NCBI GenBank assembly: GCA_030706225.1
Contig: JAUZOW010000001.1
Coordinates: 1 to 51,955, forward strand
Source: Bacteroidota bacterium
GTDB lineage: Bacteria > Bacteroidota > Bacteroidia > Bacteroidales > FEN-979
DNA length: 51,955 nt
Direction of reading: 5' to 3'
Part shown: one piece after another, positions 1-51,955 of the stretch
How positions within the stretch are numbered: position 1 is the first letter of the stretch
How the letters are laid out: each line of letters starts with the position of its first letter
Translations under genes and position numbers: made by a program
Notes under the pieces: model-generated
Databases searched by the model: none
What the model saw: the letters and a program-made list of their open reading frames with translations, nothing else
What the model was told of the DNA's origin: nothing

Positions 1-31
1 CAGCCCATGAATGATTAAATGAATACATTCT

Positions 32-1390
32 TTACACGAGTCCCTGAGCCAGCATGGCTTCAGCGACTTTGACAAACCCACCGATATTGGCTCCTTTCAC
101 ATAATTGATGAAGCCGTCGGATTCAGTTCCCCATTTCATGCAATTCTTGTGAATATTGATCATGATGGTGTGGAGCTTGGCATCCACTTCTTCACGCGAC
201 CAGCTCATACGCATAGAGTTCTGTGACATTTCCAACCCGGAGGTTGCGACTCCGCCGGCATTGGCGGCTTTTCCGGGGCCATAGAGAATTTTTTTACTCA
301 GGTAAAGCTCAATGGCTTCCGGAGTGGATGGCATGTTAGCTCCTTCCGAAATGCATAAACAATCATTCTTGATGAGAATTTTTGCATCATCTCCTTCGAT
401 TTCATTCTGGGTCGCACAAGGCAATGCAATATCGCATTTTACTTCCCATGGACGCTTACCGGCGAAATACTTTGCTTCTGCATACTTATCGCAGTATTCC
501 CTGATTCTTCCTCTACGGATATTTTTGAGATTCATTACAAAGGCCAGTTTTTCGGCATCAATGCCTTTCGGGTCATAAATATACCCATCGGAATCGGATA
601 GGGTAACTACTTTGGCTCCAAGCTGGGTAGCTTTTTCAGTTGCATACTGGGCGACATTTCCCGAACCTGAAATAGCAATGATTTTCCCTTTGAAATCAAG
701 ATTTCTGGTCTTGAGCATCTCCTGGGCAAAATAAACTGCGCCATAACCGGTAGCCTCCGGACGAACCAGGCTTCCTCCCCATTCCAGTCCTTTCCCGGTC
801 AGGACACCTGTGAATTCATTACGTAAACGCTTGTACTGGCCAAATAAATAGCCGATTTCACGACCGCCAACCCCGATATCTCCGGCAGGGACATCGGTAT
901 CCGGGCCGATATGACGCGATAATTCAGTCATAAAACTTTGACAGAACCGCATGACTTCATTATCTGACTTCCCTTTCGGATCGAAATCACTTCCTCCTTT
1001 TCCTCCACCCATAGGCAATGTAGTCAGACTGTTCTTGAATACCTGTTCAAAAGCAAGGAACTTCAGAATGCCCAGATTTACGGTAGGATGGAAGCGTAAA
1101 CCACCTTTGTACGGACCGATTGCACTGTTCATCTCTATCCGGTATCCCTTGTTGATCTGGATCTCTCCCTTATCGTCAGTCCATGGAACCCGGAATAGAA
1201 TAACCCGTTCGGGCTCGGCAATCCTTTCCAGAATCTTGGCGGTTTTGTATTTCGGGTTTTCTTCAATGAATGGGATCAGGGATTCAGCGACCTCTTTGAC
1301 TGCCTGGTGAAATTCCTTTTCACCCGGATTTTTTGCAATGATCTTAGCCATAAAATCATTGATCCTTTGTTCGATTGCTTGATTTGCCAT
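32..1390 (-). CDS. gdhA: NADP-specific glutamate dehydrogenase
   Basis: 452-aa ORF with ATG start. Glu/Leu/Phe/Val dehydrogenase hallmarks are present (KGGLRFHP, PMGGGKGGSDFDPKGKS, GDIGVGGREIGYLFGQYKRL, Rossmann GSGNVAQY). Length and end-to-end pattern fit E. coli-type GdhA. Confidence 0.95.
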   Translation of the reverse strand: MANQAIEQRINDFMAKIIAKNPGEKEFHQAVKEVAESLIPFIEENPKYKTAKILERIAEPERVILFRVPWTDDKGEIQINKGYRIEMNSAIGPYKGGLRFHPTVNLGILKFLAFEQVFKNSLTTLPMGGGKGGSDFDPKGKSDNEVMRFCQSFMTELSRHIGPDTDVPAGDIGVGGREIGYLFGQYKRLRNEFTGVLTGKGLEWGGSLVRPEATGYGAVYFAQEMLKTRNLDFKGKIIAISGSGNVAQYATEKATQLGAKVVTLSDSDGYIYDPKGIDAEKLAFVMNLKNIRRGRIREYCDKYAEAKYFAGKRPWEVKCDIALPCATQNEIEGDDAKILIKNDCLCISEGANMPSTPEAIELYLSKKILYGPGKAANAGGVATSGLEMSQNSMRMSWSREEVDAKLHTIMINIHKNCMKWGTESDGFINYVKGANIGGFVKVAEAMLAQGLV

Positions 1391-1430
1391 AGGTGATTGA
1401 TTTAAAGGTTGTTGTTATATTATCCTTAAG

Positions 1431-1438
1431 CAAAAATA
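1431..1438 (-). promoter_or_regulatory. Candidate Bacteroidota -7 box (TAnnTTTG on minus strand) for gdhA
   Basis: Plus-strand CAAAAATA is TATTTTTG on the minus strand, about 40 nt upstream of the gdhA ATG. A motif match only. Confidence 0.3.
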
Positions 1439-1611
1439 TTTAAAAGAAATTCCATTTCAATGAAAAAAACACTTGATTATTTGATTTAATATGCTTATAT
1501 TCAATAAGATACGTAAGTTACTTACGGTCTTTGGTGAATGTTACTTAAAATTTTGTACGTAAACCTCTTATCTTGCTAATAATCATTATTTTCCTCTTTG
1601 TTTTAGTTAAA

Positions 1612-1650
1612 AAATATCTTTATCTTTACAAAGAATCTTCAAAGATATTT
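1612..1650. promoter_or_regulatory. Perfect 10-bp inverted repeat AAATATCTTT-N19-AAAGATATTT (candidate operator or stem-loop)
   Basis: Arms at 1612-1621 and 1641-1650 are exact reverse complements. The repeat ends 24 bp upstream of the ATG at 1674, in the gdhA/cluster divergent intergenic region. Confidence 0.4.
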
Positions 1651-1673
1651 CCTGACTTTAAATTTGGAAAATC

Positions 1674-4600
1674 ATGAACCTCCCTGATGAGCAAACCGGT
1701 TTAAGTCATAACAACAAGCTATCTTCGGACGTCAACAAAATGATGTATGATAGCCGTGAAAGGTTAAAAGAGCTTACGGCAATCAATGAGACTACCATGA
1801 TCATTCGCCAGGAAAAGTCAATCCCTGATACATTGCAGGAGATTTGTCAAATCCTTCCGGCAGCATGGCAGTATCCTGAGCATACGGAAGCAAGGATCCT
1901 GTTTGATGATATGGAATTTATGACGGAAGGTTATCGTGAGACCTCCTGGAAAATGGAGCAACCTTTCGAGACAATTGATAATATTCAGGGGAAGATTGAG
2001 ATTTGTTATTCACAGGAATTCCCGGAAATGGATGAAGGACCTTTCCTGAAAGAAGAAAGGAATCTGATCATTAACCTGGCAAGCCTGATGGAAGGATATC
2101 TGAATGGAATCAAAGGGAAAGAGGGAAGATATGTAACGCGGGAGCGTTTGAAAGAACTATCGGCTATTAATCAGACGACCAGTATCCTCCGGGCGGGCAA
2201 ACCTGTTGAAGAGGCTCTTCACCAGATTTGTCTTGTTCTTCCCAAAGCCTGGCAATATCCTGAATTTGCTGTTTGCCGGATCCGGTATGGTAACATTGAA
2301 GTTCAAAGCTTCGGCTTCCGTGAAACCCAATGGATACAAAAACAAACCTTTGAGACGATTGACAATCAGGAAGGCTTAATTGAAATATTTTACCTGAAAG
2401 CATTTCCTCAATCCGACGAAGGACCCTTCCTGGAAGAAGAACGTCATCTGATCATTAATCTGGCAAACCTGATCGCAGGTTATCTGAACAGCGTGAAAGG
2501 AAAAGCCATCCTCCGGAAAAATATTGAGAAAGCTGCTCCTCCAAAAGAAATTCAGGAAGGAGAATCGGTCAAATACAGTCGTCAGTTATTGCAGACCTTC
2601 CTGAACCGGCAGAACTATAACCGGGATGTTTATCATGATCTGATGCCTTTCAAAGTCAAGGAAATCCTTTTAGTAGCTAATCTTTACGATGCTTACAGTA
2701 TTGAAAAGGAAGGCCGCTTCTCCGAGCATGTTCTGGGAGAATTTTACCAGCTCAGCTTAAGTACAATGCCCCGAATCACAGGGGTTTCAACCATTGAGGA
2801 GGTCTTCGAGCAACTCAACATGAAACATTATGACCTGGTCATCATCATGATGGGAACGGATAAGAAATTCCCGATGGAATTAAGTCATAAGATCAAGGAT
2901 AAATTCCAATATATACCTGTTTTCCTGCTGCTGAACAGTAATATCGACATGGCGCTCATTGAAAATGAACGGGAGCAGCTGATCTGGATCGACCGGATTT
3001 TCGTCTGGAATGGCGATTCCAAGATCTTCTTTGCCATGATCAATTACCTGGAAGATAAAATTAATGTGGAAAACGATACCCATATAGGAATGGTCCGGGT
3101 CATCCTCCTTGTGGAAGATGATCCGGAATATTATTCTCTTTATCTCCCCATGCTTTATAATATTGTATTGGAGCAGACAAAGAATATTATTGAAGATGTT
3201 ACAACCGATGAGCTTTACCGTATTCTCCGGTTGAAAGCCCGTCCCAAAATATTGCTTGCATCTACATTTGAAGAGGCAATGTACATTTTTGGGAAATATA
3301 AAGAATTTATGCTTTGCCTGATCTCTGATGTGAAATTCAAGAAAGACGGCAAATTGAACGATAATGCGGGTTTTATGCTGGTAAAGCAGATGCGGAAAGA
3401 GATTCGGGACCTTCCGATTGTTCTGCAATCTTCCAACGATACCAATCTTGAAAAAGCGTATGAGTTGAAAGCCTCTTTTATCAAGAAAAATTCTGATACT
3501 CTTCTTCAGGATTTCAGAAGCTTCATTACCCATTACCTTGGATTTGGAAATTTTATCTATCGCGATCAGGAAGGCCATCAGATAGCTGTTGCACGTTCAC
3601 TCAAAGAATTCGAGGAATTTCTACGTACCATTCCGGATGAATCCCTTGTTTATCATGGCCGGAAAAATCATTTTTCGCTATGGTTAATGGCCAGAGGAGA
3701 AATTCAGGTGGCTAAAATCCTGAACCCGGCGAAGGTCACTGATTTTAAAGACCCGGCAAGTTTGAGGGAATATCTGATCAATGTTATCGAGCATTTCAGA
3801 AATGAACAGAATAAGGGGAAAGTAATTCCTTTTGAAGAAAAATCCATTACCGACGAAACCAATATCCTCAGCCTCACGGAAGGAGCATTGGGCGGAAAAG
3901 GCAGAGGGCTTGCATTCATCAACACACTGATCTATAATTATGATTTTTCCAGGCATGTTCCTAACATCAATATCCGCACACCCAAAACATCCATCATCGG
4001 GACCGATGAATTTGAGTACTTTCTTGACCGGAATAAGTTGAGGGAACTGGCTGTTTTTGAAACAGACTATGAAAAGATCCGCGAAGCATTTGTTGCAGGC
4101 AAATTGACTGAATCCCTGATCCGGAAGCTGAAGCTGATCATAAAATATATCACCAAGCCTCTTGCTATTCGTTCTTCCGGTTTGTTTGAAGATTCTCTGA
4201 ACCAGCCTTTCGCCGGGATATTTGAAACCTATTTGATTCCTAACAATCATCCCGATCCAAGGATCCGGCTCGAACAACTTATGACAGCCATCAAGCTGGT
4301 ATATGCTTCGGTATATTCCAGAATAGCTAAAGGATATATTGAAGCAGTACATTACAAGATTGAACAGGAGAAGATGGCAGTTGTTATTCAGGAAGTTGTT
4401 GGTAATCAGTATGAAGATGTATATTACCCTCACGTCAGTGGCGTGGCGCAATCGCACAACTACTATCCGTTTGCTCATATGAAACCCGAAGAGGGATTTG
4501 CCGTGATTGCCCTCGGCTTGGGAAGATATGTCGTGGAAGGGGATCGGGCATTCCGGTTTGCACCGTTATATCCTACCCTGGAAATCAATTCTCCAAAGGA

Positions 4601-5549
4601 TCAGTATAAAGGTTCACAGGTATATTATTATGCTGTTGACCTGAAAAAAAAGGATGTAAATCTGTTGGAAGGAGAAGATGCAGGTCTCCGGAAACTGGAT
4701 ATTGAAGATGCCGAGCGCCATTCTACGTTGAAACATTGTGCATCGGTTTATTCCGTCGATATGAACCGGATCATCCCGGGATTGGGACAACCGGGCCCAA
4801 GGGTTGTTAATTTTGCTGATATATTGAAATATAATTACATCCCGCTGGCTAAAACCATTGAAGTGGTTCTGGATGTGGTCAAAGAAGCCCTGGGGGCTCC
4901 GGTTGAGATTGAATTTGCGGTTGACCTGAACAAAGACTCCGAGTTCAAGGCATCTTTTTACCTGTTACAGATCAAGCCACTTATTGGCAGTACCCAGGAA
5001 TATGAAGTGGATATGAATAAGATCGATCCCGAAAAGATCCTTTTATTTTCAGAAAAGGAAATGGGGAATGGATTGATAGATGATATCCGGGATGTTGTTT
5101 TTGTGGATCCGGCATCGTTTGACAAATCCAAAACCATTGAAATGGCTGCCGAGATGGAAAAGATCAATAGTGAGATGATCCGGAAAGGACGGAATTATAT
5201 TCTCATCGGACCGGGACGTTGGGGTACGCGTGATCGCTGGATAGGAGTTCCTGTTGTCTGGCCCCAGATTTCCAATGCAAAAGTAATTGTGGAAACAAGC
5301 CTGGAAGATTTTCCGCTGGATGCGTCTTCCGGTTCACACTTTTTTCATAATGTGACATCTATGAATGTTGGGTATTTTTCTGTACAGCCAGAAATTTCAA
5401 AAAGTTTTATCCGTTACGATGTCTTAAATGCACAGAATACTTTGCGCAAAACAGAGTATTTCCGTATTGTACGCTTTGATAAGCCAGTGATTGTGAGAAT
5501 GGACGGGAAAAAAAGAATTGCTGTCATAAGCTGGCAGAATGGACAATAA
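1674..5549 (+). CDS. Multidomain sensor/ATP-grasp protein: 2x GAF-like (AWQYPE-motif) modules + pseudo-receiver + receiver + PPDK_N-like (PEP synthase/PPDK nucleotide-binding) domain + conserved C-terminal module
   Basis: 1291-aa ORF. Residues 28-150 and 156-278 are tandem copies (RERLKEL..AWQYPE..DEGPFL.EER.LIINLA). Residues ~474-610 fit a CheY-like receiver (LLVEDD .. LISDV .. LQSS .. FIKK). Residues ~735-1100 carry GGKGRGLAF, AIRSSGLFEDS, PFAGIFETY, VVIQEVV, VEIEFAV and LLQIKP, typical of the PEP synthase/PPDK ATP-grasp N-domain. No GGxTSHAAI swivel motif or PEP-utilising TIM-barrel region is visible. Confidence 0.8.
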   Translation: MNLPDEQTGLSHNNKLSSDVNKMMYDSRERLKELTAINETTMIIRQEKSIPDTLQEICQILPAAWQYPEHTEARILFDDMEFMTEGYRETSWKMEQPFETIDNIQGKIEICYSQEFPEMDEGPFLKEERNLIINLASLMEGYLNGIKGKEGRYVTRERLKELSAINQTTSILRAGKPVEEALHQICLVLPKAWQYPEFAVCRIRYGNIEVQSFGFRETQWIQKQTFETIDNQEGLIEIFYLKAFPQSDEGPFLEEERHLIINLANLIAGYLNSVKGKAILRKNIEKAAPPKEIQEGESVKYSRQLLQTFLNRQNYNRDVYHDLMPFKVKEILLVANLYDAYSIEKEGRFSEHVLGEFYQLSLSTMPRITGVSTIEEVFEQLNMKHYDLVIIMMGTDKKFPMELSHKIKDKFQYIPVFLLLNSNIDMALIENEREQLIWIDRIFVWNGDSKIFFAMINYLEDKINVENDTHIGMVRVILLVEDDPEYYSLYLPMLYNIVLEQTKNIIEDVTTDELYRILRLKARPKILLASTFEEAMYIFGKYKEFMLCLISDVKFKKDGKLNDNAGFMLVKQMRKEIRDLPIVLQSSNDTNLEKAYELKASFIKKNSDTLLQDFRSFITHYLGFGNFIYRDQEGHQIAVARSLKEFEEFLRTIPDESLVYHGRKNHFSLWLMARGEIQVAKILNPAKVTDFKDPASLREYLINVIEHFRNEQNKGKVIPFEEKSITDETNILSLTEGALGGKGRGLAFINTLIYNYDFSRHVPNINIRTPKTSIIGTDEFEYFLDRNKLRELAVFETDYEKIREAFVAGKLTESLIRKLKLIIKYITKPLAIRSSGLFEDSLNQPFAGIFETYLIPNNHPDPRIRLEQLMTAIKLVYASVYSRIAKGYIEAVHYKIEQEKMAVVIQEVVGNQYEDVYYPHVSGVAQSHNYYPFAHMKPEEGFAVIALGLGRYVVEGDRAFRFAPLYPTLEINSPKDQYKGSQVYYYAVDLKKKDVNLLEGEDAGLRKLDIEDAERHSTLKHCASVYSVDMNRIIPGLGQPGPRVVNFADILKYNYIPLAKTIEVVLDVVKEALGAPVEIEFAVDLNKDSEFKASFYLLQIKPLIGSTQEYEVDMNKIDPEKILLFSEKEMGNGLIDDIRDVVFVDPASFDKSKTIEMAAEMEKINSEMIRKGRNYILIGPGRWGTRDRWIGVPVVWPQISNAKVIVETSLEDFPLDASSGSHFFHNVTSMNVGYFSVQPEISKSFIRYDVLNAQNTLRKTEYFRIVRFDKPVIVRMDGKKRIAVISWQNGQ
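1755..2507 (+). repeat. Intragenic tandem duplication (2 x ~128 codons) encoding the AWQYPE-type sensory module
   Basis: Copy 1 is ~1755-2123 and copy 2 is ~2139-2507. The protein copies are roughly 55-60% identical by eye and collinear over their whole length. Confidence 0.85.
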
Positions 5550-5607
5550 AAGAATGCACATAAATGAATTTTACAATAGCTTTTAATAACTATTATAAAA
5601 ACATCCT

Positions 5608-6126
5608 ATGCGTGTTTCAAGAATTTATCCATCCATCAACCGGAAATCCAATATCCAGGTTGATATTTCATTACTGGATCCCCTTCTTCAGAAATACAAG
5701 GGTATTAAAGGAAATCTGATCCCTTTGCTTCAGGGGACTCAGGAAATATATGGGTTCATTCCCCGTTCTGCTTTTGAGCGGATTTCGGATGAAACAGGGC
5801 TTCCATTGAGCAAAATGTACGGGGTAGCTACCTTTTATGCCCAATTCCGGCTTCATCCTGTCGGCAAACATATTATCAAAGTTTGTCATGGCACTGCCTG
5901 TCATGTTCAGAATGCCAACTTAATTTCTGAAGCCATTGAGGAAGAGCTGTGCGTAAAAGACGGTGAGACCACAGAAGATCATTTTTATACGCTGGAATCG
6001 GTTGCCTGCCTGGGATGTTGTTCCCTTGCACCGGTCATGATGGTAGGGGATCATGCCTACGGGAAACTAACCGGTACAAAAGCTACCCGGATACTGAAAG
6101 AAATTCGCGATAATGAGAATAAATGA
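5608..6126 (+). CDS. NuoE/HydC-like thioredoxin-fold [2Fe-2S] subunit (24-kDa family)
   Basis: 172 aa. The Cys pattern VCHGTACHV ... ACLGCCSLAPV and the LIPLLQ..Q...G.I motif are typical of the NuoE/HndA/HydC family. It lies 58 bp after the upstream ORF on the same strand. Confidence 0.9.
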   Translation: MRVSRIYPSINRKSNIQVDISLLDPLLQKYKGIKGNLIPLLQGTQEIYGFIPRSAFERISDETGLPLSKMYGVATFYAQFRLHPVGKHIIKVCHGTACHVQNANLISEAIEEELCVKDGETTEDHFYTLESVACLGCCSLAPVMMVGDHAYGKLTGTKATRILKEIRDNENK

Positions 6127-6143
6127 TCACAAATCATTGAAGT

Positions 6144-7922
6144 ATGTCTGAAACAACGGTGACCGTCGGACTGGGAAGTTGCGGCATTGCTGCAGGAGCC
6201 GGCAAAACATACGAAAAGATTCAGTCGATCCGGGAAACGGAAAAACTGGATTTTATTCTCCGGAAAACATCTTGTATTGGCATGTGTTACCGGGAACCTC
6301 TGGTTGAGATCCGGGATGAAACGGGAAGTTATATTTATGGCGATGTTTCTGAAGAACGTGTTGCTGAATTAATAGAAAAGCATGTCAGAAATCATGAACC
6401 TGTTCGTGAATACATTATTCAAACCGATGTGTTTAATGCTCCGGAAAATGATTTTCTGAAGTCACAGGTAAGAATTGTTCTCCGGAATTGTGGATTAATG
6501 GATCCTGAATCCATTGAAGAATATGAATCCCGGCAAGGATACCAGGCAATCCGGAAAATCATCAGCGAAAATATTTTGAGAGAAGATGTCATTAAAACAA
6601 TATTGGATTCAGGATTAAGAGGACGTGGAGGCGCCGGTTTTTCGACGGGATTGAAATGGAAATACGCAAATGCCAACAAATCGTCTGAAAAATATGTGAT
6701 CTGTAATGCCGATGAAGGCGATCCGGGTGCTTTCATGGACCGGTCAGTTCTGGAAGGTGATCCTCATTCGGTTTTGGAAGGGATGATCATCGCGGCTTAT
6801 TCCATTGAAGCGACAGGTGGCGTCATTTATTGTCGTGCCGAATATCCCCTGGCGATTAAGAGATTGGATATAGCGATCCGGCAGGCCCGCGAAAGAGGAT
6901 ATCTTGGAACAAATGTTTTCGGGAAGGAAGGATTTAATTTCGATATTACAATCAAGGAAGGAGCAGGAGCTTTTGTTTGCGGAGAAGAAACCGCTCTGAT
7001 CGCTTCGGTGGAAGGAGAAAGAGGTATGCCTCGCAAACGCCCGCCATTTCCTGCTCAGTCGGGACTCTGGAAAAAGCCTACAAATATCAACAATGTGGAG
7101 ACTTATGCCAATGTTCCCTGGATCATCCTGAACGGTGCGGAAGCATATGCGAAATATGGAACGGAAAAAAGCAAAGGAACCAAGGTTTTTGCCCTTGCAG
7201 GGAAAGTAAAGCATTCGGGTTTGGTTGAAGTCCCAATGGGAGTGACTATCCGCGATGTCATTTTCAAGCTGGGAGGTGGAATCAAGATGGATAAACGTTT
7301 CAAGGCTGTCCAGCTGGGAGGCCCTTCCGGCGGATGTATTCCGGAAAGCCATTCCGATACCATCGTGGATTATGATTCATTGAATGCCACAGGAGCCATT
7401 ATGGGCTCCGGAGGAATGGTCGTAATGGATGAAACGACATGCATGGTGGATGTCGCCAAATTCTTCCTGGATTTCACCCGGAAAGAATCCTGCGGCAAGT
7501 GCACATTCTGCCGGATGGGTACAAAACGTATGCTGGAGATCCTTGAACGAATAACAGATGGGAAAGGAGAGGAGGGCGATATTGAAAAACTGGAAGAACT
7601 GGCTTTTCAAATCCGGGATAATTCTCTTTGCGCTCTCGGACAAACTGCTCCGAATCCCGTTTTAACTACAATCCGTTATTTCCGGGATGAATATGAAGCT
7701 CATATTTTACATAAAAAATGTCCGGCAAAAGTTTGCAGACCATTACTGACGTATACTGTAGATCCTGCAAAATGTACAGGATGTATGGTTTGCCTGAAAA
7801 ATTGCCCTGTTCATGCGATCACAGGAGAACGGAAAAAGATACATTTTATCGATCCGGATATTTGTACAAAATGCGGAATTTGCTTCTCAAAATGTAAATT
7901 TGACTCTATTATTGTGTCCTGA
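6144..7922 (+). CDS. NuoF/HydB-like NAD(P)H-binding FMN iron-sulfur flavoprotein with C-terminal 2x[4Fe-4S] ferredoxin domain
   Basis: 592 aa. It has an N-terminal thioredoxin-like Cys pair region (GSCGIAAG .. CIGMCYREP) and the GRGGAGFSTGLKWK FMN/NADH motif. It also has the ESCGKCTFCRMG cluster motif and a C-terminal CTGCMVCLKNCP plus CTKCGICFSKCK. Confidence 0.9.
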   Translation: MSETTVTVGLGSCGIAAGAGKTYEKIQSIRETEKLDFILRKTSCIGMCYREPLVEIRDETGSYIYGDVSEERVAELIEKHVRNHEPVREYIIQTDVFNAPENDFLKSQVRIVLRNCGLMDPESIEEYESRQGYQAIRKIISENILREDVIKTILDSGLRGRGGAGFSTGLKWKYANANKSSEKYVICNADEGDPGAFMDRSVLEGDPHSVLEGMIIAAYSIEATGGVIYCRAEYPLAIKRLDIAIRQARERGYLGTNVFGKEGFNFDITIKEGAGAFVCGEETALIASVEGERGMPRKRPPFPAQSGLWKKPTNINNVETYANVPWIILNGAEAYAKYGTEKSKGTKVFALAGKVKHSGLVEVPMGVTIRDVIFKLGGGIKMDKRFKAVQLGGPSGGCIPESHSDTIVDYDSLNATGAIMGSGGMVVMDETTCMVDVAKFFLDFTRKESCGKCTFCRMGTKRMLEILERITDGKGEEGDIEKLEELAFQIRDNSLCALGQTAPNPVLTTIRYFRDEYEAHILHKKCPAKVCRPLLTYTVDPAKCTGCMVCLKNCPVHAITGERKKIHFIDPDICTKCGICFSKCKFDSIIVS

Positions 7923-7954
7923 TTAACCGATCATCAAGTTGAAAAATTTTTAAA

Positions 7955-10900
7955 ATGACTGATAATTACCTGAATATTATACTTAACGGGAATAATGTCA
8001 AAGGTATTCCGGGAGAGACCATCCTTGAGCTTTCCCGTCGTCATGGCATTGAGTTACCTACTTTGTGCAATGACGATCGGCTGGAGCCATTTTCTTCTTG
8101 TTTTTTATGCGTGGTTGAAGTGGAAAATCTGAAAGGGCATCAGCCCGCCTGCTCCACGATCATTACCGAAGGAATGAAGATTACGACCGACAGCGAAAGT
8201 ATACGGAAATCAAGGAAGATGGCCCTCGAGCTCCTTCTCAGCAACCATTATGCAGATTGCCTGGGACCTTGTACGCAGACCTGCCCGGCAGGTGTAGATG
8301 TCCAGGGATATATTTCATTGATTGAAAAGGGATTATACAATGATGCGGTCGCACTGATCAAGGAAACCAATCCTTTGCCTGCTGTCTGCGGCAGGGTATG
8401 TGTCCGGCCTTGTGAATTGGAATGCCGCCGGAATTTGCTGGATGATGATTTTCCCGTCGGAATCGATTACCTGAAACGATTTGTTGCTGATCGTGACCTG
8501 GAATCTCCGACAAAGTTTGTTCCTTCCGTGAAACCTTCAACCGGTAAAAAAGTTGCTGTCATCGGCGCAGGTCCCGGAGGACTTTCGGCTGCTTACTTTC
8601 TTCAGCTTGAAGGCCACAATGCCGATATCTATGAAGCTGCACCCAAATCGGGCGGATGGCTTCGCTATGGCATCCCGGAATACCGGCTGCCTAATGATAT
8701 TCTGGATAAAGAAGTAAAGAATATTACCGACCTCGGAGTCCGGATCTTTTATAACCGGAAACTGGGGGATAACCTGAGCTACCGCGAAATCAGGCAGGAA
8801 TATGATGCCACTATCCTGACTATTGGATCACAGAAGGGAACCGGAGTGGGCTGTGAAGGAGAGGATGCAGTGAATGTTTTTTCCGGGATCGACTTTCTCC
8901 GGAACATGGAAATGACAGGACAACGCCACGACTTTACCGGGAAAACCGTTGCGGTAATCGGTGGGGGAAATACCGCTATGGATTGCTGCCGGACAGCTGC
9001 CCGATGCAAAGCTGCAAAGGTGTATATAATATACCGGCGGACTGAAAAAGAGATGCCGGCGAATCCTATGGAGATCCATGAATCAAAGCAGGAAGGTGTG
9101 GAATATTTATTCCTTACCCTTCCTAAGAAAATTAATAAGAATGAAAAAGGGGAAGTATCCGGAATAACCTGTATCCGTATGATGCTTGGTGAACCGGATG
9201 CTTCCGGCAGACGTAGCCCGGTTCCGATCGAAGGATCTGATTTCGATATTCCGGTGGATTATATCCTGGCAGCCATCGGACAGAAAACCGATGTGAACTT
9301 TATTGACGATATCAATACTTATGCAGAAGAAGGGAAGCTGCAGATCAACCGGAAAGGTAATATTGAAGCAGATGGACAGACCCTGCAGACTGGCATTCCA
9401 TCGGTATTTGCAGCAGGGGATGGCGTAACCGGACCGGCAACAATCGTTGAAGCTATTGCCCAGGCAAGAATTGCTGCATTCAGTGCGAACCTTTTCCTGG
9501 CCGGTTTACCTGTTAAACCGTTGAATAAACCTTTTATCAGCCGGAAAGAAAATTTCCGCAAGCAGACAAAAGAAGATTATGCAGGCCGTTTTAAAAGCCA
9601 GCCCAGAGAAGAAATGCCTGTTATTCCTGCAGATTTGCGTAATAATTTCAGAGAAGTGGAATTGGGTTACACCGACAATGAAATTGCCAACCACGAAACG
9701 CTCCGCTGTCTGGAATGTGGCTGCTCTGCATTTTTCCATTGCGATCTGCAGAAATATGCTACGGAATACGGGGCCTTCCAGCGGAAGTTTGAAGGTGAGT
9801 TCAAAGAATTCCGAGTCGATTTCAGGCATCCTTTCATTGAAATAGATAACAATAAATGCATCCTTTGTGGCCGTTGTATCCGGATCTGCAGGGAAGTCGT
9901 GGGCGCTGATGCTCTGGGCTTCGTAAACCGTGGATTTGAAACGGTGGTGGTTCCCAGTATGGGCGATTCACTTCAGGATACTACCTGTGAATCCTGTGGA
10001 TTATGCATCTCCACCTGCCCGACAGGAGCCCTTACCGAAAATGTGGCTTTTAAGCCGGGACCTGTCATTACTGACGAGGCGAATGCCTTGTGTGATTATT
10101 GTTCCGTGGGGTGCTCACTGACACTTTTACATAAGAAGGGATTTGTTATGGGAGTGAAAGGCGCCAAAGGATTTGTCAACAGGGATGGAAATATTTGTCA
10201 GTACGCGAAATTCGGTTATCGTCACTTTAATGACCGAAGCCGGATTCTAAAGCCTCTCTTGAAAAAAGGTAATGAGCTTTTCGAAATTTCCTTTGAGGCA
10301 GCTTTTGACCTCATCCGGGATAAAATCCGGGAAGTCTCTCCTGATGAAAATGCTTTTTTTGCCGGAGCCAGGCTTTCTAACGAAGAGATGTATCTTGTTC
10401 AGAAGCTGGCAAGAGCCGGTGTGGGAACGAATAATACAGGCAGTTTCCATTATCTCGGCAGAAATGACGGATATCCGGAATTCTGGAGGAATAATGTACC
10501 CTTTGAAGAGCTTGGCGATGTAAAAAAAGTTTATTATATCGGCATTGAGATCAACCGCGATAATCCGGTTGCAGGCTATATGGTTCAACTTAACCGCTTC
10601 AGAAAAAATATTCCTGTTGTAATGGTTACAACCCACCGGGTAAATTCCATGTCGCACAAAACGGATGAAACAATCCTTATCAATTCCTATTATTATTTCA
10701 TCAAAGCAGTAATTCATTATCTGGTGTCCAACGGTCTTGAAAATAAATTATACCTTCATGACCTTGCACAGGGATGGGAAAAATACCGTGAAGAGCTTTT
10801 AAAGGAAAATTATGATGATCTTGTAAAAAGATCCGGAGTTTCAAACCCTTCTATAATCGGAAAATTCGCTGCAGAATATAATCTACAGCAGAATGCCGTG

Positions 10901-11680
10901 ATCTTTTTCTCCGAGAAAGAGATCTCCTCGGCGACGGGAAAAGAGTTGTTCAATCTGGCTATGATTACGGGTAAACATGGTAAGACGGGAAGTGGGATCA
11001 TCTGTTTGAAAGAAAAAAATAATTCCCAGGGGCTTTTTGATATGGGGGTTTTGCCGGAATTTGGAGTGGGATATCAGCCCATTTCTGATCCTGCTTTCCG
11101 GAATGCCCTGAAAGAGATTTGGAATCTTAAAGAGATCCCCGAAAAAACTAATGATCTTCTTGAACTTTTAAAACAGGGCAGTATCCGGAACCTTTTCATT
11201 TTTGGAGAAGATCCTGCCGGATGTTCGGTAAATGAAGAGGTGGCAGGCTGGTTGTCAAAGCCTCAATTTCTGGTCGTTCAGGATAATTTCATAACTCCGA
11301 CCGCTCAAATGGCCGACCTGATTCTACCGGGTTCTTTCCCTGAGGAATCTGGCGGAACATTTACCAATGCCCTGAGAGTGATCCAGGTAACCAATGCCCA
11401 TCTTCCACGGAGAATTGAATATTCCGGAACAGAGCAACTGGCGGCTATTCTTAATAAATTAGGGAAAGGAGGGCCAGTCCATGCAAATGAAATTTTCATG
11501 GAGATCATTTCCCTCCTACCCAAAAGCAGAGAACCTGAAAAACACTGTAATTGCGCTGAAGGTATTGTTCTGAGAGTGACTCACAGGGATGATCAGTACC
11601 GGATTTTTTCGTCAGGTTGTGATTTTATCCAGAAAAAATTTGAAGAAGACTTTGAACTTGCATTAAAAGTCAACCGGTAA
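7955..11680 (+). CDS. Fusion protein: plant-type 2Fe-2S ferredoxin domain + GltD-like (glutamate synthase small-subunit family) FAD/NAD(P)H oxidoreductase + NuoG/FdhA-like FeS domains + degenerate molybdopterin-oxidoreductase-like domain
   Basis: 1241 aa. Residues 5-80 have the 2Fe-2S Cys pattern. Residues ~100-515 carry CPAGVDVQGYI..NPLPAVCGRVCVRPCE.EC, VAVIGAGPGGLSAA and VAVIGGGNTAMDC (GltD-like). Residues ~585-700 carry CILCGRCIRIC and CESCGLCISTCP. Residues ~713-750 carry CDYCSVGCSL..NICQYAKFG (Mo/W-bisPGD-type 4Fe-4S). The region equivalent to the FDH active-site Cys/Sec-His reads GTNNTGSFHYLG, with no Cys. No C-terminal molybdopterin-dinucleotide-binding barrel is evident. Confidence 0.8.
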   Translation: MTDNYLNIILNGNNVKGIPGETILELSRRHGIELPTLCNDDRLEPFSSCFLCVVEVENLKGHQPACSTIITEGMKITTDSESIRKSRKMALELLLSNHYADCLGPCTQTCPAGVDVQGYISLIEKGLYNDAVALIKETNPLPAVCGRVCVRPCELECRRNLLDDDFPVGIDYLKRFVADRDLESPTKFVPSVKPSTGKKVAVIGAGPGGLSAAYFLQLEGHNADIYEAAPKSGGWLRYGIPEYRLPNDILDKEVKNITDLGVRIFYNRKLGDNLSYREIRQEYDATILTIGSQKGTGVGCEGEDAVNVFSGIDFLRNMEMTGQRHDFTGKTVAVIGGGNTAMDCCRTAARCKAAKVYIIYRRTEKEMPANPMEIHESKQEGVEYLFLTLPKKINKNEKGEVSGITCIRMMLGEPDASGRRSPVPIEGSDFDIPVDYILAAIGQKTDVNFIDDINTYAEEGKLQINRKGNIEADGQTLQTGIPSVFAAGDGVTGPATIVEAIAQARIAAFSANLFLAGLPVKPLNKPFISRKENFRKQTKEDYAGRFKSQPREEMPVIPADLRNNFREVELGYTDNEIANHETLRCLECGCSAFFHCDLQKYATEYGAFQRKFEGEFKEFRVDFRHPFIEIDNNKCILCGRCIRICREVVGADALGFVNRGFETVVVPSMGDSLQDTTCESCGLCISTCPTGALTENVAFKPGPVITDEANALCDYCSVGCSLTLLHKKGFVMGVKGAKGFVNRDGNICQYAKFGYRHFNDRSRILKPLLKKGNELFEISFEAAFDLIRDKIREVSPDENAFFAGARLSNEEMYLVQKLARAGVGTNNTGSFHYLGRNDGYPEFWRNNVPFEELGDVKKVYYIGIEINRDNPVAGYMVQLNRFRKNIPVVMVTTHRVNSMSHKTDETILINSYYYFIKAVIHYLVSNGLENKLYLHDLAQGWEKYREELLKENYDDLVKRSGVSNPSIIGKFAAEYNLQQNAVIFFSEKEISSATGKELFNLAMITGKHGKTGSGIICLKEKNNSQGLFDMGVLPEFGVGYQPISDPAFRNALKEIWNLKEIPEKTNDLLELLKQGSIRNLFIFGEDPAGCSVNEEVAGWLSKPQFLVVQDNFITPTAQMADLILPGSFPEESGGTFTNALRVIQVTNAHLPRRIEYSGTEQLAAILNKLGKGGPVHANEIFMEIISLLPKSREPEKHCNCAEGIVLRVTHRDDQYRIFSSGCDFIQKKFEEDFELALKVNR

Positions 11681-11701
11681 ATGTAACTTTACTGAAGTAA
11701 A

Positions 11702-14680
11702 ATGTTAAGCCGGAAAAATATACTGGATCCCAAGAAGTATTACTTTATTGACACTTCTTTCAATCTGCTGATGAAGCAGCGCATTTACCAGGTGCTGCTG
11801 ATTTCCAGTACATATGATTCATTTATGCTGGAAGAAGACGGAAGAATCGATGAAGTGATCTTTTTGGAATATGTTTCATTGAATCTGCGTTATCCTCCGC
11901 AATTCATTAAGGTGACTTCAGAAAAGGAGGCATTTGAAGTGCTGGAGGATAAGCGAATCGAACTGGTCATCTCAATGCTGAATATCGAAAATACGGACAC
12001 TTTCGATATTGCTTTGAAGATTAAGAAGAAATTTCCCCGTATCCCCATTGTCGTTCTGACTCCTTTTTCCAGGGAAGTAAACATGAAGCTCCGGGAACGG
12101 AATCTGTCTGCCATCGATTATGTTTTCAGCTGGCTTGGAAATGCCGATATTCTGATGGCCATTGTCAAGCTTATTGAAGACCGGATGAATATCGACCAGG
12201 ACATAGGTCAGGGAGTACAGGCGGTCATGCTGGTGGAGGACAGCATCCGGTTTTATTCAAGCTATCTTCCGAATATCTATAAGATCATTTACAGGCAGTC
12301 AAAAGGTTTTATCACTGAAGGGCTGAATGAGCATCAGAAGATGCTCCGGATGCGGGGGCGTCCAAAAATTCTTTTGGCGACAAGCTATGAAGAAGCCGTC
12401 AATATGTTCGGGAAATACAAAAACAACCTGCTTGGGATTATTTCGGATATCAGCTTTACGAAAAACGGGGTTACTGATAAAACAGCAGGTGTTCAATTTG
12501 TCAGGACTGTAAAGGAAGAAGATAATTTCATGCCTATCCTTTTACAATCGGCCGATTCGGAGAATGAAGCGATTGCCAAAGAGTTGGGGGTGGGATTCAT
12601 CAATAAGACATCCAAAACACTATCGATCGAATTACGGAATTATATCAATGAATACTTCTTTTTCGGGGATTTTGTCTTCATAGATCCAAAGACGGGCCGG
12701 GAAATTACGCGGGCTGCAGACCTGAAAACTCTTCAGGAAAAAATATTTGAAATTCCGGATGACTCCCTTTTGTATCATATGCAACGGAATCATTTTTCGA
12801 AATGGCTGAATGCCAGAGCTTTATTCCCTATTGCCGAAATGTTCAGAGAAGTATCGGTGTCAGAATTTGCAGATGTGGATGAAGCGAAGCGATACATATT
12901 CGATTCCATTACAGCCTTCCGGATTAACAAAGCTCGGGGAGTCATTGCTGATTTCGACCGGGAGAAGTATGACGAATACCTTCAGTTTGCCCGTATTGGT
13001 CAGGGATCCATCGGGGGAAAAGCACGGGGACTGGCTTTTCTTGATTCTCTCGTCAAGAGAAACCGGCTGGGTGAAAAGTTTCAGGATATTATCCTTTCAA
13101 TTCCCCGTACTGTCGTTATTGGAACCGACATCTTCGATGAGTTCATGGAAGACAACAAACTTTATGAAATTGCACTTTCCGACCGAAGTGATAAAGATAT
13201 CCTGGCTCATTTTATAAAAGCCCGTCTTCCCTTTACCATTCACGAGGATCTTTATGCTTTTGTCAACTGCATCAATTCACCGATTGCCATTCGTTCTTCG
13301 AGCCTGCTGGAGGATTCCCATTACCAGCCGTTTGCCGGGATTTATTCCACTTACATGATCCCCAATGTAAAATTCAATGAAAGGATCATGATTGAAAAAT
13401 TAAGCGAAGCTATTAAAAGTGTGTATGCTTCTGCTTTTTTCAGAGACAGTAAATCTTATATGGCTGCTACCCTCAACGTGATTGATGAAGAAAAAATGGG
13501 AATTGTGCTTCAGGAAGTAACGGGGAGACAATATGGCCCACGCTATTATCCTGCAATTTCAGGTGTGGCAAGGTCTATTAATTTTTACCCGATATCTCCG
13601 GAAAAACCGGAAGACGGGATTGCTAATATAGCTTTCGGGTTAGGTAAATATATCGTGGATGGTGGAGTCGGAATAAGATTTTCACCCCGTTATCCTAAAA
13701 AGATCCTTCAGCTTTCAACACCTGATCTTGCTTTAAGCGAAACACAAAAAACCTTTTATGCCCTGGACCTGGATGCTGATCATTTTGTGCCGAATATCGA
13801 TGAAACCGTCAATCTTCTGAAATTAAAGATTAAAGATGGAGAAGAAGATTCTGCTTTGCGTCTGATAGCCTCCACCTTTGATTACGACAGCAATCAGCTT
13901 CGCGATGGTACCCTGATGCCGGGTAAACGGATCGTCACTTTCTCCCAGATATTGAACCATGGCACATTCCCGTTAGCAGAGATTTTGCAAATGGTTTTGG
14001 AGATAGGGCAGAAGGAGATGGGTAAACCTGTTGAGATAGAGTTTGCGGTGAACCTGGATCTTCCACCCGGTGACCCCCGTGTATTTTCCCTGTTGCAGAT
14101 CCGCCCGATTGCCGGGAGAAACGATACAGTTGATCTCAATGAGGATGAAATCGTTCCGGATGAGGCCATTGTTCTGTCAAAATCAGCTCTTGGAAACGGA
14201 ATCATCAAAGATGTTCATGATTTTGTTTATATCCGTCCGGATTCCTTTTCCGCGGCAAAAAGTCCGGAAATAGCGCGGAGACTTGAAAATCTCAATGACA
14301 GGTTGAAGAATGAAAAGCGGGGTTATGTGCTTGTCGGGCCGGGAAGATGGGGTTCCAGTGATCCATGGCTGGGTATCCCGGTGAAATGGCCGCAGATCTC
14401 AGGCGCTCGTGTCATTGTCGAATCCGGATTGTCTACTTACCGGATCGATCCGAGCCAGGGTACTCATTTCTTCCAGAATCTTACCTCATTCCACGTCGGT
14501 TACTTTACCGTTAATCCTTACATTAACGAAGGAAAATATGATCTTGATTTTCTGAATTCCGTACCTGCTGAATTCGAAGATGAATTCATCCGGCAGATAC
14601 ATTTTGAAAAGCCCGTCCAAATTATCATTGACGGGAAAAAAGGAATTGGCCTGATCTATAAGCCGGGTGTTATCAGATAG
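11702..14680 (+). CDS. Paralog of the 1674-5549 product lacking the two N-terminal sensory modules: pseudo-receiver + receiver + PPDK_N-like ATP-grasp + conserved C-terminal module
   Basis: 992 aa, collinear with residues ~300-1291 of the first protein. Shared blocks: LLISSTYDSF/LLVANLYDAY, MLVEDS/LLVEDD, IISDISF/LISDVKF, GGKARGLAF/GGKGRGLAF, IRSSSLLEDS/IRSSGLFEDS, VEIEFAV, LLQIRP/LLQIKP, GPGRWG, WPQIS, GTHFFQN/GSHFFHN. Confidence 0.8.
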   Translation: MLSRKNILDPKKYYFIDTSFNLLMKQRIYQVLLISSTYDSFMLEEDGRIDEVIFLEYVSLNLRYPPQFIKVTSEKEAFEVLEDKRIELVISMLNIENTDTFDIALKIKKKFPRIPIVVLTPFSREVNMKLRERNLSAIDYVFSWLGNADILMAIVKLIEDRMNIDQDIGQGVQAVMLVEDSIRFYSSYLPNIYKIIYRQSKGFITEGLNEHQKMLRMRGRPKILLATSYEEAVNMFGKYKNNLLGIISDISFTKNGVTDKTAGVQFVRTVKEEDNFMPILLQSADSENEAIAKELGVGFINKTSKTLSIELRNYINEYFFFGDFVFIDPKTGREITRAADLKTLQEKIFEIPDDSLLYHMQRNHFSKWLNARALFPIAEMFREVSVSEFADVDEAKRYIFDSITAFRINKARGVIADFDREKYDEYLQFARIGQGSIGGKARGLAFLDSLVKRNRLGEKFQDIILSIPRTVVIGTDIFDEFMEDNKLYEIALSDRSDKDILAHFIKARLPFTIHEDLYAFVNCINSPIAIRSSSLLEDSHYQPFAGIYSTYMIPNVKFNERIMIEKLSEAIKSVYASAFFRDSKSYMAATLNVIDEEKMGIVLQEVTGRQYGPRYYPAISGVARSINFYPISPEKPEDGIANIAFGLGKYIVDGGVGIRFSPRYPKKILQLSTPDLALSETQKTFYALDLDADHFVPNIDETVNLLKLKIKDGEEDSALRLIASTFDYDSNQLRDGTLMPGKRIVTFSQILNHGTFPLAEILQMVLEIGQKEMGKPVEIEFAVNLDLPPGDPRVFSLLQIRPIAGRNDTVDLNEDEIVPDEAIVLSKSALGNGIIKDVHDFVYIRPDSFSAAKSPEIARRLENLNDRLKNEKRGYVLVGPGRWGSSDPWLGIPVKWPQISGARVIVESGLSTYRIDPSQGTHFFQNLTSFHVGYFTVNPYINEGKYDLDFLNSVPAEFEDEFIRQIHFEKPVQIIIDGKKGIGLIYKPGVIR

Positions 14681-15395
14681 AGTAGTCGCGGTTATCCTGG
14701 ATGACCATCTGCATTGAATTCAGTTCAAGCGCTACAAGGTTTCCGAAGCCATCTTTTCCACGGATATATGTTCCGTTATCCAGGTCGATATAAGGATAAT
14801 TCGGGTTTGTTACAGCGAAATGAATCAGTTCCAGGTGAACAGGTACATGCCCGTGAATAATCCTGCGATTACCGATTTTTTCAGGCTTGATGTTATAATC
14901 TCTTACCCAGAGCATGGAACTCTGGTCGGAAAAAGGATCATCCAGTGAAAAATTAAGCCCTGCATGAACAAGTACATAATCATCCAGGCTTGCAAAGCAG
15001 GGCAGCCCTTTCATCCATTCAATATATTCTGCGGGAATATCCTGAATATTCTTCACTCCGAAGCTTTCAAGCGTTTTCCTGCCACCGATATTCATCCATT
15101 CATTTAACTGAGGATTCATAAAGCGGGGAAGCAACCGGGACATGGATGAATGTCGCAAATTGAAAATTTCTGAAATAAAATCTTCGTGATTCCCTTTCAG
15201 GGCGACAATTTTGTACTGATCTTTCTGAAGATTCCGGATATAATCAATAACACCGCGTGAACCGGGCCCGCGGTCAATATAATCGCCGAGAAAGAATAGT
15301 TCATCCTCGTGTGCCGGGCATATCTTTTCTTCCATCAGGGCTTTCAGAGTGTTTATACACCCGTGAATGTCCGGTATGACCCAGCGTTTATGCAT
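14673..15395 (-). CDS. PPP-family metallophosphoesterase (Ser/Thr protein phosphatase / ApaH-like)
   Basis: 240 aa. It carries IPDIHGC, GDYIDRGP and GNHED metallophosphatase motifs plus a downstream GH motif (IIHGHVP). It starts 9 bp downstream of gpmA on the same strand. Confidence 0.8.
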   Translation of the reverse strand: MHKRWVIPDIHGCINTLKALMEEKICPAHEDELFFLGDYIDRGPGSRGVIDYIRNLQKDQYKIVALKGNHEDFISEIFNLRHSSMSRLLPRFMNPQLNEWMNIGGRKTLESFGVKNIQDIPAEYIEWMKGLPCFASLDDYVLVHAGLNFSLDDPFSDQSSMLWVRDYNIKPEKIGNRRIIHGHVPVHLELIHFAVTNPNYPYIDLDNGTYIRGKDGFGNLVALELNSMQMVIQDNRDYSI

Positions 15396-15404
15396 AAAAG
15401 ATGG

Positions 15405-16151
15405 TCACTTTCTTTTTGCCTGGTTGGCAACTTCTTCCATCAATTTCCTGATGACTTCCGGATCGCCCAGAAAATAATCTTTCTGGAGATTCAGATCATC
15501 ATCAAATTCAAAAACATAAGGAATTCCGGTCGGGAGGTTTAACCCGACAATTTCTTCATCCGAGATGTTTTTCAGGTATTTGACAATGCCTCTCAGGCTG
15601 TTGCCATGGGCAGCTACCAGTACTTCCTTATATTTCTTAAGATTCCCTGCCATTTCATTCTGCCAATAAGGAACAATTCTGGCAACAGTTTCTTTCAGAC
15701 TTTCCGTTGCAGGAATATCGGCAGGATCAAGATTTTTATAGCGAGGGTCAAATCTGGGGTGACGAGGATCATCATTTGGAAGAGCTGGAGGTGGAACGTC
15801 ATAGCTGCGGCGCCAGATATGTACTTGCGCATCGCCGTATTTTTCAGCCATTTCCGATTTATTCAACCCCTGTAAGGTACCGTAATGCTTTTCATTAAGC
15901 CGCCAGGATTTGTAAACAGGAATCCACAGCAGGTCCATCTGTTCAAGGGTCAGCCAAAGTGTGCGGATAGCCCGGGTTAAATAAGAAGTATATGCAATCT
16001 TAAACTGAAATCCTTCTTTTTTCAATGTCTTTCCTGCTTCAGTCGCTTCGCGGATCCCACGTTCCGAAAGATCCACATCCGTCCATCCGGTAAAGCGGTT
16101 TTCCTTATTCCATTCACTTTCTCCGTGACGCAATAATACCAAACGGTTCAT
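15405..16151 (-). CDS. gpmA: 2,3-bisphosphoglycerate-dependent phosphoglycerate mutase
   Basis: 248 aa. It has the [29 protein letters not shown] catalytic-His motif and a full-length dPGM pattern including AAHGNSLRG. Confidence 0.95.
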
Positions 16152-16198
16152 AATGTTTCAGATTGATGTGTATTGCGCAAAAATACTGTTTTTTTTAA

Positions 16199-16206
16199 TA
16201 CCTTTG
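16199..16206 (+). promoter_or_regulatory. Candidate Bacteroidota -7 box TACCTTTG
   Basis: Matches TAnnTTTG 22 nt upstream of the ATG at 16229. The identical box and spacing occur before the ORF at 39185. Confidence 0.35.
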
Positions 16207-16228
16207 CCCGCAACCTCAACACTGCAAC

Positions 16229-19200
16229 ATGAACATCTATAAGAAAGTGAACACCCTCCTCGGGTGGTTTGTATTTGCAATCGCTTCCACAGTGTACATT
16301 ATAACTTCCGAACCCACAATGAGCTTTTGGGATTGCGGAGAGTATATCTCGACGGCATTCAAGTTGGAAGTTGGCCATCCTCCCGGAGCCCCCTTGTTTC
16401 AATTGATCGGACGGTTCTTTTCGTTGTTTGCCTTTGGGGATGTCAAACTGGTTGCACGGATGGTTAATACCATGTCGGCTCTTTGCAGCGGTCTGACAAT
16501 TGCTTTCCTTTTCTGGTCTATTACACTGATTGCCAAAAAGATATTGTTGAAAAAAGGTGAAATCACCCAGCCCCGCATGCTGATGATCATGGGAGCAGGT
16601 CTTATCGGTTCACTGGCATATACTTTCACAGATTCATTTTGGTTTTCAGCCGTTGAAGGCGAAGTATATGCAATGTCCTCTTTCTTTACAGCCGTTGTTT
16701 TCTGGTCCATTCTGAAATGGGACGAACAGGCCGATGAACCTCATTCGCACCGGTGGATTCTTCTGATTGCTTACCTGGTAGGATTGTCCATTGGAGTGCA
16801 TATGCTTAACCTGCTTACAATCCCGGCTTTGACCTTTGTCTATTATTTCAGAAAACATCCTTCTTTTACCTGGAAAGGATTTTTTGCAACTTTGGTTGTG
16901 TCGGTTGTACTTCTTGCTATTGTAATGTATGTTATCATCCCGGGAGTTGTCAGCCTGGCCGGATGGTTTGAGCTGTTTTTCGTAAACAGTTTCGGACTGC
17001 CTTTCAACTGGGGAACACTGATATATTTTGTTCTTCTGACCGGATTACTGGTTTGGGGATTGATCTATACAAGAAAAAAGACAAAAGTTGTAATGAATAC
17101 CATTCTGCTTTCGCTGGTCTTTATCCTTATAGGTTATACTTCCTTCTTGATGCTGGTCATCCGCAGTAATGCGGAAACCCCGCTGGATGAAAACAATCCG
17201 GAAAATGCCATGTACCTTCTTTCTTATCTTAACAGAGAGCAATACGGTGATTGGCCTATTCTGAAAGGGCCCTATTATAATGCACCGGTTATTGACCGGA
17301 AAGACGGAAATCCGACATACACTAAAAACCGGGCTTCCGGAAAATATGTGATCACGGATAAGAAAGAAAAGTCGGTTTCGGTTTATGATCCCCGCTTTAC
17401 AACGATATTCCCGCGTATGTGGTCTTCTTCGGAAAAGAAACACGCAGAGGAATATATCCGGTGGGGGAAAGTTACCGGCGTCCCTATACAGGTTCAATCC
17501 GGTGAACAAACCGAAACTTTGAACAAACCTACTTTTGGTGAAAACCTTCGCTTTTTCTGGAATTACCAGGTCGTTCATATGTACTACCGGTACTTTATGT
17601 GGAATTTTGCCGGGAAACAGAATGACAACCAGGGCCTGGGTAATAAAATCGACGGGAACTGGAAAAGTGGAATTCCTTTTATTGATAAATCGCGGCTGGG
17701 GCCTCAGGAGAATGCTCCTGCATCTGCATCATCGCGTGGGGATAATAAATTTTATTTTCTGCCTCTCATTCTGGGTTTGATAGGGTTGTATTTTACGATC
17801 CGCCAGGATAAGAAAAGCGCCTGGGTGATCTTCCTGCTGTTTTTTATGACAGGGTTTGCGATCATTCTGTACCTTAACCAGTATGCTCCGCAGCCCAGGG
17901 AACGGGATTATGCTTATGTCGGTTCATTCTATGCATTTGCGATCTGGATCGGACTGGGAGTGATCCAGCTTTCAGAATGGCTTGGTAAAGTTTTGAAACC
18001 GGCAAATTTATCACCTGTTATTGTTACTGTCGTTACACTGCTTTGTGTACCATGTCTGATGGCTCAGCAGTGTTGGGATGATCATGATCGTTCCGGCAGG
18101 CGAACTGCGCTGGCTGTCGCAATGAATTACCTGAACTCCTGCGCTCCCCATGCCATTTTGTTCACCTTCGGCGATAATGATACTTTTCCTCTCTGGTATG
18201 CCCAGGAAGTGGAAGGGATCCGGACCGATGTACGTGTAGTCAACCTGAGCCTTCTGAATATGGATTGGTGTGTGGATCAGATCAAACGCAAAGCATATGA
18301 TTCAGATCCTCTGCCGGTTTCACTCACATGGGATCGCTATCATAATGGAGATCATGATATTACATATATTATGGAACAGGATCAATTCAAGAATGGTTTT
18401 ACAAATCTTCATGATATCTACTGGCTTATTGAGAACCACGAAGACAAACTGAAACTTGCTACATCGCAGTATGGAACAGTTGATTTTATTCCAACGCGGA
18501 ATTTCATGATCCCCTGTAATCCCGATAACATTAAAAGTGAAGGATTGGTACCATCAAAATACTGGTCAAGACTGGATACCATGAAATGGACATTTAAAGG
18601 TCAGGGATTGCAAAAGAATGATCTGATTTTACTGGATATTGTTTCCAATAATAATTGGAAGCGACCCATTTACTTTACTGCCACTATGTCTGTTGATCCC
18701 ATGGCCGGACTTGATAAATTCCTGTTTCTGGAAGGACTTACTTACCGGGTGTTACCTGTCAATGCAAAACCCGATGCCGGACAGATGGGAGAAGTCAATA
18801 CGGATGTCATGTACAATAACATGATGAACAAGTTCTACTGGGGGAATATCCAGAATTTGCATGTTTATATTGATGAACAGAATCAGCGTACTAATATGAA
18901 CTACCGGAATTCCTTTGCCAGGCTGGCAAATGCGTTGATCAGTGAAGGGAAGAGGGATTCAGCGCGCCGGGTTCTTGACCGTTGTATCGAAGTCATTCCT
19001 GAAAAACAATCGCCATACGATTATTTCATGGCTCCGGTAGCAGAAGGTTATTTTAAAATCGGGGAAACATCCAAAGGATTGGATATCGCTTCAAAAATCT
19101 TTAAAGGAGCTGACCAATCATTATATTGGTATTGTTCATTTCCTTCCAGTGAATACAAGAACATGGAAATGTATTTTCAGGAACAAATCATGACACTCCA

Positions 19201-19324
19201 GAAACTTGGAGAAATAATGAAGGAAACCGGACAGGATAAGGATCCTCTGTATACGAAAGTATCCGCTTCATTCCAGCGATATTATCAATTCTACGTTTCG
19301 AATATATATCAAAGATCTGAATAG
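16229..19324 (+). CDS. DUF2723-family polytopic membrane protein (GT-C-fold glycosyltransferase-like, TMEM260 homolog)
   Basis: 1031 aa. The N-terminal motif MSFWDCGEYISTAFKLEVGHPPGAPLF is characteristic of DUF2723. About 10 hydrophobic helices are followed by a large soluble C-terminal region. Confidence 0.75.
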   Translation: MNIYKKVNTLLGWFVFAIASTVYIITSEPTMSFWDCGEYISTAFKLEVGHPPGAPLFQLIGRFFSLFAFGDVKLVARMVNTMSALCSGLTIAFLFWSITLIAKKILLKKGEITQPRMLMIMGAGLIGSLAYTFTDSFWFSAVEGEVYAMSSFFTAVVFWSILKWDEQADEPHSHRWILLIAYLVGLSIGVHMLNLLTIPALTFVYYFRKHPSFTWKGFFATLVVSVVLLAIVMYVIIPGVVSLAGWFELFFVNSFGLPFNWGTLIYFVLLTGLLVWGLIYTRKKTKVVMNTILLSLVFILIGYTSFLMLVIRSNAETPLDENNPENAMYLLSYLNREQYGDWPILKGPYYNAPVIDRKDGNPTYTKNRASGKYVITDKKEKSVSVYDPRFTTIFPRMWSSSEKKHAEEYIRWGKVTGVPIQVQSGEQTETLNKPTFGENLRFFWNYQVVHMYYRYFMWNFAGKQNDNQGLGNKIDGNWKSGIPFIDKSRLGPQENAPASASSRGDNKFYFLPLILGLIGLYFTIRQDKKSAWVIFLLFFMTGFAIILYLNQYAPQPRERDYAYVGSFYAFAIWIGLGVIQLSEWLGKVLKPANLSPVIVTVVTLLCVPCLMAQQCWDDHDRSGRRTALAVAMNYLNSCAPHAILFTFGDNDTFPLWYAQEVEGIRTDVRVVNLSLLNMDWCVDQIKRKAYDSDPLPVSLTWDRYHNGDHDITYIMEQDQFKNGFTNLHDIYWLIENHEDKLKLATSQYGTVDFIPTRNFMIPCNPDNIKSEGLVPSKYWSRLDTMKWTFKGQGLQKNDLILLDIVSNNNWKRPIYFTATMSVDPMAGLDKFLFLEGLTYRVLPVNAKPDAGQMGEVNTDVMYNNMMNKFYWGNIQNLHVYIDEQNQRTNMNYRNSFARLANALISEGKRDSARRVLDRCIEVIPEKQSPYDYFMAPVAEGYFKIGETSKGLDIASKIFKGADQSLYWYCSFPSSEYKNMEMYFQEQIMTLQKLGEIMKETGQDKDPLYTKVSASFQRYYQFYVSNIYQRSE

Positions 19325-19325
19325 A

Positions 19326-19943
19326 ATGCCCGGAACCGGCATACCGTTTATTTTCCGTTTTTTCAATACGGAATACCTGGCGTGCAGTATCCCGGGCCGG
19401 GAGAAGGTGTTATATCTTACTTTTGATGACGGTCCCATCCCGGAGATTACTCCTGCTGTATTGGATATTCTCCGGGATCGCGACGCCAAAGCCACTTTTT
19501 TTTGCGTTGGAGATAATGTCAGAAAATATCCCGAGATCTTCAAACAGATAGTTGAAGAAGGCCACGGGATCGGCAACCATACCTTCAACCATATGAATGG
19601 CTGGAAGACTCCGCCCGGTGAGTACTTTGAGAATGTCATGCGTTGTAATGAATTTTTCACTACACACCTTTTCCGTCCTCCATACGGGAAATTCACCCCA
19701 AGTCAATATATGATGCTGAAAAAGGATTTCCGCTTTATTATGTGGTCGGTTCTGACACTCGATTATCATCATGGAACTTCACCGGAGCAATGCCTGAAAA
19801 ATTCCATTCAACATACCGGCTCCGGCGATATTGTTGTATTCCATAACAATATTAAGGCAGTGGAAAACTTGTACTATGCTTTACCACGATTTCTTGATCA
19901 CTTTAAGGAAGCCGGATATGAGTTCAGAAAAATAACCGGATGA
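19326..19943 (+). CDS. Polysaccharide deacetylase (NodB-homology, CE4-like)
   Basis: 205 aa. It carries LTFDDGP, ATFFCVG and GNHTFNH motifs. The ATG lies 1 nt after the DUF2723 stop, so the genes are probably coupled. Confidence 0.85.
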   Translation: MPGTGIPFIFRFFNTEYLACSIPGREKVLYLTFDDGPIPEITPAVLDILRDRDAKATFFCVGDNVRKYPEIFKQIVEEGHGIGNHTFNHMNGWKTPPGEYFENVMRCNEFFTTHLFRPPYGKFTPSQYMMLKKDFRFIMWSVLTLDYHHGTSPEQCLKNSIQHTGSGDIVVFHNNIKAVENLYYALPRFLDHFKEAGYEFRKITG

Positions 19944-19977
19944 ATTGATCTAAATGATCTAATTGATTTAATTGATC
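19942..19977. repeat. Four tandem 9-bp repeats (GAATTGATC TAAATGATC TAATTGATT TAATTGATC)
   Basis: Read directly. The first unit overlaps the last two bases of the deacetylase stop codon (19941-19943). Related (A/G)ATTGAT copies occur at 20114-20122 and 20144-20152. Confidence 0.7.
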
Positions 19978-20018
19978 CGTAACCCTTCCGCCACAAGCAT
20001 CTTGTCAATAAAAGCAAG

Positions 20019-20061
20019 TCTTGGCAACTTGCATTATAAAAAGAATGACATCATCCCGAAA
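20019..20061 (+). repeat. Left copy of ~43-bp imperfect direct repeat flanking the rhuM-like gene
   Basis: TCTTGGCAACTTGCATTATAAAAAGAATGACATCATCCCGAAA here versus TCTTGGCAATTTGCGTTAAAAAAAGAATGACATCATCCGGAAA at 21253-21295. About 39/43 positions are identical. Confidence 0.85.
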
Positions 20062-20183
20062 AGAAAAGCAAAATTAAAATAATCCTATTTTGATGACTTT
20101 AACATTCAAAGAGGGATTGATGAAAGTTAAAAATTGTTTGGAGGAATTGATTTGTTATTGCGAAGACAAAAAAGGTTGATACC

Positions 20184-21170
20184 ATGAACAGCGAGATACT
20201 TATATATCAAAACCAGGAAGGGACTATCAAGATAGACGTTCGCCTCGAAGAGGAGACGGTTTGGCTTACGCAAGAACAAATGGCAACATTATTCGGGAAA
20301 GCAAAATCGACAATCAATGAGCACATAAAAAATATTTATGAAGAGAAAGAGCTCGAAGAAGCAATGACAATGAAGAAATTCGGAATTTCCGAATTTCAGC
20401 AGAAAGCATCTAATTACTACAATCTTGATGTTGTGATTTCGGTTGGCTATCGGGTAAAATCATTACAAGGTACACAGTTCCGGATTTGGGCAACACAACG
20501 TCTTAAAGAGTATATTGTAAAAGGTTTCGCGCTGAATGACGAACGTTTCAAAACAGGGTCGTCAATGAATTATTTTAATGAACTTCAGGAACGTATACGC
20601 GAAATACGCATTTCGGAAAAGCTTTTCTATCAGAAAATCAAAGATATTTATAAAACCAGCATTGATTACGACCCCAATGATGAAAAAACCACAGCGTTTT
20701 TTAAAGTGGTGCAAAACAAGCTACTTTGGGCAATCAGCCAGCAAACCGCTGCCGAATTGGTTTACAGGCGGGTGGATGCTTCTTTGCCATTAATAGGCAT
20801 GCTTTCTTACGACAAAAAGGCAATAGGTCAGGTAAAGAAAGCGGAAGTAGCTATTGCAAAAAACTACCTGAACGAGGATGAAATAAAGTTACTGGGTTTA
20901 TTGGTTGAGCAATATCTTGCTTTTGCCGAAACAATGGCTCAACAACACCAACCTATGTATATGAAAGATTGGATTAAACGGTTGGATGTAATCCTGCAAT
21001 TAAACGGCCGTGAACTACTAACACATGGTGGAACTATCAGCCACCAAATGGCATTGGACAAGTCAGCCATTGAATACCAAAAATACAAGGAAATAATAAA
21101 ACAGGAAGAGAAGGAACAAAGCCTGAAAGAAATAGAAAATGATATTAAAAAGCTAAAACCGGGGAAATGA
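20184..21170 (+). CDS. rhuM: RhuM-family (virulence protein RhuM-like) protein
   Basis: 328 aa. The N-terminal pattern is typical of the RhuM family (IKIDVRLEEETVWLTQEQMATLFGK..STINEHIKNIY, NLDVVISVGYRVKS.QGTQFRIWATQRLKEYIVKGFALND). The sequence has visibly fewer CCGG tetramers and is more A-rich than the surrounding genes. Confidence 0.85.
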   Translation: MNSEILIYQNQEGTIKIDVRLEEETVWLTQEQMATLFGKAKSTINEHIKNIYEEKELEEAMTMKKFGISEFQQKASNYYNLDVVISVGYRVKSLQGTQFRIWATQRLKEYIVKGFALNDERFKTGSSMNYFNELQERIREIRISEKLFYQKIKDIYKTSIDYDPNDEKTTAFFKVVQNKLLWAISQQTAAELVYRRVDASLPLIGMLSYDKKAIGQVKKAEVAIAKNYLNEDEIKLLGLLVEQYLAFAETMAQQHQPMYMKDWIKRLDVILQLNGRELLTHGGTISHQMALDKSAIEYQKYKEIIKQEEKEQSLKEIENDIKKLKPGK

Positions 21171-21252
21171 TGCTCAACAACGACATAAAATACAGAGGTG
21201 AACTCGGGAAATCAATGAAATTTTACAAATACAGCAGCGTTGAACTTCCATT

Positions 21253-21295
21253 TCTTGGCAATTTGCGTTAAAAAAAGAATGACATCATCCGGAAA
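21253..21295 (+). repeat. Right copy of ~43-bp imperfect direct repeat flanking the rhuM-like gene
   Basis: See the left copy. This copy abuts the radC stop codon (21299-21301, minus strand). Confidence 0.85.
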
Positions 21296-21298
21296 TAA

Positions 21299-21997
21299 TT
21301 ACAGGCTTCCTTCATCCGCGAAGCTGTAATAACCGTTGTCACCTGAGATGATGTGATCCAGAACATTTATGTCCAGCAGATTTCCTGCATCCCGTATTTT
21401 TCTTGTAATTTTCATATCTGCTTCACTTGGCTGAAGATTTCCGGAGGGATGATTATGCCCCAGAATAATGGAAGAAGCATGGTGATCCAGGGCTATTTTA
21501 AAGATCTTTTTCGGATCGACCACAGTACCGGAAATGCCTCCCTCGCTGATGATGACCTTTCGGATGATTTTATTGGCTTTATTTAGCAGAAGGATCCAGA
21601 ATTCTTCGTAAGGCATGTCATCCATACTGCTTTTCAAAACTTCCCAGGCATCCCGGCTGTTCGTGATCTTCTCCCTGGCGATGACTTCCGACTCGCTTCT
21701 CCTTCGCCCCAGTTCCAACGCTGCGAGGATATTTACAGCTTTGGCTTCTCCAATTCCATTGAACTTAGTCAGCTCTTTTATTCCCATACGGGAAAGCTCA
21801 GCCAGGTTACCGTTCACTTCCTGAATGATTCTACGGGCGAGATCTACAGCTGATTCTGAACGGGTTCCGGAACCCAGCAGGATAGCCAGCAATTCGGCAT
21901 CACTAAGGGATTTTCTGCCTTTGATCAGGAGCTTCTCCCGTGGACGGTCTTCCTCTGCCCAATTCCGGATAGTGAAATGTTCCTTATATTCATCCAT
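21299..21997 (-). CDS. radC: RadC-family JAB-domain protein (UPF0758)
   Basis: 232 aa. It has the N-terminal PREKLL..G...LSDAELLAILLGSG helix-hairpin-helix region and a C-terminal JAMM-like HNHPSG..PS..D motif. Confidence 0.9.
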   Translation of the reverse strand: MDEYKEHFTIRNWAEEDRPREKLLIKGRKSLSDAELLAILLGSGTRSESAVDLARRIIQEVNGNLAELSRMGIKELTKFNGIGEAKAVNILAALELGRRRSESEVIAREKITNSRDAWEVLKSSMDDMPYEEFWILLLNKANKIIRKVIISEGGISGTVVDPKKIFKIALDHHASSIILGHNHPSGNLQPSEADMKITRKIRDAGNLLDINVLDHIISGDNGYYSFADEGSL

Positions 21998-22069
21998 CTT
22001 TTTTTTATTAATCGTTCAAAATGAAAAAGGTGATATGCTCGACCACCATTTTTTTATTACATTCGTAAA

Positions 22070-22828
22070 ATGATTGGCAATAGAATCATACGGCTTGACA
22101 AAGTAGATTCAACGAATCTCTATGCTGAAAGATGGCTTCGTGAGCATCAGGAAGACTGTGAAATGATGGAGGAAGATATTGTCATTATTTCCCGGGAGCA
22201 AACGGCAGGAAAGGGACAAGGTGAAAACCACTGGGAATCGGAAGCCGGGAAGAACCTTACATTTTCCATCATTCTGCATCCCGGTTTTCTGGATCCTTCG
22301 CTGCAGTTTCAACTAAATAAGGCCATTGCTCTGGGTGTCAGTGATTTTGTTCGTCAACAACTGAAACCTGTCCGCTGCTTTCTGAAGTGGCCAAACGATA
22401 TTTATGTGAATCAGCTTAAACTGGGAGGCATTCTGATCCAGCATCAGGTAAATGGTAAAATCCTCGAGAATTCAATCGTTGGTATTGGCCTGAACATAAA
22501 TCAATCTGTTTTTCTCCCGGAAATTCCTGAACCGGCATCTTTTTCCAATATTTCCGGGAAACAATTTGATACCGGAGAACTACTTCCTCTGGTGCTGAAA
22601 AATCTGGATTTTCGCTATAATCAGTTAAAATCAGGAAAGATAGACAAGCTGGATAAGGATTATCACGCCCGCTTGCTGGGATTTGGAAAATGGAATCGTT
22701 ACAGGGTAGGCGATGACTGGATCGAAGGATTGATGGCAGGTGTCGACGAATACGGCCAGCTTATCATCCGGGATACCGATGGGAAAGAGCACTTCTTCAG
22801 TCACGGGGTACTGAAGTTCAAACCCTGA
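22070..22828 (+). CDS. birA: Biotin-[acetyl-CoA-carboxylase] ligase (no N-terminal HTH)
   Basis: 252 aa. It carries QTAGKGQGENHWESEAGKNLTFSIIL (the GRGRxGRxW-equivalent loop) and KWPNDIY..KLGGIL. Confidence 0.85.
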   Translation: MIGNRIIRLDKVDSTNLYAERWLREHQEDCEMMEEDIVIISREQTAGKGQGENHWESEAGKNLTFSIILHPGFLDPSLQFQLNKAIALGVSDFVRQQLKPVRCFLKWPNDIYVNQLKLGGILIQHQVNGKILENSIVGIGLNINQSVFLPEIPEPASFSNISGKQFDTGELLPLVLKNLDFRYNQLKSGKIDKLDKDYHARLLGFGKWNRYRVGDDWIEGLMAGVDEYGQLIIRDTDGKEHFFSHGVLKFKP

Positions 22829-22832
22829 TATT

Positions 22833-24119
22833 TTATTCTCCTTCCAGAATAAAACCTGCCCAGAGATAGGGAAGTGAGGTTTCTTTTTTCGAAATAAAAT
22901 CAAGTTTGGTTTCCCGCAAAGCGGCAGCATATTTTTCCCCTTCCAGAATTTTTTTGTAAAAATCTTTCATAAAGGTGTATCCGTATTTGTCGGTTACATT
23001 CCAAAGCGAATAGATCACATTCCGGGCTCCTGCTTTTATGAAAGCCGTGGATAAAGATTTCCGGGATTGAAAATCGTCCGGATGATTTTTTCCTGTATAG
23101 CATCCGTTGAGTACAACAAGATTTGCGGTCAGTGGAAGTTGGATTATGTCATTATAATTGAGTATCATATCAGAATCATCGGTCCCGGAATCATTGAAAT
23201 CAGATAAAACCAGTCCTGATCCGGAGGGATCAGGATTATTGAACAATGAATGTGTGGCAAAATGGATGCAGGATTTTCCGGAGATATTTTGCTTCAGGGT
23301 ATATTTTGCAGTTTGATTATAGAGGCAGGAAGTAGCCGGAAGATTTGTATTCCTGAAAAGATCCGAAATTTCAAGGATCTCTGTTTCGGAATAAGGAAGT
23401 TGTACATACTGATTATTTTCGTTTGTCCTGAATGAAACCGGTGCAATCCCGATAAAGCTTTTTTCAGGTAAGGGTTTCTGCAAGGAAACCATTTTGTACC
23501 AGTTGTACAGAGAGGATGAATACAAAATTTCAAAACGGTTGACAAGGAAAATATCCGGATCAAATGAAGATTCTTTTTTCCTGCATTTGGGAAGATCCAT
23601 AACCAGTGCTTCAAACGGGATTTCAATCAGTTTTCCGTCGGGAATAATAATCAGTTTATGTTTTCCGGCAAGAGGGTCAAGAAACGGATAGATCAGCTGC
23701 CGGAATAAAATATTTCCGTTGTCAAGAAATTCATCTCTGTCGATCTGTTTGATCGAGTGGATGAAATGATGGACGGAGCCTATAAGACAAGGGGTTCTCT
23801 TCAATTTTTTAACCCAAAGTGAATCATGGGTGATCAGAAAAATGTACAGCAAAGAATCCTTCACCGAAAATTCAAGAATGGCTTCGTCTGGGAAAAGCTT
23901 ATTCCCAATGGTCCGTGAAAACGCTTTTTTGCAGAGGTAATGGGGTTTACAGGAAATGGATGCCGGGCAGTCATAACATAGGAAAGCCTGGCGGAATTCA
24001 CATACCGGTTCCAGAGGACAAGGATCTCCGGGACCTATGGAATAACAGACAATGGAAATCAGAATTCCCAGGATGATTGCGGGAATTCTCATCAAGCTGC
24101 AGATTGTATGTTGAAGCAT
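22833..24119 (-). CDS. Exported CHAT-domain (caspase-like Cys protease fold) protein
   Basis: 428 aa. It has an N-terminal hydrophobic signal/anchor (RIPAIILGILISIVC). The C-terminal ~200 aa show the CHAT pattern with a His/Cys dyad (CIHFATHS at H290; LVVLNGCYTGK at C340). An alternative start at M10 (24092) is possible. Confidence 0.8.
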   Translation of the reverse strand: MLQHTICSLMRIPAIILGILISIVCYSIGPGDPCPLEPVCEFRQAFLCYDCPASISCKPHYLCKKAFSRTIGNKLFPDEAILEFSVKDSLLYIFLITHDSLWVKKLKRTPCLIGSVHHFIHSIKQIDRDEFLDNGNILFRQLIYPFLDPLAGKHKLIIIPDGKLIEIPFEALVMDLPKCRKKESSFDPDIFLVNRFEILYSSSLYNWYKMVSLQKPLPEKSFIGIAPVSFRTNENNQYVQLPYSETEILEISDLFRNTNLPATSCLYNQTAKYTLKQNISGKSCIHFATHSLFNNPDPSGSGLVLSDFNDSGTDDSDMILNYNDIIQLPLTANLVVLNGCYTGKNHPDDFQSRKSLSTAFIKAGARNVIYSLWNVTDKYGYTFMKDFYKKILEGEKYAAALRETKLDFISKKETSLPYLWAGFILEGE

Positions 24120-24154
24120 AGAACATAGGTATTGGGTTGGGATAAGTTGGGCTA

Positions 24155-24955
24155 TCAGGGCTGTTTAATGATGAATTTTCCAAAATGGACGATATCCTCA
24201 TCCTCGATGATCTTATAATAATACAATCCGGGCATAAGGGATCCGGCGTGAAAGGATATTGTATCTTCTTGAATATCTGGAAAGTTCAGTTCCTGATTTC
24301 CCGTATTATTCAGAATAAACAAGCTGATTTCCTTTCTTTCACTGTTTTTCCACTTGAAAAATATTCTCTCGTTTCTGCTGAATTGTGCATCATATTCCGG
24401 CAATTCCATTTTAAAAAAGTTATTCCGCATGGCTATACCGACCAGGCTTTCCAATGCCGGATCGGGAAGGAGCCTCTCAGACAGAAGATTCACTCCGGTT
24501 GCCCGGTCTGTCATTTTGAGAGGTTTCCTTCTCTTTCCGGACTCTGGGAAGAGGTGCGTATTATTCAGGCAAATTATTTCAGATGAGTCCTTTGATGTAG
24601 TAATTATTTGATTGATGTTTTTGTTTTTTTTCTGTTTTTCAGGACAGCTTATATCATAGAAGAAAAATGAAAATACCAATCCGATAAGCAGAAAAAAGGA
24701 TGCAGCCAGGAAAAAGATGGAAGGGTCACAATTGCGGGAATTCTCCTGCTCTTTTTTTATTTTCAGGAATATTTCCCTTAGCTCCAGGATGTCCTCTTCT
24801 GATAAATAGTCATTCAGTTCTTTATCCATCCTTACTTCAGCGCGAAGACGGGGATTTTTTTCAAGTAACGAATAAAACTCTTTTAGCTCTTTTCCCTTTA
24901 AATTGCCCTGATTGAACAGGTCTATCCATTCGAAGAGCTTTTCTTTGTCATTCAT
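24155..24955 (-). CDS. Single-pass membrane protein, anti-sigma-factor-like
   Basis: 266 aa. The N-terminal ~75 aa form a helical cytoplasmic segment (W..L...G.L.G.E..EF..LL..NP.L) of the kind seen in Bacteroidota anti-sigma proteins. One TM helix follows (IFFLAASFFLLIGLVFSFFFY), then a ~165-aa extracytoplasmic domain. Its start overlaps the sigma gene stop (ATGAATGA). Confidence 0.5.
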   Translation of the reverse strand: MNDKEKLFEWIDLFNQGNLKGKELKEFYSLLEKNPRLRAEVRMDKELNDYLSEEDILELREIFLKIKKEQENSRNCDPSIFFLAASFFLLIGLVFSFFFYDISCPEKQKKNKNINQIITTSKDSSEIICLNNTHLFPESGKRRKPLKMTDRATGVNLLSERLLPDPALESLVGIAMRNNFFKMELPEYDAQFSRNERIFFKWKNSERKEISLFILNNTGNQELNFPDIQEDTISFHAGSLMPGLYYYKIIEDEDIVHFGKFIIKQP

Positions 24956-25529
24956 AATTTAAAAGGTTTTTGCATTTCGGATCTTTAAGAATTCGCTTCC
25001 TGAGCATATTTTTGCACAGGTATTTTCTGGTTTTAACATAGCCTTCATCCTTGAAGCCCAATAAAGATGCAATCTCCCGAAGCGGAACCTTTTTAATAAA
25101 TAATTTCAGGATTTTCTGGCAATCTCCGGGTAGTGAAAGGAAGTGTGTTTCGTAGAGCCGTCTCCGTTCCAGCTTTTCTTCTTCAATGTCCATCTCTTCA
25201 GTCATTAACATTTCATTTGTATCATTGACAAGATTATCTCTGTAACAAAGCCGCCATTTCCTGTCAAGCCGCTGCTTCCATATATTCCTGCAAATACTGT
25301 AGAAGTATGTTTTCATACTACAATTCAGGATAAGCGATCCTTTACTGCATTTTGTATAAAGGGCGATCAGCCCGTCATGAAATACATCTTCTGCATCTTC
25401 ATATGTGCCTGAATTCCTGGTCACAAATGATTTTGCCAGTGGAAAATATTCCCTGTAAAGGTAGCGGATGCAATCAGCCCGCTTTTCTAATAATCCTTTC
25501 ACGACTTCTTCGTCAGACAAAATGACCAT
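24948..25529 (-). CDS. ECF-type sigma-70 family RNA polymerase sigma factor
   Basis: Region-2-like (DAEDVFHDGLIALY .. TYFYSICRNIWKQ) and region-4-like HTH (LSLPGDCQKILKLFIKKVPLREIASLLGF) segments are present. The ORF-track start at 25541 is a TTG. The first ATG is 25529. Confidence 0.8.
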   Translation of the reverse strand: MVILSDEEVVKGLLEKRADCIRYLYREYFPLAKSFVTRNSGTYEDAEDVFHDGLIALYTKCSKGSLILNCSMKTYFYSICRNIWKQRLDRKWRLCYRDNLVNDTNEMLMTEEMDIEEEKLERRRLYETHFLSLPGDCQKILKLFIKKVPLREIASLLGFKDEGYVKTRKYLCKNMLRKRILKDPKCKNLLNYE

Positions 25530-25663
25530 GCTGTGTGTCAATACACATTAATCCGCTAACCTTGAAAAGGTGATACGGTTGTTAATAACTTTTTTTTAAA
25601 GATTCCCTTCCCGCAGGAAATGTTCTGCAGGTATTGTAAGGGATAAAGAAACAGCGAAGTGCT

Positions 25664-27796
25664 TTATTTCTTCGATTCAGATGAACCTGAAAATTTCATT
25701 CCCAGGTTATAAAAAATGAATGACCAGATATCGGCTGCTTCATCGATCTGCATGGATGTTGGCTTGCCGGCACCATGGCCTGCTTTGGTTTCTACCCTGA
25801 GAAGCACCGGGTTGCTGCCGGCATTGTCTTCCTGAAGTGTAGCCATAAACTTGAAAGTATGAGCCGGGACTACACGATCGTCATGGTCGGCGGTCAGAGC
25901 CAGTGTCGCCGGGTATTTCACGCCTTTTTTCAAATTGTGCAAAGGAGAGTACTTGATCAGATAGGAAAACCCTTCCTTTGTTTCGCTTGTCCCATAATCA
26001 CCTGCCCATGCATGTCCGATAGTGAATTTGTGATACCGGAGCATATCCATAACCCCAACCTGAGGGATGGCTACTTTGAAAAGTTCCGGATGCTGGGTCA
26101 TGACGGCGCCTATCAGAAGTCCACCGTTGGAACCGCCCATGATAGCCAACTTTTCCGGGGATGTATATTTTTCTGAGATCAGGTATTGGGCTGCTGCAAT
26201 GAAATCGTCAAATACATTCTGCTTGTTCTCTTTTATACCGGCTTTGTGCCAGTCTTCACCGAATTCACCGCCTCCGCGGAGATTGGCTACTGCATAAATC
26301 CCACCGTTTTCAAGAAACAGCATCCGGCTGATTTTGAAATCAGGGGTCAGGCTGATGTTAAATCCGCCGTAACCATACAGAAGGACAGGGTTTTGGCCAT
26401 CCATCCGGATTCCCTTCTTGTAAACCAGAAACATCGGGATGGTGGTATTGTCCTTGCTGCTGTAAAACACCTGCTTGACTTCAAAATCATCTGCATTGAA
26501 ATGGAGATCCGGTTTCCTGAAAACTACGGATTTATTGGTTTTTATATCGTAGCTGAATATCGTAAGTGGATACCGGAAGCTGGTAAAGCCATAAAATGCT
26601 TTGTTGTCTCCTTTATGACTGTTAAATCCTGCAAGTGTTCCCATATCGGGAAGCTTTAGCTCATCAATGAATTTCCCTTTAAAATCATAGATAAAAGCCT
26701 TATTGATAATGTTCTGCATGTAGATGGAAACAATCTTATCTCCGGCTATTTCTGCGGATTCCAAAACATCATCTCTTTCCGGGATAATGGTTCTCCAATG
26801 AGAAGGCTCAGGCGTTTCAGGATCCATCAGAATCAGCTTTTTCTTCGGGGCTTTATAATTGGTCATGACCAAAAGCTTATCTCCGAGGTTATCAACCACA
26901 TTATATTCATAATCAAATCCCGGCGCCAGCAATTTAAAACTCTTTGAAGGCTTGGAAAGATCCTTGAAATATAAAGCATTGCCACTGGTGGTTTCGGATT
27001 CATAAATGAACAGAAAACGCTCGTCTTCTGTAATCCCTGCCTCATAATTACGTTCGGGATATTTGAGATTTTCATAAACCAGGATGTCCTCTTTTTGGGA
27101 AGTTCCTGCTTTGTGAAAATAAACTTTATGATTTTTATTCTGTTCTGCCAGTTCCTGTCCGGGCTTTGGCTCATCATAACGGCTGTAATAAAATCCGTCG
27201 CCTTTCCAGGCCATACCCGAGAATTTAACCCATTTCAGTGTATCCGGGAGGACTTTACCTGAACTGATTTCTATCAGGCAGATTTCGTTCCAGTCGGATC
27301 CACTGCGGGCAATAGTAAAAGCAAGATATTTCCCGTCTTTGGAAGGAGAAATTTCATCCAGTGCAACGGTTCCGTCAGGGGAAAATTTATTTGGATCCAG
27401 CAATATCCTGGGGGTGTCATCCAGCCCCTTCATGACATACAGGACGGATTGGTTTTGTAATCCATCGTTCTTCCGGAAAAAATACCAGGGACCTTTTTTT
27501 AATGGAACTCCATATTTGGGATAATTCCAGATTTGCTGGAATTCCTTTCGTATTTTTTCACGATATGGAATCCGGTCGAGATAATTAAAAGTGACAGTAT
27601 TCTCTTGCTTTACCCATTCTGCTGTCTCTTTAGATGTATCATTTTCAAGCCACCGATAAGGATCGGGAACTTTTTGCCCGAAATAGTTATCTACTATATC
27701 CATCTTTTTCGTAGTTGGATATTTGATCGTGTTCTTACAGGAATTCATAGTGATAAAACCTGAAAGGATCAAGAAAAGTATACAGGACTTTTTCAT
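25664..27796 (-). CDS. Prolyl oligopeptidase (S9A prolyl endopeptidase), secreted
   Basis: 710 aa. It has a signal peptide with a lipobox-like NSC and the N-terminal DPYRWLE motif. The catalytic serine motif GGSNGGLL is present, followed by a C-terminal D..V and GHG. Confidence 0.92.
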   Translation of the reverse strand: MKKSCILFLILSGFITMNSCKNTIKYPTTKKMDIVDNYFGQKVPDPYRWLENDTSKETAEWVKQENTVTFNYLDRIPYREKIRKEFQQIWNYPKYGVPLKKGPWYFFRKNDGLQNQSVLYVMKGLDDTPRILLDPNKFSPDGTVALDEISPSKDGKYLAFTIARSGSDWNEICLIEISSGKVLPDTLKWVKFSGMAWKGDGFYYSRYDEPKPGQELAEQNKNHKVYFHKAGTSQKEDILVYENLKYPERNYEAGITEDERFLFIYESETTSGNALYFKDLSKPSKSFKLLAPGFDYEYNVVDNLGDKLLVMTNYKAPKKKLILMDPETPEPSHWRTIIPERDDVLESAEIAGDKIVSIYMQNIINKAFIYDFKGKFIDELKLPDMGTLAGFNSHKGDNKAFYGFTSFRYPLTIFSYDIKTNKSVVFRKPDLHFNADDFEVKQVFYSSKDNTTIPMFLVYKKGIRMDGQNPVLLYGYGGFNISLTPDFKISRMLFLENGGIYAVANLRGGGEFGEDWHKAGIKENKQNVFDDFIAAAQYLISEKYTSPEKLAIMGGSNGGLLIGAVMTQHPELFKVAIPQVGVMDMLRYHKFTIGHAWAGDYGTSETKEGFSYLIKYSPLHNLKKGVKYPATLALTADHDDRVVPAHTFKFMATLQEDNAGSNPVLLRVETKAGHGAGKPTSMQIDEAADIWSFIFYNLGMKFSGSSESKK

Positions 27797-28085
27797 GGGA
27801 TGGTGTTTGGGTTAGAGTCAGTATTCCAGAAAACAGATTATTAGGGTTAGTAAATTTAAACAGATTCAATAAAAAAATCAATTTATTTCGATTCTTTATG
27901 AATTTTCTTACCTGTTTGCACCACTTTGACTTTTGTTCTGTCGCTTTTTGATCCTTTATATCATCTTTTATTTTGATTATAAATATATAAAAAACACTTT
28001 ATATATAAATCGAAACCTAATTTCTTGTTTGCCGTATAATTCCTAAGAACACGTTGTTTTATTGACAATAAATAACCTGATCAGG

Positions 28086-29102
28086 ATGTTGCAAAAAAAA
28101 TATATTCAAGGTGTATTATGCCTTTTGCTCGTTTTTACATTCAGTTTTTTATGGATCGGATGTAAGAAGAAGGATTCAAATAATGTAAAGACAGATACGA
28201 CTCCGGCAGATTTTCCCGGGGAATACAAGGGTTATATTTCCGCTTATCGACATGGGAAGATGGTAAACAGAAGTGTATCCCTTTCGATTTGTACTTCCAA
28301 CGACGGAGTAAAGCTTCAGGGGATAATGTATTCAAATGATATCAATGTTCTGAGCCCGACGAATTTTTCAGAAGGGATTTTATACTTCCGTGTGATTTGC
28401 AACGACTCGCTGAACAGCAAGTGTCTGACCTGGAATGAAGCCGGGTATGTATATTTTGATGACGATGGATATCTGGAAATGTATATTTCGGGAAATGAAT
28501 GCGGTGATTTAGGCGACGAATATTTTAAATGGTCGGGAACATTAAAACGGGAAAGTAAAGAACCGGATCCTGACCATTATTTTTCTTTTCCTAAACAAGG
28601 GACTCAATGGACGTACAAAATCATGTGGGATACTTACGATACCTGTACTGCCATTCGTTTAATGACCAGCGGGAAGTTGAATGAATATACCGGAACCACC
28701 ACCTATCCCTGCCTGTTTCCTCAAAGCCGGTCGTTTAAATGGACCGTTATTCCTGCTGCTTTTATCATGGAAGGGGACAGTCTTTTAAATCCATGTCCGA
28801 TTACAACAGTCTTCCGGATTGACCATAAGGTAAATAACAGGTACCGGTATATTCAGGGAGGAGACACGATGTATTTGACCTGTACGGGCAGAGGAAACCT
28901 GATTCAGACGCCAATGGGAATCACTCCATATTATGTTTATGAACGAGATTGCCACTTCCATCCCGACGGAAGGAGTATCCATTATGTATCAACATTCTTT
29001 ATCAGTCCTCGACTGGGAATACTGAATGTAATCAATTATCAATACCTCTATTCTTACTATGTAAGAAATGTCGACCTGGACACGATTACATACAGTAAGT
29101 AA
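28086..29102 (+). CDS. Hypothetical Cys-rich lipoprotein
   Basis: The ORF-track start at 28062 is a TTG. The first ATG at 28086 gives MLQKKYIQGVLCLLLVFTFSFLWIGC with a lipobox. No recognisable domain. Confidence 0.6.
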   Translation: MLQKKYIQGVLCLLLVFTFSFLWIGCKKKDSNNVKTDTTPADFPGEYKGYISAYRHGKMVNRSVSLSICTSNDGVKLQGIMYSNDINVLSPTNFSEGILYFRVICNDSLNSKCLTWNEAGYVYFDDDGYLEMYISGNECGDLGDEYFKWSGTLKRESKEPDPDHYFSFPKQGTQWTYKIMWDTYDTCTAIRLMTSGKLNEYTGTTTYPCLFPQSRSFKWTVIPAAFIMEGDSLLNPCPITTVFRIDHKVNNRYRYIQGGDTMYLTCTGRGNLIQTPMGITPYYVYERDCHFHPDGRSIHYVSTFFISPRLGILNVINYQYLYSYYVRNVDLDTITYSK

Positions 29103-29121
29103 ACCGTGTTGGCTGATTTTC

Positions 29122-31122
29122 TCAGAACAATGAATTAATAATTTCCGGATCCACAAAATTCGGAAGGGTGAATGAAAGTTTCTTTTCCGCGTTCATAGCT
29201 CTTTTTGCGGCAAAGATGGCTTCTTTGTTTCTTGCCCATGCTCTTCGGGCAATGCCGTTATTTACATCCCAGAACAGCATGCTTTTCAGTCGTTTATCTG
29301 CTTCCGGGGTTCCGTCCAGAAGCATTCCGAAACCTCCATTGATCACTTCTCCCCATCCGACTCCGCCACCGTTATGAAGTGACACCCAGGTGGCTCCCCG
29401 GAAAGAGTCTCCGATCACATTCTGTACAGCCATATCGGCAGTGAACTGAGATCCGTCGTATATATTGGAAGTTTCACGATAAGGAGAATCCGTACCGGAT
29501 ACATCGTGATGATCACGGCCCAGGACAACCGGCGCCGAAAGATGTCCGTTATGAATAGCTTTGTTAAACGCTGCGGCAATCCGCATACGGCCTTCACAGT
29601 CGGCATAAAGGATTCTTGCCTGAGAACCTACTACCAGTTTGTTTTTAGCCGCTTCGCGGATCCAGTGAATGTTATCCTGCAGCTGCATCGCGATTTCCTG
29701 AGGGGCATGAAGTGCAATATCTTCCAGTACTTCTGTTGCGATCCTGTCGGTGGTTGCCAGGTCTTCCGGATCGCCGGAAGTACAGACCCAGCGGAAAGGC
29801 CCGAATCCGTAATCGAAATAGAGAGGTCCCATGATATCCTGAACGTAAGAAGGATATCTGAAAGTTCCGTCAGGCTTGAAAACATCTGCTCCGGCGCGGC
29901 CGGATTCAAGCAGGAATGCATTGCCATAATCCCAGAAATACATCCCCAATGCTGCCATTTTATTGATAGCGGAACACTGGCGGACCAGCGATTTCTGTAC
30001 TTCAACCTTGAATTTGTCTGGATTTTTTGCCATCATTTCATTGGCTTCCTCGAGAGTCAGGCTGACCGGATAATAACCACCTGCCCAGGGATTATGAAGG
30101 GATGTCTGGTCGGAGCCCATTTCAACCCGGACTTTCTTTTCTGCAAGTTTTTCCCACAGATCGACAATATTCCCCTGGTATGCCAGAGCGATCGCTTCCT
30201 TTTTTTCCTGTGCCTGAAGAATACGACTGATCAGTTCATCCAGATGGGTATAAACTTCATCCACCCAACCTTGCTGGTAACGTTTCTGGACAGCCTTGGG
30301 ATTGATTTCGGCGATTACACCGATTGCACCGGCGATCACAGAGGCTTTCCCCTGAGCACCGGACATACCGCCAAGACCGGAAGTGACAAAAATCTTTCCG
30401 CCGATATCTCCTTTGCTATGGCGCCGGGCTGCATTCATAACCGTGATTGTGGTTCCGTGAACAATTCCCTGGGGACCGATATACATATATGACCCGGCAG
30501 TCATTTGACCATACTGGGAAACGCCCAATGCATTGAATTTTTCCCAATGATCCGGGCTTGAATAATTCGGGATTACCATGCCATTCGTAACCACAACACG
30601 GGGAGCATCTTTATGAGAAGGGAAAAGGCCCATCGGATGACCGGAATACATGACCAATGTCTGCTCGTCAGTCATGGTCGCCAGATATTTCATGGTTAGC
30701 AGGTATTGTGCCCAGTTCTGGAAAGCAGCACCGTTGCCGCCATAGATAATCAGTTCATGCGGGTGTTGTGCTACGGCAGGATTCAGATTATTCTGGATCA
30801 TCAGCATGATGGCACCGGCTTGCAGAGAGTGGTAGGGATATTCCTGGATAGGCCGTGCAAACATGGGATAAGCGGGACGAAAACGGTACATATATATTCG
30901 CCCGTATTTTCTGAGTTCTTCAAGAAATTCAGGAGCCAATACCTTATGATGACGTTTGTCGAAATAGCGAAGGGCATTTTGAAGCGCCAGCTTTTTCTCT
31001 TCCTTACTGAGAATATCCTTTCTTACCGGAGCATGATTCACGGTAGGATCGTAAGGCGGCATTTCCGGAAGCGCTTCCGGAATACCCTGTAAAATGGCAT
31101 TCTTAAAATCAATGTTTTGCAT
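29122..31122 (-). CDS. hutU: Urocanate hydratase (long form)
   Basis: 666 aa. Urocanase blocks are present: GGMSGAQ, MTAGSYMYIGPQGIVHGT, GLGGMSGAQGKA, VSLHNGGGVGWGE. The length fits the ~660-aa Bacteroidota-type enzyme. Confidence 0.93.
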   Translation of the reverse strand: MQNIDFKNAILQGIPEALPEMPPYDPTVNHAPVRKDILSKEEKKLALQNALRYFDKRHHKVLAPEFLEELRKYGRIYMYRFRPAYPMFARPIQEYPYHSLQAGAIMLMIQNNLNPAVAQHPHELIIYGGNGAAFQNWAQYLLTMKYLATMTDEQTLVMYSGHPMGLFPSHKDAPRVVVTNGMVIPNYSSPDHWEKFNALGVSQYGQMTAGSYMYIGPQGIVHGTTITVMNAARRHSKGDIGGKIFVTSGLGGMSGAQGKASVIAGAIGVIAEINPKAVQKRYQQGWVDEVYTHLDELISRILQAQEKKEAIALAYQGNIVDLWEKLAEKKVRVEMGSDQTSLHNPWAGGYYPVSLTLEEANEMMAKNPDKFKVEVQKSLVRQCSAINKMAALGMYFWDYGNAFLLESGRAGADVFKPDGTFRYPSYVQDIMGPLYFDYGFGPFRWVCTSGDPEDLATTDRIATEVLEDIALHAPQEIAMQLQDNIHWIREAAKNKLVVGSQARILYADCEGRMRIAAAFNKAIHNGHLSAPVVLGRDHHDVSGTDSPYRETSNIYDGSQFTADMAVQNVIGDSFRGATWVSLHNGGGVGWGEVINGGFGMLLDGTPEADKRLKSMLFWDVNNGIARRAWARNKEAIFAAKRAMNAEKKLSFTLPNFVDPEIINSLF

Positions 31123-31161
31123 AATGGAATGAAAAAATCTTGTGTGAAATTACAAAATCTC

Positions 31162-31770
31162 TCAGATCTTTTCCTGGGAGTTTTTAAGGATATCGTAAAG
31201 AAATTCACGAGCCCGGAAAAGCTGTGCTTTTACCGTACCCACAGGAAGGGTAAGCTCGTTGGCAATTTCTTCATATGAATATTCTTTAAAATAACGTAAT
31301 TCAACCAGTTCACGGTAATGTGGTTTCAGCTTTTCTACGACTTCACGCATCAGCTGGATTTTCTGCTTTGCGATGATATGCTCCTCCGGGCTGGGAGTTT
31401 CGGAAGGAATATTGGAAGGATAATCTTCCATTTCATTGTCTTCATTCGGAATTCCGCTTGCAAACTTAATCCTCCGGTGCTTCCTCATATAATCAATACA
31501 ATTATTCGCTGCTATCCGGAAAAGCCAGGTGCTGAAAGCATAATCAGGTGTATATTGTTGGAGATTCCGGAAAGCTTTTCCGAACGCTTCAATGGTCAGA
31601 TCGTCGGCATCTTCCGGATTATTCGTCATCTTTAACAACATGAAATAAAGCGAATCCCTGTAATTATTCAAAAGCTCAGCATAGGCCTTCTGATCGCCCT
31701 GGTTAACAGCCGCCTGAACCAAAAGATAATCCCGTCGGGCTTTTTCGGTGAGATGGGAATTTACTTCCAT
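31162..31770 (-). CDS. ECF-type sigma-70 family sigma factor
   Basis: 202 aa. It carries region 2 (DADDLTIEAFGKAF .. FSTWLFRIAANNCIDYMRK) and region 4 (YRELVELRYFKEYSYEEIANELTLPVGTVKAQLFRAR). Confidence 0.88.
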   Translation of the reverse strand: MEVNSHLTEKARRDYLLVQAAVNQGDQKAYAELLNNYRDSLYFMLLKMTNNPEDADDLTIEAFGKAFRNLQQYTPDYAFSTWLFRIAANNCIDYMRKHRRIKFASGIPNEDNEMEDYPSNIPSETPSPEEHIIAKQKIQLMREVVEKLKPHYRELVELRYFKEYSYEEIANELTLPVGTVKAQLFRAREFLYDILKNSQEKI

Positions 31771-32894
31771 CTGTTCTTCTTATTGACTATATTCAGAAAA
31801 GCAAAAATCGTATTTAATAAAATCATTTCCAATGAAAGCAAAGGGGAGAATCCCCAAAGTCTTTTTTCTCCAAGATGACGCATGCATTTCCGGTTGACGA
31901 TCAATTGGCTGGTAGTCCGGACGACGAAAATGGAAAGGATTATGATCCAGTTGTAAAGAATGGAGACCAGTCCGATCGTAAGACCCCAGAAGAGAACTTC
32001 CGATACCGAATGTGTGCCCAGCATCAGCTTGTGCTTGAAACGGTAATATTTTCCCGTTGAAAGATGTCTCCTTTTCTGGATTACCCAGTTACTGAATTTA
32101 GTCTCAGGTTCTGAAAGTGTAATGGACTGAGGATCAATATTTATATGTGTATTGTTTTTTCTGGATACGCGGTTCACGAAAAGATCGTCATCTCCTGAAA
32201 GTATCTTGTAATGGGAAATGAATCCTTGGTTTTCGTAAAAAAGAGATTTCCGGTAAGCCATATTACGGCCAACACCCATATAGGGAGATCCGGCAAGTGC
32301 CCAGGAAAGATACTGGATGGCTATTTGCACGGTATCGAAACGGATTAGAATATTCAAAAGGCCTTTTCTGCGGGCATAAGCTCCGTATCCCAGCACAACT
32401 TTAATGTTTTTATCAAAAGATTGTTGCATCTTCCGGATCCATTGGTCACTGGAAGGCTTGCAATCTGCATCGATCAGAAGAATAAGGTCATTCTTTGCCG
32501 ATTTGATGCCTATCGACAAAGGAAATTTTTTACCGTTGAAAAAATTCAGATTTTCTTGAATTTCAACGATTTTAAGGCGATGATCTTTTTCTGCCATTTG
32601 TGACAGAAGGAACGAAGAATCGTCATCGGATGAATTATTGACTACAATTACTTCAAAATTCGGATAATCCTGAGAAAGTATTGCAGGAAGATTATCCTGG
32701 AGATGATAGTATTCGTTGCGTGCACAGATAACCACCGAGACACCTTCTTCTTTCCTTGTTTCTGTTTTATCCTTATACCTTGCCAGCCTGAAATATACCA
32801 GCCAGTCATACAGGATAAGAATAAGGGATGTCAGACAGAGGAGAAAAAAAAGAACCCACAAAAAAATATTCGGACCCAACAGCGAATTTAGCAT
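31761..32894 (-). CDS. Family-2 glycosyltransferase, membrane-anchored
   Basis: 377 aa. It has the GT2 pattern VSVVICARNE .. VIVVNNSSDD .. LLIDADC plus flanking TM helices. Its 3' end overlaps the sigma gene start by 10 nt. Confidence 0.85.
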   Translation of the reverse strand: MLNSLLGPNIFLWVLFFLLCLTSLILILYDWLVYFRLARYKDKTETRKEEGVSVVICARNEYYHLQDNLPAILSQDYPNFEVIVVNNSSDDDSSFLLSQMAEKDHRLKIVEIQENLNFFNGKKFPLSIGIKSAKNDLILLIDADCKPSSDQWIRKMQQSFDKNIKVVLGYGAYARRKGLLNILIRFDTVQIAIQYLSWALAGSPYMGVGRNMAYRKSLFYENQGFISHYKILSGDDDLFVNRVSRKNNTHINIDPQSITLSEPETKFSNWVIQKRRHLSTGKYYRFKHKLMLGTHSVSEVLFWGLTIGLVSILYNWIIILSIFVVRTTSQLIVNRKCMRHLGEKRLWGFSPLLSLEMILLNTIFAFLNIVNKKNRWK

Positions 32895-32951
32895 TTAACA
32901 CCCATTAAAACATCAGGGGCAAAGATATCTTTATCTTAGTAAAATTAAAAT

Positions 32952-32959
32952 TAACTTTG
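32952..32959 (+). promoter_or_regulatory. Candidate Bacteroidota -7 box TAACTTTG
   Basis: Matches TAnnTTTG 50 nt upstream of the tgt ATG. The palindrome AAAGATATCTTT lies nearby at 32922-32933 and a CCTGTT-ATT-AACAGG hairpin at 32975-32989. Confidence 0.3.
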
Positions 32960-33008
32960 CCATTATTTTGTAAACCTGTTATTAACAGGCATTTTCTAAT
33001 ATAAACAG

Positions 33009-34139
33009 ATGAAATTCAGTGTCGAACACCGCGATCCGGAATCTTCTGCCCGTACTGGGCTTATTCAAACGGATCACGGTCTCATTCATACTCCTGCCTT
33101 TATGCCGGTTGGGACAGCCGGAGCAGTCAAGGCTCTTCACATGCGCGATCTAAGGGAAGATATCCGTGCAGAGATTATCCTTGGGAATACTTATCATCTG
33201 TATCTTCGTCCGGGAATAGATATCATCGCAAAAGCCGGAGGGTTACACGGGTTTAATGGTTGGAACCGTCCCATTCTGACTGACAGCGGAGGCTTTCAGG
33301 TATATTCATTGGCAGATATCCGTAAATTCAGGGAAGACGGGGTTGAGTTTCAATCCCATATAGATGGATCTAAGCATTATTTTACACCGGAAAGCGCTGT
33401 AGATATTCAGCGGCAACTTGGATCCGATATTATGATGGCTTTTGATGAGTGTACTCCTTTCCCGTGTGAATATTCCTATGCACGGCAATCCATGGAACGT
33501 ACCCATCGCTGGCTTGACCGTTGTATGGAACATTATCAGAAAACTTCTTGCCCTTACGGTCATCATCAGAGCCTTTTTCCTATCGTTCAGGGAAGTATTT
33601 ACAAGGAACTCAGGATCCGCTCTGCAGAATACATTGCCGGGTTGGGAGCGGAAGGAAATGCCATCGGCGGATTGTCAGTAGGTGAACCTACGGAAACCAT
33701 GTATGAAATGACAGCTGCCGTATGTGCCATCCTGCCGGAGGATAAACCACGCTATTTGATGGGCGTTGGGACACCGGCTAACATTCTGGAAAGCATCTCC
33801 CGGGGAGTGGATATGTTCGATTGTGTAATCCCGACACGCAACGGCCGTAACGGGATGCTCTTTACACGCCGGGGAATCATGAATATTAAAAATGAGAAAT
33901 GGAAAGAAGACTTTTCTCCCCTGGAAGAAGAAGGAGATGTCTTTACAGATAAAGAATATTCAAAGGCATATCTTCGCCATCTTTTTATATCCCGGGAAAT
34001 TCTCGCAGCGATGATCGCTTCCCTTCATAACCTGGGATTTTATATGTGGCTCGTTAAGGAAGCCAGAAAACAAATTGAAGCAGGTACTTTCAGCGAATGG
34101 AAGGATTCTGCGATCAAACAAGTCATGAAAAGGCTATGA
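33009..34139 (+). CDS. tgt: tRNA-guanine transglycosylase (queuine tRNA-ribosyltransferase)
   Basis: 376 aa. It carries ARTG.....HG...TP.FMPVGT, ILTDSGGFQV and GLSVGEP, but no classical zinc motif CxCxxC. Overall a full-length Tgt pattern. Confidence 0.93.
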   Translation: MKFSVEHRDPESSARTGLIQTDHGLIHTPAFMPVGTAGAVKALHMRDLREDIRAEIILGNTYHLYLRPGIDIIAKAGGLHGFNGWNRPILTDSGGFQVYSLADIRKFREDGVEFQSHIDGSKHYFTPESAVDIQRQLGSDIMMAFDECTPFPCEYSYARQSMERTHRWLDRCMEHYQKTSCPYGHHQSLFPIVQGSIYKELRIRSAEYIAGLGAEGNAIGGLSVGEPTETMYEMTAAVCAILPEDKPRYLMGVGTPANILESISRGVDMFDCVIPTRNGRNGMLFTRRGIMNIKNEKWKEDFSPLEEEGDVFTDKEYSKAYLRHLFISREILAAMIASLHNLGFYMWLVKEARKQIEAGTFSEWKDSAIKQVMKRL

Positions 34140-35254
34140 TAAAGAATAACAGAAAAAAAAGAAACCTATTCCCTTTGCTAAAAACTATTGATTACTATAT
34201 CATCAAGAAGTTTCTGGGTACATTCTTCTTTTCTATCATTCTGTTGCTTTTCATTATCATTGTTTTTGATGTCTCAGAACACATTGATGACTTTTTGAAA
34301 CATGATGCGCCATTAAAAGCGATTATTTTCCAGTATTACCTGAATTTTATTCCCGATTTTGTAAACCTCTTCAGCTATCTCTTTGTTTTTATTTCGGTAA
34401 TCTTCTTTACTTCCAAAATGGCTTCCAATACGGAGATCGTTGCAATATTGAGCAGCGGGATCAGTTTCAGACGTCTTATGGTTCCATACCTGTTTTCAGC
34501 AGTATTGTTGGGTTTGCTGAGCTTCTTTCTTGGCAATTTTATTATTCCCTATACCAACCGCGGAAAACTGGCCTTTGAACGGAAATACATAAAGGATCCC
34601 AAACAGTTCAATGACATGAATATTCATAAGCAGATCAACCCGGGAACCTTTATTTATATGGAAAATTTCAATGTTCATAATAAAGTGGGCTGGAAGTTTT
34701 CTATGGAACAATTCAAGGGGAAAGACATGACTAAAAAGCTCATGGCCGAAAGGGCTGATTATGATTCTATTCGCGATCACTGGATACTTCAACCCTATTT
34801 TGAACGGAGCATGGATGGAATGAAGGAATCGATTAGACAGGGCAGTCGCCTGGATACTGTACTGCCTCTGAAGCCTAAAGATTTTATGGAAGATATTGAA
34901 GAAGTTTCCATTATGAATTATTTTGTTCTGGATAGTCATATAAAGGATAAGATCCTGCGAGGTGACCCGGATGTCATTAAATATAAGGTCAAGAAATACG
35001 AACGGATTGCTTTTCCTTTTGCCACACTGGTGCTTACATTAATTGGATTTGCCGTATCCAGCAGGAAGGTAAGGGGAGGAATAGGGTTTAATCTTGGATT
35101 TGGACTTGCTCTTACATTCCTTTATATCCTGTTTATGCAGATCTTTACGGTTTTTGCCACCTTTGGCAACTTTCCTCCGTTGCTGGCAGTTTGGATTCCG
35201 AATATCCTTTTTGGAATCATTGCAATTTTCCTGCTTCGGATGGCTCCGAAATAA
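34136..35254 (+). CDS. LptF/LptG-family (YjgP/YjgQ) permease
   Basis: The ATG at 34136 overlaps the tgt stop (ATGA). The motif IDYYIIKKFLGTFFFSIILLLFIIIVFDVSE is typical of the family. The topology is 3 + 3 TM helices with a central periplasmic domain. Confidence 0.85.
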   Translation: MIKNNRKKRNLFPLLKTIDYYIIKKFLGTFFFSIILLLFIIIVFDVSEHIDDFLKHDAPLKAIIFQYYLNFIPDFVNLFSYLFVFISVIFFTSKMASNTEIVAILSSGISFRRLMVPYLFSAVLLGLLSFFLGNFIIPYTNRGKLAFERKYIKDPKQFNDMNIHKQINPGTFIYMENFNVHNKVGWKFSMEQFKGKDMTKKLMAERADYDSIRDHWILQPYFERSMDGMKESIRQGSRLDTVLPLKPKDFMEDIEEVSIMNYFVLDSHIKDKILRGDPDVIKYKVKKYERIAFPFATLVLTLIGFAVSSRKVRGGIGFNLGFGLALTFLYILFMQIFTVFATFGNFPPLLAVWIPNILFGIIAIFLLRMAPK

Positions 35255-35260
35255 ATTCTG

Positions 35261-36085
35261 TCAAAAAGAGGGTATCAATTCACCTTGCCAGGTAAAATAA
35301 TTTTTGAACTCTTCCGGAAGAGAAATCCTGCTCCTGAATATCCCGAATACTGCTGAACCGCTTCCGCTCATGGAGGCATAAGCTGCTCCGGAATCATATA
35401 ACCGTTCTTTAATATGGTTGATTTCTGGATATTTCCGCGAAATGGGCTTTTCAAAGTCGTTGACCAGATTTTCCCGCCAGGATTCCAGAGGCATCTTCAG
35501 CAGCCGGCGAATACCTGTCAGGGGAATACGGGGAGCTATCATGGAATATGCTTCCGATGTATCGATATGGATGCCGGGTACTGCAATCAAAATATGAAAA
35601 CCGGAAAGATCCAGTCCTACAGGTTCCATTTGCTCTCCTTTTTTTGTTGCGAATACAGGATGCCTCCGGATGAAAAATGGACAATCGCTGCCCAGCCGGC
35701 TGGCATAGCTTTCCAGCTTTTCTTCCGTCAGATTCAGGTTAAAGATCTTATTCAGCATTATCAGTGCGAAAGCTGCATCCGCCGATCCTCCGCCAAGACC
35801 GGAACCCATGGGGATGATCTTATGCAGGTGAATAGAAACCGGTGGGATGGTATGCTCCTGAGAAAGAAGGTTATATGCTCTCAATACCAGGTTTTTTCCC
35901 GGATCGCCGGGGATGAGTATCCCACTTGTCGTAAAGATCGTTTCTTTCCCGGTGGAAGGGAGTATTTCCATTATATCACAAAGGGTAACGGGATAAAAAA
36001 GCGTTTCAATGTTGTGAAAACCGTCGTCTCTCTTTTCGACGATATTCAACCCGAGATTTATCTTGGCATGTGGATATGAGATCAT
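35261..36085 (-). CDS. ispE: 4-diphosphocytidyl-2-C-methyl-D-erythritol kinase
   Basis: 274 aa. It carries AKINLGLNI..KR.DG.H.IET and the GHMP kinase motif IPMGSGLGGGSADAA. Confidence 0.9.
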   Translation of the reverse strand: MISYPHAKINLGLNIVEKRDDGFHNIETLFYPVTLCDIMEILPSTGKETIFTTSGILIPGDPGKNLVLRAYNLLSQEHTIPPVSIHLHKIIPMGSGLGGGSADAAFALIMLNKIFNLNLTEEKLESYASRLGSDCPFFIRRHPVFATKKGEQMEPVGLDLSGFHILIAVPGIHIDTSEAYSMIAPRIPLTGIRRLLKMPLESWRENLVNDFEKPISRKYPEINHIKERLYDSGAAYASMSGSGSAVFGIFRSRISLPEEFKNYFTWQGELIPSF

Positions 36086-36088
36086 AGA

Positions 36089-37243
36089 TCAGGGTTCATC
36101 AGGAAATTTGACCGGTTTTGAAAATGCCGGATTGGTTATAAAAGAACTGTCATTCAATGAAAGAAGAAAAGCTTTAAGATCTGCTTTCTCCGAAGGAGTA
36201 AGCCGGACTCCGTGAGTAGAAATGTGGTGCATCAAAGGACTGATATAAGGCGACCAGACCAGTCCGCTGCTGTAAAAGTCAATTACTTCATCCAGTGTTT
36301 TGAAACGGCCGTCATGCATATAAGGTGCAATAAACCCTATATTCCGGAGAGAAGGCGCTTTATATGCTCCGATATCCGAAGCGTTTCCGGTTACATAATA
36401 GCGGTCATGGGTATTCGCCGTAAAAGCACTGTCTTTCCCGTTGTTATAAAACAAATTGGTTGTGAACAGCGGGTTTCCGTCACCTCCATGGCAATGAAAA
36501 CAATCAGCGCCTTGTTCGGTGACAAATAAAACAAAGCCGTCCATTTCGGAGGGAGTAAGTTGCAATTCTCCGTTGAGATAACGGTCAAATCTTGAATCCG
36601 AAGAAATCAGGGTACGTACGAATTGGGCAATGGCCCGTCCCATATTTTTAACGGTCACCCGATCGCTTCCAAATGCTTTTTTAAACAGTTCCGGATAACC
36701 TTTTACCGATTGGATCAGCGCTTTTGCCCGGAGGGTATCACTATGCATTTCATGGGGGGCAACAATTCCCATCCATACAAGATCCTCGATGTTTCTTTTT
36801 GACGTATTCGGGTTGTTCTTATAAACAGATCCGTTCCAAAGATAACCAGTCTGGTTCCACACCAGATTACATAAAGAAAGCATGTAATCGGGTGTAGGAA
36901 TACCGGTTACTCCGTGAGGATGCCCTCCGGGATAGTTCGGATTATCGATTCCGCAGACAAAAGCATGAGACTGGATATGGCAGCTCGCACAACTCATCAT
37001 CGAATCCGGATGGGTTCTCCCTGAGATCCTTCCATCGTAAAACAGATAACGTCCCAACGCAATTCCTTCAACCGTCATGGGATTATCTGACGGGATGTTC
37101 ATTTCATTCGGAAAATATCTGGGAACCTGGATTGTATAAGGTGTCGGCTTTTCCACAGTTGCTTCATTCTGCGTCTTTTTACAGGAAAAAAACAATCCCG
37201 TAAAAGTGATGGCGATCAATAATATCCAGGGACGGGAGACCAT
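36089..37243 (-). CDS. Di-haem cytochrome c peroxidase family protein (MauG/MbnH-like), lipoprotein
   Basis: 384 aa. It has a signal peptide with lipobox (LFFSC) and two CxxCH haem motifs (CASCH and CFHCH). The motifs APSLRNI and PYMHDG are typical of the CCP/MauG family. Confidence 0.85.
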   Translation of the reverse strand: MVSRPWILLIAITFTGLFFSCKKTQNEATVEKPTPYTIQVPRYFPNEMNIPSDNPMTVEGIALGRYLFYDGRISGRTHPDSMMSCASCHIQSHAFVCGIDNPNYPGGHPHGVTGIPTPDYMLSLCNLVWNQTGYLWNGSVYKNNPNTSKRNIEDLVWMGIVAPHEMHSDTLRAKALIQSVKGYPELFKKAFGSDRVTVKNMGRAIAQFVRTLISSDSRFDRYLNGELQLTPSEMDGFVLFVTEQGADCFHCHGGDGNPLFTTNLFYNNGKDSAFTANTHDRYYVTGNASDIGAYKAPSLRNIGFIAPYMHDGRFKTLDEVIDFYSSGLVWSPYISPLMHHISTHGVRLTPSEKADLKAFLLSLNDSSFITNPAFSKPVKFPDEP

Positions 37244-37255
37244 TTACGATTCATC

Positions 37256-38125
37256 TTATTGAATAGAAAATACATTTTCACCGTTCCGGGCTGCCTTACT
37301 CATCCCTTCTTCATTTTGCATTATTCCCATAGCATATTTTGAGAAATCAAAAGTTTCCGTACCATCGAACCATTTTTCAATATTCATTCGAATTGTCAGA
37401 GTTTTCTTTTTCCCTTCTTCAAATTTAAAACCCGACAGAGGAAGTCTGACTTTAAAGTAATTCTGAACGTACCCGGTAATGGAATCCGCATTGGTTGAGG
37501 TTCCATTGTAAATCTGTCCAATACCCATGTGGAACATGAAAGGCATCAGCATCATCATGGTATCGGATTTATATTTCAGATTGAGCTTCATATAATGATA
37601 ACCACCCCCCAAAAACTCTGGCCAGAACATATCTCTTTCGGGAGGATTTAAAAAACGCTTTGAACGATTCTTTTTTTCACTTAATCCAAAGATGAAAGAA
37701 ACGGAATCGCAATATCCTGTTCTCAAATGGCTTTTAATTATGTTCCATTTCAAAGAGGTGGGAATCCCTATATCGGTATAATGAATGCTGTCGTTGTCGG
37801 TGACAAAGATTTCATTTCCGTTAGTGTAATGAAATGCCAGATCCGAAATAAAGTATTGCAGGTCATTCACCATATAATGATATCCCAGCGAAGTTGTATA
37901 GATCAGAGAGTCGGTAATCATCGGATTACCCGATACTGTATGCTCAAAACAGATCGTAACCGTATCAGGGGAAGGATAGACGACAGTAGGCTTCTCCGTT
38001 TTCTGGCAGCTTGAAAGGAGTAAGAAGGAGGGAAGAAGGAGAAAAATAAGAAAATGGAACGTCAAACGCAGTACATTGGAAGCAGGACGTTGGATTTCGT
38101 AATGGGTTTGAGAATTTTTTTTCAT
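37256..38125 (-). CDS. Exported hypothetical protein, possibly MbnP-like partner of the adjacent peroxidase
   Basis: 289 aa with a signal peptide and lipobox-like LLSSC. It lies immediately upstream of the di-haem peroxidase (12-bp gap), as in MbnP/MbnH pairs. The MbnP assignment rests on context and size, not on motifs I can verify. Confidence 0.4.
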   Translation of the reverse strand: MKKNSQTHYEIQRPASNVLRLTFHFLIFLLLPSFLLLSSCQKTEKPTVVYPSPDTVTICFEHTVSGNPMITDSLIYTTSLGYHYMVNDLQYFISDLAFHYTNGNEIFVTDNDSIHYTDIGIPTSLKWNIIKSHLRTGYCDSVSFIFGLSEKKNRSKRFLNPPERDMFWPEFLGGGYHYMKLNLKYKSDTMMMLMPFMFHMGIGQIYNGTSTNADSITGYVQNYFKVRLPLSGFKFEEGKKKTLTIRMNIEKWFDGTETFDFSKYAMGIMQNEEGMSKAARNGENVFSIQ

Positions 38126-38172
38126 AAATATAAATTCACTATGAGTATAAAACCATCATCAATCCTTCATTT

Positions 38173-38850
38173 TTACAATTTCCAGTCGATTTCTTCTTTT
38201 CCTTCGCTGCGGAGAATTTCATTGATTTTTGAAAAATGTCTGCAGCCGAAGAACCCTTTGTAAGCCGAGAGAGGTGAGGGATGAGCAGCGGTAAGGATGT
38301 GATGACGTGAAGAATCGATCAGCTCACGTTTTGCAATAGCAAAGTTACCCCACAGTACAAAGATTAATCCTTCCCGTTTTTGTGAGAGCGTGGCAATTGC
38401 GGCATCGGTAAATGTTTCCCAGCCGTGATGCTGATGTGAACCAGCCTGATTTTGCCTTACAGTCAGAGTGGCATTCAGAAGCAGTACTCCCTGATCGGCC
38501 CATTTTTCGAGATTACCACTGGCTGGTTCCGGGATGCCCAGATCATCATGAAGTTCTTTAAAGATATTGACAAGTGACGGTGGTTTAGGTATTCCATCCG
38601 GTACAGAGAAACAGAGGCAATGAGCCTGGCCTTTTCCATGATAGGGATCCTGACCAATAAAAACCACTTTTACATGATCAAATGGAGTATGATGAAATGC
38701 ATTAAAAATCAATGATCCCGGAGGATAGACAGGATATTTTTTCTTTTCTTCTGTCAGGAATTTCTTCAATTCACCGAAATATAATTTATTGAATTCATCT
38801 CCAAGGATGTCTTTCCAGCTTTCTTCAATGATCGGATTGATTTTCTCCAT
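38173..38850 (-). CDS. ung: Uracil-DNA glycosylase, family 1
   Basis: Motifs VVFIGQDPYHG, LLLNATLTV and HPSPLSA are present. The ORF-track start at 38886 is a TTG. The ATG at 38850 (MEKINPIIEESW) fits Ung N-termini. Confidence 0.93.
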   Translation of the reverse strand: MEKINPIIEESWKDILGDEFNKLYFGELKKFLTEEKKKYPVYPPGSLIFNAFHHTPFDHVKVVFIGQDPYHGKGQAHCLCFSVPDGIPKPPSLVNIFKELHDDLGIPEPASGNLEKWADQGVLLLNATLTVRQNQAGSHQHHGWETFTDAAIATLSQKREGLIFVLWGNFAIAKRELIDSSRHHILTAAHPSPLSAYKGFFGCRHFSKINEILRSEGKEEIDWKL

Positions 38851-38956
38851 GTCTTGAACAATAGTCAGTTGAAAACTTTTAAACAAAAAAGGTTAAAATG
38901 GTTGTTCGGTATTCTGAAAAACTGTTACTTTGCACAACTTATTGAAATGTAAGATT

Positions 38957-39082
38957 ATGAAAAAGATCTTATTAACAGTTGTTTCTATTTTGCTGCTCGC
39001 GATTTTTATTGTCTCGTGCACTACTAACCAGCATTGTGCTGCTTACGGCGAAAGACAAAGATACCAAATTGAACGTCGCTGA
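38957..39082 (+). CDS. Candidate 41-aa small lipoprotein (not in ORF track)
   Basis: ATG..TGA encodes MKKILLTVVSILLLAIFIVSCTTNQHCAAYGERQRYQIERR, a classic signal peptide plus lipobox (VSC). A hairpin/T-tract follows. Confidence 0.4.
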   Translation: MKKILLTVVSILLLAIFIVSCTTNQHCAAYGERQRYQIERR

Positions 39083-39112
39083 GAACTCTTTGAGTAATTA
39101 AATTTTTATTCA

Positions 39113-39150
39113 AAAGGGAAGCAGGCAGCATGTTTCCCTTTTCTTTTTTC
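39113..39150 (+). terminator. Candidate intrinsic terminator
   Basis: An 8-bp stem (AAAGGGAA / TTCCCTTT) with a 13-nt loop is followed by TCTTTTTTC. Confidence 0.45.
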
Positions 39151-39154
39151 TTCT

Positions 39155-39162
39155 TACCTTTG
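39155..39162 (+). promoter_or_regulatory. Candidate Bacteroidota -7 box TACCTTTG
   Basis: Matches TAnnTTTG 22 nt upstream of the ATG at 39185. Confidence 0.35.
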
Positions 39163-39184
39163 AATAACCTTCCGGTAAAAGATC

Positions 39185-39943
39185 ATGCGACGAATCCTTC
39201 TGATGTCAGTCATTATTATGGTCTCATGGGTTTCCGCTGTGGCGCAGGCCTACGATGAAGAATCGCAGGATACGCTTCCGGAAAATGTTCTTCTTGAAAA
39301 GCAATGGTATTTAGGGGCGACAATTCATTCCAACGGATGGGGCGTGAAATTCCGGGATGGATGGAATCTTACGGCACTTCATCAGTTCATGTGGGAAATA
39401 GAATTCGTGACCTATAAATCTTCCAAGGAAATCCGAAGTGTCAATCCTAATTATTCCGATTCGAAGAGCTATATATACGGGAAACTGAATTACCTGGGAT
39501 TTCTTAAGGGAGGTGTAGGTTCTCAGAATATTCTGAACCGAAAACCTTATTGGGGAGGTGTCCAGCTCAGCGCTTTTTATTTTGGCGGGTTATCTTTGGG
39601 GATTACCAAGCCGGTCTATCTTTATATTGTCCATTTTGCATCCGACAGCACTACCGAAATTACCGAGGAAAGGTATGACCCGTCATCCCATTATCCGGAA
39701 ATTATTTACGGAAGAGGATCTTTTCTTTCAGGAATTACAAAGCTGAATTTTTATCCGGCAGTTTATGCAAAAACCGGTCTGGATTTTGAGTTTGGAACAC
39801 ATTCCCGTTCTCTGGAATCCCTCGAAGCAGGAGCCGACTTCACGTATTCTCCTATTGGAATTCCTATTATGGCAAATAATCCGAAACAAAATTTTTTCCT
39901 TACATTATATATTAGCCTGAATATAGGGAAAAGACATAATTAG
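39185..39943 (+). CDS. Hypothetical exported protein (beta-rich, outer-membrane-like)
   Basis: 252 aa with a signal peptide (VSWVSAVAQA). Alternating aromatic/Gly-rich segments are present. No recognised family. Confidence 0.5.
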   Translation: MRRILLMSVIIMVSWVSAVAQAYDEESQDTLPENVLLEKQWYLGATIHSNGWGVKFRDGWNLTALHQFMWEIEFVTYKSSKEIRSVNPNYSDSKSYIYGKLNYLGFLKGGVGSQNILNRKPYWGGVQLSAFYFGGLSLGITKPVYLYIVHFASDSTTEITEERYDPSSHYPEIIYGRGSFLSGITKLNFYPAVYAKTGLDFEFGTHSRSLESLEAGADFTYSPIGIPIMANNPKQNFFLTLYISLNIGKRHN

Positions 39944-39977
39944 AATCAGCGAACTGCACTCCGGATTCCGAACTTTT

Positions 39978-40355
39978 TTATTTAGCAGCTATAGCTTCGA
40001 TCTCGATAAGCACTCCCATCGGAAGCTTAACAACCTGAAAAGCTGCCCGGGCAGGTGAATGTTCCGGGAAATATTTTCCGTAAATAGCATTCATCGCCTG
40101 GAAATTATTCATATCACTCAGCAGGCATGTCGTTTTAACAACATGAGAATAATTGTATCCCGCTGCTTTCAGGATCGCTTCGATATTTTTCAGAACCTGT
40201 TCTGTTTGTTCTGCAATACCGCCTTCAACGATTTTACCGGTTGCCGGATCAATAGGTATCTGTCCTGAAATGAATAACATATGATTTGCTTCAACTGCCT
40301 GGCTGTACGGACCGATGGCTTTGGGTGCACCATCTGTAAAAATGATCTTTTTCAT
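39978..40355 (-). CDS. ridA: RidA/YjgF-family reactive intermediate deaminase
   Basis: 125 aa. It carries [19 protein letters not shown] and [21 protein letters not shown]. Confidence 0.92.
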
Positions 40356-40373
40356 ATTATTTTGGATTGTAAT

Positions 40374-42947
40374 TTATTCTGCATAATCACGGAAATCTTT
40401 CTTTTTGCTAAGTTTCAGATCCTGGAGAATGGAGGCTTTGACATTGATTGAAAAATCCCACTGCTGTTGTCCTCCTTTGGGAACCCATCCAAACCTCATT
40501 TCCCAGCAATGAAGATCACGGTAAATATCTAAACGTGTATACGATAATTGCCCGTTGGCAAAATCATAACCCGTATAAACCGAAACTTTCCATTTAGGAG
40601 TAATATTGAGCTGACCGTTCAGATTAAGGGTCTGAATGACTTTCCCGACCCGTTTGATATAGGAGCTGTTCCAATCTTTGGAATAGCTGAAGTTATAACC
40701 AAGGGAAAAACTCCAGGGTATATCAAAATCAACATAATAATCATAAAATTCATTTACATCTGATTGCTCTCCCGGGGTTCCTGCCGAAGGTGTTTTTTTC
40801 TTTTTTGCCTTATCGGAAGATAGATTATAGGACATTCCCAACGTCCATGTTGTATTATCCAACCGGAATAATCGATGATTAACATCCCATTCTGTTTTTG
40901 CGATACTGGCACCGGAAGCATTCCGTGCATAGGGGTCCCAGCTGCTTGAATAATTCACTTTCAGGCCTTTGAAAAGAGTTGTATAACCTGTAAGGTACAG
41001 TTTCGACCAGTTTAGTGAATCTTTTGTCACATCGTACGACATACGGAGCGTGAAGTCCTCAATCAGCTTAATTTTTCTTGTACCGGTCACCGTATCTTTC
41101 CGGTTTCTGACCTTCATTTCAAGATTATTACTAATACTGAAGCTGACCAGCCCTGACCGTGAAGAAGCAGGTGATCCATAAAGCGAATTCTCAAAAATTG
41201 AATATTTCTGCGGGTTTACTTTGTTGGTATCGTTATCGATATAGCGGTAATACCCGAACCAGGAAGAGCTGAAATCAGGAGTAAACGAGAAGGATACGGT
41301 TGGTGTGATCATATGGCGGACAGCAATGACAGGACCTTTTTTAAAAGTAAACATTCCATACAGACGGGTATTCACTGATGTGGACATATTTCCGTCAAAA
41401 CCATTCCTGAACCCGGGCACATTCCTGACAACCAGAGTGTCTTTCCCGGTCTTTTCACTGGTGATATATTCTTTATGTACCGATTTAAAGTACATACGGT
41501 CGGTCATATTGATGCTGTTGGTCCAGTTCAGGAATTTGAAGATCCTGAATGTTCCGGAAACAGGAATTGTGTTACGGATTCCGTTTTGAAGCTGATCAGT
41601 CCAGCCCTGCCGGAAAATTGTAGTATCTGTTGTACTGTAATGATTTTCAGCATCAAGATTGTATTTGGTACTTATATTTTCGTACCACCGTATTTTACCT
41701 GAGCGATTTTTTTTACGGAAAGGATAAAACTGATTTACAAAAAAGGTTACGGAAGGAAGGTTGATATCAACCGTTTTATTCAGTGTATTCTGGCTGTGGC
41801 TTGCATTCAGTATCAGGTAAAAATCATTGGCAAAGCTCGTGGAATATGTTATGTTTGAGCTGTATGTATTGGTCAGATATGACTGAGTGCTTGTTGAAAG
41901 ATTATTCTGGTCGTAGGCACTGCTCTGGATATTGACGTTGGCTGAAAAATTGCTGTGAGGTCTTGCTTTTGAATCCTGGGTATGAATCCACTGGAATTTA
42001 AAATCGGTATTCCGTTGAAAATCATTGGCGCCCTTTGTGCCAAGCAGGTTGACCGAATAACCGAATTTCATATCACCGCTGTAATGGTACCGGTAATTAT
42101 ACCGGACTGTTGGGGATACGGCCCAGGAGCCGTGACTATAAATATCTCCGACCAGCTTTACATCAAAAAAGTCGTTGGGCGACCAGTAGTATCCTCCCTG
42201 CTGGAGGAAGAATCCGCGGTTGGAAGATTCTCCGTATGTAGGAATAATAATTCCGTTACGCCTGCCGGACCGGTTTGGGAAGTAACCAAACGGGATCATA
42301 AGGGGAGTAGGCACATCTGCTATAATCATGTAGGCCGGACCGGTAATAACACGTTTCCCTGGAATTACCTTAGCTTTTCCGAATTTAAATTCAAAATCTG
42401 GATTCTCCTTTTTATTGCAGGTTGTATACCAGCCATCATGGATGTAAGTGATGTCATCTTCCATCTTTTTAATAACTGTACCGTGTAAATAGCCTTCATC
42501 CTGTTGTGTGGAAACGGTTTGAATATACCCCTTTTTGGTATTGTAATTGTAATCAATGATTTGTGATTCAAACTTCTGGGATCCCTCGGAAAACTGGGGG
42601 ATACCCACTTTTTTACCGGTAGAATCGGGTAAACCGGTAGCATGAACACGGTTATTATGAAAGTCAATTTCAATATAATCGGCCTTCATCTCCATATTTT
42701 GGTACTTGATATCGGCCTCCTTGTAAAGAAATACTTTTTGATTTTTGATATTGAAATGAAGAGAATCCGTCGCTTTGTATTCTACCTTTGCTTTTATCGG
42801 CTCATGCTTTTTAACGGCATGGATTGTGTCTGCATGGATTTTTTGCTTGATTGTATCCTGTGCCAGCCCGGGTCCAGCTTGAAAGACCAGCATCAAAAAC
42901 AACCAATGGAAAAGTCTGGAATGCCTTGTTAATAACTTCGTTAACAA
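40374..42947 (-). CDS. Bacteroidota-type LptD-like LPS-assembly outer-membrane protein
   Basis: 857 aa. An N-terminal OstA-like segment (repeated strands around KADYIEIDFHNNRVHATG) is followed by a long beta-barrel-like region rich in alternating aromatic residues. The start codon at 42947 is a TTG and the exact start is uncertain. Confidence 0.7.
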   Translation of the reverse strand: MLTKLLTRHSRLFHWLFLMLVFQAGPGLAQDTIKQKIHADTIHAVKKHEPIKAKVEYKATDSLHFNIKNQKVFLYKEADIKYQNMEMKADYIEIDFHNNRVHATGLPDSTGKKVGIPQFSEGSQKFESQIIDYNYNTKKGYIQTVSTQQDEGYLHGTVIKKMEDDITYIHDGWYTTCNKKENPDFEFKFGKAKVIPGKRVITGPAYMIIADVPTPLMIPFGYFPNRSGRRNGIIIPTYGESSNRGFFLQQGGYYWSPNDFFDVKLVGDIYSHGSWAVSPTVRYNYRYHYSGDMKFGYSVNLLGTKGANDFQRNTDFKFQWIHTQDSKARPHSNFSANVNIQSSAYDQNNLSTSTQSYLTNTYSSNITYSTSFANDFYLILNASHSQNTLNKTVDINLPSVTFFVNQFYPFRKKNRSGKIRWYENISTKYNLDAENHYSTTDTTIFRQGWTDQLQNGIRNTIPVSGTFRIFKFLNWTNSINMTDRMYFKSVHKEYITSEKTGKDTLVVRNVPGFRNGFDGNMSTSVNTRLYGMFTFKKGPVIAVRHMITPTVSFSFTPDFSSSWFGYYRYIDNDTNKVNPQKYSIFENSLYGSPASSRSGLVSFSISNNLEMKVRNRKDTVTGTRKIKLIEDFTLRMSYDVTKDSLNWSKLYLTGYTTLFKGLKVNYSSSWDPYARNASGASIAKTEWDVNHRLFRLDNTTWTLGMSYNLSSDKAKKKKTPSAGTPGEQSDVNEFYDYYVDFDIPWSFSLGYNFSYSKDWNSSYIKRVGKVIQTLNLNGQLNITPKWKVSVYTGYDFANGQLSYTRLDIYRDLHCWEMRFGWVPKGGQQQWDFSINVKASILQDLKLSKKKDFRDYAE

Positions 42948-42977
42948 TTTCTTTTCCTTTCTCTGAGGTTAATGTTC

Positions 42978-42985
42978 TATCTTTG
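42978..42985 (+). promoter_or_regulatory. Candidate Bacteroidota -7 box TATCTTTG
   Basis: Matches TAnnTTTG about 74 nt upstream of the ATG at 43059. Confidence 0.3.
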
Positions 42986-43058
42986 TTTTATCAACAGGCA
43001 AAGGGGATTTAACGGCCAGGCACCCGTCGCATTCAGAACTCAAAACTAAACAAAAAAT

Positions 43059-44327
43059 ATGAGTTCGATGTCATTTTATAATACTTTAACACAAAACAGC
43101 AATATCCGGATGCGTTGTTATCTATTGATTATAAGTTTCATATATTTTTTTTTCTGCTTTTCCTCGCCTTTGGTTGCCCAGGAGAAAATAACCATTGGTA
43201 AAATTGTAATTGATGCAGGTCATGGAGGCAAAGATCCGGGGACAATCGGGAAAATGAGCCAGGAAAAAAGTGTAACGCTGGCTATTGCGCTGTGCTTAGG
43301 AAAGAAAATCCAGGAAGAATTGCCGGGTGTTAAAGTGATCTATACCCGGAATAAAGATGAATTTGTGGAATTGCATGAAAGAGCAGCCATTGCTAACCGG
43401 AGCAAGGCCGATCTGTTCATTTCCATTCATTGTAATGCAAACCATTCCAAGGCTTTACACGGAGCTGAAACCTATATAATGGGTCTTTACCGGACAAATG
43501 CCAATCTTGCCATTGCAAAGAAGGAAAATTCATCCATTCTGATGGAACCCGATTATACCGCAAATTATGATGGATTTGATCCCAATTCGGACGAATCTTA
43601 TATAACCTTTTCCCTCTTTCAAAATGCATTCATGGATCAAAGTACCGCTCTGGCTGCTCTTGTCCAGGATGAAATGAAGGATCGTGTCGGACTTCAGGAT
43701 CGTGGGGTTCGCCAGGCAGGATTCCTGGTTTTGTATCATACCACGATGCCCAGCATTCTGGTAGAAACAGGTTTTCTTTCCAATCCGGAAGAGGAAAAGT
43801 TCCTGAATTCTAAGTCTGGTCAGGATTATGTCTCTTCGGCCATTTTGCGTGCTATCCGGCGTTTCAGATCAGGAATAAATAAAAAAACGGAGGAAGTAGC
43901 CGTTAAGACAAAAGATTTACCTTCAAAAAAACGGGATGTAACAGTAAAATCCAACGATTTACCTTTAAAAAAGCAGGATATAACGGTAAAATCCAAAGAT
44001 TTACCTTCAAAAAAACAGGAAAGATCTGTAAAATCCAAAGACGATCCTCCGGTCATACGTTACCGGGTTCAGGTGGCAACTTTCCCTTCGGATATCGGAA
44101 TTCATTCCAAACGCTTTGCAGGGCTTAACGATGTAAAAGTATATAAGCATAATGGTATTTATAAATATACTTCCGGCGATGAAAAATCATGGGATGATGC
44201 GTTGAAACTTCTTGGGAAGATAAAAAAGCATGGGTTCCATGACGCATTTATCGTGGCATTTTCAAATGATGAAAGAATTACGGTAGAAGAAGCAAGAAAT
44301 GCCCTTGGAAAGGAAACCAAAAAATAA
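43059..44327 (+). CDS. N-acetylmuramoyl-L-alanine amidase (Amidase_3) with repeat linker and C-terminal SPOR domain
   Basis: 422 aa. Amidase_3 motifs are IVIDAGHGGKDPG, SIHCNA and VETGFLSN. The C-terminal YRVQVATF ... FHDAFIVAF fits a SPOR domain. Confidence 0.9.
   Translation: MSSMSFYNTLTQNSNIRMRCYLLIISFIYFFFCFSSPLVAQEKITIGKIVIDAGHGGKDPGTIGKMSQEKSVTLAIALCLGKKIQEELPGVKVIYTRNKDEFVELHERAAIANRSKADLFISIHCNANHSKALHGAETYIMGLYRTNANLAIAKKENSSILMEPDYTANYDGFDPNSDESYITFSLFQNAFMDQSTALAALVQDEMKDRVGLQDRGVRQAGFLVLYHTTMPSILVETGFLSNPEEEKFLNSKSGQDYVSSAILRAIRRFRSGINKKTEEVAVKTKDLPSKKRDVTVKSNDLPLKKQDITVKSKDLPSKKQERSVKSKDDPPVIRYRVQVATFPSDIGIHSKRFAGLNDVKVYKHNGIYKYTSGDEKSWDDALKLLGKIKKHGFHDAFIVAFSNDERITVEEARNALGKETKK
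43902..44048 (+). repeat. 3.5 tandem copies of a 42-bp (14-codon) repeat in the amidase linker
   Basis: Units start at 43902, 43944, 43986 and 44028. They encode VKTKDLPSKKRDVT / VKSNDLPLKKQDIT / VKSKDLPSKKQERS / VKSKDDP. Confidence 0.9.
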
Positions 44328-44368
44328 TTTTCCCTGATTTTTCGCGTTATTTCCGTAGGAAAATTAGG

Positions 44369-44376
44369 TAATTTTG
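44369..44376 (+). promoter_or_regulatory. Candidate Bacteroidota -7 box TAATTTTG
   Basis: Matches TAnnTTTG 15 nt upstream of the ATG at 44391. It is preceded by the inverted repeat AATTTTCC..GGAAAATT. Confidence 0.3.
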
Positions 44377-44390
44377 CATTATTAATCAAT

Positions 44391-45347
44391 ATGATCGCAG
44401 TGAAAATCCGGAAGGAAGTTAAAGTAGGAATATTATTTGTCGTAGCACTTATTGTAATAATATGGGGTATGATGTTTTTAAAGGGTTTGCAACTCTTTAA
44501 ACCCCGTAAAATAGTGTATGCCGTTTATGAAAAGGTAAATGGACTGGTTCCTGCAAATCCGGTTTTGATCAACGGATTAAAGGTCGGCCAGGTCAAAGAC
44601 CTTTATTTTTCCAAAACCCAGCCCGGAAAGATTATTGTTGAATTATATATAACTTCCGATTACCCGATCCCCAGAAATTCTGTCGCAAAGATTTACAGTT
44701 CGGATCTGATGGGAACCAAAGATGTTGAAATTATTCTTGGGGATTCAAAGGCTTATCTTCAACCGGGAGATACGTTGAAAGCGATCACTGAAGCTACATT
44801 GGGCGAAGAGGTTAATCGTCAGATCCTGCCATTGAAAATAAAAGCTGAAAATCTGATCAGTTCGATTGATACGGTGGCCAATATCCTTCAGCAGGTACTG
44901 AATAAGAATACCCGGGATAATCTGATCACCTCCGTTGAACATGTCAGGAATACTTTGCAGAATCTTGAACATACCACTTATAATTTAGATACGCTGGTAG
45001 GATCTGAAAAGAAACACCTGGCTGGTATTATCTCTAATGTGGAATCCATCAGCAGTAACCTCCGGAAAAACAACGATAAGATCACGAATATCCTTTCCAA
45101 TTTTTCATCGGTAAGCGATTCTCTGGCAAAAGCCCGGATCCCTTCCACTATCCTTGAAGTTCATAACACGGTTGCCGATCTGGATCAAATTATTTACAAG
45201 ATTAATAATGGAGAAGGAACTGTGGGTCAGTTGGTTAAAAATGAGCAGCTTTACAAAGAAGTTGAAAAGGCTGCACGGGACCTGAATCTTCTTATTGAAG
45301 ATATCAAGGCGAATCCTAAAAAATATGTAAAAATTTCTGTCTTCTGA
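44391..45347 (+). CDS. MlaD/MCE-family protein
   Basis: 318 aa. An N-terminal TM helix is followed by an MCE-like beta-barrel segment (V.GL.VG..V...G..VG.V) and a long helical C-terminal region. Confidence 0.8.
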   Translation: MIAVKIRKEVKVGILFVVALIVIIWGMMFLKGLQLFKPRKIVYAVYEKVNGLVPANPVLINGLKVGQVKDLYFSKTQPGKIIVELYITSDYPIPRNSVAKIYSSDLMGTKDVEIILGDSKAYLQPGDTLKAITEATLGEEVNRQILPLKIKAENLISSIDTVANILQQVLNKNTRDNLITSVEHVRNTLQNLEHTTYNLDTLVGSEKKHLAGIISNVESISSNLRKNNDKITNILSNFSSVSDSLAKARIPSTILEVHNTVADLDQIIYKINNGEGTVGQLVKNEQLYKEVEKAARDLNLLIEDIKANPKKYVKISVF

Positions 45348-45359
45348 GAAGGATGTGCC

Positions 45360-46910
45360 CTACCAGATAAAAATGTCTTCTTTTATCAGGGGGCGCCTTT
45401 TTTCAATCCAGCGAAAATTTTTCAGTTTCAAATCGTAAGGAGAGATATCTTTTTCCGGGTAAAAAGTTGCATCCGGTTTTGATATGTAGGTTATATCTGT
45501 AAATTTATTCTTTTCCAGAAAGATCAGCAGATCGCTTGATATGGCTTTATTGATCCCGATCAGGCTCCGGTCATCTTCCCTGGCAAAGTATATTGTCTCG
45601 GAATTACCCAGAACCCGGATCTTGTAAATCTCGTTGTTCTTAAAATAGCCGATCATATTCCTGCCTTTAACCTGATTGAATTTATTGGTGTCATCTTTGG
45701 AAATGATAAAAGCTGAATTATATAGAACAATGGAATCGGCCTGGTTGTTCCGGATATTCAACCGGATGGAATCTGCTGTTAACTGATTTTCGCTGGACCA
45801 GATTACAGGGTCATGATATAGAAACATGGTGGAATCAGCACCATGGTAAGCCAGTGAATCTCCCAGACCCTGAAGATCATGGCGGAAGAATTTAACTTTA
45901 TAAAAAGCCCTGATATTCCGAATGTTATCTGTCGAATCGAAAGTGCCGTGGATGGTATCGCTGTGCAGGAACAAAGAGTCTTTTTTATCGATCAGCACGG
46001 CAACCGCACTGTCGGTCATATAGGTATACCCTTTCTTCCGGAAAATTTCACCGTAATTGCCTTTCAGAATGATATTTTTAACTGTATCTTTCAGAATCGC
46101 ATGACGGAAAACCTGACCATATCCGGTATTCCGTTCATAATGCATACTATCGCCCGTAACACTCTGAGGTCCGTGAAAAATGATCCCGTTTTTCCGGAAA
46201 CGGGAAATATCATTTTTTGTGTCGTACCATCCGTTCTCGCAATAAATGGAATCTTCTTTCCCGACAATGGTGGAAGGACCGAAAAAATATGAGGTTTCAG
46301 AAACTGTATTGTAAAGCAAGGTATCCGAGTGCATTATATATTCCGGATTGAGAAGGATGACCTTTTGCTTGAAAAAGAATTTTTTATCGTCGGTGTAGTA
46401 ATATCCATATTTACTGACCAGGGTGTTTTTCCCGTTCACAATTTTTCCCCAATCATCATAGCGGGCTATATCCGTATTACGGTCGAAATAAAGCGTATCG
46501 GTGGTCAGGGTAGTTTCATTGTCGATCAGCCTGACTTTATTTTTAATACATGCAATACGCGTATTACCGTCGTATTTCAAAGAATCGCCGAAAAGATTCA
46601 ATGTGTCGCTTACCCGGATATGAACATTTCCATATGCTCTCACATTATTCTGGATTTCATTCAGATAAGCGCTGTCGCAATATAAATAGGTACTATCGTG
46701 TCTGAGGACGACATCTCCCAGTATTCGCTGGATATCCGGTCCGATATCCTTATTATATTCCCAGGAATTAGCTTTTTCAAGCATGATTTTTGTTTTGCCC
46801 TGGGAAAAGAGTGATAAGGGAAGTAAAAAGATAAAAACAAAAGGAATTATCCACAAACAACGAGTCGTGAACGTTGAGCCCTGATTTATATGGGATATAA
46901 GCTTAAACAC
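45360..46910 (-). CDS. OstA/LptA-like repeat protein
   Basis: 516 aa with a signal peptide and a GTG start. It has repeated OstA-like strand patterns (GDVVLRHDSTYLYCDSAYL, GNVHIRV, DSLKYDG). The call is family-level only. Confidence 0.55.
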   Translation of the reverse strand: MFKLISHINQGSTFTTRCLWIIPFVFIFLLPLSLFSQGKTKIMLEKANSWEYNKDIGPDIQRILGDVVLRHDSTYLYCDSAYLNEIQNNVRAYGNVHIRVSDTLNLFGDSLKYDGNTRIACIKNKVRLIDNETTLTTDTLYFDRNTDIARYDDWGKIVNGKNTLVSKYGYYYTDDKKFFFKQKVILLNPEYIMHSDTLLYNTVSETSYFFGPSTIVGKEDSIYCENGWYDTKNDISRFRKNGIIFHGPQSVTGDSMHYERNTGYGQVFRHAILKDTVKNIILKGNYGEIFRKKGYTYMTDSAVAVLIDKKDSLFLHSDTIHGTFDSTDNIRNIRAFYKVKFFRHDLQGLGDSLAYHGADSTMFLYHDPVIWSSENQLTADSIRLNIRNNQADSIVLYNSAFIISKDDTNKFNQVKGRNMIGYFKNNEIYKIRVLGNSETIYFAREDDRSLIGINKAISSDLLIFLEKNKFTDITYISKPDATFYPEKDISPYDLKLKNFRWIEKRRPLIKEDIFIW

Positions 46911-46977
46911 AGGGGCAAAGGTAATGATTCGCTTTCAAATTTATGAACCATTCCCATTTTTGTATGACGGAAATCGC

Positions 46978-46985
46978 TAATTTTG
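46978..46985 (+). promoter_or_regulatory. Candidate Bacteroidota -7 box TAATTTTG upstream of gatE
   Basis: Matches TAnnTTTG 31 nt upstream of the ATG at 47017. Confidence 0.3.
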
Positions 46986-47016
46986 GGCTTTCTTAAATAC
47001 TATTTTATCATATTAC

Positions 47017-48999
47017 ATGAGCTCAAAATTTGATCCACGCCGCAACTATAATGAAACCCGGAAAGCTATAGGATACGTTCCGCGAAGCAAAGCAACACAG
47101 AAAGATTACGACAGGATTGGTTTTACCTCCGGGCTGGAAGTTCACCAGCAATTAAATACCAGAGAAAAACTATTTTGTCGTTGTCCTGCCGGGATATATC
47201 AGAAAGCAGATGATTATGATGCGGAACTGATCCGCCATATGCGTCCGACTCTTAGTGAATTGGGCGAATATGATGGGACTGCTTTAATGGAATTCAAGAC
47301 CCGTAAAAAGATAATTTACAGGATCAAAAATCAAACTGCCTGTACTTACGATGTGGATGACACACCTCCATTTCCTCTGAACCGGGAAGCTCTTGAGATT
47401 GCCATTGAACTGTCGTTGATTTCGAAGCTGAATATCGTCGGTGAAGTGCATATCACCCGGAAACAGTACCTGGATGGATCTATCCCCACAGGTTTTCAAC
47501 GTACTGCCATCATCGGGGTTGAAGGTGAAATGCAATTAAAGAATAAAAAGGTAAAATTAATCCAGCTCAGCCTGGAAGAAGATGCCTGTCGTGAAGTTTC
47601 GGATATTGGCCATGTAAGAGTATATCGTACCGACCGTCTGGGAATGCCCCTGATCGAAACCGTTACCTATCCTGAATTTAAAAATCCGGATGAGGTGAAA
47701 GAAGGTGCCGATTATATTCGTTTCATGAACCGGAGTACTGGGAAAGTACGTACCGGTATTGGTTCTACCCGTGCGGATGTCAATGTGAGCTGTACCGGTG
47801 GAACAAGAATTGAAATCAAAGGCGTTGCCCATACATCCTGGATGCCTGAGCTGACTCATAATGAAGTATTCCGTCAATGGGCTTTGCTTCATATCAAAGA
47901 AATGCTTCTCGAAAGAGTTAAAGCACCTGTTGAATGGAAGTCGTCTCATAAAGAAGTGAGCGCCAAGGAAATAGGTCTTAAAGAAGATCTTATTCGCGCC
48001 CTTAGCCAGCCTTCTGTAAAAATTTATATTATCAATCTTCCGCAGTATCACGGTATATTATCACACTTTACCCAACCGGGTAAAATGTTTGCTGATGAAT
48101 TTTCAGATCGACTGAAAGTTATTGCCTGCATTGAAAAACCCAATATGCTTCATTCTGAAATGCCGGATGATATTGCAGGAAAGAAAGTCTGGGCCAAAGT
48201 ATCCAGCTTGCTTGACAGTAAGGAAGAAGATGCACAGCTTATCATCTGGGGTGATGAAGACGATATCCCTACGGCTCTTGAAACGATCGAAGAACGCTGC
48301 CGCATGGCTTTCAGTGGTATTCCGAAAGAAACCCGTAAATCGTTAAAAGACGGTACAACCATTTTTGAACGGGTTCTTCCCGGTGCCGACCGTATGTACC
48401 CGGATACGGATTCCGCTCCTATTCCTCTTTCTGATCAGCGTATTACTGAGATTTCACAAAATCTTCCGGTATTGGTTTCCGAACGTTATGCAGAACTTAC
48501 AAAATGGAATGTTCCGGAAGATACCTATACCTATATATTGAAGAACAACCTCATGCCTCTGATTGAAAAATGCCAATCCGATCTGGGTGTGGAACCTCGC
48601 TTTACTGCAACCCTGCTGGCTCATACATTGAAGCATATTCGTGGCCAGCATCCGGCAGCTCCCGAATTTTCCTTCAACAAAATATATGATTTACTGGGTT
48701 TTCTTGTCAACAGGAAACTCGATCTCGCCATCGCCAGGAAGATGCTGTATCATCTTTATCAGCACCCGAAAATGGATTTCGATTCAATTCTTGTGACTAT
48801 GGGATTTAATGAAATTCCACGCGAGGAGATCATCGAAAAGATTCCGTTCCTGGTCAAAAAATATGATCAGATTAAGACCTCTGAAAATTCAGGTGCCGGT
48901 GTCCGTTGGATCATGGGACACCTGAGTGAAAAAGCGCTGGGCAACATGCCACTGAGCGAACTGAAAGAGATGATTCTGAAAGAAGGAATGAAGGATTGA
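47017..48999 (+). CDS. gatE: Archaeal-type Glu-tRNA(Gln) amidotransferase subunit E
   Basis: 660 aa. It carries GLEVHQQLNT.EKLFCRCP and ELIRHMRPTLSELGEYDGTALMEF, then DDTPPFPLN.EAL and HITRKQYLDGSIPTGFQRTAIIG, and further on ADVNVS and PDTD. This pattern matches GatE rather than GatB, including the GatE-specific insertion and long C-terminal tail. Confidence 0.88.
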   Translation: MSSKFDPRRNYNETRKAIGYVPRSKATQKDYDRIGFTSGLEVHQQLNTREKLFCRCPAGIYQKADDYDAELIRHMRPTLSELGEYDGTALMEFKTRKKIIYRIKNQTACTYDVDDTPPFPLNREALEIAIELSLISKLNIVGEVHITRKQYLDGSIPTGFQRTAIIGVEGEMQLKNKKVKLIQLSLEEDACREVSDIGHVRVYRTDRLGMPLIETVTYPEFKNPDEVKEGADYIRFMNRSTGKVRTGIGSTRADVNVSCTGGTRIEIKGVAHTSWMPELTHNEVFRQWALLHIKEMLLERVKAPVEWKSSHKEVSAKEIGLKEDLIRALSQPSVKIYIINLPQYHGILSHFTQPGKMFADEFSDRLKVIACIEKPNMLHSEMPDDIAGKKVWAKVSSLLDSKEEDAQLIIWGDEDDIPTALETIEERCRMAFSGIPKETRKSLKDGTTIFERVLPGADRMYPDTDSAPIPLSDQRITEISQNLPVLVSERYAELTKWNVPEDTYTYILKNNLMPLIEKCQSDLGVEPRFTATLLAHTLKHIRGQHPAAPEFSFNKIYDLLGFLVNRKLDLAIARKMLYHLYQHPKMDFDSILVTMGFNEIPREEIIEKIPFLVKKYDQIKTSENSGAGVRWIMGHLSEKALGNMPLSELKEMILKEGMKD

Positions 49000-49034
49000 T
49001 TTTATAAATCGTAAATAGTTAATAGTAAATTATA

Positions 49035-50420
49035 ATGGCTGACGATATTTTCCAGGGCTATAAAGGACACGCGCTCGAAATACTGAAAAAACACAATGCC
49101 CGGGTTTGGGCTCACGTGAAAGTAGATACAACCCGGGGTATGTTTGAAGGAACTATTCTTCCCCGTTCTGAAAATACGGATGACAAGCACCTGGTATTGA
49201 AGATATTTACCGGTTATAACATCGGTCTTGATGTAGATACTATCCGGGATATCAAGGAATTGGGTTATAAAAAGGCAGTTTACAAAATCCCTGAAAAGGA
49301 ATTCCCTTATTCTGAAGGTAAACCTAATGTAAAGCTTCTGGGAACCGGCGGAACCATTGCTTCCCGTCTTGACTATCGTACGGGTGCTGTTATTCCGGCT
49401 TTCTCTCCCGGGGAACTTTATGGAGCAGTTCCTGAATTAGCCGATATCTGCAACCTGACAACCGAAAAGCTTTTTGCTGTTTTCAGTGAAAATATGGGAC
49501 CGGAACAGTATAAAAAACTGGCAGTTGCAATCGGTAATGAAATCGAAAAAGGAATTGACGGTATTATTATCGGCCATGGAACGGATACCATGCATTATAC
49601 ATCGGCAGCTTTGACTTTTATGGTACAGGATCCCCCGGTTCCTATCGTTCTGGTAGGATCCCAGCGCTCATCTGATCGTCCCAGCTCGGATGCTGCGTTG
49701 AACCTGATGCATGCCGCAACAGCAGCAGGACACGGCGATATTGCCGAAGTCATGGTTTGTATGTTTGGACCTACTTCCGATGAATATGGTTTCCTCCATC
49801 GTGGAACCCGTGTCAGAAAAATGCACTCTTCATACCGTTCTACTTTCCGGACTATTGGTGATACTCCGCTGGCAACGGTTACCCGTCAGGGAGTTACTCC
49901 TATAAAAACCGAATATAACCATCGCCGGAAAGACCGTAAGGTAAAAATTATGCCTTATTTTGAAGAACGGGTAGCCATGCTGTATTACTATACCAATATG
50001 AATCCCGATATGATCGACGCTGCTGTCGATAATGGATATAAAGGGATTATAATTATCGGTACAGGACTTGGTCATGTCAACAAACCCCTTTATCCTGCTA
50101 TTAAGCGTGCCATTCAGAAAGGTGTTGCAATCTATATGACCGTTCAGACTCTCTGGGGCTATGTTCATATGTTTGTTTATGATACCGGCCGTGATCTGAT
50201 GGCTTTAGGAATCGTTCCTGCAGAAAATATGCTTCCTGAAACCGCATATATCAAGCTTGGGTGGGCATTGGGACAAACCAACGATCTGGAAAAAGTCAAA
50301 GAGATTATGCTTACTCCGATCAATGGTGAAATCACTAAACGCGAACCATACAATGGTTATCTTATCTACCAGGGCGGAGTGCCGGAAGTTGAAGCATTCA
50401 TAAAGCAATTCCATAAATAA
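49035..50420 (+). CDS. gatD: Archaeal-type Glu-tRNA(Gln) amidotransferase subunit D (asparaginase-like)
   Basis: 461 aa. It has the GatD N-terminal domain (FEGTILPRSE...LVLKIFTGYNIGLDV), then GTGGTIASRLDYRTGAV, GHGTDTMHYTSAAL and VGSQRSSDRPSSDAALNL. Confidence 0.9.
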   Translation: MADDIFQGYKGHALEILKKHNARVWAHVKVDTTRGMFEGTILPRSENTDDKHLVLKIFTGYNIGLDVDTIRDIKELGYKKAVYKIPEKEFPYSEGKPNVKLLGTGGTIASRLDYRTGAVIPAFSPGELYGAVPELADICNLTTEKLFAVFSENMGPEQYKKLAVAIGNEIEKGIDGIIIGHGTDTMHYTSAALTFMVQDPPVPIVLVGSQRSSDRPSSDAALNLMHAATAAGHGDIAEVMVCMFGPTSDEYGFLHRGTRVRKMHSSYRSTFRTIGDTPLATVTRQGVTPIKTEYNHRRKDRKVKIMPYFEERVAMLYYYTNMNPDMIDAAVDNGYKGIIIIGTGLGHVNKPLYPAIKRAIQKGVAIYMTVQTLWGYVHMFVYDTGRDLMALGIVPAENMLPETAYIKLGWALGQTNDLEKVKEIMLTPINGEITKREPYNGYLIYQGGVPEVEAFIKQFHK

Positions 50421-50433
50421 TTGCCGGAGTTTC

Positions 50434-51955
50434 CTAATAACTGATCGAATAGGTCAACTCAAATCCCCAGGAATTGTCATGGGGGAAATAAGTACTTCGC
50501 ATACCCAATGCAATGGGATACAAAAATCTCAGTAGATGAAAGTCCGTTGTAAGTTCAACGCCGGTTGATTTATAAACACCGGATGTAAATCTTTCCTGGT
50601 AATTTACGCTCCAACTTTCTGCATAATCAAAGAACAGGTTCATCCGGACCCGTTTGAAATAAAGCAGAGAACCCAGACTCCAGTCGGGATAAAAAAGAGG
50701 CATGGCATAATTAAAGGAAAGGGAATATATTTTTGGATCAAAAATATCATAATACCCCCGGGGATAGGTAATCACATCCGCATATCGATAACTAAGGGTT
50801 CCCGGGTTATAATGATTCTGGAATGCTCCGTAAATACGGATTCCATGATGTCCAAACATACCGGGAAAATAAAACCGTGTTTCAATCCCAAGCACGGATC
50901 CCATATCATTTTTTGTAAACGGCGTACTGCGATAAACGAAAAAGAAAGTCTGTCCCCATCTGGGATAAATATCTTTTCCGGAAGATCTGGTATATTGGAA
51001 GAAGGAGAGCTTATAATCCAACGATTGGATCAATCCCTGGTTAAAATATTCTGGCGTAGATGAATGATGTTTTGCATATATTAGGGTAGTCCCGATTGAT
51101 GGGGTGAGATAACGGTAATAATTCCCAAAACTGAAATTCCAGGGAATGCTGACAGATGTCGAAAGATTCATTTCCTGCCAGGTAAACCGTACCTTCTCAT
51201 TCCGGAATGATGTGATTGCATAGCCTGCCCGGTTCCCAATATCAAAATGAAAATCTAATACGGGATATAATCCTTTATAGCTCAGCGTTGTATAATATTT
51301 TCCCGTCTTCTCGTTCAGATTGTAATCGTAACCGGCTGATACAATCATGGTGCTCAGGTCATTCTGTGAAAGGACCATTATTCCCGGACTCATATCTAAA
51401 TTACCGGCACTGAATGAAACCGGTGCCCAGCAATGAAAATTGAATAAATGACCCAACTTTGAATACTTACAAACTGAGTCCAACGTCTCATGTTCAGAAT
51501 ATTTTGTCCCATGTTGTAAAACGCTATCCTGAACATTCACCTTTTCTTGTTCTGCCATTGCTTCAAAAAGCCGGTAAGAGTTATCGGTTATCCGGTCGAC
51601 AGGTATCCAGGCGGTAGAGTCAATCCGGGCTTCGGCAATCTGAAATCCATCTGCTCCGGAATCGGTGTAAATAAAACGGCTGGTATGGATCGAAAAGTCC
51701 GGATCATATGCACCGAATCGTGATGACGTGACCTGATACATCTTTTTAAAAGGGATATTCAGAATATAAAGGTTCTCTATTCCTGAATAATCAGACGAAA
51801 ACAGGATATAATTATTCCCCCAAAATGAAGGACCGGAAATCTGGTGATAGCTGAAAGGTAAAATGCTGGAAAATATTCCCGAATCCGGATCAAACAGACC
51901 GATGCTGTTTCCTCTGGCATCCAGCCATGTAAAAGCAATCCGTGTACCCTCTGCA
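50434..51955 (-). CDS. PD40/TolB-like repeat protein with C-terminal beta-barrel-like domain (5'-truncated by window edge)
   Basis: The minus-strand frame stays open from 51741 to the window end (..GPSFWGNNYILFSSDYSGIENLYILNIPFKKMYQVTS..), so the ATG at 51741 is internal. The C-terminus ends in aromatic ..LTYSISY, like outer-membrane barrels. Confidence 0.55.
   Translation of the reverse strand, partial: AEGTRIAFTWLDARGNSIGLFDPDSGIFSSILPFSYHQISGPSFWGNNYILFSSDYSGIENLYILNIPFKKMYQVTSSRFGAYDPDFSIHTSRFIYTDSGADGFQIAEARIDSTAWIPVDRITDNSYRLFEAMAEQEKVNVQDSVLQHGTKYSEHETLDSVCKYSKLGHLFNFHCWAPVSFSAGNLDMSPGIMVLSQNDLSTMIVSAGYDYNLNEKTGKYYTTLSYKGLYPVLDFHFDIGNRAGYAITSFRNEKVRFTWQEMNLSTSVSIPWNFSFGNYYRYLTPSIGTTLIYAKHHSSTPEYFNQGLIQSLDYKLSFFQYTRSSGKDIYPRWGQTFFFVYRSTPFTKNDMGSVLGIETRFYFPGMFGHHGIRIYGAFQNHYNPGTLSYRYADVITYPRGYYDIFDPKIYSLSFNYAMPLFYPDWSLGSLLYFKRVRMNLFFDYAESWSVNYQERFTSGVYKSTGVELTTDFHLLRFLYPIALGMRSTYFPHDNSWGFELTYSISY

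Follow-up and report, generated by a model that had tools for sequence, protein, structure and literature searches.

The genes described here form, in our preferred interpretation, a locus centred on glutamate dehydrogenase (GDH) and serving ammonium assimilation and NADPH supply, at which two large paralogs, g1 and g5, act as orphan response regulators whose ATP-dependent phosphotransfer output controls the GDH/NADPH node; we give this interpretation about an even chance of being right. From their sequences, g1 and g5 are assigned as paralogous orphan response regulators with an ATP-grasp output. Because the constant neighbour of their family across Bacteroidota is an NADP-specific GDH gene, they are probably regulators of ammonium assimilation that have so far gone undescribed. 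The three genes that they bracket, g2 to g4, are predicted from homology to encode a flavin-based electron-bifurcating transhydrogenase of the NfnABC/Stn type (Bfu family). Throughout, “the window” is the whole analysed stretch of 51,955 nucleotides from a Bacteroidota bacterium (contig JAUZOW010000001.1).

Organization of the locus

Five forward-strand ORFs, g1 to g5, follow one another with intergenic gaps of 58, 17, 32 and 21 bp (Table 1). The first-pass annotation of this DNA had described this arrangement, which ORF analysis confirmed, and had proposed a single operon, which stays plausible; none of the four junctions contains a terminator-like site. It had also seen no histidine kinase in the window, and we likewise saw none among the other large ORFs. 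The product of the divergent gdhA gene scores 778 bits against the NCBIfam equivalog model NF006929 (cut-off 536), identifying it as NADP-specific GDH. In the gdhA-g1 spacer, positions 1512-1526 form a perfect palindrome, CGTAAGTTACTTACG, accompanied by other TTAC(G/T)TAA-like repeats, and TTACG/CGTAA repeats recur across 17 aligned orthologous spacers. No riboswitch or other RNA element was detected in positions 1-16500, and a sigma-70 promoter scan, whose model is ill-suited to Bacteroidota promoters, did not exceed the shuffled expectation.

Table 1. Features of the locus, with window coordinates, strand and basis of assignment
Feature	Position	Strand	Basis
gdhA, NADP-specific GDH	32-1390	-	ELFV_dehydrog_N, ELFV_dehydrog (Pfam); NF006929 (NCBIfam)
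gdhA-g1 divergent spacer, 283 bp, shared control region	1391-1673	.	sequence
g1, long paralog, 1291 aa	1674-5549	+	
g1 N-terminal repeats, residues ~25-300	1746-2573	+	alignments
g1 pseudo-receiver, residues ~323-470	2640-3083	+	aligns with g5 23-170
g1 receiver, residues ~474-620	3093-3533	+	conserved residues; weak Response_reg (Pfam)
g1 linker	3534-3884	+	DUF5752, E 2e-4, below cut-off (Pfam)
g1 ATP-grasp PPDK_N, residues 738-1120	3885-5033	+	Pfam, E 3.5e-38
g1 C-terminal domain	5007-5546	+	conserved motifs
nfnC (g2), NuoE-like [2Fe-2S] subunit, 172 aa	5608-6126	+	2Fe-2S_thioredx (Pfam)
nfnB (g3), NuoF-like FMN/NADH subunit, 592 aa	6144-7922	+	Complex1_51K, NADH_4Fe-4S, Fer4 (Pfam)
nfnA (g4), large subunit, 1241 aa	7955-11680	+	Pfam and PDB matches
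g5, short paralog, 992 aa	11702-14680	+	
g5 pseudo-receiver, residues ~23-170	11768-12211	+	model
g5 receiver, residues ~174-318	12221-12655	+	family conservation
g5 linker, weak DUF5752 match	12656-13006	+	W368 invariant, H359 nearly invariant
g5 ATP-grasp PPDK_N, residues 436-814	13007-14143	+	Pfam, E 4.4e-39
g5 C-terminal domain, residues 815-992	14144-14677	+	conservation; model
metallophosphoesterase gene, convergent	14673-15395	-	Pfam
histidine-phosphatase-superfamily gene, convergent	15405-16151	-	Pfam

The gdhA gene, the conserved partner of the family, sits just outside the interval 1674-14680 to which the first-pass annotation was confined. At the other end of the locus, the two convergent phosphatase-type genes keep their synteny in close relatives only, and on this ground they were set aside as candidates for a reversing phosphatase. 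A Metallophos gene beside a distant pair of the family (locus L086) has no detectable orthology to the metallophosphoesterase of the window.

Architecture of g1 and g5

Residues 323-1285 of g1 align collinearly with residues 23-985 of g5 (39% identity over 968 residues, E = 0), and the paralogs share a common order of pseudo-receiver, intact receiver, helical linker, PPDK_N-type ATP-grasp and a C-terminal domain of ~180 residues. Both the collinear paralogy and the succession of pseudo-receiver, receiver and PPDK_N had been read from the letters beforehand; the alignment upholds the former, and Pfam, Foldseek and residue conservation bear out the latter.

The N-terminus of g1 consists of two tandem modules of ~130 residues (~25-150 and 152-300; consensus ERLKEL..IN.TT...LP.AWQYPE...ARI...DEGPFL.EER), of which other lineages have one copy only. 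Searched for homologs, the module profile retrieved short fragments only, none with an annotated architecture. As the modules have no Pfam match and a single outside match, a marginal one to a GAF domain, covering its first helix (4g3v, E 0.026), we did not adopt an assignment as GAF or PAS; the earlier description of extra sensor-like modules is right about two real tandem repeats, while its word “sensor” is at most plausible. Judged by sequence, they are possibly GAF-like ligand sensors.

In the first receiver of both proteins the pocket and acceptor positions are non-acidic, and we call it a pseudo-receiver because it has neither an acidic pocket nor an acceptor Asp. The second receiver of g5 keeps E179, D180, the acceptor D249 (nt 12446-12448), S283 and K302, and that of g1 keeps E481, D482, the acceptor D552 (nt 3327-3329), S586 and K605, all invariant in 10 g1 relatives. 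Across 42 family members, K302 is present in every one, Ser or Thr at position 283 in 41, E179 in 40, D249 in 36 (replaced in six) and D180 in 34. Pfam scores the receivers weakly as Response_reg, at 35 bits for the first one of g5 and below cut-off for the others; by Foldseek the tandem pair matches PleD best, and other receivers as well. The structure model of g5 (pLDDT 87.7) shows the linker as a beta-hairpin with a helical bundle; in g1 the linker carries the motif YH...NHFS.WL.

The ATP-grasp domains of both paralogs have the complete set of nucleotide-binding motifs, which in g1 read GGKGRG, RSS..ED and EIEF. The g5 domain finds its best Foldseek match in rifampin phosphotransferase (5hv1, E 2e-12), HpeI being matched as well; K440, R531, S532, S533, E537 and D538 are invariant over the same 42 members, and E778 and E780 are conserved in at least 90% of them. 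In the C-terminal domain that follows, G881, R882, E907 and G920 of g5 are invariant in the 42 members, G884 and H922 (codon nt 14465-14467) occur in 41, and g1 has GPGRWGT, E1207 and SGSH1222FFHN, with the His codon at nt 5337-5339. It is modelled in g5 with a pLDDT of 94, and its fold has no significant match in the PDB (Foldseek; none better than E 7e-3, TM <0.3). Pfam searched with 28 members at E <=10 gave nothing for this domain, and its profile, run against PDB sequences, matched longin only, at chance level.

The swivel phospho-His domain of PEP-utilizing enzymes is absent from g1 and g5 by Pfam, NCBIfam, PDB-sequence profile search and Foldseek, and Pfam, NCBIfam and Foldseek found neither a PEP/pyruvate TIM barrel nor any other known dikinase substrate domain. 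PEP synthase models of NCBIfam match over their first ~200 positions only, far below their cut-offs. The profile-HMM and structure searches thus agree with the first-pass annotation that both domains are missing, and no canonical dikinase had been overlooked. The idea that the C-terminal module is a diverged swivel domain was rejected, since PDB profiles, Pfam and Foldseek all failed to support it. Because it cannot be recognised as a swivel phospho-His domain, a catalytic role for it is a guess from conservation. Its strand, Gly-Ser/Thr-His, helix pattern locally recalls the GG.TSH motif. No DNA-binding domain was detected in g1 or g5.

The NfnABC genes

The middle genes had been taken for an unassigned GltD-NuoG-like oxidoreductase, a view that has to be abandoned: g2, g3 and g4 each match, full length and as best PDB matches, subunits of the structurally solved NfnABC/Stn enzymes. 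The matches are 9bov_C, 8oh5_A and 9n5u_C for g2, 8oh5_B (862 bits), 9bov_B and 9n5u_B for g3, and 9bov_A (771 bits, residues 13-1032), 8oh5_C and 9n5u_A for g4. In g4, Pfam finds Fer2_4, Fer4_20, Pyr_redox_2, Fer4_Nqo3, Molybdop_Fe4S4 and Molybdopterin, which correspond to an N-terminal [2Fe-2S] domain, a GltD-type FAD/NADPH module (Fer4_20, Pyr_redox_2) and a NuoG/Fdh-like FeS and putatively pterin-less domain; the protein is collinear with Csac NfnA. In g3, Fer4, Fer4_7 and Fer4_21 mark a C-terminal 2x[4Fe-4S] domain at residues 537-590, and the alignment to 8oh5_B and 9bov_B reaches residue 590-591. According to PMC11829005, this extra domain of BfuB (B3, B4) is absent from non-bifurcating NuoF homologs, and the NfnABC/Stn type interconverts NADH and reduced ferredoxin with NADPH. 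NADPH-dependent reduction of NAD+ and ferredoxin by bifurcation, or its reverse, is the activity predicted for g2 to g4. The Nfn part, taken alone, would be unremarkable, adding one member to a structurally solved family. In anaerobes, Nfn has been described as a supplier and GDH as a consumer of NADPH (PMC9888227).

Distribution and gene neighbourhoods of the family

The family is very large: the search matched more than 8000 clusters at 90% identity and ~1260 representatives at E <1e-30, and members were found in at least 597 species-level genomes. The g5 type is a single-copy ortholog across Bacteroidia and Flavobacteriia. Public databases label members “PEP/pyruvate-binding domain protein” or, wrongly, “phosphoenolpyruvate synthase”. 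A literature search on the family, its architecture and GDH regulation in Bacteroides returned nothing relevant, and no biochemical or genetic data for any member; this accords with the earlier remark that no function has been characterised for the receiver and PPDK_N combination. The Bacteroides thetaiotaomicron genes BT1971/BT1972 were considered as an ortholog lying between gdhA and gdhB and dropped, BT1971 being a catalase.

Neighbour counts are approximate because genes in the fetched loci were called by an ORF heuristic and tblastn: of 80 species-level g5 relatives, which span Bacteroidia and Flavobacteriia, 26 have a GDH gene no further than 2.5 kb away and about two thirds have none within that distance. 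With one or two GDH genes among the thousands in a genome, adjacency by chance would be expected at well under 1%. A divergent GDH gene, laid out as in the window, precedes 44 of 60 g1 relatives, and GDH adjoins five of seven distant representatives (34-42% identity), the exceptions being L086 and L170. The adjacency takes at least five arrangements, namely divergent upstream, same-strand downstream, same-strand upstream, on both sides, and sharing an operon with g5 on the strand opposite to g1; in Flavobacteriia two GDH genes of different subtype flank the family gene, all on one strand, without Nfn.

After GDH, the recurrent neighbours family-wide are, in order, Nfn of two unrelated types and a KorAB-like 2-oxoacid:ferredoxin oxidoreductase, the last directly upstream in 11-13 genomes. 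Of 66 g1 relatives, 17 are followed by NfnABC genes and nine by NfnSL-type genes, which makes 26 with some Nfn system behind them (~40%), and the bracket of g1, NfnC, NfnB, NfnA and g5 is conserved in 10 loci. Next to g5 relatives, NfnABC was found in one of the 80 species-level genomes. In one locus (L005) the pair brackets the unrelated NfnSL-type enzyme, in two others (L149 and L152) the genes run GDH, pair, GDH, NfnABC, and a third arrangement (L087) unites GDH, a distant family gene and NfnSL-type genes. In Lentimicrobium and more than 15 other loci the paralogs stand side by side without Nfn, and 2-oxoglutarate dehydrogenase is among the neighbours in L168. No family among the recurrent neighbours was recognised as a histidine kinase, in screens that targeted recurrent families rather than kinases specifically.

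Possible roles of the g1/g5 pair

GDH is the main route of ammonium assimilation in many Bacteroidota, including abundant gut genera, and we know of no described mechanism by which GDH activity and its NADPH supply are controlled post-translationally. If g1 and g5 control the GDH/NADPH node, as we prefer, the receiver Asp would be phosphorylated by an unlinked histidine kinase, and in g1 a ligand may in addition bind the N-terminal modules. The dimer state, of a homodimer or a g1/g5 heterodimer, would then shift as it does in PleD, and this change would turn on ATP-dependent phosphotransfer by the ATP-grasp domain. The phosphoryl group would probably pass via the conserved C-terminal His, standing in for the missing swivel domain, to a target within the node, most likely GDH with Nfn as a possible second, and NADPH-consuming ammonium assimilation would thereby be matched to nitrogen and redox status. 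The stronger version of this reading is that the family represents new signal-gated protein-modifying enzymes, in which a dikinase-type ATP-grasp and a His-bearing domain covalently switch GDH and, in some lineages, Nfn; this we put forward only tentatively. GDH adjacency itself fits co-regulation, a shared metabolite or a direct protein target equally well.

The first-pass annotation had regarded the pair as dedicated to the redox module. On that account, the pair would sense energy charge or a metabolite and would phosphorylate, modify or assemble subunits of the Nfn flavin-FeS complex, and GDH would then have to be a co-regulated neighbour only; we consider this account unlikely. The 10 conserved brackets, the Nfn systems after 26 of 66 g1 relatives, the pair around a non-orthologous NfnSL type in L005 and the NfnSL-type genes beside a distant member in L087 argue for it, but NfnABC adjoins a single one of the 80 g5 relatives, Lentimicrobium and the other loci with adjacent paralogs have no Nfn, the Flavobacteriia gene keeps GDH without Nfn, and characterised NfnABC/Stn enzymes were purified as three-subunit complexes, with no such partner mentioned in the consulted passages of PMC11829005. 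The link to Nfn hence stands in some lineages, as those brackets, L005 and ~40% of g1 relatives indicate, and its exclusivity falls; linkage to NuoE/NuoF-like genes is present in the g1-carrying sublineage and is not a property of the family as a whole. It is less probable still that the genes are unrelated in function, the outer ones acting elsewhere and the order being inherited Bacteroidota synteny. Most of the loci do belong to a single phylum, unrelated genes surround many g5 relatives, and recurrent FabD, FolE and PTPS genes look like plain clade synteny. Against this, GDH adjacency was found in at least five arrangements and persists at 34-38% protein identity, among distant relatives where other neighbours have turned over, and two unrelated Nfn types were recruited independently.

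Two further readings concern what the ATP-grasp domain would do. It may form, with the C-terminal His, a non-canonical kinase for the receiver Asp of the same protein or of its paralog, so that the pair would be a self-contained ATP switch acting on GDH or Nfn by contact or allostery, or indirectly on transcription, without covalent modification of a target. The co-conservation of receiver residues and C-terminal His is compatible with this, and the divergent gdhA-g1 pair with its conserved spacer repeats suggests tight co-regulation. No histidine kinase was seen in the window or recognised among recurrent neighbours, but a missing neighbour kinase proves little because orphan response regulators are common, and the neighbour screens were not aimed at kinases. 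As no DNA-binding domain was detected and we know of no precedent for PPDK_N-type phosphotransfer to a receiver Asp, we hold such a switch to be doubtful. We attach a similarly low probability to g1 and g5 being metabolic, dikinase-like enzymes, tuned by their receivers, whose substrate would be a small molecule from the 2-oxoglutarate/glutamate/NADP node, with keto-acids, amino acids and nucleotide cofactors as candidates. Their nearest characterised ATP-grasp relatives (PEP synthase, rifampin phosphotransferase, PigC/RedH, HpeI) phosphorylate small molecules, their neighbours (GDH, Nfn, 2-oxoacid:ferredoxin oxidoreductase and, in L168, 2-oxoglutarate dehydrogenase) are enzymes of one node, and some members carry the public annotation of a PEP synthase; yet they have no known dikinase substrate-binding domain, two receivers and the sensor-like repeats of g1 are typical of signalling rather than of core metabolism, and two active-looking paralogs in one operon would be unusual for a metabolic step.

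Control of the GDH/NADPH node remains our preferred reading. In the 1980s, Bacteroides fragilis GDH was reportedly inactivated reversibly in vivo after an ammonium upshift, no mechanism being given. Should the family switch GDH covalently, its members, which lie beside gdh genes in gut Bacteroides and Phocaeicola, would be the obvious candidates for that inactivation. Control of the node by such proteins would provide a new enzymatic output for response regulators as well as a new partner domain for the dikinase-type ATP-grasp. The links with GDH, both Nfn types and 2-oxoacid:ferredoxin oxidoreductase make this control a testable hypothesis in cultured, genetically tractable species, Gillisia limnaea and Lutibacter being possible carriers besides Bacteroides and Phocaeicola.

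Comparison with known systems

The g2-g4 products share the whole domain set of NfnABC/StnABC from Caldicellulosiruptor saccharolyticus (9bov), Sporomusa ovata (8oh5) and an archaeon (9n5u), that is a NuoE-like subunit, a NuoF-like subunit with a C-terminal di-cluster and a large GltD and Fdh-like subunit, as set out in PMC11829005. The g4 product is ~60 residues longer than Csac NfnA. The setting also differs, since in the window the order is C-B-A, with a receiver/ATP-grasp gene at either end and a divergent gdhA nearby.

With PEP synthase, PPDK and rifampin phosphotransferase, g1 and g5 share the ATP-grasp fold and the GGKG, RSS..ED and E.E motifs, but they lack the swivel phospho-His domain, the PEP/pyruvate TIM barrel and the rifampin-binding domain. 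Whereas those dikinases have the ATP-grasp at the N-terminus, g1 and g5 have it in the C-terminal half, after two receivers, and a C-terminal domain of another kind, with a conserved His of its own, comes after it. PleD-type regulators likewise place tandem receivers, one intact and one degenerate, ahead of an enzymatic domain; in g1 and g5 the order is reversed, the pseudo-receiver coming first, and the output is an ATP-grasp with a novel domain instead of GGDEF. Control by dimerisation as in PleD is suggested by this analogy. Finally, although they have no sequence or fold relationship to them and their covalent target is putative, g1 and g5 would be functional analogues of PpsR (beside ppsA), AceK (in aceBAK) and GlnE/GlnD, ATP-using covalent regulators of central-node enzymes, some of which are encoded beside their own target.

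The five-gene cluster and its redox module

The window, a complete contig of a Bacteroidota MAG (51,955 bp), carries five clustered genes (g1 to g5) separated by gaps of 58, 17, 32 and 21 bp, respectively. No terminator-like hairpin was found in any of the four junctions, and no Rfam family was matched within positions 1–16500. The outer genes encode collinear paralogs, with residues 323–1285 of g1 aligning to residues 23–985 of g5 at 39% identity over 968 residues. All testable sequence-level statements of the first-pass annotation were reproduced, and the Pfam domains of g2–g4 are those that it had named.

Positions of the clustered genes in the window
Gene	Position	Strand	Type
g1	1674–5549	+	ORF
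g2	5608–6126	+	ORF
g3	6144–7922	+	ORF
g4	7955–11680	+	ORF
g5	11702–14680	+	ORF

The inner genes g2, g3 and g4 (nfnC, nfnB and nfnA) match subunits of solved complexes. The g4 product matched Caldicellulosiruptor NfnA (9bov_A; 771 bits, residues 13–1032) as well as Sporomusa StnC (8oh5_C; 730 bits) and archaeal NfnA (9n5u_A); g3 gave full-length matches to 8oh5_B (862 bits), 9bov_B and 9n5u_B, and g2 matched 9bov_C, 8oh5_A and 9n5u_C. Moreover, the NuoF-like g3 retains a C-terminal di-cluster domain. PMC11829005 assigns these complexes to the Bfu family as its NfnABC/Stn branch, whose enzymes oxidise NADPH in a coupled reaction that reduces both NAD+ and ferredoxin, or run in the opposite direction, and it describes the di-cluster domain as separating bifurcating BfuB from non-bifurcating NuoF homologs. 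Taken together, the structural matches and the di-cluster domain identify the redox module as another member of the known, structurally solved NfnABC/Stn type, with a predicted activity.

Anatomy of the outer proteins

Both outer proteins consist of two receivers, a linker, a PPDK_N ATP-grasp domain and a C-terminal domain, and we refer to all proteins of this type as the family. An AlphaFold model of g5 was built from 42 diverse homologs (mean pLDDT 87.7, pTM 0.80). In Foldseek searches against the PDB, its N-terminal 300 residues retrieved the tandem receivers of PleD, and its ATP-grasp part retrieved rifampin phosphotransferase 5hv1 (E 2e-12) and HpeI 9goj. The second receiver is canonical; in the 42-member family alignment, E179 is kept in 40/42, D180 in 34/42, the acceptor D249 in 36/42, a Ser/Thr at 283 in 41/42 and K302 in all 42, and in g1 the residues E481, D482, D552, S586 and K605 are invariant across 10 g1 relatives. 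In the first receiver, Ser/Ala replace the acidic pair and Thr, Ile, Ala or Ser stands at the acceptor position, which marks it as a pseudo-receiver. By these receiver features, g1 and g5 qualify as response regulators. The ATP-grasp motifs are kept in both paralogs (GGK440, R531-S-S and E537-D538 invariant; E778 and E780 at least 90%), and neither looks, judging by its sequence, like a dead copy. The linker between receiver and ATP-grasp domain forms a hairpin and a helical bundle, for which a sub-threshold DUF5752 match is the sole Pfam signal.

The last ~180 residues form the C-terminal domain, in which G881, R882, E907 and G920 are invariant among the 42 members and G884 and H922 are each present in 41. 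Searches with 28 members against Pfam (E up to 10) gave no match, PDB sequences held no relative, and the domain modelled alone (pLDDT 94) retrieved no PDB fold better than E 7e-3, with TM <0.3. In g1 and g5, this conserved His-bearing domain occupies the position of the dikinase phospho-carrier. The additional N-terminus of g1 is composed of two tandem copies of a ~130-residue module without a Pfam match, whose sole outside match was a marginal one to the first helix of GAF. Other lineages carry one copy of the module, or longer extensions.

Distribution of the family

A word-indexed search returned at least 8000 matches, and an exhaustive search of 50%-identity representatives returned 5198 at E ≤1e-3 and 1264 at E ≤1e-30, most of them ~1000 residues long and aligned end to end. 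At least 597 family loci were confirmed in species-level genomes. The carriers include cultured Bacteroides (B. bouchesdurhonensis, B. timonensis and B. muris), Lutibacter, Gillisia limnaea, Prevotella, Paludibacter, Tannerella and Muribaculaceae, and the gene at L044 (L numbers denote homologous loci from other genomes and metagenomes) shares 89% identity with a protein of Phocaeicola faecalis that occurs on 899 contigs. Source annotations read “PEP/pyruvate-binding domain-containing protein”, “phosphoenolpyruvate synthase” or “CheY-like”.

Gene neighbourhoods

Neighbours were surveyed by calling ORFs in each locus, by BLASTP clustering and by tblastn with the window genes as queries. The counts derive from a simple ORF caller and this window-query tblastn, with many loci incomplete, and the 80 loci of each scan are the best-scoring ones rather than a random sample, and were counted raw without regard to kinship.

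In the window, g1 diverges across a 283 bp spacer from gdhA (32–1390, minus strand), which encodes an NADP-specific glutamate dehydrogenase (GDH; score 778 bits, cut-off 536). Among the best 80 species-level g5 relatives, 26 have a GDH gene within 2.5 kb of the family gene, 12 have a g1-type paralog immediately 5′ of the g5-type gene, and 11–13 are immediately preceded, in the same orientation, by a two-subunit KorAB-like 2-oxoacid:ferredoxin oxidoreductase (OAFO_sf alpha and PorB_KorB beta). NfnABC adjoins the g5 relative in one genome of these best 80 (L020). The KorAB-like pair, with fused gamma/alpha plus beta, was seen in that position, ahead of the family gene or pair, at L013, L016–L019, L021, L024–L027, L030, L039, L063, L138, L139, L157 and L166.

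The arrangements vary between lineages. In Lentimicrobium the paralogs sit side by side next to a divergent GDH gene, without Nfn, in Gillisia a GDH gene follows the family gene, and in Flavobacteriia (Lutibacter, Polaribacter and others) a single family gene lies between two GDH genes on one strand. Such flanking was observed at L051, L053, L058 and L062; at L045 the order is GDH-PP-GDH-PP. At L053, the one locus tested, the GDH subtypes differ (NF006929-type upstream, NF010633-type downstream), which suggests for loci of this type that an anabolic and a catabolic isoenzyme flank a single regulator.

Of 80 metagenomic g1 relatives, 60 extend far enough on the 5′ side, and in 44 of these the upstream neighbour is a divergent GDH gene. 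At the 3′ side, 66 loci were long enough, and the neighbour is NfnC of an NfnABC set in 17, a g5-type paralog in 15, a 310-aa gene followed by PyrK-like and GltD-like genes (NfnSL type by Pfam) in 9, and something else in 25. The gene for the 310-aa protein always separates the g1-type gene from the PyrK-like/GltD-like pair (L115 at 13563–14495, L103, L107, L117, L119, L122, L123 and L162), and its product has no Pfam match; the GltD-like subunit at these loci has 594–604 aa with an N-terminal extension of ~150 residues. At L005 the paralogs bracket an NfnSL-type pair instead. L149 and L152 show the order GDH, g1, g5, GDH, NfnC, NfnB, NfnA, and at L127, L131–L134 and L158, g5 and GDH share an operon that is transcribed away from a 1560-aa g1 type.

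The full bracket g1-NfnC-NfnB-NfnA-g5 was found in 10 loci. A rubrerythrin gene (~151 aa) sits between nfnA and g5 in 9 of the 10 (L001, L020, L088, L090, L093 and L097–L100); in the window this 21-bp gap (11681–11701) contains none.

In distant representatives (34–42% identity), GDH is directly adjacent in 5 of 7. L087 has NfnSL-type genes too, L168 carries E1, E2 and E3 genes of the 2-oxoglutarate dehydrogenase complex near the family gene and GDH (15007–18928), and L171 has a divergent pair. L086 (GCA_028278265.1), also distant, carries a pair of g5-length paralogs (1004 and 997 aa; 1823–7823) whose genes overlap by 8 bp, with RidA and Metallophos genes upstream and a PAS-receiver protein downstream; GDH was not found within this 12.8-kb locus.

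Control region and remainder of the contig

The gdhA–g1 spacer (1391–1673) contains a perfect palindrome, CGTAAGTTACTTACG, at 1512–1526 and further TTAC(G/T)TAA-like repeats that recur in the orthologous spacers of relatives (L088–L162, L005). A CRP/FNR-like palindrome, TGTGAAAnTTTTCACA, lies beside the GDH start at L092, L094, L097, L101, L103, L110, L162 and L005, and is absent from the spacer of the window. In relatives, a TAnnTTTG-like Bacteroidota −7 element is found 5′ of g1.

Convergent to g5 are metallophosphoesterase and histidine-phosphatase-superfamily genes (14673–16151, minus strand), the former overlapping the g5 end by 8 bp. Close relatives (L001, L020, L054, L090, L093 and L099) keep both genes in synteny, at varying distance; a role of the two in a phosphorylation cycle would be conjectural. 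RhuM-family, RadC-like JAB and CHAT-domain genes cluster at 20184–24119 and could represent a small islet connected with mobility or defence. The region 24158–51741 holds housekeeping genes (LptD/LptF-G, TGT, urocanase, prolyl oligopeptidase, a cytochrome c peroxidase with MbnP and two sigma-70-family factors) and encodes protein(s) with Asparaginase, GatD_N and GatB_N domains; such GatDE-like proteins are unusual for bacteria.

Discussion

GDH is the conserved partner of the family, in many arrangements and across deep divergence. The second partner, Nfn, is confined to certain lineages and joined the family on at least two occasions, each time from a different, unrelated enzyme family; the third is the KorAB-like oxidoreductase. 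By established pathway knowledge, each of the three supplies or consumes substrates of assimilatory GDH, which forms glutamate from 2-oxoglutarate, ammonium and NADPH; KorAB-type enzymes form 2-oxoglutarate from succinyl-CoA and reduced ferredoxin, and Nfn forms NADPH from NADH and reduced ferredoxin. PMC9888227 discusses Nfn as supplier and GDH as consumer of NADPH in an anaerobe.

The outer proteins are built like a signalling enzyme and not like a pathway enzyme, with a PleD-like receiver pair, optional repeats resembling ligand sensors and a catalytic-looking ATP-grasp domain. Given this architecture and the GDH, Nfn and KorAB neighbours, we therefore read g1 and g5 as regulators of the GDH/NADPH node. 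They would be orphan response regulators whose output may be ATP-dependent phosphotransfer onto this node, with the C-terminal His922 as the likely phospho-carrier and GDH as the most likely target; we also infer an activation mechanism and a possible g1/g5 heterodimer. Established by the data are the protein anatomy, the identities of the Nfn and GDH genes and the linkage counts.

The first-pass annotation had regarded the paralog pair as dedicated to the Nfn module. The recurring bracket agrees with this, yet the near absence of NfnABC beside the best 80 g5 relatives and the existence of pairs without Nfn weaken it, and we now consider such dedication improbable. Similarly, there is only a small chance that the proteins form a self-contained switch, passing phosphate from ATP to His to Asp with a non-covalent output, and it is just as unlikely that they are small-molecule dikinases acting at the 2-oxoglutarate/glutamate node. 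That the gene order reflects mere synteny is very improbable indeed, since the GDH arrangements are varied and two Nfn types were recruited independently.

For regulation of the GDH/NADPH node, a lead, though not evidence, could be a report from the 1980s in which B. fragilis GDH was reportedly inactivated reversibly in vivo by ammonium, without a mechanism. In the literature searched, no description was found of this architecture or of its link to GDH, and the novel aspect would be a response regulator whose enzymatic output is of a new type.

Comparison with known systems

The redox module conforms to a known system, as g2–g4 comprise the three subunits and the BfuB-type C-terminal di-cluster domain of NfnABC/Stn enzymes. 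With PEP synthase, PPDK and rifampin phosphotransferase, g1 and g5 have only the ATP-grasp part in common. The two defining dikinase features, the swivel phospho-His domain and the PEP/pyruvate barrel, are lacking, as had been noted in the first reading and was borne out by Pfam, PDB sequence and fold searches; the public name “phosphoenolpyruvate synthase” for family members is therefore wrong.

Follow-up and report, generated by a model that had tools for sequence, protein, structure and literature searches.

ECF sigma factors constitute the largest class of bacterial alternative sigma factors, and few of the signalling routes that lead to them are known. Bacteroidota encode about 22 ECF sigma factors per genome (PMC7826278). 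In the DdvS/DdvA system of M. xanthus, a periplasmic TPR-CHAT region is fused to the anti-sigma factor, and the CHAT domain of DdvA was proposed to act as site-1 protease ahead of RseP, an activity that was not shown experimentally (PMC11506125). In craspase, the TPR-CHAT protein Csx29 cleaves Csx30, an inhibitor of the ECF-like CASP-sigma (PMC10028731). A bioinformatic association of ECF sigma factors with CHAT proteins is described in PMC8999054 (citing Casas-Pastor 2021 and Huang 2015), where CHAT proteins are noted near ECF54 sigma factors and where the ECF54 neighbourhoods also include subtilase and carboxypeptidase genes. In view of these reports, the statement in the original prediction for the locus described here that no sigma/anti-sigma/CHAT module had been characterised experimentally is outdated: the locus is not unprecedented, but an uncharacterised form alongside DdvS/DdvA and craspase.

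The locus contains a three-gene signalling cassette that is conserved in Bacteroidales and encodes an alternative sigma factor, a membrane protein that is likely to inhibit it, and a caspase-like protease that is exported. In the window, i.e., the whole stretch of 51,955 nt that was analysed, the cassette and the features discussed with it are arranged as follows:

21299..21997, minus strand: radC, 232 aa, with a UPF0758 N-terminal domain and a RadC-like JAB domain (profile matches)
22008..22035, minus strand: promoter-like motif, second copy (TATCACCTTTTTCATTTTGAACGATTAA; 28.0 bits), 10 nt ahead of the ATG of radC
22833..24119, minus strand: short exported or membrane-anchored CHAT (caspase-fold) protein, 428 aa (PF12770, AlphaFold model)
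24155..24955, minus strand: putative single-pass anti-sigma factor, 266 aa (conserved overlap, AlphaFold model)
24948..25529, minus strand: ECF-type sigma factor, 193 aa (Sigma70_r2, TIGR02937, start by alignment)
25548..25575, minus strand: promoter-like motif TATCACCTTTT-N10-GGATTAA, 18 nt ahead of the ATG of the sigma gene (conserved in orthologues)
25664..27796, minus strand: S9 prolyl oligopeptidase with a lipoprotein-like or signal N-terminus (Pfam S9_N and S9)

The genes for the sigma factor, the 266-aa protein and the CHAT protein are co-directional on the minus strand. The TGA stop codon of the sigma gene and the ATG of the next gene overlap by 8 nt (ATGAATGA, visible in aattATGAATGAcaaa), and an intergenic gap of 35 nt (24120–24154) precedes the CHAT ATG. 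ORF coordinates and sequence thus bear out the predicted operon, and the proposed translational coupling of sigma factor and membrane protein has stood as well, since the overlap is kept in the form ATGAnTGA or ATGAGTAA in most orthologous loci. Linkage of this sigma clade to CHAT genes, which had been set beforehand as a refutation test, was found at all 21 informative loci, including L003: wherever at least 300 bp of DNA were available downstream of a homologue of the 266-aa protein, a (TPR-)CHAT gene followed on the same strand. At 19 of these loci it encodes a TPR-CHAT protein of ~900–960 aa, and only the window and locus L046 have a TPR-less version. A sigma gene is located upstream of the 266-aa homologue wherever DNA is available, with the exception of L034, where this gene has been destroyed. 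As the trio is kept at L003 and L004 in a neighbourhood that differs from those of the other loci, it is the trio that forms the unit, and not an effect of shared synteny. Locus L014 encodes a sigma factor of 43% identity behind the promoter-like motif and an anti-sigma factor with a different C-terminal domain, and has no CHAT gene nearby; this single negative example is compatible with a functional pairing of the C-terminal beta-sandwich (see below) with CHAT.

The S9 prolyl oligopeptidase (Peptidase_S9_N, 4e-122; S9, 1.5e-66) had been named as a possible further member of the operon. Gene and distance were confirmed, with 122 nt to the TTG and 134 nt to the ATG start of the sigma gene, and the peptidase lies directly upstream of the sigma gene also in L006–L013, L035–L037, L039, L043 and L044. 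Core membership did not hold, because the gene is situated 5′ of the promoter-like motif of the cassette and is absent upstream of the sigma gene in L003/L004 and L032; it is probably a separate transcription unit.

The ORF of the sigma factor extends to an upstream TTG (24948–25541), but alignment of the upstream regions and N-termini of the orthologues places the start at the ATG at 25529, in agreement with the end coordinate of the original prediction. The protein matches Pfam Sigma70_r2 (3.2e-09), and its ECF-type identity, as originally predicted, is corroborated by the NCBIfam model TIGR02937 (sigma70-ECF), which it matches over residues 24–183 with 66.6 bits at a cut-off of 42.9. The Pfam search gave no separate region-4 match, and none of the equivalog or subfamily models scored above cut-off. 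On these profile matches we assign the protein, which is 54–65% identical to orthologues in Bacteroidales MAGs, to the ECF (group 4) sigma-70 family.

For the 266-aa protein, AlphaFold (pLDDT 82.6) predicts with high confidence an N-terminal domain (residues 3–72) of four helices (3–15, 21–33, 35–52 and 54–72) and a TM helix (78–102), followed by a disordered linker (~108–150) and a C-terminal beta-sandwich (~170–263). The family comprises 345 clusters at E ≤ 1e-10, all of about 250–270 aa, and lacks annotation; the Pfam search assigned it to no family and gave weak matches in few of 54 members (DUF3379 in seven, zf-HC2 in one). Comparison of the N-terminal domain with solved anti-sigma factors yielded no significant sequence match, the structure search with the 266-aa model returned matches to the beta-sandwich only, and conserved His/Cys zinc ligands are absent from the conserved N-terminal positions of the family. 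Ala84 and Ala85, where the TM helix meets the cytoplasm, are invariant. Such a pair recalls the Ala-rich ends that are exposed by site-2 cleavage in RseA and RsiW. Gene position, translational coupling and predicted single-pass topology all agree with the anti-sigma-like character proposed earlier, and we regard the protein as a putative anti-sigma factor that would bind the co-encoded sigma factor.

According to the model, the beta-sandwich weakly resembles a T9SS C-terminal sorting domain. Foldseek aligned it with the sorting domains 8glk_D and 8qb1 (TM 0.68–0.69), Por_Secre_tail (PF18962) matched 32 of the 54 family members weakly (best 3e-5, all below 27 bits), and TIGR04183 matched the 266-aa protein with E 0.003 and 17.5 bits, below its cut-off of 23. 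A role as T9SS type A cargo was considered and rejected: the profile matches are sub-threshold, and no signal peptide is present in the protein, which has a TM helix and a cytoplasmic domain. The domain is thus sorting-domain-like, but the protein is not T9SS cargo.

The product of the third gene, for which the database gene call uses the second ATG as start (419 aa), begins with a hydrophobic stretch (IPAIILGILISIV) that represents a signal or anchor, followed by a Cys-rich segment of roughly 45 aa and the CHAT domain (~70–428). PF12770 matches residues 135–427 over profile positions 4–288 of 289 (8e-47). In the AlphaFold model (pLDDT 82.5, pTM 0.85), residues 1–61, which are non-homologous and Cys-rich, are of low confidence, and the remainder is predicted to adopt the CHAT (clan CD caspase) fold. 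The best structural matches are craspase Csx29 (8e-14), DdvA (1.5e-10) and separases; the closest solved structures are thus two CHAT proteins that are both tied to ECF sigma control. His290 (in HFATH) and Cys340 (in LNGC) had been named correctly as the catalytic dyad. Both are invariant in the orthologues, which argues for catalysis there, and in 60–69 aligned diverse CHAT proteins, and the window copy retains His286 in addition. The predicted export to the compartment of the anti-sigma domain likewise agrees with the data, as seven of seven full-length orthologues examined begin with a clear signal peptide, so that CHAT and the C-terminal domain of the membrane protein would be together in the periplasm. 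Absence of TPR, in turn, applies to the window copy, in which neither a Pfam match nor a remnant in any frame was detectable, but is atypical of the module.

The window copy is, judged by its alignment, a rare derived form with eroded active-site-lining residues, from which ~500 codons of TPR have been removed by internal deletion. It aligns only to residues ~580–945 of a 946-aa TPR-CHAT orthologue (36% identity), and a search of 5.8 billion proteins found its closest relatives at 33–36% identity. Seven positions that are conserved in at least 90% of 60–69 diverse CHAT proteins are replaced (S338N, A339G, G345N, E351Q, G352S, R358T and T380G); five of them reach this threshold in both alignments A5 and A6, and Ala339 and Arg358 only in A5. 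Six of the replaced positions (Ser338, Ala339, Gly345, Glu351, Gly352 and Arg358) adjoin the catalytic Cys340. The block SAC-TG-G....GEG..L.R.F after the catalytic Cys, retained by the orthologues, is not found in the window (NGCYTGKNHPDDFQSRKSLSTAF). Among the 84 positions invariant in seven orthologues 56 are kept, and nine substitutions at such positions cluster in the 21 residues after Cys340. The TPR deletion and the diverged residues around the Cys imply that the window protease is either deregulated, re-specialised or inactive, and it may not be an active protease. A second short CHAT protein, encoded at L046, has a signal peptide and is not closely related to the window copy, which suggests that TPR-less versions can be maintained. 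The sigma factor, the anti-sigma factor and both motifs in the window look intact.

A conserved A-tract and GTTATTAACAACCG lie ahead of the promoter-like motif (consensus TAyyACCTTTT-N10-sGATTAA) and reach to about 25600. At every locus for which the sequence is available, the motif precedes the sigma orthologue (19 distinct sites, 28–42 bits; best background score 16.5 bits in 1.28 million positions). It consists of two blocks at fixed spacing and, in all orthologues including that of L014, keeps a constant short distance to the ATG. A scan of 642 kb with a matrix trained only on the sigma-upstream sites gave further matches exclusively upstream of radC, in five genomes: that of the window and four others (L050, L054, L055 and L056; 34–37 bits). 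The window and contig PLMO01000176.1 each contain the module as well as the radC site. Autoregulation is typical of ECF sigma genes, and the motif could be an ECF autoregulatory promoter read by the sigma factor of the cassette. Judged by its copy of the motif, radC (RadC, 2.8e-44; UPF0758_N, 2.3e-31) is a predicted second target, and the cassette probably switches on itself and radC. We know of no function for RadC; in other bacteria, radC belongs to competence regulons.

Among the described systems, DdvS/DdvA (PDB 8rot) shares with the cassette an ECF sigma factor, a single-pass anti-sigma factor with a small cytoplasmic helical sigma-binding domain (here predicted) and, in the periplasm, a flexible linker and a TPR-CHAT with His/Cys dyad. 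A single polypeptide of the DdvA type can be discarded, as the candidate anti-sigma factor and CHAT are encoded by separate genes. The TPR-CHAT of the cassette is a secreted protein of its own instead of a fusion, the periplasmic domain of the anti-sigma factor is a small, T9SS-sorting-domain-like beta-sandwich, and the CHCC zinc site of DdvA was not found in the N-terminal domain of the 266-aa protein. The systems also differ in their hosts (Bacteroidales instead of Myxococcota), in radC as the predicted output and in the lack of TPR from the window copy. Craspase (Cas7-11 and Csx29, type III-E) resembles the cassette as proposed here in that a TPR-CHAT protease frees an ECF-type sigma factor by cutting an anti-sigma-like partner, and in that the sigma factor activates promoters of its own locus. 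It is, however, cytoplasmic, is activated by RNA through Cas7-11 and has Csx30 as a soluble partner, whereas the protease of the cassette carries a signal peptide and has a membrane protein as its partner, and no CRISPR context exists. Neither CBASS nor CRISPR genes are adjacent to the cassette, and no PADLOC family matched significantly, the one match to the CHAT protein being weak (BovA, E 0.0012, 15.9 bits). ECF54 sigma factors are actinobacterial and have no anti-sigma factor (PMC7826278), whereas the cassette has a clear candidate. RseA/DegS/RseP of E. coli and RsiW/PrsW/RasP of B. subtilis share the sigma/anti-sigma gene pair and the single-pass topology with the N-terminus inside. Also common to the cassette and these systems are Ala-Ala at the cytoplasmic TM end and a domain in the periplasm that would stand in the way of site-2 cleavage. 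Unlike the site-1 proteases of these systems, which are a serine and a metalloprotease, the candidate described here has a predicted caspase fold (clan CD) and is encoded in the operon.

We favour, at a probability of about 45%, an autoregulated sigma/anti-sigma switch that is gated by a periplasmic CHAT protease and has radC as output. The co-translated 266-aa anti-sigma factor would use its N-terminal helices to hold the ECF-type sigma factor at the inner membrane. Its linker and beta-sandwich would lie in the periplasm, where the third gene product, a CHAT cysteine protease exported through Sec, would be found as well; in nearly all relatives this protease has a large TPR sensor or scaffold. 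Upon a periplasmic signal, CHAT would cut the periplasmic part of the anti-sigma factor, most plausibly in the linker, as site-1 cleavage; an RseP-type intramembrane protease and cytoplasmic proteases could then clear the remainder and release the sigma factor. Free sigma factor would transcribe its own operon from the consensus motif and radC from the second motif copy.

The genes for known site-1 proteases, DegS and PrsW among them, usually lie outside the operon of the sigma factor. Co-transcription, which counts against the mechanism, would suit a CHAT "effector" or "co-regulator" equally well. It is somewhat unlikely, in our view, that the sigma/anti-sigma pair is real and the (TPR-)CHAT protein leaves the anti-sigma factor uncut, being a co-transcribed output or accessory. 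It might then be a periplasmic protease of other substrates that is induced along with the sigma factor, or a non-catalytic protein that, in the manner of RseB on RseA, binds the beta-sandwich and shields it as long as the TPR is free of ligand. As the last gene of an operon behind an autoregulation-type motif, CHAT would rise with sigma activity; TPR arrays, which dominate the long forms, are protein-binding scaffolds; the window copy, which lost TPR and active-site-proximal residues, shows that the switch can persist with an altered CHAT; and in L034 the anti-sigma and CHAT genes are still open although the sigma gene is destroyed. The invariance of the dyad across the orthologues speaks against this option, as do the strict adjacency to this type of anti-sigma factor, the precedents of Csx29/Csx30 and DdvA, and the lack of any other conserved candidate substrate in the neighbourhood. 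Distinctly unlikely is that the window CHAT is a decaying remnant or pseudo-enzyme, disabled by the loss of its TPR, and the cassette, if it works, a plain sigma/anti-sigma pair. The substitutions described above, above all those following Cys340, the non-homologous N-terminus and the distance to all relatives would be expected of decay, yet the ORF is intact over 428 codons, matches PF12770 over its full length, is modelled with a confident fold and keeps His286, His290 and Cys340, and a short form with a signal peptide that is not a close relative exists in L046.

The switch outlined above also presumes that the motif is read by the sigma factor encoded behind it. That it instead serves a different regulator or sigma factor, which would control the cassette and radC, with the cassette's own regulon elsewhere, seems rather unlikely: ECF sigma genes are as a rule autoregulated, the two-block layout with its fixed spacing and ATG distance extends to the 43% identical sigma factor of L014, and the motif occurs nowhere else in the 642 kb. 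This option draws on the sigma-motif link being a matter of sequence, on co-occurrence with the cassette having been checked in two of the five genomes with a radC site (those of the window and L056), and on a −35-like element (GTATyAC) that is not the textbook ECF GGAAC box. A more far-reaching version of the favoured switch, which we consider quite improbable, would make the cassette a surveillance device of Bacteroidales, in which the secreted TPR-CHAT acts in trans on an anti-sigma factor that mimics a T9SS sorting domain, and radC is induced in response to an event at the envelope, for instance the entry of phage or DNA or a malfunctioning T9SS. CHAT acting on the beta-sandwich would then find a parallel in PorU, a clan CD protease that clips sorting domains from T9SS cargo. 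If this were true, the cassette would offer the first genetic test, with separable parts, of the idea derived from DdvA that CHAT acts as site-1 protease, and radC would gain its first defined regulatory input.

Tentatively, at slightly less than even odds, we see the cassette as a compact envelope-to-cytoplasm signalling device of a Bacteroidales clade. As its protease and anti-sigma factor are encoded by separate genes, the CHAT site-1 step can be tested directly, unlike in the fused DdvA, and the two TPR-less variants provide a natural experiment on what the TPR array contributes. The predicted regulon of two targets, the operon itself and radC, may furthermore help to find out what RadC, a nearly universal protein, does in the cell.

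ORF calling placed the three minus-strand genes of the cassette at the positions given in the original prediction, and the claimed overlap between the sigma and 266-aa genes and the gap preceding the CHAT gene were both seen. Together with radC and a promoter-like motif, these features of the window are as follows.

24948-25541, minus strand: TTG-started ORF of the ECF-type sigma factor; the start conserved among orthologues is the ATG at 25529, which yields 193 aa
24155-24955, minus strand: ORF of the 266-aa putative membrane anti-sigma factor, its start overlapping the sigma stop in ATGAATGA
22833-24119, minus strand: CHAT ORF, beginning 35 nt past the 266-aa ORF
22035-22008, minus strand: second copy of the motif found 5' of sigma orthologues, 10 nt upstream of radC
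21299-21997, minus strand: radC, preceded by this motif copy

The start of the sigma gene was chosen by aligning the upstream regions and N-termini of its orthologues. Its product matches Pfam Sigma70_r2 (3.2e-09) and exceeded the cut-off of the NCBIfam ECF superfamily model, and the gene upstream of it encodes an S9 prolyl oligopeptidase. The CHAT protein is matched end to end by PF12770 (8e-47) and has no Pfam match to TPR, as had been stated from the sequence; its dyad consists of His290 within HFATH and Cys340 within LNGC.

Among 5.8 billion proteins, no relative of the window's CHAT protein exceeded 33-36% identity, and the closest short CHAT proteins (database entries P0002 and P0012) are encoded without a sigma gene nearby. 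Neighbours retrieved with only the CHAT domain are therefore uninformative. A word-based search with the 266-aa protein retrieved only two relatives (35% identity), which led to a JGI contig with a matching arrangement: the gene of a 195-aa sigma factor (54% identical) overlaps that of a 266-aa protein by 8 nt, and a gap of 34 nt precedes the gene of a 946-aa TPR-CHAT protein. When the sigma alignment was run against a single genome for each species, eight Bacteroidales MAG loci with sigma factors 55-65% identical emerged; scanning metagenomes with the family of the 266-aa protein added 20 further loci. All loci were searched with the three window proteins and full-length orthologues. All 21 loci in which a homologue of the 266-aa protein is followed by 300 bp or more of sequence have a CHAT gene, with or without TPR, next on the same strand. 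The original prediction was to fail if this sigma clade had no conserved linkage to CHAT genes; with 21 of 21 informative loci linked, the linkage of the three genes is real. At one locus with a more divergent sigma factor (L014, 43% identical) the anti-sigma C-terminal domain is different, and no CHAT gene was found there.

At many loci the synteny with the window extends further, to the S9 peptidase, urocanase and a second ECF sigma factor, and in L003 and L004 the trio is kept in a different neighbourhood. The S9 peptidase was rejected as a core member and is treated as a frequent neighbour, because its gene lies 5' of the motif and L003 and L032 lack it. In its place, L003 (7378-9089) and L004 (982-2692) carry a divergent MbnB/TglH/ChrH-family (DUF692) gene and a 74-aa ORF upstream of the module, which look like a peptide-modification pair. 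Long perfect inverted repeats forming hairpins (CACGTCACACGTCA... in L006, ~780-850; GATGCTGGATGCTGG... in L009, ~7830-7950) separate the S9 peptidase gene from the A-tract of the sigma promoter region and may be terminators or repeat elements. The second, canonical ECF sigma factor of the window (31162-31770, minus strand; 202 aa, Sigma70_r2 and r4_2) overlaps the end of a family-2 glycosyltransferase gene and is syntenic in L008, L009, L012 and L055; no adjoining anti-sigma gene was noted.

Several related loci depart from the common arrangement. In the metagenome contig L034 (9300-10000) the sigma gene is destroyed, with the last ~27 codons left and the promoter motif gone, and the genes for the anti-sigma and a 905-aa TPR-CHAT protein are still open. 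The TPR-CHAT gene is broken into two overlapping ORFs in L037 (2657-5352) and L045 (623-3441), which could reflect a frameshift, a sequencing error or real pseudogenisation. Distant sigma relatives (26-33% identity) in Tenacibaculum (L017 4283-9334) and Runella (L018 7818-11952) adjoin, in divergent or convergent orientation, genes for TPR-CHAT proteins of ~900-950 aa with a C-terminal TM helix; the protein encoded downstream of sigma is a different one of ~230-264 aa. The association of ECF sigma factors with TPR-CHAT may thus be wider in Bacteroidota.

The word-based search was insufficient to reveal the family of the 266-aa protein. With HMMER run in full, 345 clusters were obtained at E<=1e-10; they form an unannotated family, almost all of whose members measure 250-270 aa, and no Pfam family matched the window protein. 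The family alignment comprises a conserved N-terminal region of ~70 residues, a TM segment with an invariant Ala-Ala, a variable linker and a conserved C-terminal domain ending in GLYYxK...GKF. Correspondingly, AlphaFold (54 sequences, pLDDT 82.6) predicted four helices, a TM helix, a disordered stretch (108-150) and a beta-sandwich. Every Foldseek match to the whole model fell on the beta-sandwich and was of the generic Ig/FN3 type, and two solved T9SS sorting domains were among the best of these (target-normalised TM-score 0.68-0.69). Sub-threshold matches to Por_Secre_tail occur in 32 of the 54 family members, and the window protein matches TIGR04183 with an E-value of 0.003. The periplasmic domain of the putative anti-sigma factor, encoded at 24155-24460 in the window (C-terminal ~100 aa), thus resembles a T9SS type A sorting domain, but the protein has no signal peptide and so is not ordinary T9SS cargo. 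A search of PDB sequences with the family profile gave no anti-sigma match, only low-complexity and TM noise, and a few family members show weak matches to DUF3379 or zf-HC2. Based on its position, the conserved translational coupling and its architecture, the 266-aa protein is likely an anti-sigma factor.

The window's CHAT gene is a truncated, partly eroded outlier. Long TPR-CHAT proteins are encoded in 19 of the 21 loci, and all seven full-length CHAT orthologues examined start with a typical signal peptide. The window protein aligns only to the final ~365 residues of the long orthologues; its first ~65 residues, a hydrophobic segment and a Cys-rich stretch, align to nothing, and tblastn with orthologue TPR regions in all frames detected no TPR remnant in the window. 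A second TPR-less form is encoded by L046 (926-1546), where a signal peptide is followed almost directly by the CHAT domain; this sequence stops at the contig end, before the catalytic residues, and its gene directly follows that of a shorter, 218-aa anti-sigma homologue. A recent common origin of the two short forms was rejected, since the long forms are at least as close to the window's CHAT protein as L046 is; therefore, TPR loss seems to have occurred on more than one occasion. The CHAT domain of the window retains His286, His290 and Cys340, but only 56 of the 84 positions invariant in seven orthologues. In the block past the catalytic Cys, which reads LNGCYTGKNHPDDFQSRKSLSTAF in the window versus LSACATGKGKVTRTEGVLALTRGF, residues conserved at >=90% across 60-69 diverse CHAT proteins are replaced. 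The description of the dyad as intact is therefore true, but the catalytic competence of this copy is uncertain. Its fold was predicted confidently (pLDDT 82.5, pTM 0.85; residues 1-61 disordered) from an alignment of more distant homologues, and the top solved structures were craspase Csx29 (8e-14), DdvA (1.5e-10) and separases.

The ~55 nt 5' of the sigma gene are strikingly conserved in every orthologue with sequence there. The conserved sequence, AAAAAAGTTATyAACAaCCGTATyACCTTTT-N10-sGATTAA, ends ~18 nt before the sigma ATG, and its two-block layout, in which the -35-like element is followed by a T-rich tract, resembles an ECF-type promoter. Scanning for generic sigma-70 promoters and terminators turned up no more than expected from shuffled sequence. 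Besides the window's copy before radC, we located the motif, through close RadC orthologues and their contigs, at the equivalent position in four other genomes (L050 9963-9990, L054 9962-9989, L055 9961-9988 and L056 9962-9989); in these five genomes it lies about 10-12 nt before the radC ATG. With a scoring matrix trained only on 19 distinct sigma-upstream sites, the radC sites score 28.0-36.9 bits, and the best score outside known sites was 16.5 bits in 642 kb (1.28 million positions). The radC locus L056 shares a contig with the module locus L008, so module and radC site coexist, and they occur together in at least two genomes. The presence of the motif before radC in five genomes and nowhere else in the 642 kb suggests that the cassette sigma factor has radC as a conserved target, and the simplest reading of these sites would be a small regulon consisting of the operon itself and radC.

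The surroundings of radC vary. A RhuM-family gene (20184-21170, plus strand; Pfam 5e-95) separates radC from a polysaccharide deacetylase gene in the window; the two are directly adjacent in L050, L052, L054 and L056, so the RhuM gene is a probable insertion. Relatives have ~8 kb, encoding PMT_2, a cold-shock protein, a GHMP kinase, MauG-like, MbnP and UDG proteins, between the TPR-CHAT gene and birA-radC (L056 1-10700, L055). The window has birA directly beside the CHAT gene, and its GHMP kinase homologue is at 35261-36085; by this comparison, the region 22070-36085 has been rearranged.

We propose that the sigma factor would be sequestered by the cytoplasmic domain of the 266-aa protein until, upon a periplasmic cue, the exported (TPR-)CHAT protein cuts the periplasmic linker or domain of the anti-sigma factor; intramembrane and cytoplasmic proteolysis would then free the sigma factor to transcribe the operon and radC. 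This model is the best supported but tentative, and we put its probability at roughly 45%. It has parallels in the transmembrane anti-sigma factor DdvA of M. xanthus, whose periplasmic TPR-CHAT region has been proposed to perform the site-1 cut on the protein itself (PMC11506125), and in craspase, whose TPR-CHAT protein Csx29 cleaves Csx30, an inhibitor of the ECF-like CASP-sigma (PMC10028731). Alternatively, CHAT might be a co-expressed effector, might partner the anti-sigma factor without cleaving it or, in the window genome, might be a decaying remnant; the replaced residues past the Cys would suit the latter, the retained dyad and confident fold less so. The motif, for its part, might belong to another regulator, to be set against its conservation before the sigma genes themselves. 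These alternatives overlap one another and the proteolytic model. The original interpretation is supported in part, the underlying observation fully.

The statement that no sigma/anti-sigma/CHAT module had been characterised is outdated in view of DdvA and craspase, and CHAT genes have been noted near ECF54 sigma factors (PMC8999054). In contrast to DdvA, protease and putative anti-sigma factor are separate polypeptides here. Differences to both systems are the anti-sigma factor's own T9SS-sorting-domain-like periplasmic domain, the predicted secretion of the protease by a signal peptide, the occurrence in Bacteroidales, the absence of CRISPR and CBASS genes from the vicinity, and radC as predicted output. 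PADLOC assigned none of the cassette genes to a significant defence family, with one weak BovA match to CHAT (E 0.0012). Our literature searches found no description of a Bacteroidales module of sigma factor, separate membrane anti-sigma factor and CHAT protein, and, for radC with an ECF sigma factor in Bacteroidetes and periplasmic CHAT with a sigma factor, nothing beyond DdvA and craspase. It is the conserved module, more than its copy in the window, that is of interest.

Follow-up and report, generated by a model that had tools for sequence, protein, structure and literature searches.

Reviews published from 2008 to 2022 describe the tRNA-dependent amidotransferase GatDE as an archaea-only signature enzyme (including PMC2330236 and PMC9499178). 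Archaeal structures have been solved for Methanothermobacter thermautotrophicus (2D6F) and Pyrococcus abyssi (1ZQ1). GatD carries a Thr-Asp-Lys catalytic triad, H15, E157 and E184 are the Mg2+-binding catalytic residues of M. thermautotrophicus GatE, and the archaeal enzyme reads A1-U72 of tRNA(Gln) (PMC2330236). That archaea never took up GlnRS has been attributed to the co-evolution of GatDE with their A1-U72 tRNA(Gln). The insertion domain of archaeal GatE docks ND-GluRS and excludes ND-AspRS (PMC2943598). In bacteria, the usual route for amidation of both Glu-tRNA(Gln) and Asp-tRNA(Asn) is GatCAB, whose subunit GatB is a paralogue of GatE sharing its cradle fold and Mg2+ site. GatB reads U1-A72 and, unlike GatE, has no AspRS-like insertion, and the glutaminase of GatCAB is the amidase-family GatA with GatC rather than an asparaginase-type GatD.

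The window analysed here, a 51,955-nt stretch of contig JAUZOW010000001.1 from a Bacteroidota bacterium (Bacteroidales, FEN-979; assembly GCA_030706225.1), encodes the same two subunits; it differs from those archaeal systems in its bacterial host and promoter and in the tight gatE-then-gatD order. gatE (47017..48999, forward strand) encodes a tRNA-dependent kinase/amidotransferase subunit of 660 aa, and gatD (49035..50420, forward strand) an asparaginase-type glutaminase subunit of 461 aa with a GatD_N domain. These coordinates and the 35-bp spacer (49000..49034) match those given in a preliminary description of this DNA. No terminator-like site interrupts the spacer, and co-transcription of the pair is therefore presumed. 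The Bacteroidota-type box that had been reported ahead of the pair is present as TAATTTTG (46978..46985, forward strand), seen in the sequence 31 nt 5' of the gatE ATG. It matches TAnnTTTG, the Bacteroidota-type -7 promoter box known from Bacteroides. Of 66 related loci, 54 have this motif within 120 nt 5' of gatE, against a chance expectation of about 0.05 per 120 nt calculated from the window's own frequency, and in nearly all of the 54 it lies about 38 nt (35-42) before the gatE start. Sites matching the sigma-70 consensus, which is not relevant to Bacteroidota, were no commoner than in shuffled sequence. An Rfam search of the window gave no match, and when all loci were scanned for tRNAs none accompanied the gatE-gatD pair within the window's clade.

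GatD exceeds the curated cut-offs of both GatD models in NCBIfam (NF003217, 511 against 310; TIGR02153, 506.7 against 324), in agreement with the family assignment made from the sequence alone. Its Pfam domains are GatD_N (PF18195, 43.8 against 25.7), Asparaginase and Asparaginase_C. The asparaginase 1, asparaginase 2 and type II models all score below cut-off (NF006998, 122.7 against 376; NF008304, 135.7 against 506; TIGR00520, 151.5 against 314.3). Identity as a stand-alone L-asparaginase (AnsA/AnsB) was rejected on these failed equivalog cut-offs and on the presence of GatD_N. The protein does pass TIGR00519, the generic type I asparaginase subfamily (378 against 260.5), but any GatD passes this model, and the assignment is settled by GatD_N together with the GatD equivalog scores. 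The solved archaeal GatD chains 1zq1_A (E 8e-117) and 2d6f_A (E 6e-115) align along its full length, share its GatD_N and asparaginase fold and are 46-47% identical to it. The nucleophile T107 and the triad T183-D184-K262 do not vary when it is aligned with either chain, giving the same Thr/Thr-Asp/Lys set as in archaea. We take the M. thermautotrophicus equivalents to be T101, T177, D178 and K254, in a numbering that reportedly follows Feng 2005 and Oshikane 2006.

GatE likewise passes the curated models of its family (NF003107, 475.6 against 456; TIGR00134, 414.3 against 319.55), as the preliminary description had proposed. Identity as the GatCAB subunit GatB was rejected, since GatB models reach at best 122.7 where the cut-off is 338 (all GatB cut-offs are at least 314) and the insertion domain is present. 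Sequence searches of the PDB matched residues 30-644 to 1zq1_C (E 4e-89), in a single alignment across that span, and to 2d6f_C (E 2e-87). An AlphaFold2 (AF2) model built from a 103-sequence alignment reached a pLDDT of 94.8; with a shallower set of 39 sequences, which share 70-75% identity with the window GatE, the pLDDT was 59.9 and that model was set aside. The best fold matches of the retained model are 1zq1_C (E 9e-46) and 2d6f_C/D, with GatB ranking behind. Foldseek gives 30-36% identity between the window GatE and archaeal GatE. The protein has the cradle, AspRS-like insertion, helical and YqeY-like tail domains of archaeal GatE, the insertion being the domain that GatB lacks. The Mg2+ ligands are present as H43, E187 and E214 and are 97-100% conserved across the bacterial relatives described below, and of the 85 columns in which archaeal GatE reaches at least 90% conservation, the window protein is identical at 72. 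No exact copy of the window GatE was found in the contig index.

Differences between bacterial and archaeal GatE concentrate in the insertion domain (approximately residues 300-420; 47914..48276, forward strand), which aligns with 1zq1_C and 2d6f_C and in the model gives a weak fold match to AspRS 4ah6_A (probability 0.93). Among insertion positions with at least 90% conservation in archaea, 359, 374 and 382 mostly have other residues in the bacterial sequences, and at 379 and 381 only about half of those sequences retain the archaeal residue. Bacterial and archaeal GatE are cleanly told apart by eight alignment columns, several of which adjoin catalytic motifs, as in bacterial RMYPDTD versus archaeal RMYPETD. 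The N-terminal extension of about 30 aa noted in the preliminary description is real. It occupies residues 1-29 (47017..47103, forward strand), carries the motif FDP..NY......IGYVPR..A and is clade-specific, being kept at about 28 aa in 81 bacterial relatives that include Aminicenantes and UBP2 loci. Archaeal GatE has no such extension and usually starts 10-12 residues ahead of GLEIHQQL. Residues 11-18 are modelled by AF2 as a confident helix.

The genes flanking the pair include bacterial envelope genes identified by Pfam as LptD_2, Amidase_3, MlaD and OstA_2/LptD_N. The flanks had been described as OstA-like, MlaD and PD40/beta-barrel genes separated by spacers of 13-106 bp. The spacers measure 106 bp from the OstA-like gene to gatE and 13 bp from gatD to the next gene (ORF 50434-51741), and the OstA and MlaD labels hold, but the PD40/beta-barrel label does not, as this ORF has no Pfam match. 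A full-length homologue of it elsewhere shows only a faint match to Tricorn_2nd. The block LptD-amidase-MlaD-OstA-gatE-gatD is common to about 50 related species. A functional tie between the pair and its envelope neighbours was considered and rejected: the synteny is restricted to the closest family, the neighbours in deeper members are unrelated, and the neighbourhood is therefore taken to carry no functional signal. In every related locus long enough to hold it, gatD lies directly 3' of gatE, the exceptions being L057, L060, L062, L086 and L087. What looks like a GatE-GatD fusion ORF in L046 comes from a run of N and is not real. The composition of the pair is host-like, as first suggested: CCGG density is 8.8 per kb against 8.3 for the rest of the contig, and GC is 0.435 and 0.44 against 0.42. 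Searches of plasmid and phage collections found no homologue on bacterial plasmids or on phages.

The pair is not an oddity of one bacterial genome or lineage. It belongs to a large bacterial clade that keeps the GatE-then-GatD order and spans Bacteroidota, Aminicenantes, Cloacimonadota, Deltaproteobacteria and candidate phyla. All eight of the deep representatives sampled are in bacterial contexts or bacterially named. A further carrier of the pair is the 2.92 Mb contig with P0144. Members are already labelled GatE or GatD by NCBI (PGAP) and IMG, and the novelty of this single locus is lowered because such pairs are widespread and already labelled in databases. The bacterial branch as a whole is large, deep and annotated, and in the literature searched we found no paper that reports or describes it. 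Flanks, promoter, synteny and clade membership all place these genes outside the restriction of GatDE to Archaea. That restriction is a taxonomic statement and not a molecular criterion, so the bacterial host does not affect membership of the family.

In outgroup-rooted trees of both subunits, the bacterial sequences form a monophyletic clade with a Heimdallarchaeota-like neighbour. In the GatD tree, rooted on asparaginase, bacterial monophyly has 100% bootstrap support and the grouping with the Heimdall-like sequence 97%. The archaeal GatD sample is thin because profile searches brought in nothing beyond close relatives of their seeds, from Bacteroidota and from Thermococcales or Methanobacteriales. 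In the GatE tree, rooted on GatB, bacterial monophyly has 82% support and the archaeal cluster P0157, which includes TET29438.1, is sister to the bacteria. These rooted trees are rough neighbour-joining (NJ) reconstructions from 190 and 314 columns. The Heimdallarchaeota-like pair (P0157; locus L085) is the nearest sampled archaeal relative for both subunits. Its GatE has the highest mean identity to the bacterial clade of all archaeal representatives (37%), and its GatD is 49% identical. Its locus differs from that of the window in lying in an archaeal context, with the ribosomal protein aS21 and an S13-S4-S11 cluster, in the divergent orientation of gatD and gatE, and in encoding a GatE without the N-terminal extension. 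The position of the clade beside the Heimdallarchaeota-like sequence in both trees speaks for an old transfer from archaea into bacteria, with both subunits moved, as the probable origin of the bacterial genes.

We propose, with a probability of roughly 0.7 for the joint explanation, that the pair encodes a working, native GatDE-type enzyme, a heterodimeric tRNA-dependent amidotransferase descended from one old archaeal transfer. Both subunits would have been acquired in a single event, from a donor whose nearest sampled relative is Heimdallarchaeota-like, and would then have diversified over several bacterial phyla as the GatE-then-GatD clade. By analogy with the archaeal enzyme, the most likely predicted function is conversion of Glu-tRNA(Gln) into Gln-tRNA(Gln), here on a bacterial U1-A72 tRNA. 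gatE and gatD would be transcribed together from a Bacteroidota sigma-A-type promoter, and one GatD dimer would bind two GatE subunits. GatE would bind Glu-tRNA(Gln), mischarged by a non-discriminating or second GluRS, and use ATP and Mg2+ to phosphorylate the gamma-carboxyl of the glutamyl group. GatD would free ammonia from Gln or Asn, and an internal tunnel would carry it to GatE to form Gln-tRNA(Gln). We infer the physiological role, the GluRS partner and the substrate, which must be a bacterial U1-A72 tRNA(Gln) rather than an archaeal A1-U72 one. The tRNA-Gln(UUG) of one gatED-bearing Bacteroidales metagenome-assembled genome (MAG), the one host-clade tRNA(Gln) seen, has U1-A72 and not the A1-U72 read by archaeal GatDE. 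The lack of A1-U72 in this single tRNA and the poor retention of the archaeal insertion-domain residues count against the proposed explanation. A tblastn search of 1.4 Mb of collected loci, with GatE and an approximate E. coli GlnRS sequence as queries, found no GlnRS, GluRS or GatB.

The genes in this window are genuine, native and correctly annotated. That archaeal DNA had been joined to a bacterial contig in assembly or binning, or that the pair is a decaying relic, was prompted solely by the family's reputation as archaeal; we found no evidence for either, and their probability is negligible. In about 50 independent assemblies the pair stands between the same bacterial genes, among them the single-contig genomes OY762280.1, a chromosome of 4.6 Mb, and ctg82162c of ERZ21831265, a contig of 5.27 Mb. 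A host-type promoter box precedes the pair, its composition is like that of the host, and the sequences form a clade of their own that is only about 32% identical to archaeal GatE. The ORFs are intact, and median dN/dS among Bacteroidota relatives is 0.04 for gatE and 0.02 for gatD, as expected under strong purifying selection and not for a relic. The old, domesticated transfer suggested in the preliminary description is thus supported, and contamination is excluded. It is also improbable that there was no transfer at all and that the bacterial clade is a vertical remnant of a GatDE present in LUCA and lost from most bacteria. Published phylogenetics has indeed proposed GatDE in LUCA (PMC9499178, PMC2943598). 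Bacteria and archaea are reciprocally separated in unrooted and midpoint-rooted trees, with 100% NJ bootstrap for the split in GatE, and the bacterial diversity (43% mean GatE identity) is as deep as the archaeal (40%). Both outgroup-rooted trees, however, nest the bacteria among archaeal sequences beside the Heimdall-like one and give archaeal monophyly a bootstrap of only 0-4%. The bacterial distribution is moreover patchy, and nearly all carriers belong to uncultured lineages represented by MAGs only. MAGs with the pair came from lake and sediment samples.

A further explanation accepts an intact enzyme but has it retargeted to Asp-tRNA(Asn), to both substrates as in GatCAB, or to tRNA-dependent synthesis of an amino acid or secondary metabolite in place of routine Gln-codon decoding. 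The eight columns that separate bacterial from archaeal GatE, several of them next to catalytic motifs, and the new conserved 28-aa extension are compatible with this. So is the replacement of archaeal residues in the domain that bars ND-AspRS in archaea (PMC2943598). Some deep-clade gatE genes also lack an adjacent gatD and stand beside other genes, namely a radical SAM/SPASM gene and tRNA(UUA) in L087 and an NAD synthase gene in L086. According to published surveys, Bacteroidetes can have GlnRS, AsnRS and GatCAB together (PMC4206432); if these co-occur in the host too, a Glu-tRNA(Gln) amidotransferase might be redundant, which would also count against the explanation proposed above. Set against this, the kinase and amidotransferase residues and the full domain set are all kept, the insertion domain is still there, no neighbour conserved across the clade hints at another pathway, and the very low dN/dS suits a core translation role. 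We consider retargeting unlikely and prefer a GatDE acting on Glu-tRNA(Gln).

A more far-reaching version of this proposal, which we offer only tentatively and hold to be more doubtful than probable, is that many uncultured bacteria, most of them probably anaerobes, make Gln-tRNA(Gln) chiefly or solely through GatED captured from an Asgard-like archaeon. GatED would there have displaced GatCAB and/or GlnRS, with recognition rebuilt for U1-A72 tRNA(Gln) and a bacterial GluRS through the altered insertion domain and the N-terminal extension. If this were true, GatDE would no longer be an archaeal signature, and the question of why archaea have two amidotransferases and bacteria one would become testable in bacteria.

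A large bacterial clade maintained under strong selection implies that GatDE can work, or was adapted to work, with bacterial tRNAs and synthetases. It may offer a natural experiment in how tRNA and partner recognition are rewired following inter-domain transfer, and it brings fresh data to the debate over GatDE in LUCA. It also calls for caution in metabolic reconstructions and domain-marker lists that use gatD and gatE as archaeal markers.

The gene gatE (47017-48999, + strand) encodes a protein of 660 aa and is followed on the same strand, after a gap of 35 bp, by gatD (49035-50420, 461 aa). On the upstream side an OstA-like gene diverges from gatE across a 106-bp spacer; on the downstream side a gene converges on gatD, 13 bp away. 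These positions match the E-then-D order and short spacers of the preliminary description, and HMM scoring bears out its assignment of the pair to GatE and GatD rather than to GatB or the asparaginases. The gatE product passes both curated NCBIfam GatE equivalogs (475.6 against a cut-off of 456; 414.3 against 319.55) and the gatD product both NCBIfam GatD equivalogs (511 against 310; 506.7 against 324), while scores with the NCBIfam models for GatB, for asparaginases 1 and 2 and for the type II group are far under the cut-offs. Pfam places the GatB/GatE catalytic domain in the first product, and GatD_N with both asparaginase domains in the second. The 52-kb window is an entire contig of an NCBI 'Bacteroidota bacterium' MAG, and the PGAP annotation of that contig already calls the two products GatE and GatD. 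Outside the pair the window is plainly bacterial, with genes for LptD_2, a cell-wall amidase (Amidase_3), MlaD, OstA_2/LptD_N and LptF/G among others, in keeping with the envelope-gene setting first described, as well as for glutamate dehydrogenase and urocanate hydratase.

Elsewhere in the window, a same-strand cluster (1674-14680) encodes two very large proteins (1291 and 992 aa) with PEP-utilising/PigC-like regions, flanking a thioredoxin-like 2Fe-2S ferredoxin, a NuoF-like protein and a 1241-aa fusion of GltD-like and FdhA/NuoG-like parts; it could be an unusual electron-bifurcating oxidoreductase module. The region 20184-25541, with a RhuM-family protein (20184-21170) and a CHAT-domain protein (22833-24119) among small unassigned ORFs, may be a defence or caspase-like module; a CHAT/TPR protein also lies beside the syntenic block in the related locus L088. 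An MbnP-like protein adjoining a di-haem MauG/CCP-type peroxidase (36089-38125) resembles an MbnP/MbnH-like pair.

Both proteins can be aligned over their length with the archaeal enzymes of known structure: GatE with 1zq1_C (E 4e-89, residues 30-644) and also 2d6f_C, and GatD with 1zq1_A and 2d6f_A (E about 1e-115 to 1e-117, 46-47% identity). None of the asparaginase-type catalytic residues of GatD varies: T107 (TGGT), T183-D184 (HGTDT) and K262 (VRKMH). Mutation of the Mg2+ ligands H15, E157 and E184 kills the Methanothermobacter thermautotrophicus enzyme (PMC2330236), and their counterparts in the window protein (H43, E187 and E214) are all conserved. The window protein is also identical to the archaeal GatE representatives at 72 of the 85 columns in which these reach at least 90% conservation. 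A confident AlphaFold model of GatE built on a 103-sequence alignment (pLDDT 94.8, pTM 0.92) has 1zq1_C as its best fold match (E 9e-46, target-normalised TM 0.84), followed by 2d6f_C/D, with GatE chains outranking all GatB chains. A weak extra match of the model to AspRS is consistent with the GatE-specific insertion domain.

Scanning GTDB with one genome for each species turned up 133 close relatives, 80 of which were retrieved (GatE identity 62-75%). Nearly all derive from Bacteroidales, Prolixibacteraceae, Lentimicrobiaceae or Sphingobacteriales MAGs. Bacteroidales also contribute a complete chromosome of 4.6 Mb, and the set further holds one Aminicenantes single-cell assembly and one MAG each from Edwardsbacteria and UBP2. 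The window's gene order (LptD, amidase, MlaD, OstA, gatE, gatD) recurs in about 50 of these loci and also within a single 5.27 Mb contig. At 46978-46985, ahead of gatE, the window carries the box TAnnTTTG, which we take to be the Bacteroidota -7 promoter motif, as had been noted from the sequence. Of 66 related loci, 54 have such a box in the 120 nt ahead of gatE, almost always at a distance of 35-42 nt from the start codon; chance would give about 0.05 per 120 nt. The GC content and CCGG density of gatED match those of the contig, confirming the host-like composition reported earlier, and relatives with unsaturated synonymous divergence give median dN/dS values of 0.04 (gatE) and 0.02 (gatD). 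No homologue was found in the bacterial plasmid and phage collections searched. Synteny, promoter box, composition, low dN/dS and the lack of a mobile carrier therefore exclude chimerism, contamination and decay. The 'Alphaproteobacteria bacterium' locus L059 (SACF01000026.1) has exact Bacteroidales synteny and is near-identical to locus L009 (dS about 0.1); its MAG is probably mis-binned or mislabelled. A 1163-aa GatE-GatD fused ORF in locus L046 is spurious, produced by mechanical ORF calling across a run of N between the two genes (11950-12090).

Exhaustive searching across 1.84 billion representative proteins returned 601 representatives at E ≤1e-30. A neighbour-joining tree of 115 full-length GatE representatives and the window protein resolves two groups, split at 100% bootstrap, with a mean identity of 32% between them. 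The window's group (about 33 clusters at the 50% level, mean identity 43%) is bacterial wherever members can be placed by name or gene context. Names include Deltaproteobacteria and candidate division CSSED10-310, and GatD of the Cloacimonadota bacterium Ca. Celaenobacter antarcticus is 81% identical to the window GatD. Contexts include sigma-54 activators and RND/OEP efflux genes (L081), HPr kinase and PTS genes (L083), Mur ligases, MraZ and Lnt (L084), a T9SS sorting domain (L086), flagellin and FliS (L087), and OEP and YknX genes (around the representative P0141). The canonical group (mean identity 40%) carries archaeal names (Heimdallarchaeota, Thorarchaeota, Thermoprotei) or archaeal ribosomal-protein context.

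The gatE-then-gatD order holds throughout the bacterial group, apart from a few cases in which gatD is not adjacent. Loci L057, L060, L062 and L086 have no gatD inside the retrieved flank, and in L086 gatE adjoins a glutamine-dependent NAD synthase; gatD may lie elsewhere in these genomes, or GatE may work differently. In the deep-clade locus L087 (CAZKNE010000150.1, GCA_964554005.1), gatE overlaps a radical SAM/SPASM gene that follows it in place of gatD, and about 70 nt ahead of gatE lies a tRNA gene (328-402, +) whose anticodon, UUA, would read the UAA stop. ARAGORN gives this tRNA an A1.A72 mismatch and an encoded CCA end, and it scores 46.5 bits against 29 with the Rfam tRNA model. UAA is not globally reassigned there, since TAA closes the flagellin gene of that contig; the tRNA could be a dedicated substrate or a suppressor.

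In a GatE tree rooted with three GatB fragments (190 columns), bacteria are monophyletic at 82% bootstrap and archaeal monophyly receives just 4%. The bacterial sister is P0157, the archaeal representative closest to the bacterial group (37% identity), whose 90% cluster includes a Heimdallarchaeota protein. When GatD is rooted with two archaeal asparaginases (314 columns), the bacterial sequences form one clade with 100% support, which joins GatD of L085, the Heimdall-like P0157 locus, at 97%. These are distance trees with short outgroups and a small archaeal GatD sample; their concordance points to a single joint transfer followed by long bacterial diversification. The old inter-domain transfer suggested at the outset is supported, with Archaea to Bacteria as its likely direction and a Heimdall-like donor proposed tentatively. 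In L085 (24-3534), gatD and gatE are adjacent and divergently transcribed, whereas the bacterial genes are co-directional.

Unlike archaeal GatE, the bacterial clade has an N-terminal extension, previously put at about 30 aa and here measured at 28 residues, with the conserved pattern FDP..NY......IGYVPR..A. It is kept in 81 relatives from at least three phyla and is partly helical in the AlphaFold model. Departures from the archaeal consensus concentrate in the bacterial AspRS-like insertion domain, which in archaeal GatE forms a pocket docking ND-GluRS and excluding ND-AspRS (PMC2943598). At 359, 374 and 382 the archaeal residues have mostly given way to others, at 379 and 381 they persist in only about half of the clade, and eight further GatE columns cleanly divide the clades (for example, RMYPDTD versus RMYPETD). 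In tRNA(Gln) the archaeal enzyme recognises A1-U72 (PMC2330236), whereas the single tRNA-Gln detected, a tRNA-Gln(UUG) in a Bacteroidales MAG that bears gatED, carries the bacterial U1-A72. At all depths compared, GatD is far better conserved than GatE: 85-91% versus 68-75% identity in close relatives, 62-71% versus 40-48% in deeper bacterial loci, and 49% versus 38% in the Heimdall-like locus. Together these differences fit a retained catalytic core with rebuilt tRNA- and partner-recognition surfaces.

We propose, with a probability of roughly 0.7, that gatED would encode an active GatDE-type amidotransferase converting Glu-tRNA(Gln) to Gln-tRNA(Gln), the best-supported reading. Retargeting to Asp-tRNA(Asn), or to a role outside translation, appears unlikely, and no neighbour conserved across the whole bacterial clade hints at another pathway. 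No gene for GlnRS, GatCAB or ND-GluRS is present in the 1.4 Mb of retrieved loci. According to a published survey (PMC4206432), 68 bacterial genera, Bacteroidetes included, encode all three of AsnRS, GlnRS and GatCAB. GatDE may thus be redundant with GlnRS or GatCAB, may replace them, or may have a shifted specificity.

Hundreds of bacterial-clade proteins already carry GatE or GatD labels in sequence databases, so annotation of the locus is not new, and the novelty first attached to the pair as such is lowered, gatED being common in this lineage. Our literature search found no paper describing a bacterial GatDE. Reviews of 2008, 2021 and 2022 treat GatDE as an archaeal signature confined to archaea, a status that underpins evolutionary arguments made in them. 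The bacterial proteins belong to the same family and presumably perform the same chemistry. They differ in forming a separate bacterial clade whose gene order is its own, whose GatE has gained an N-terminal segment and a changed recognition domain, and whose tRNA identity rules must be different.
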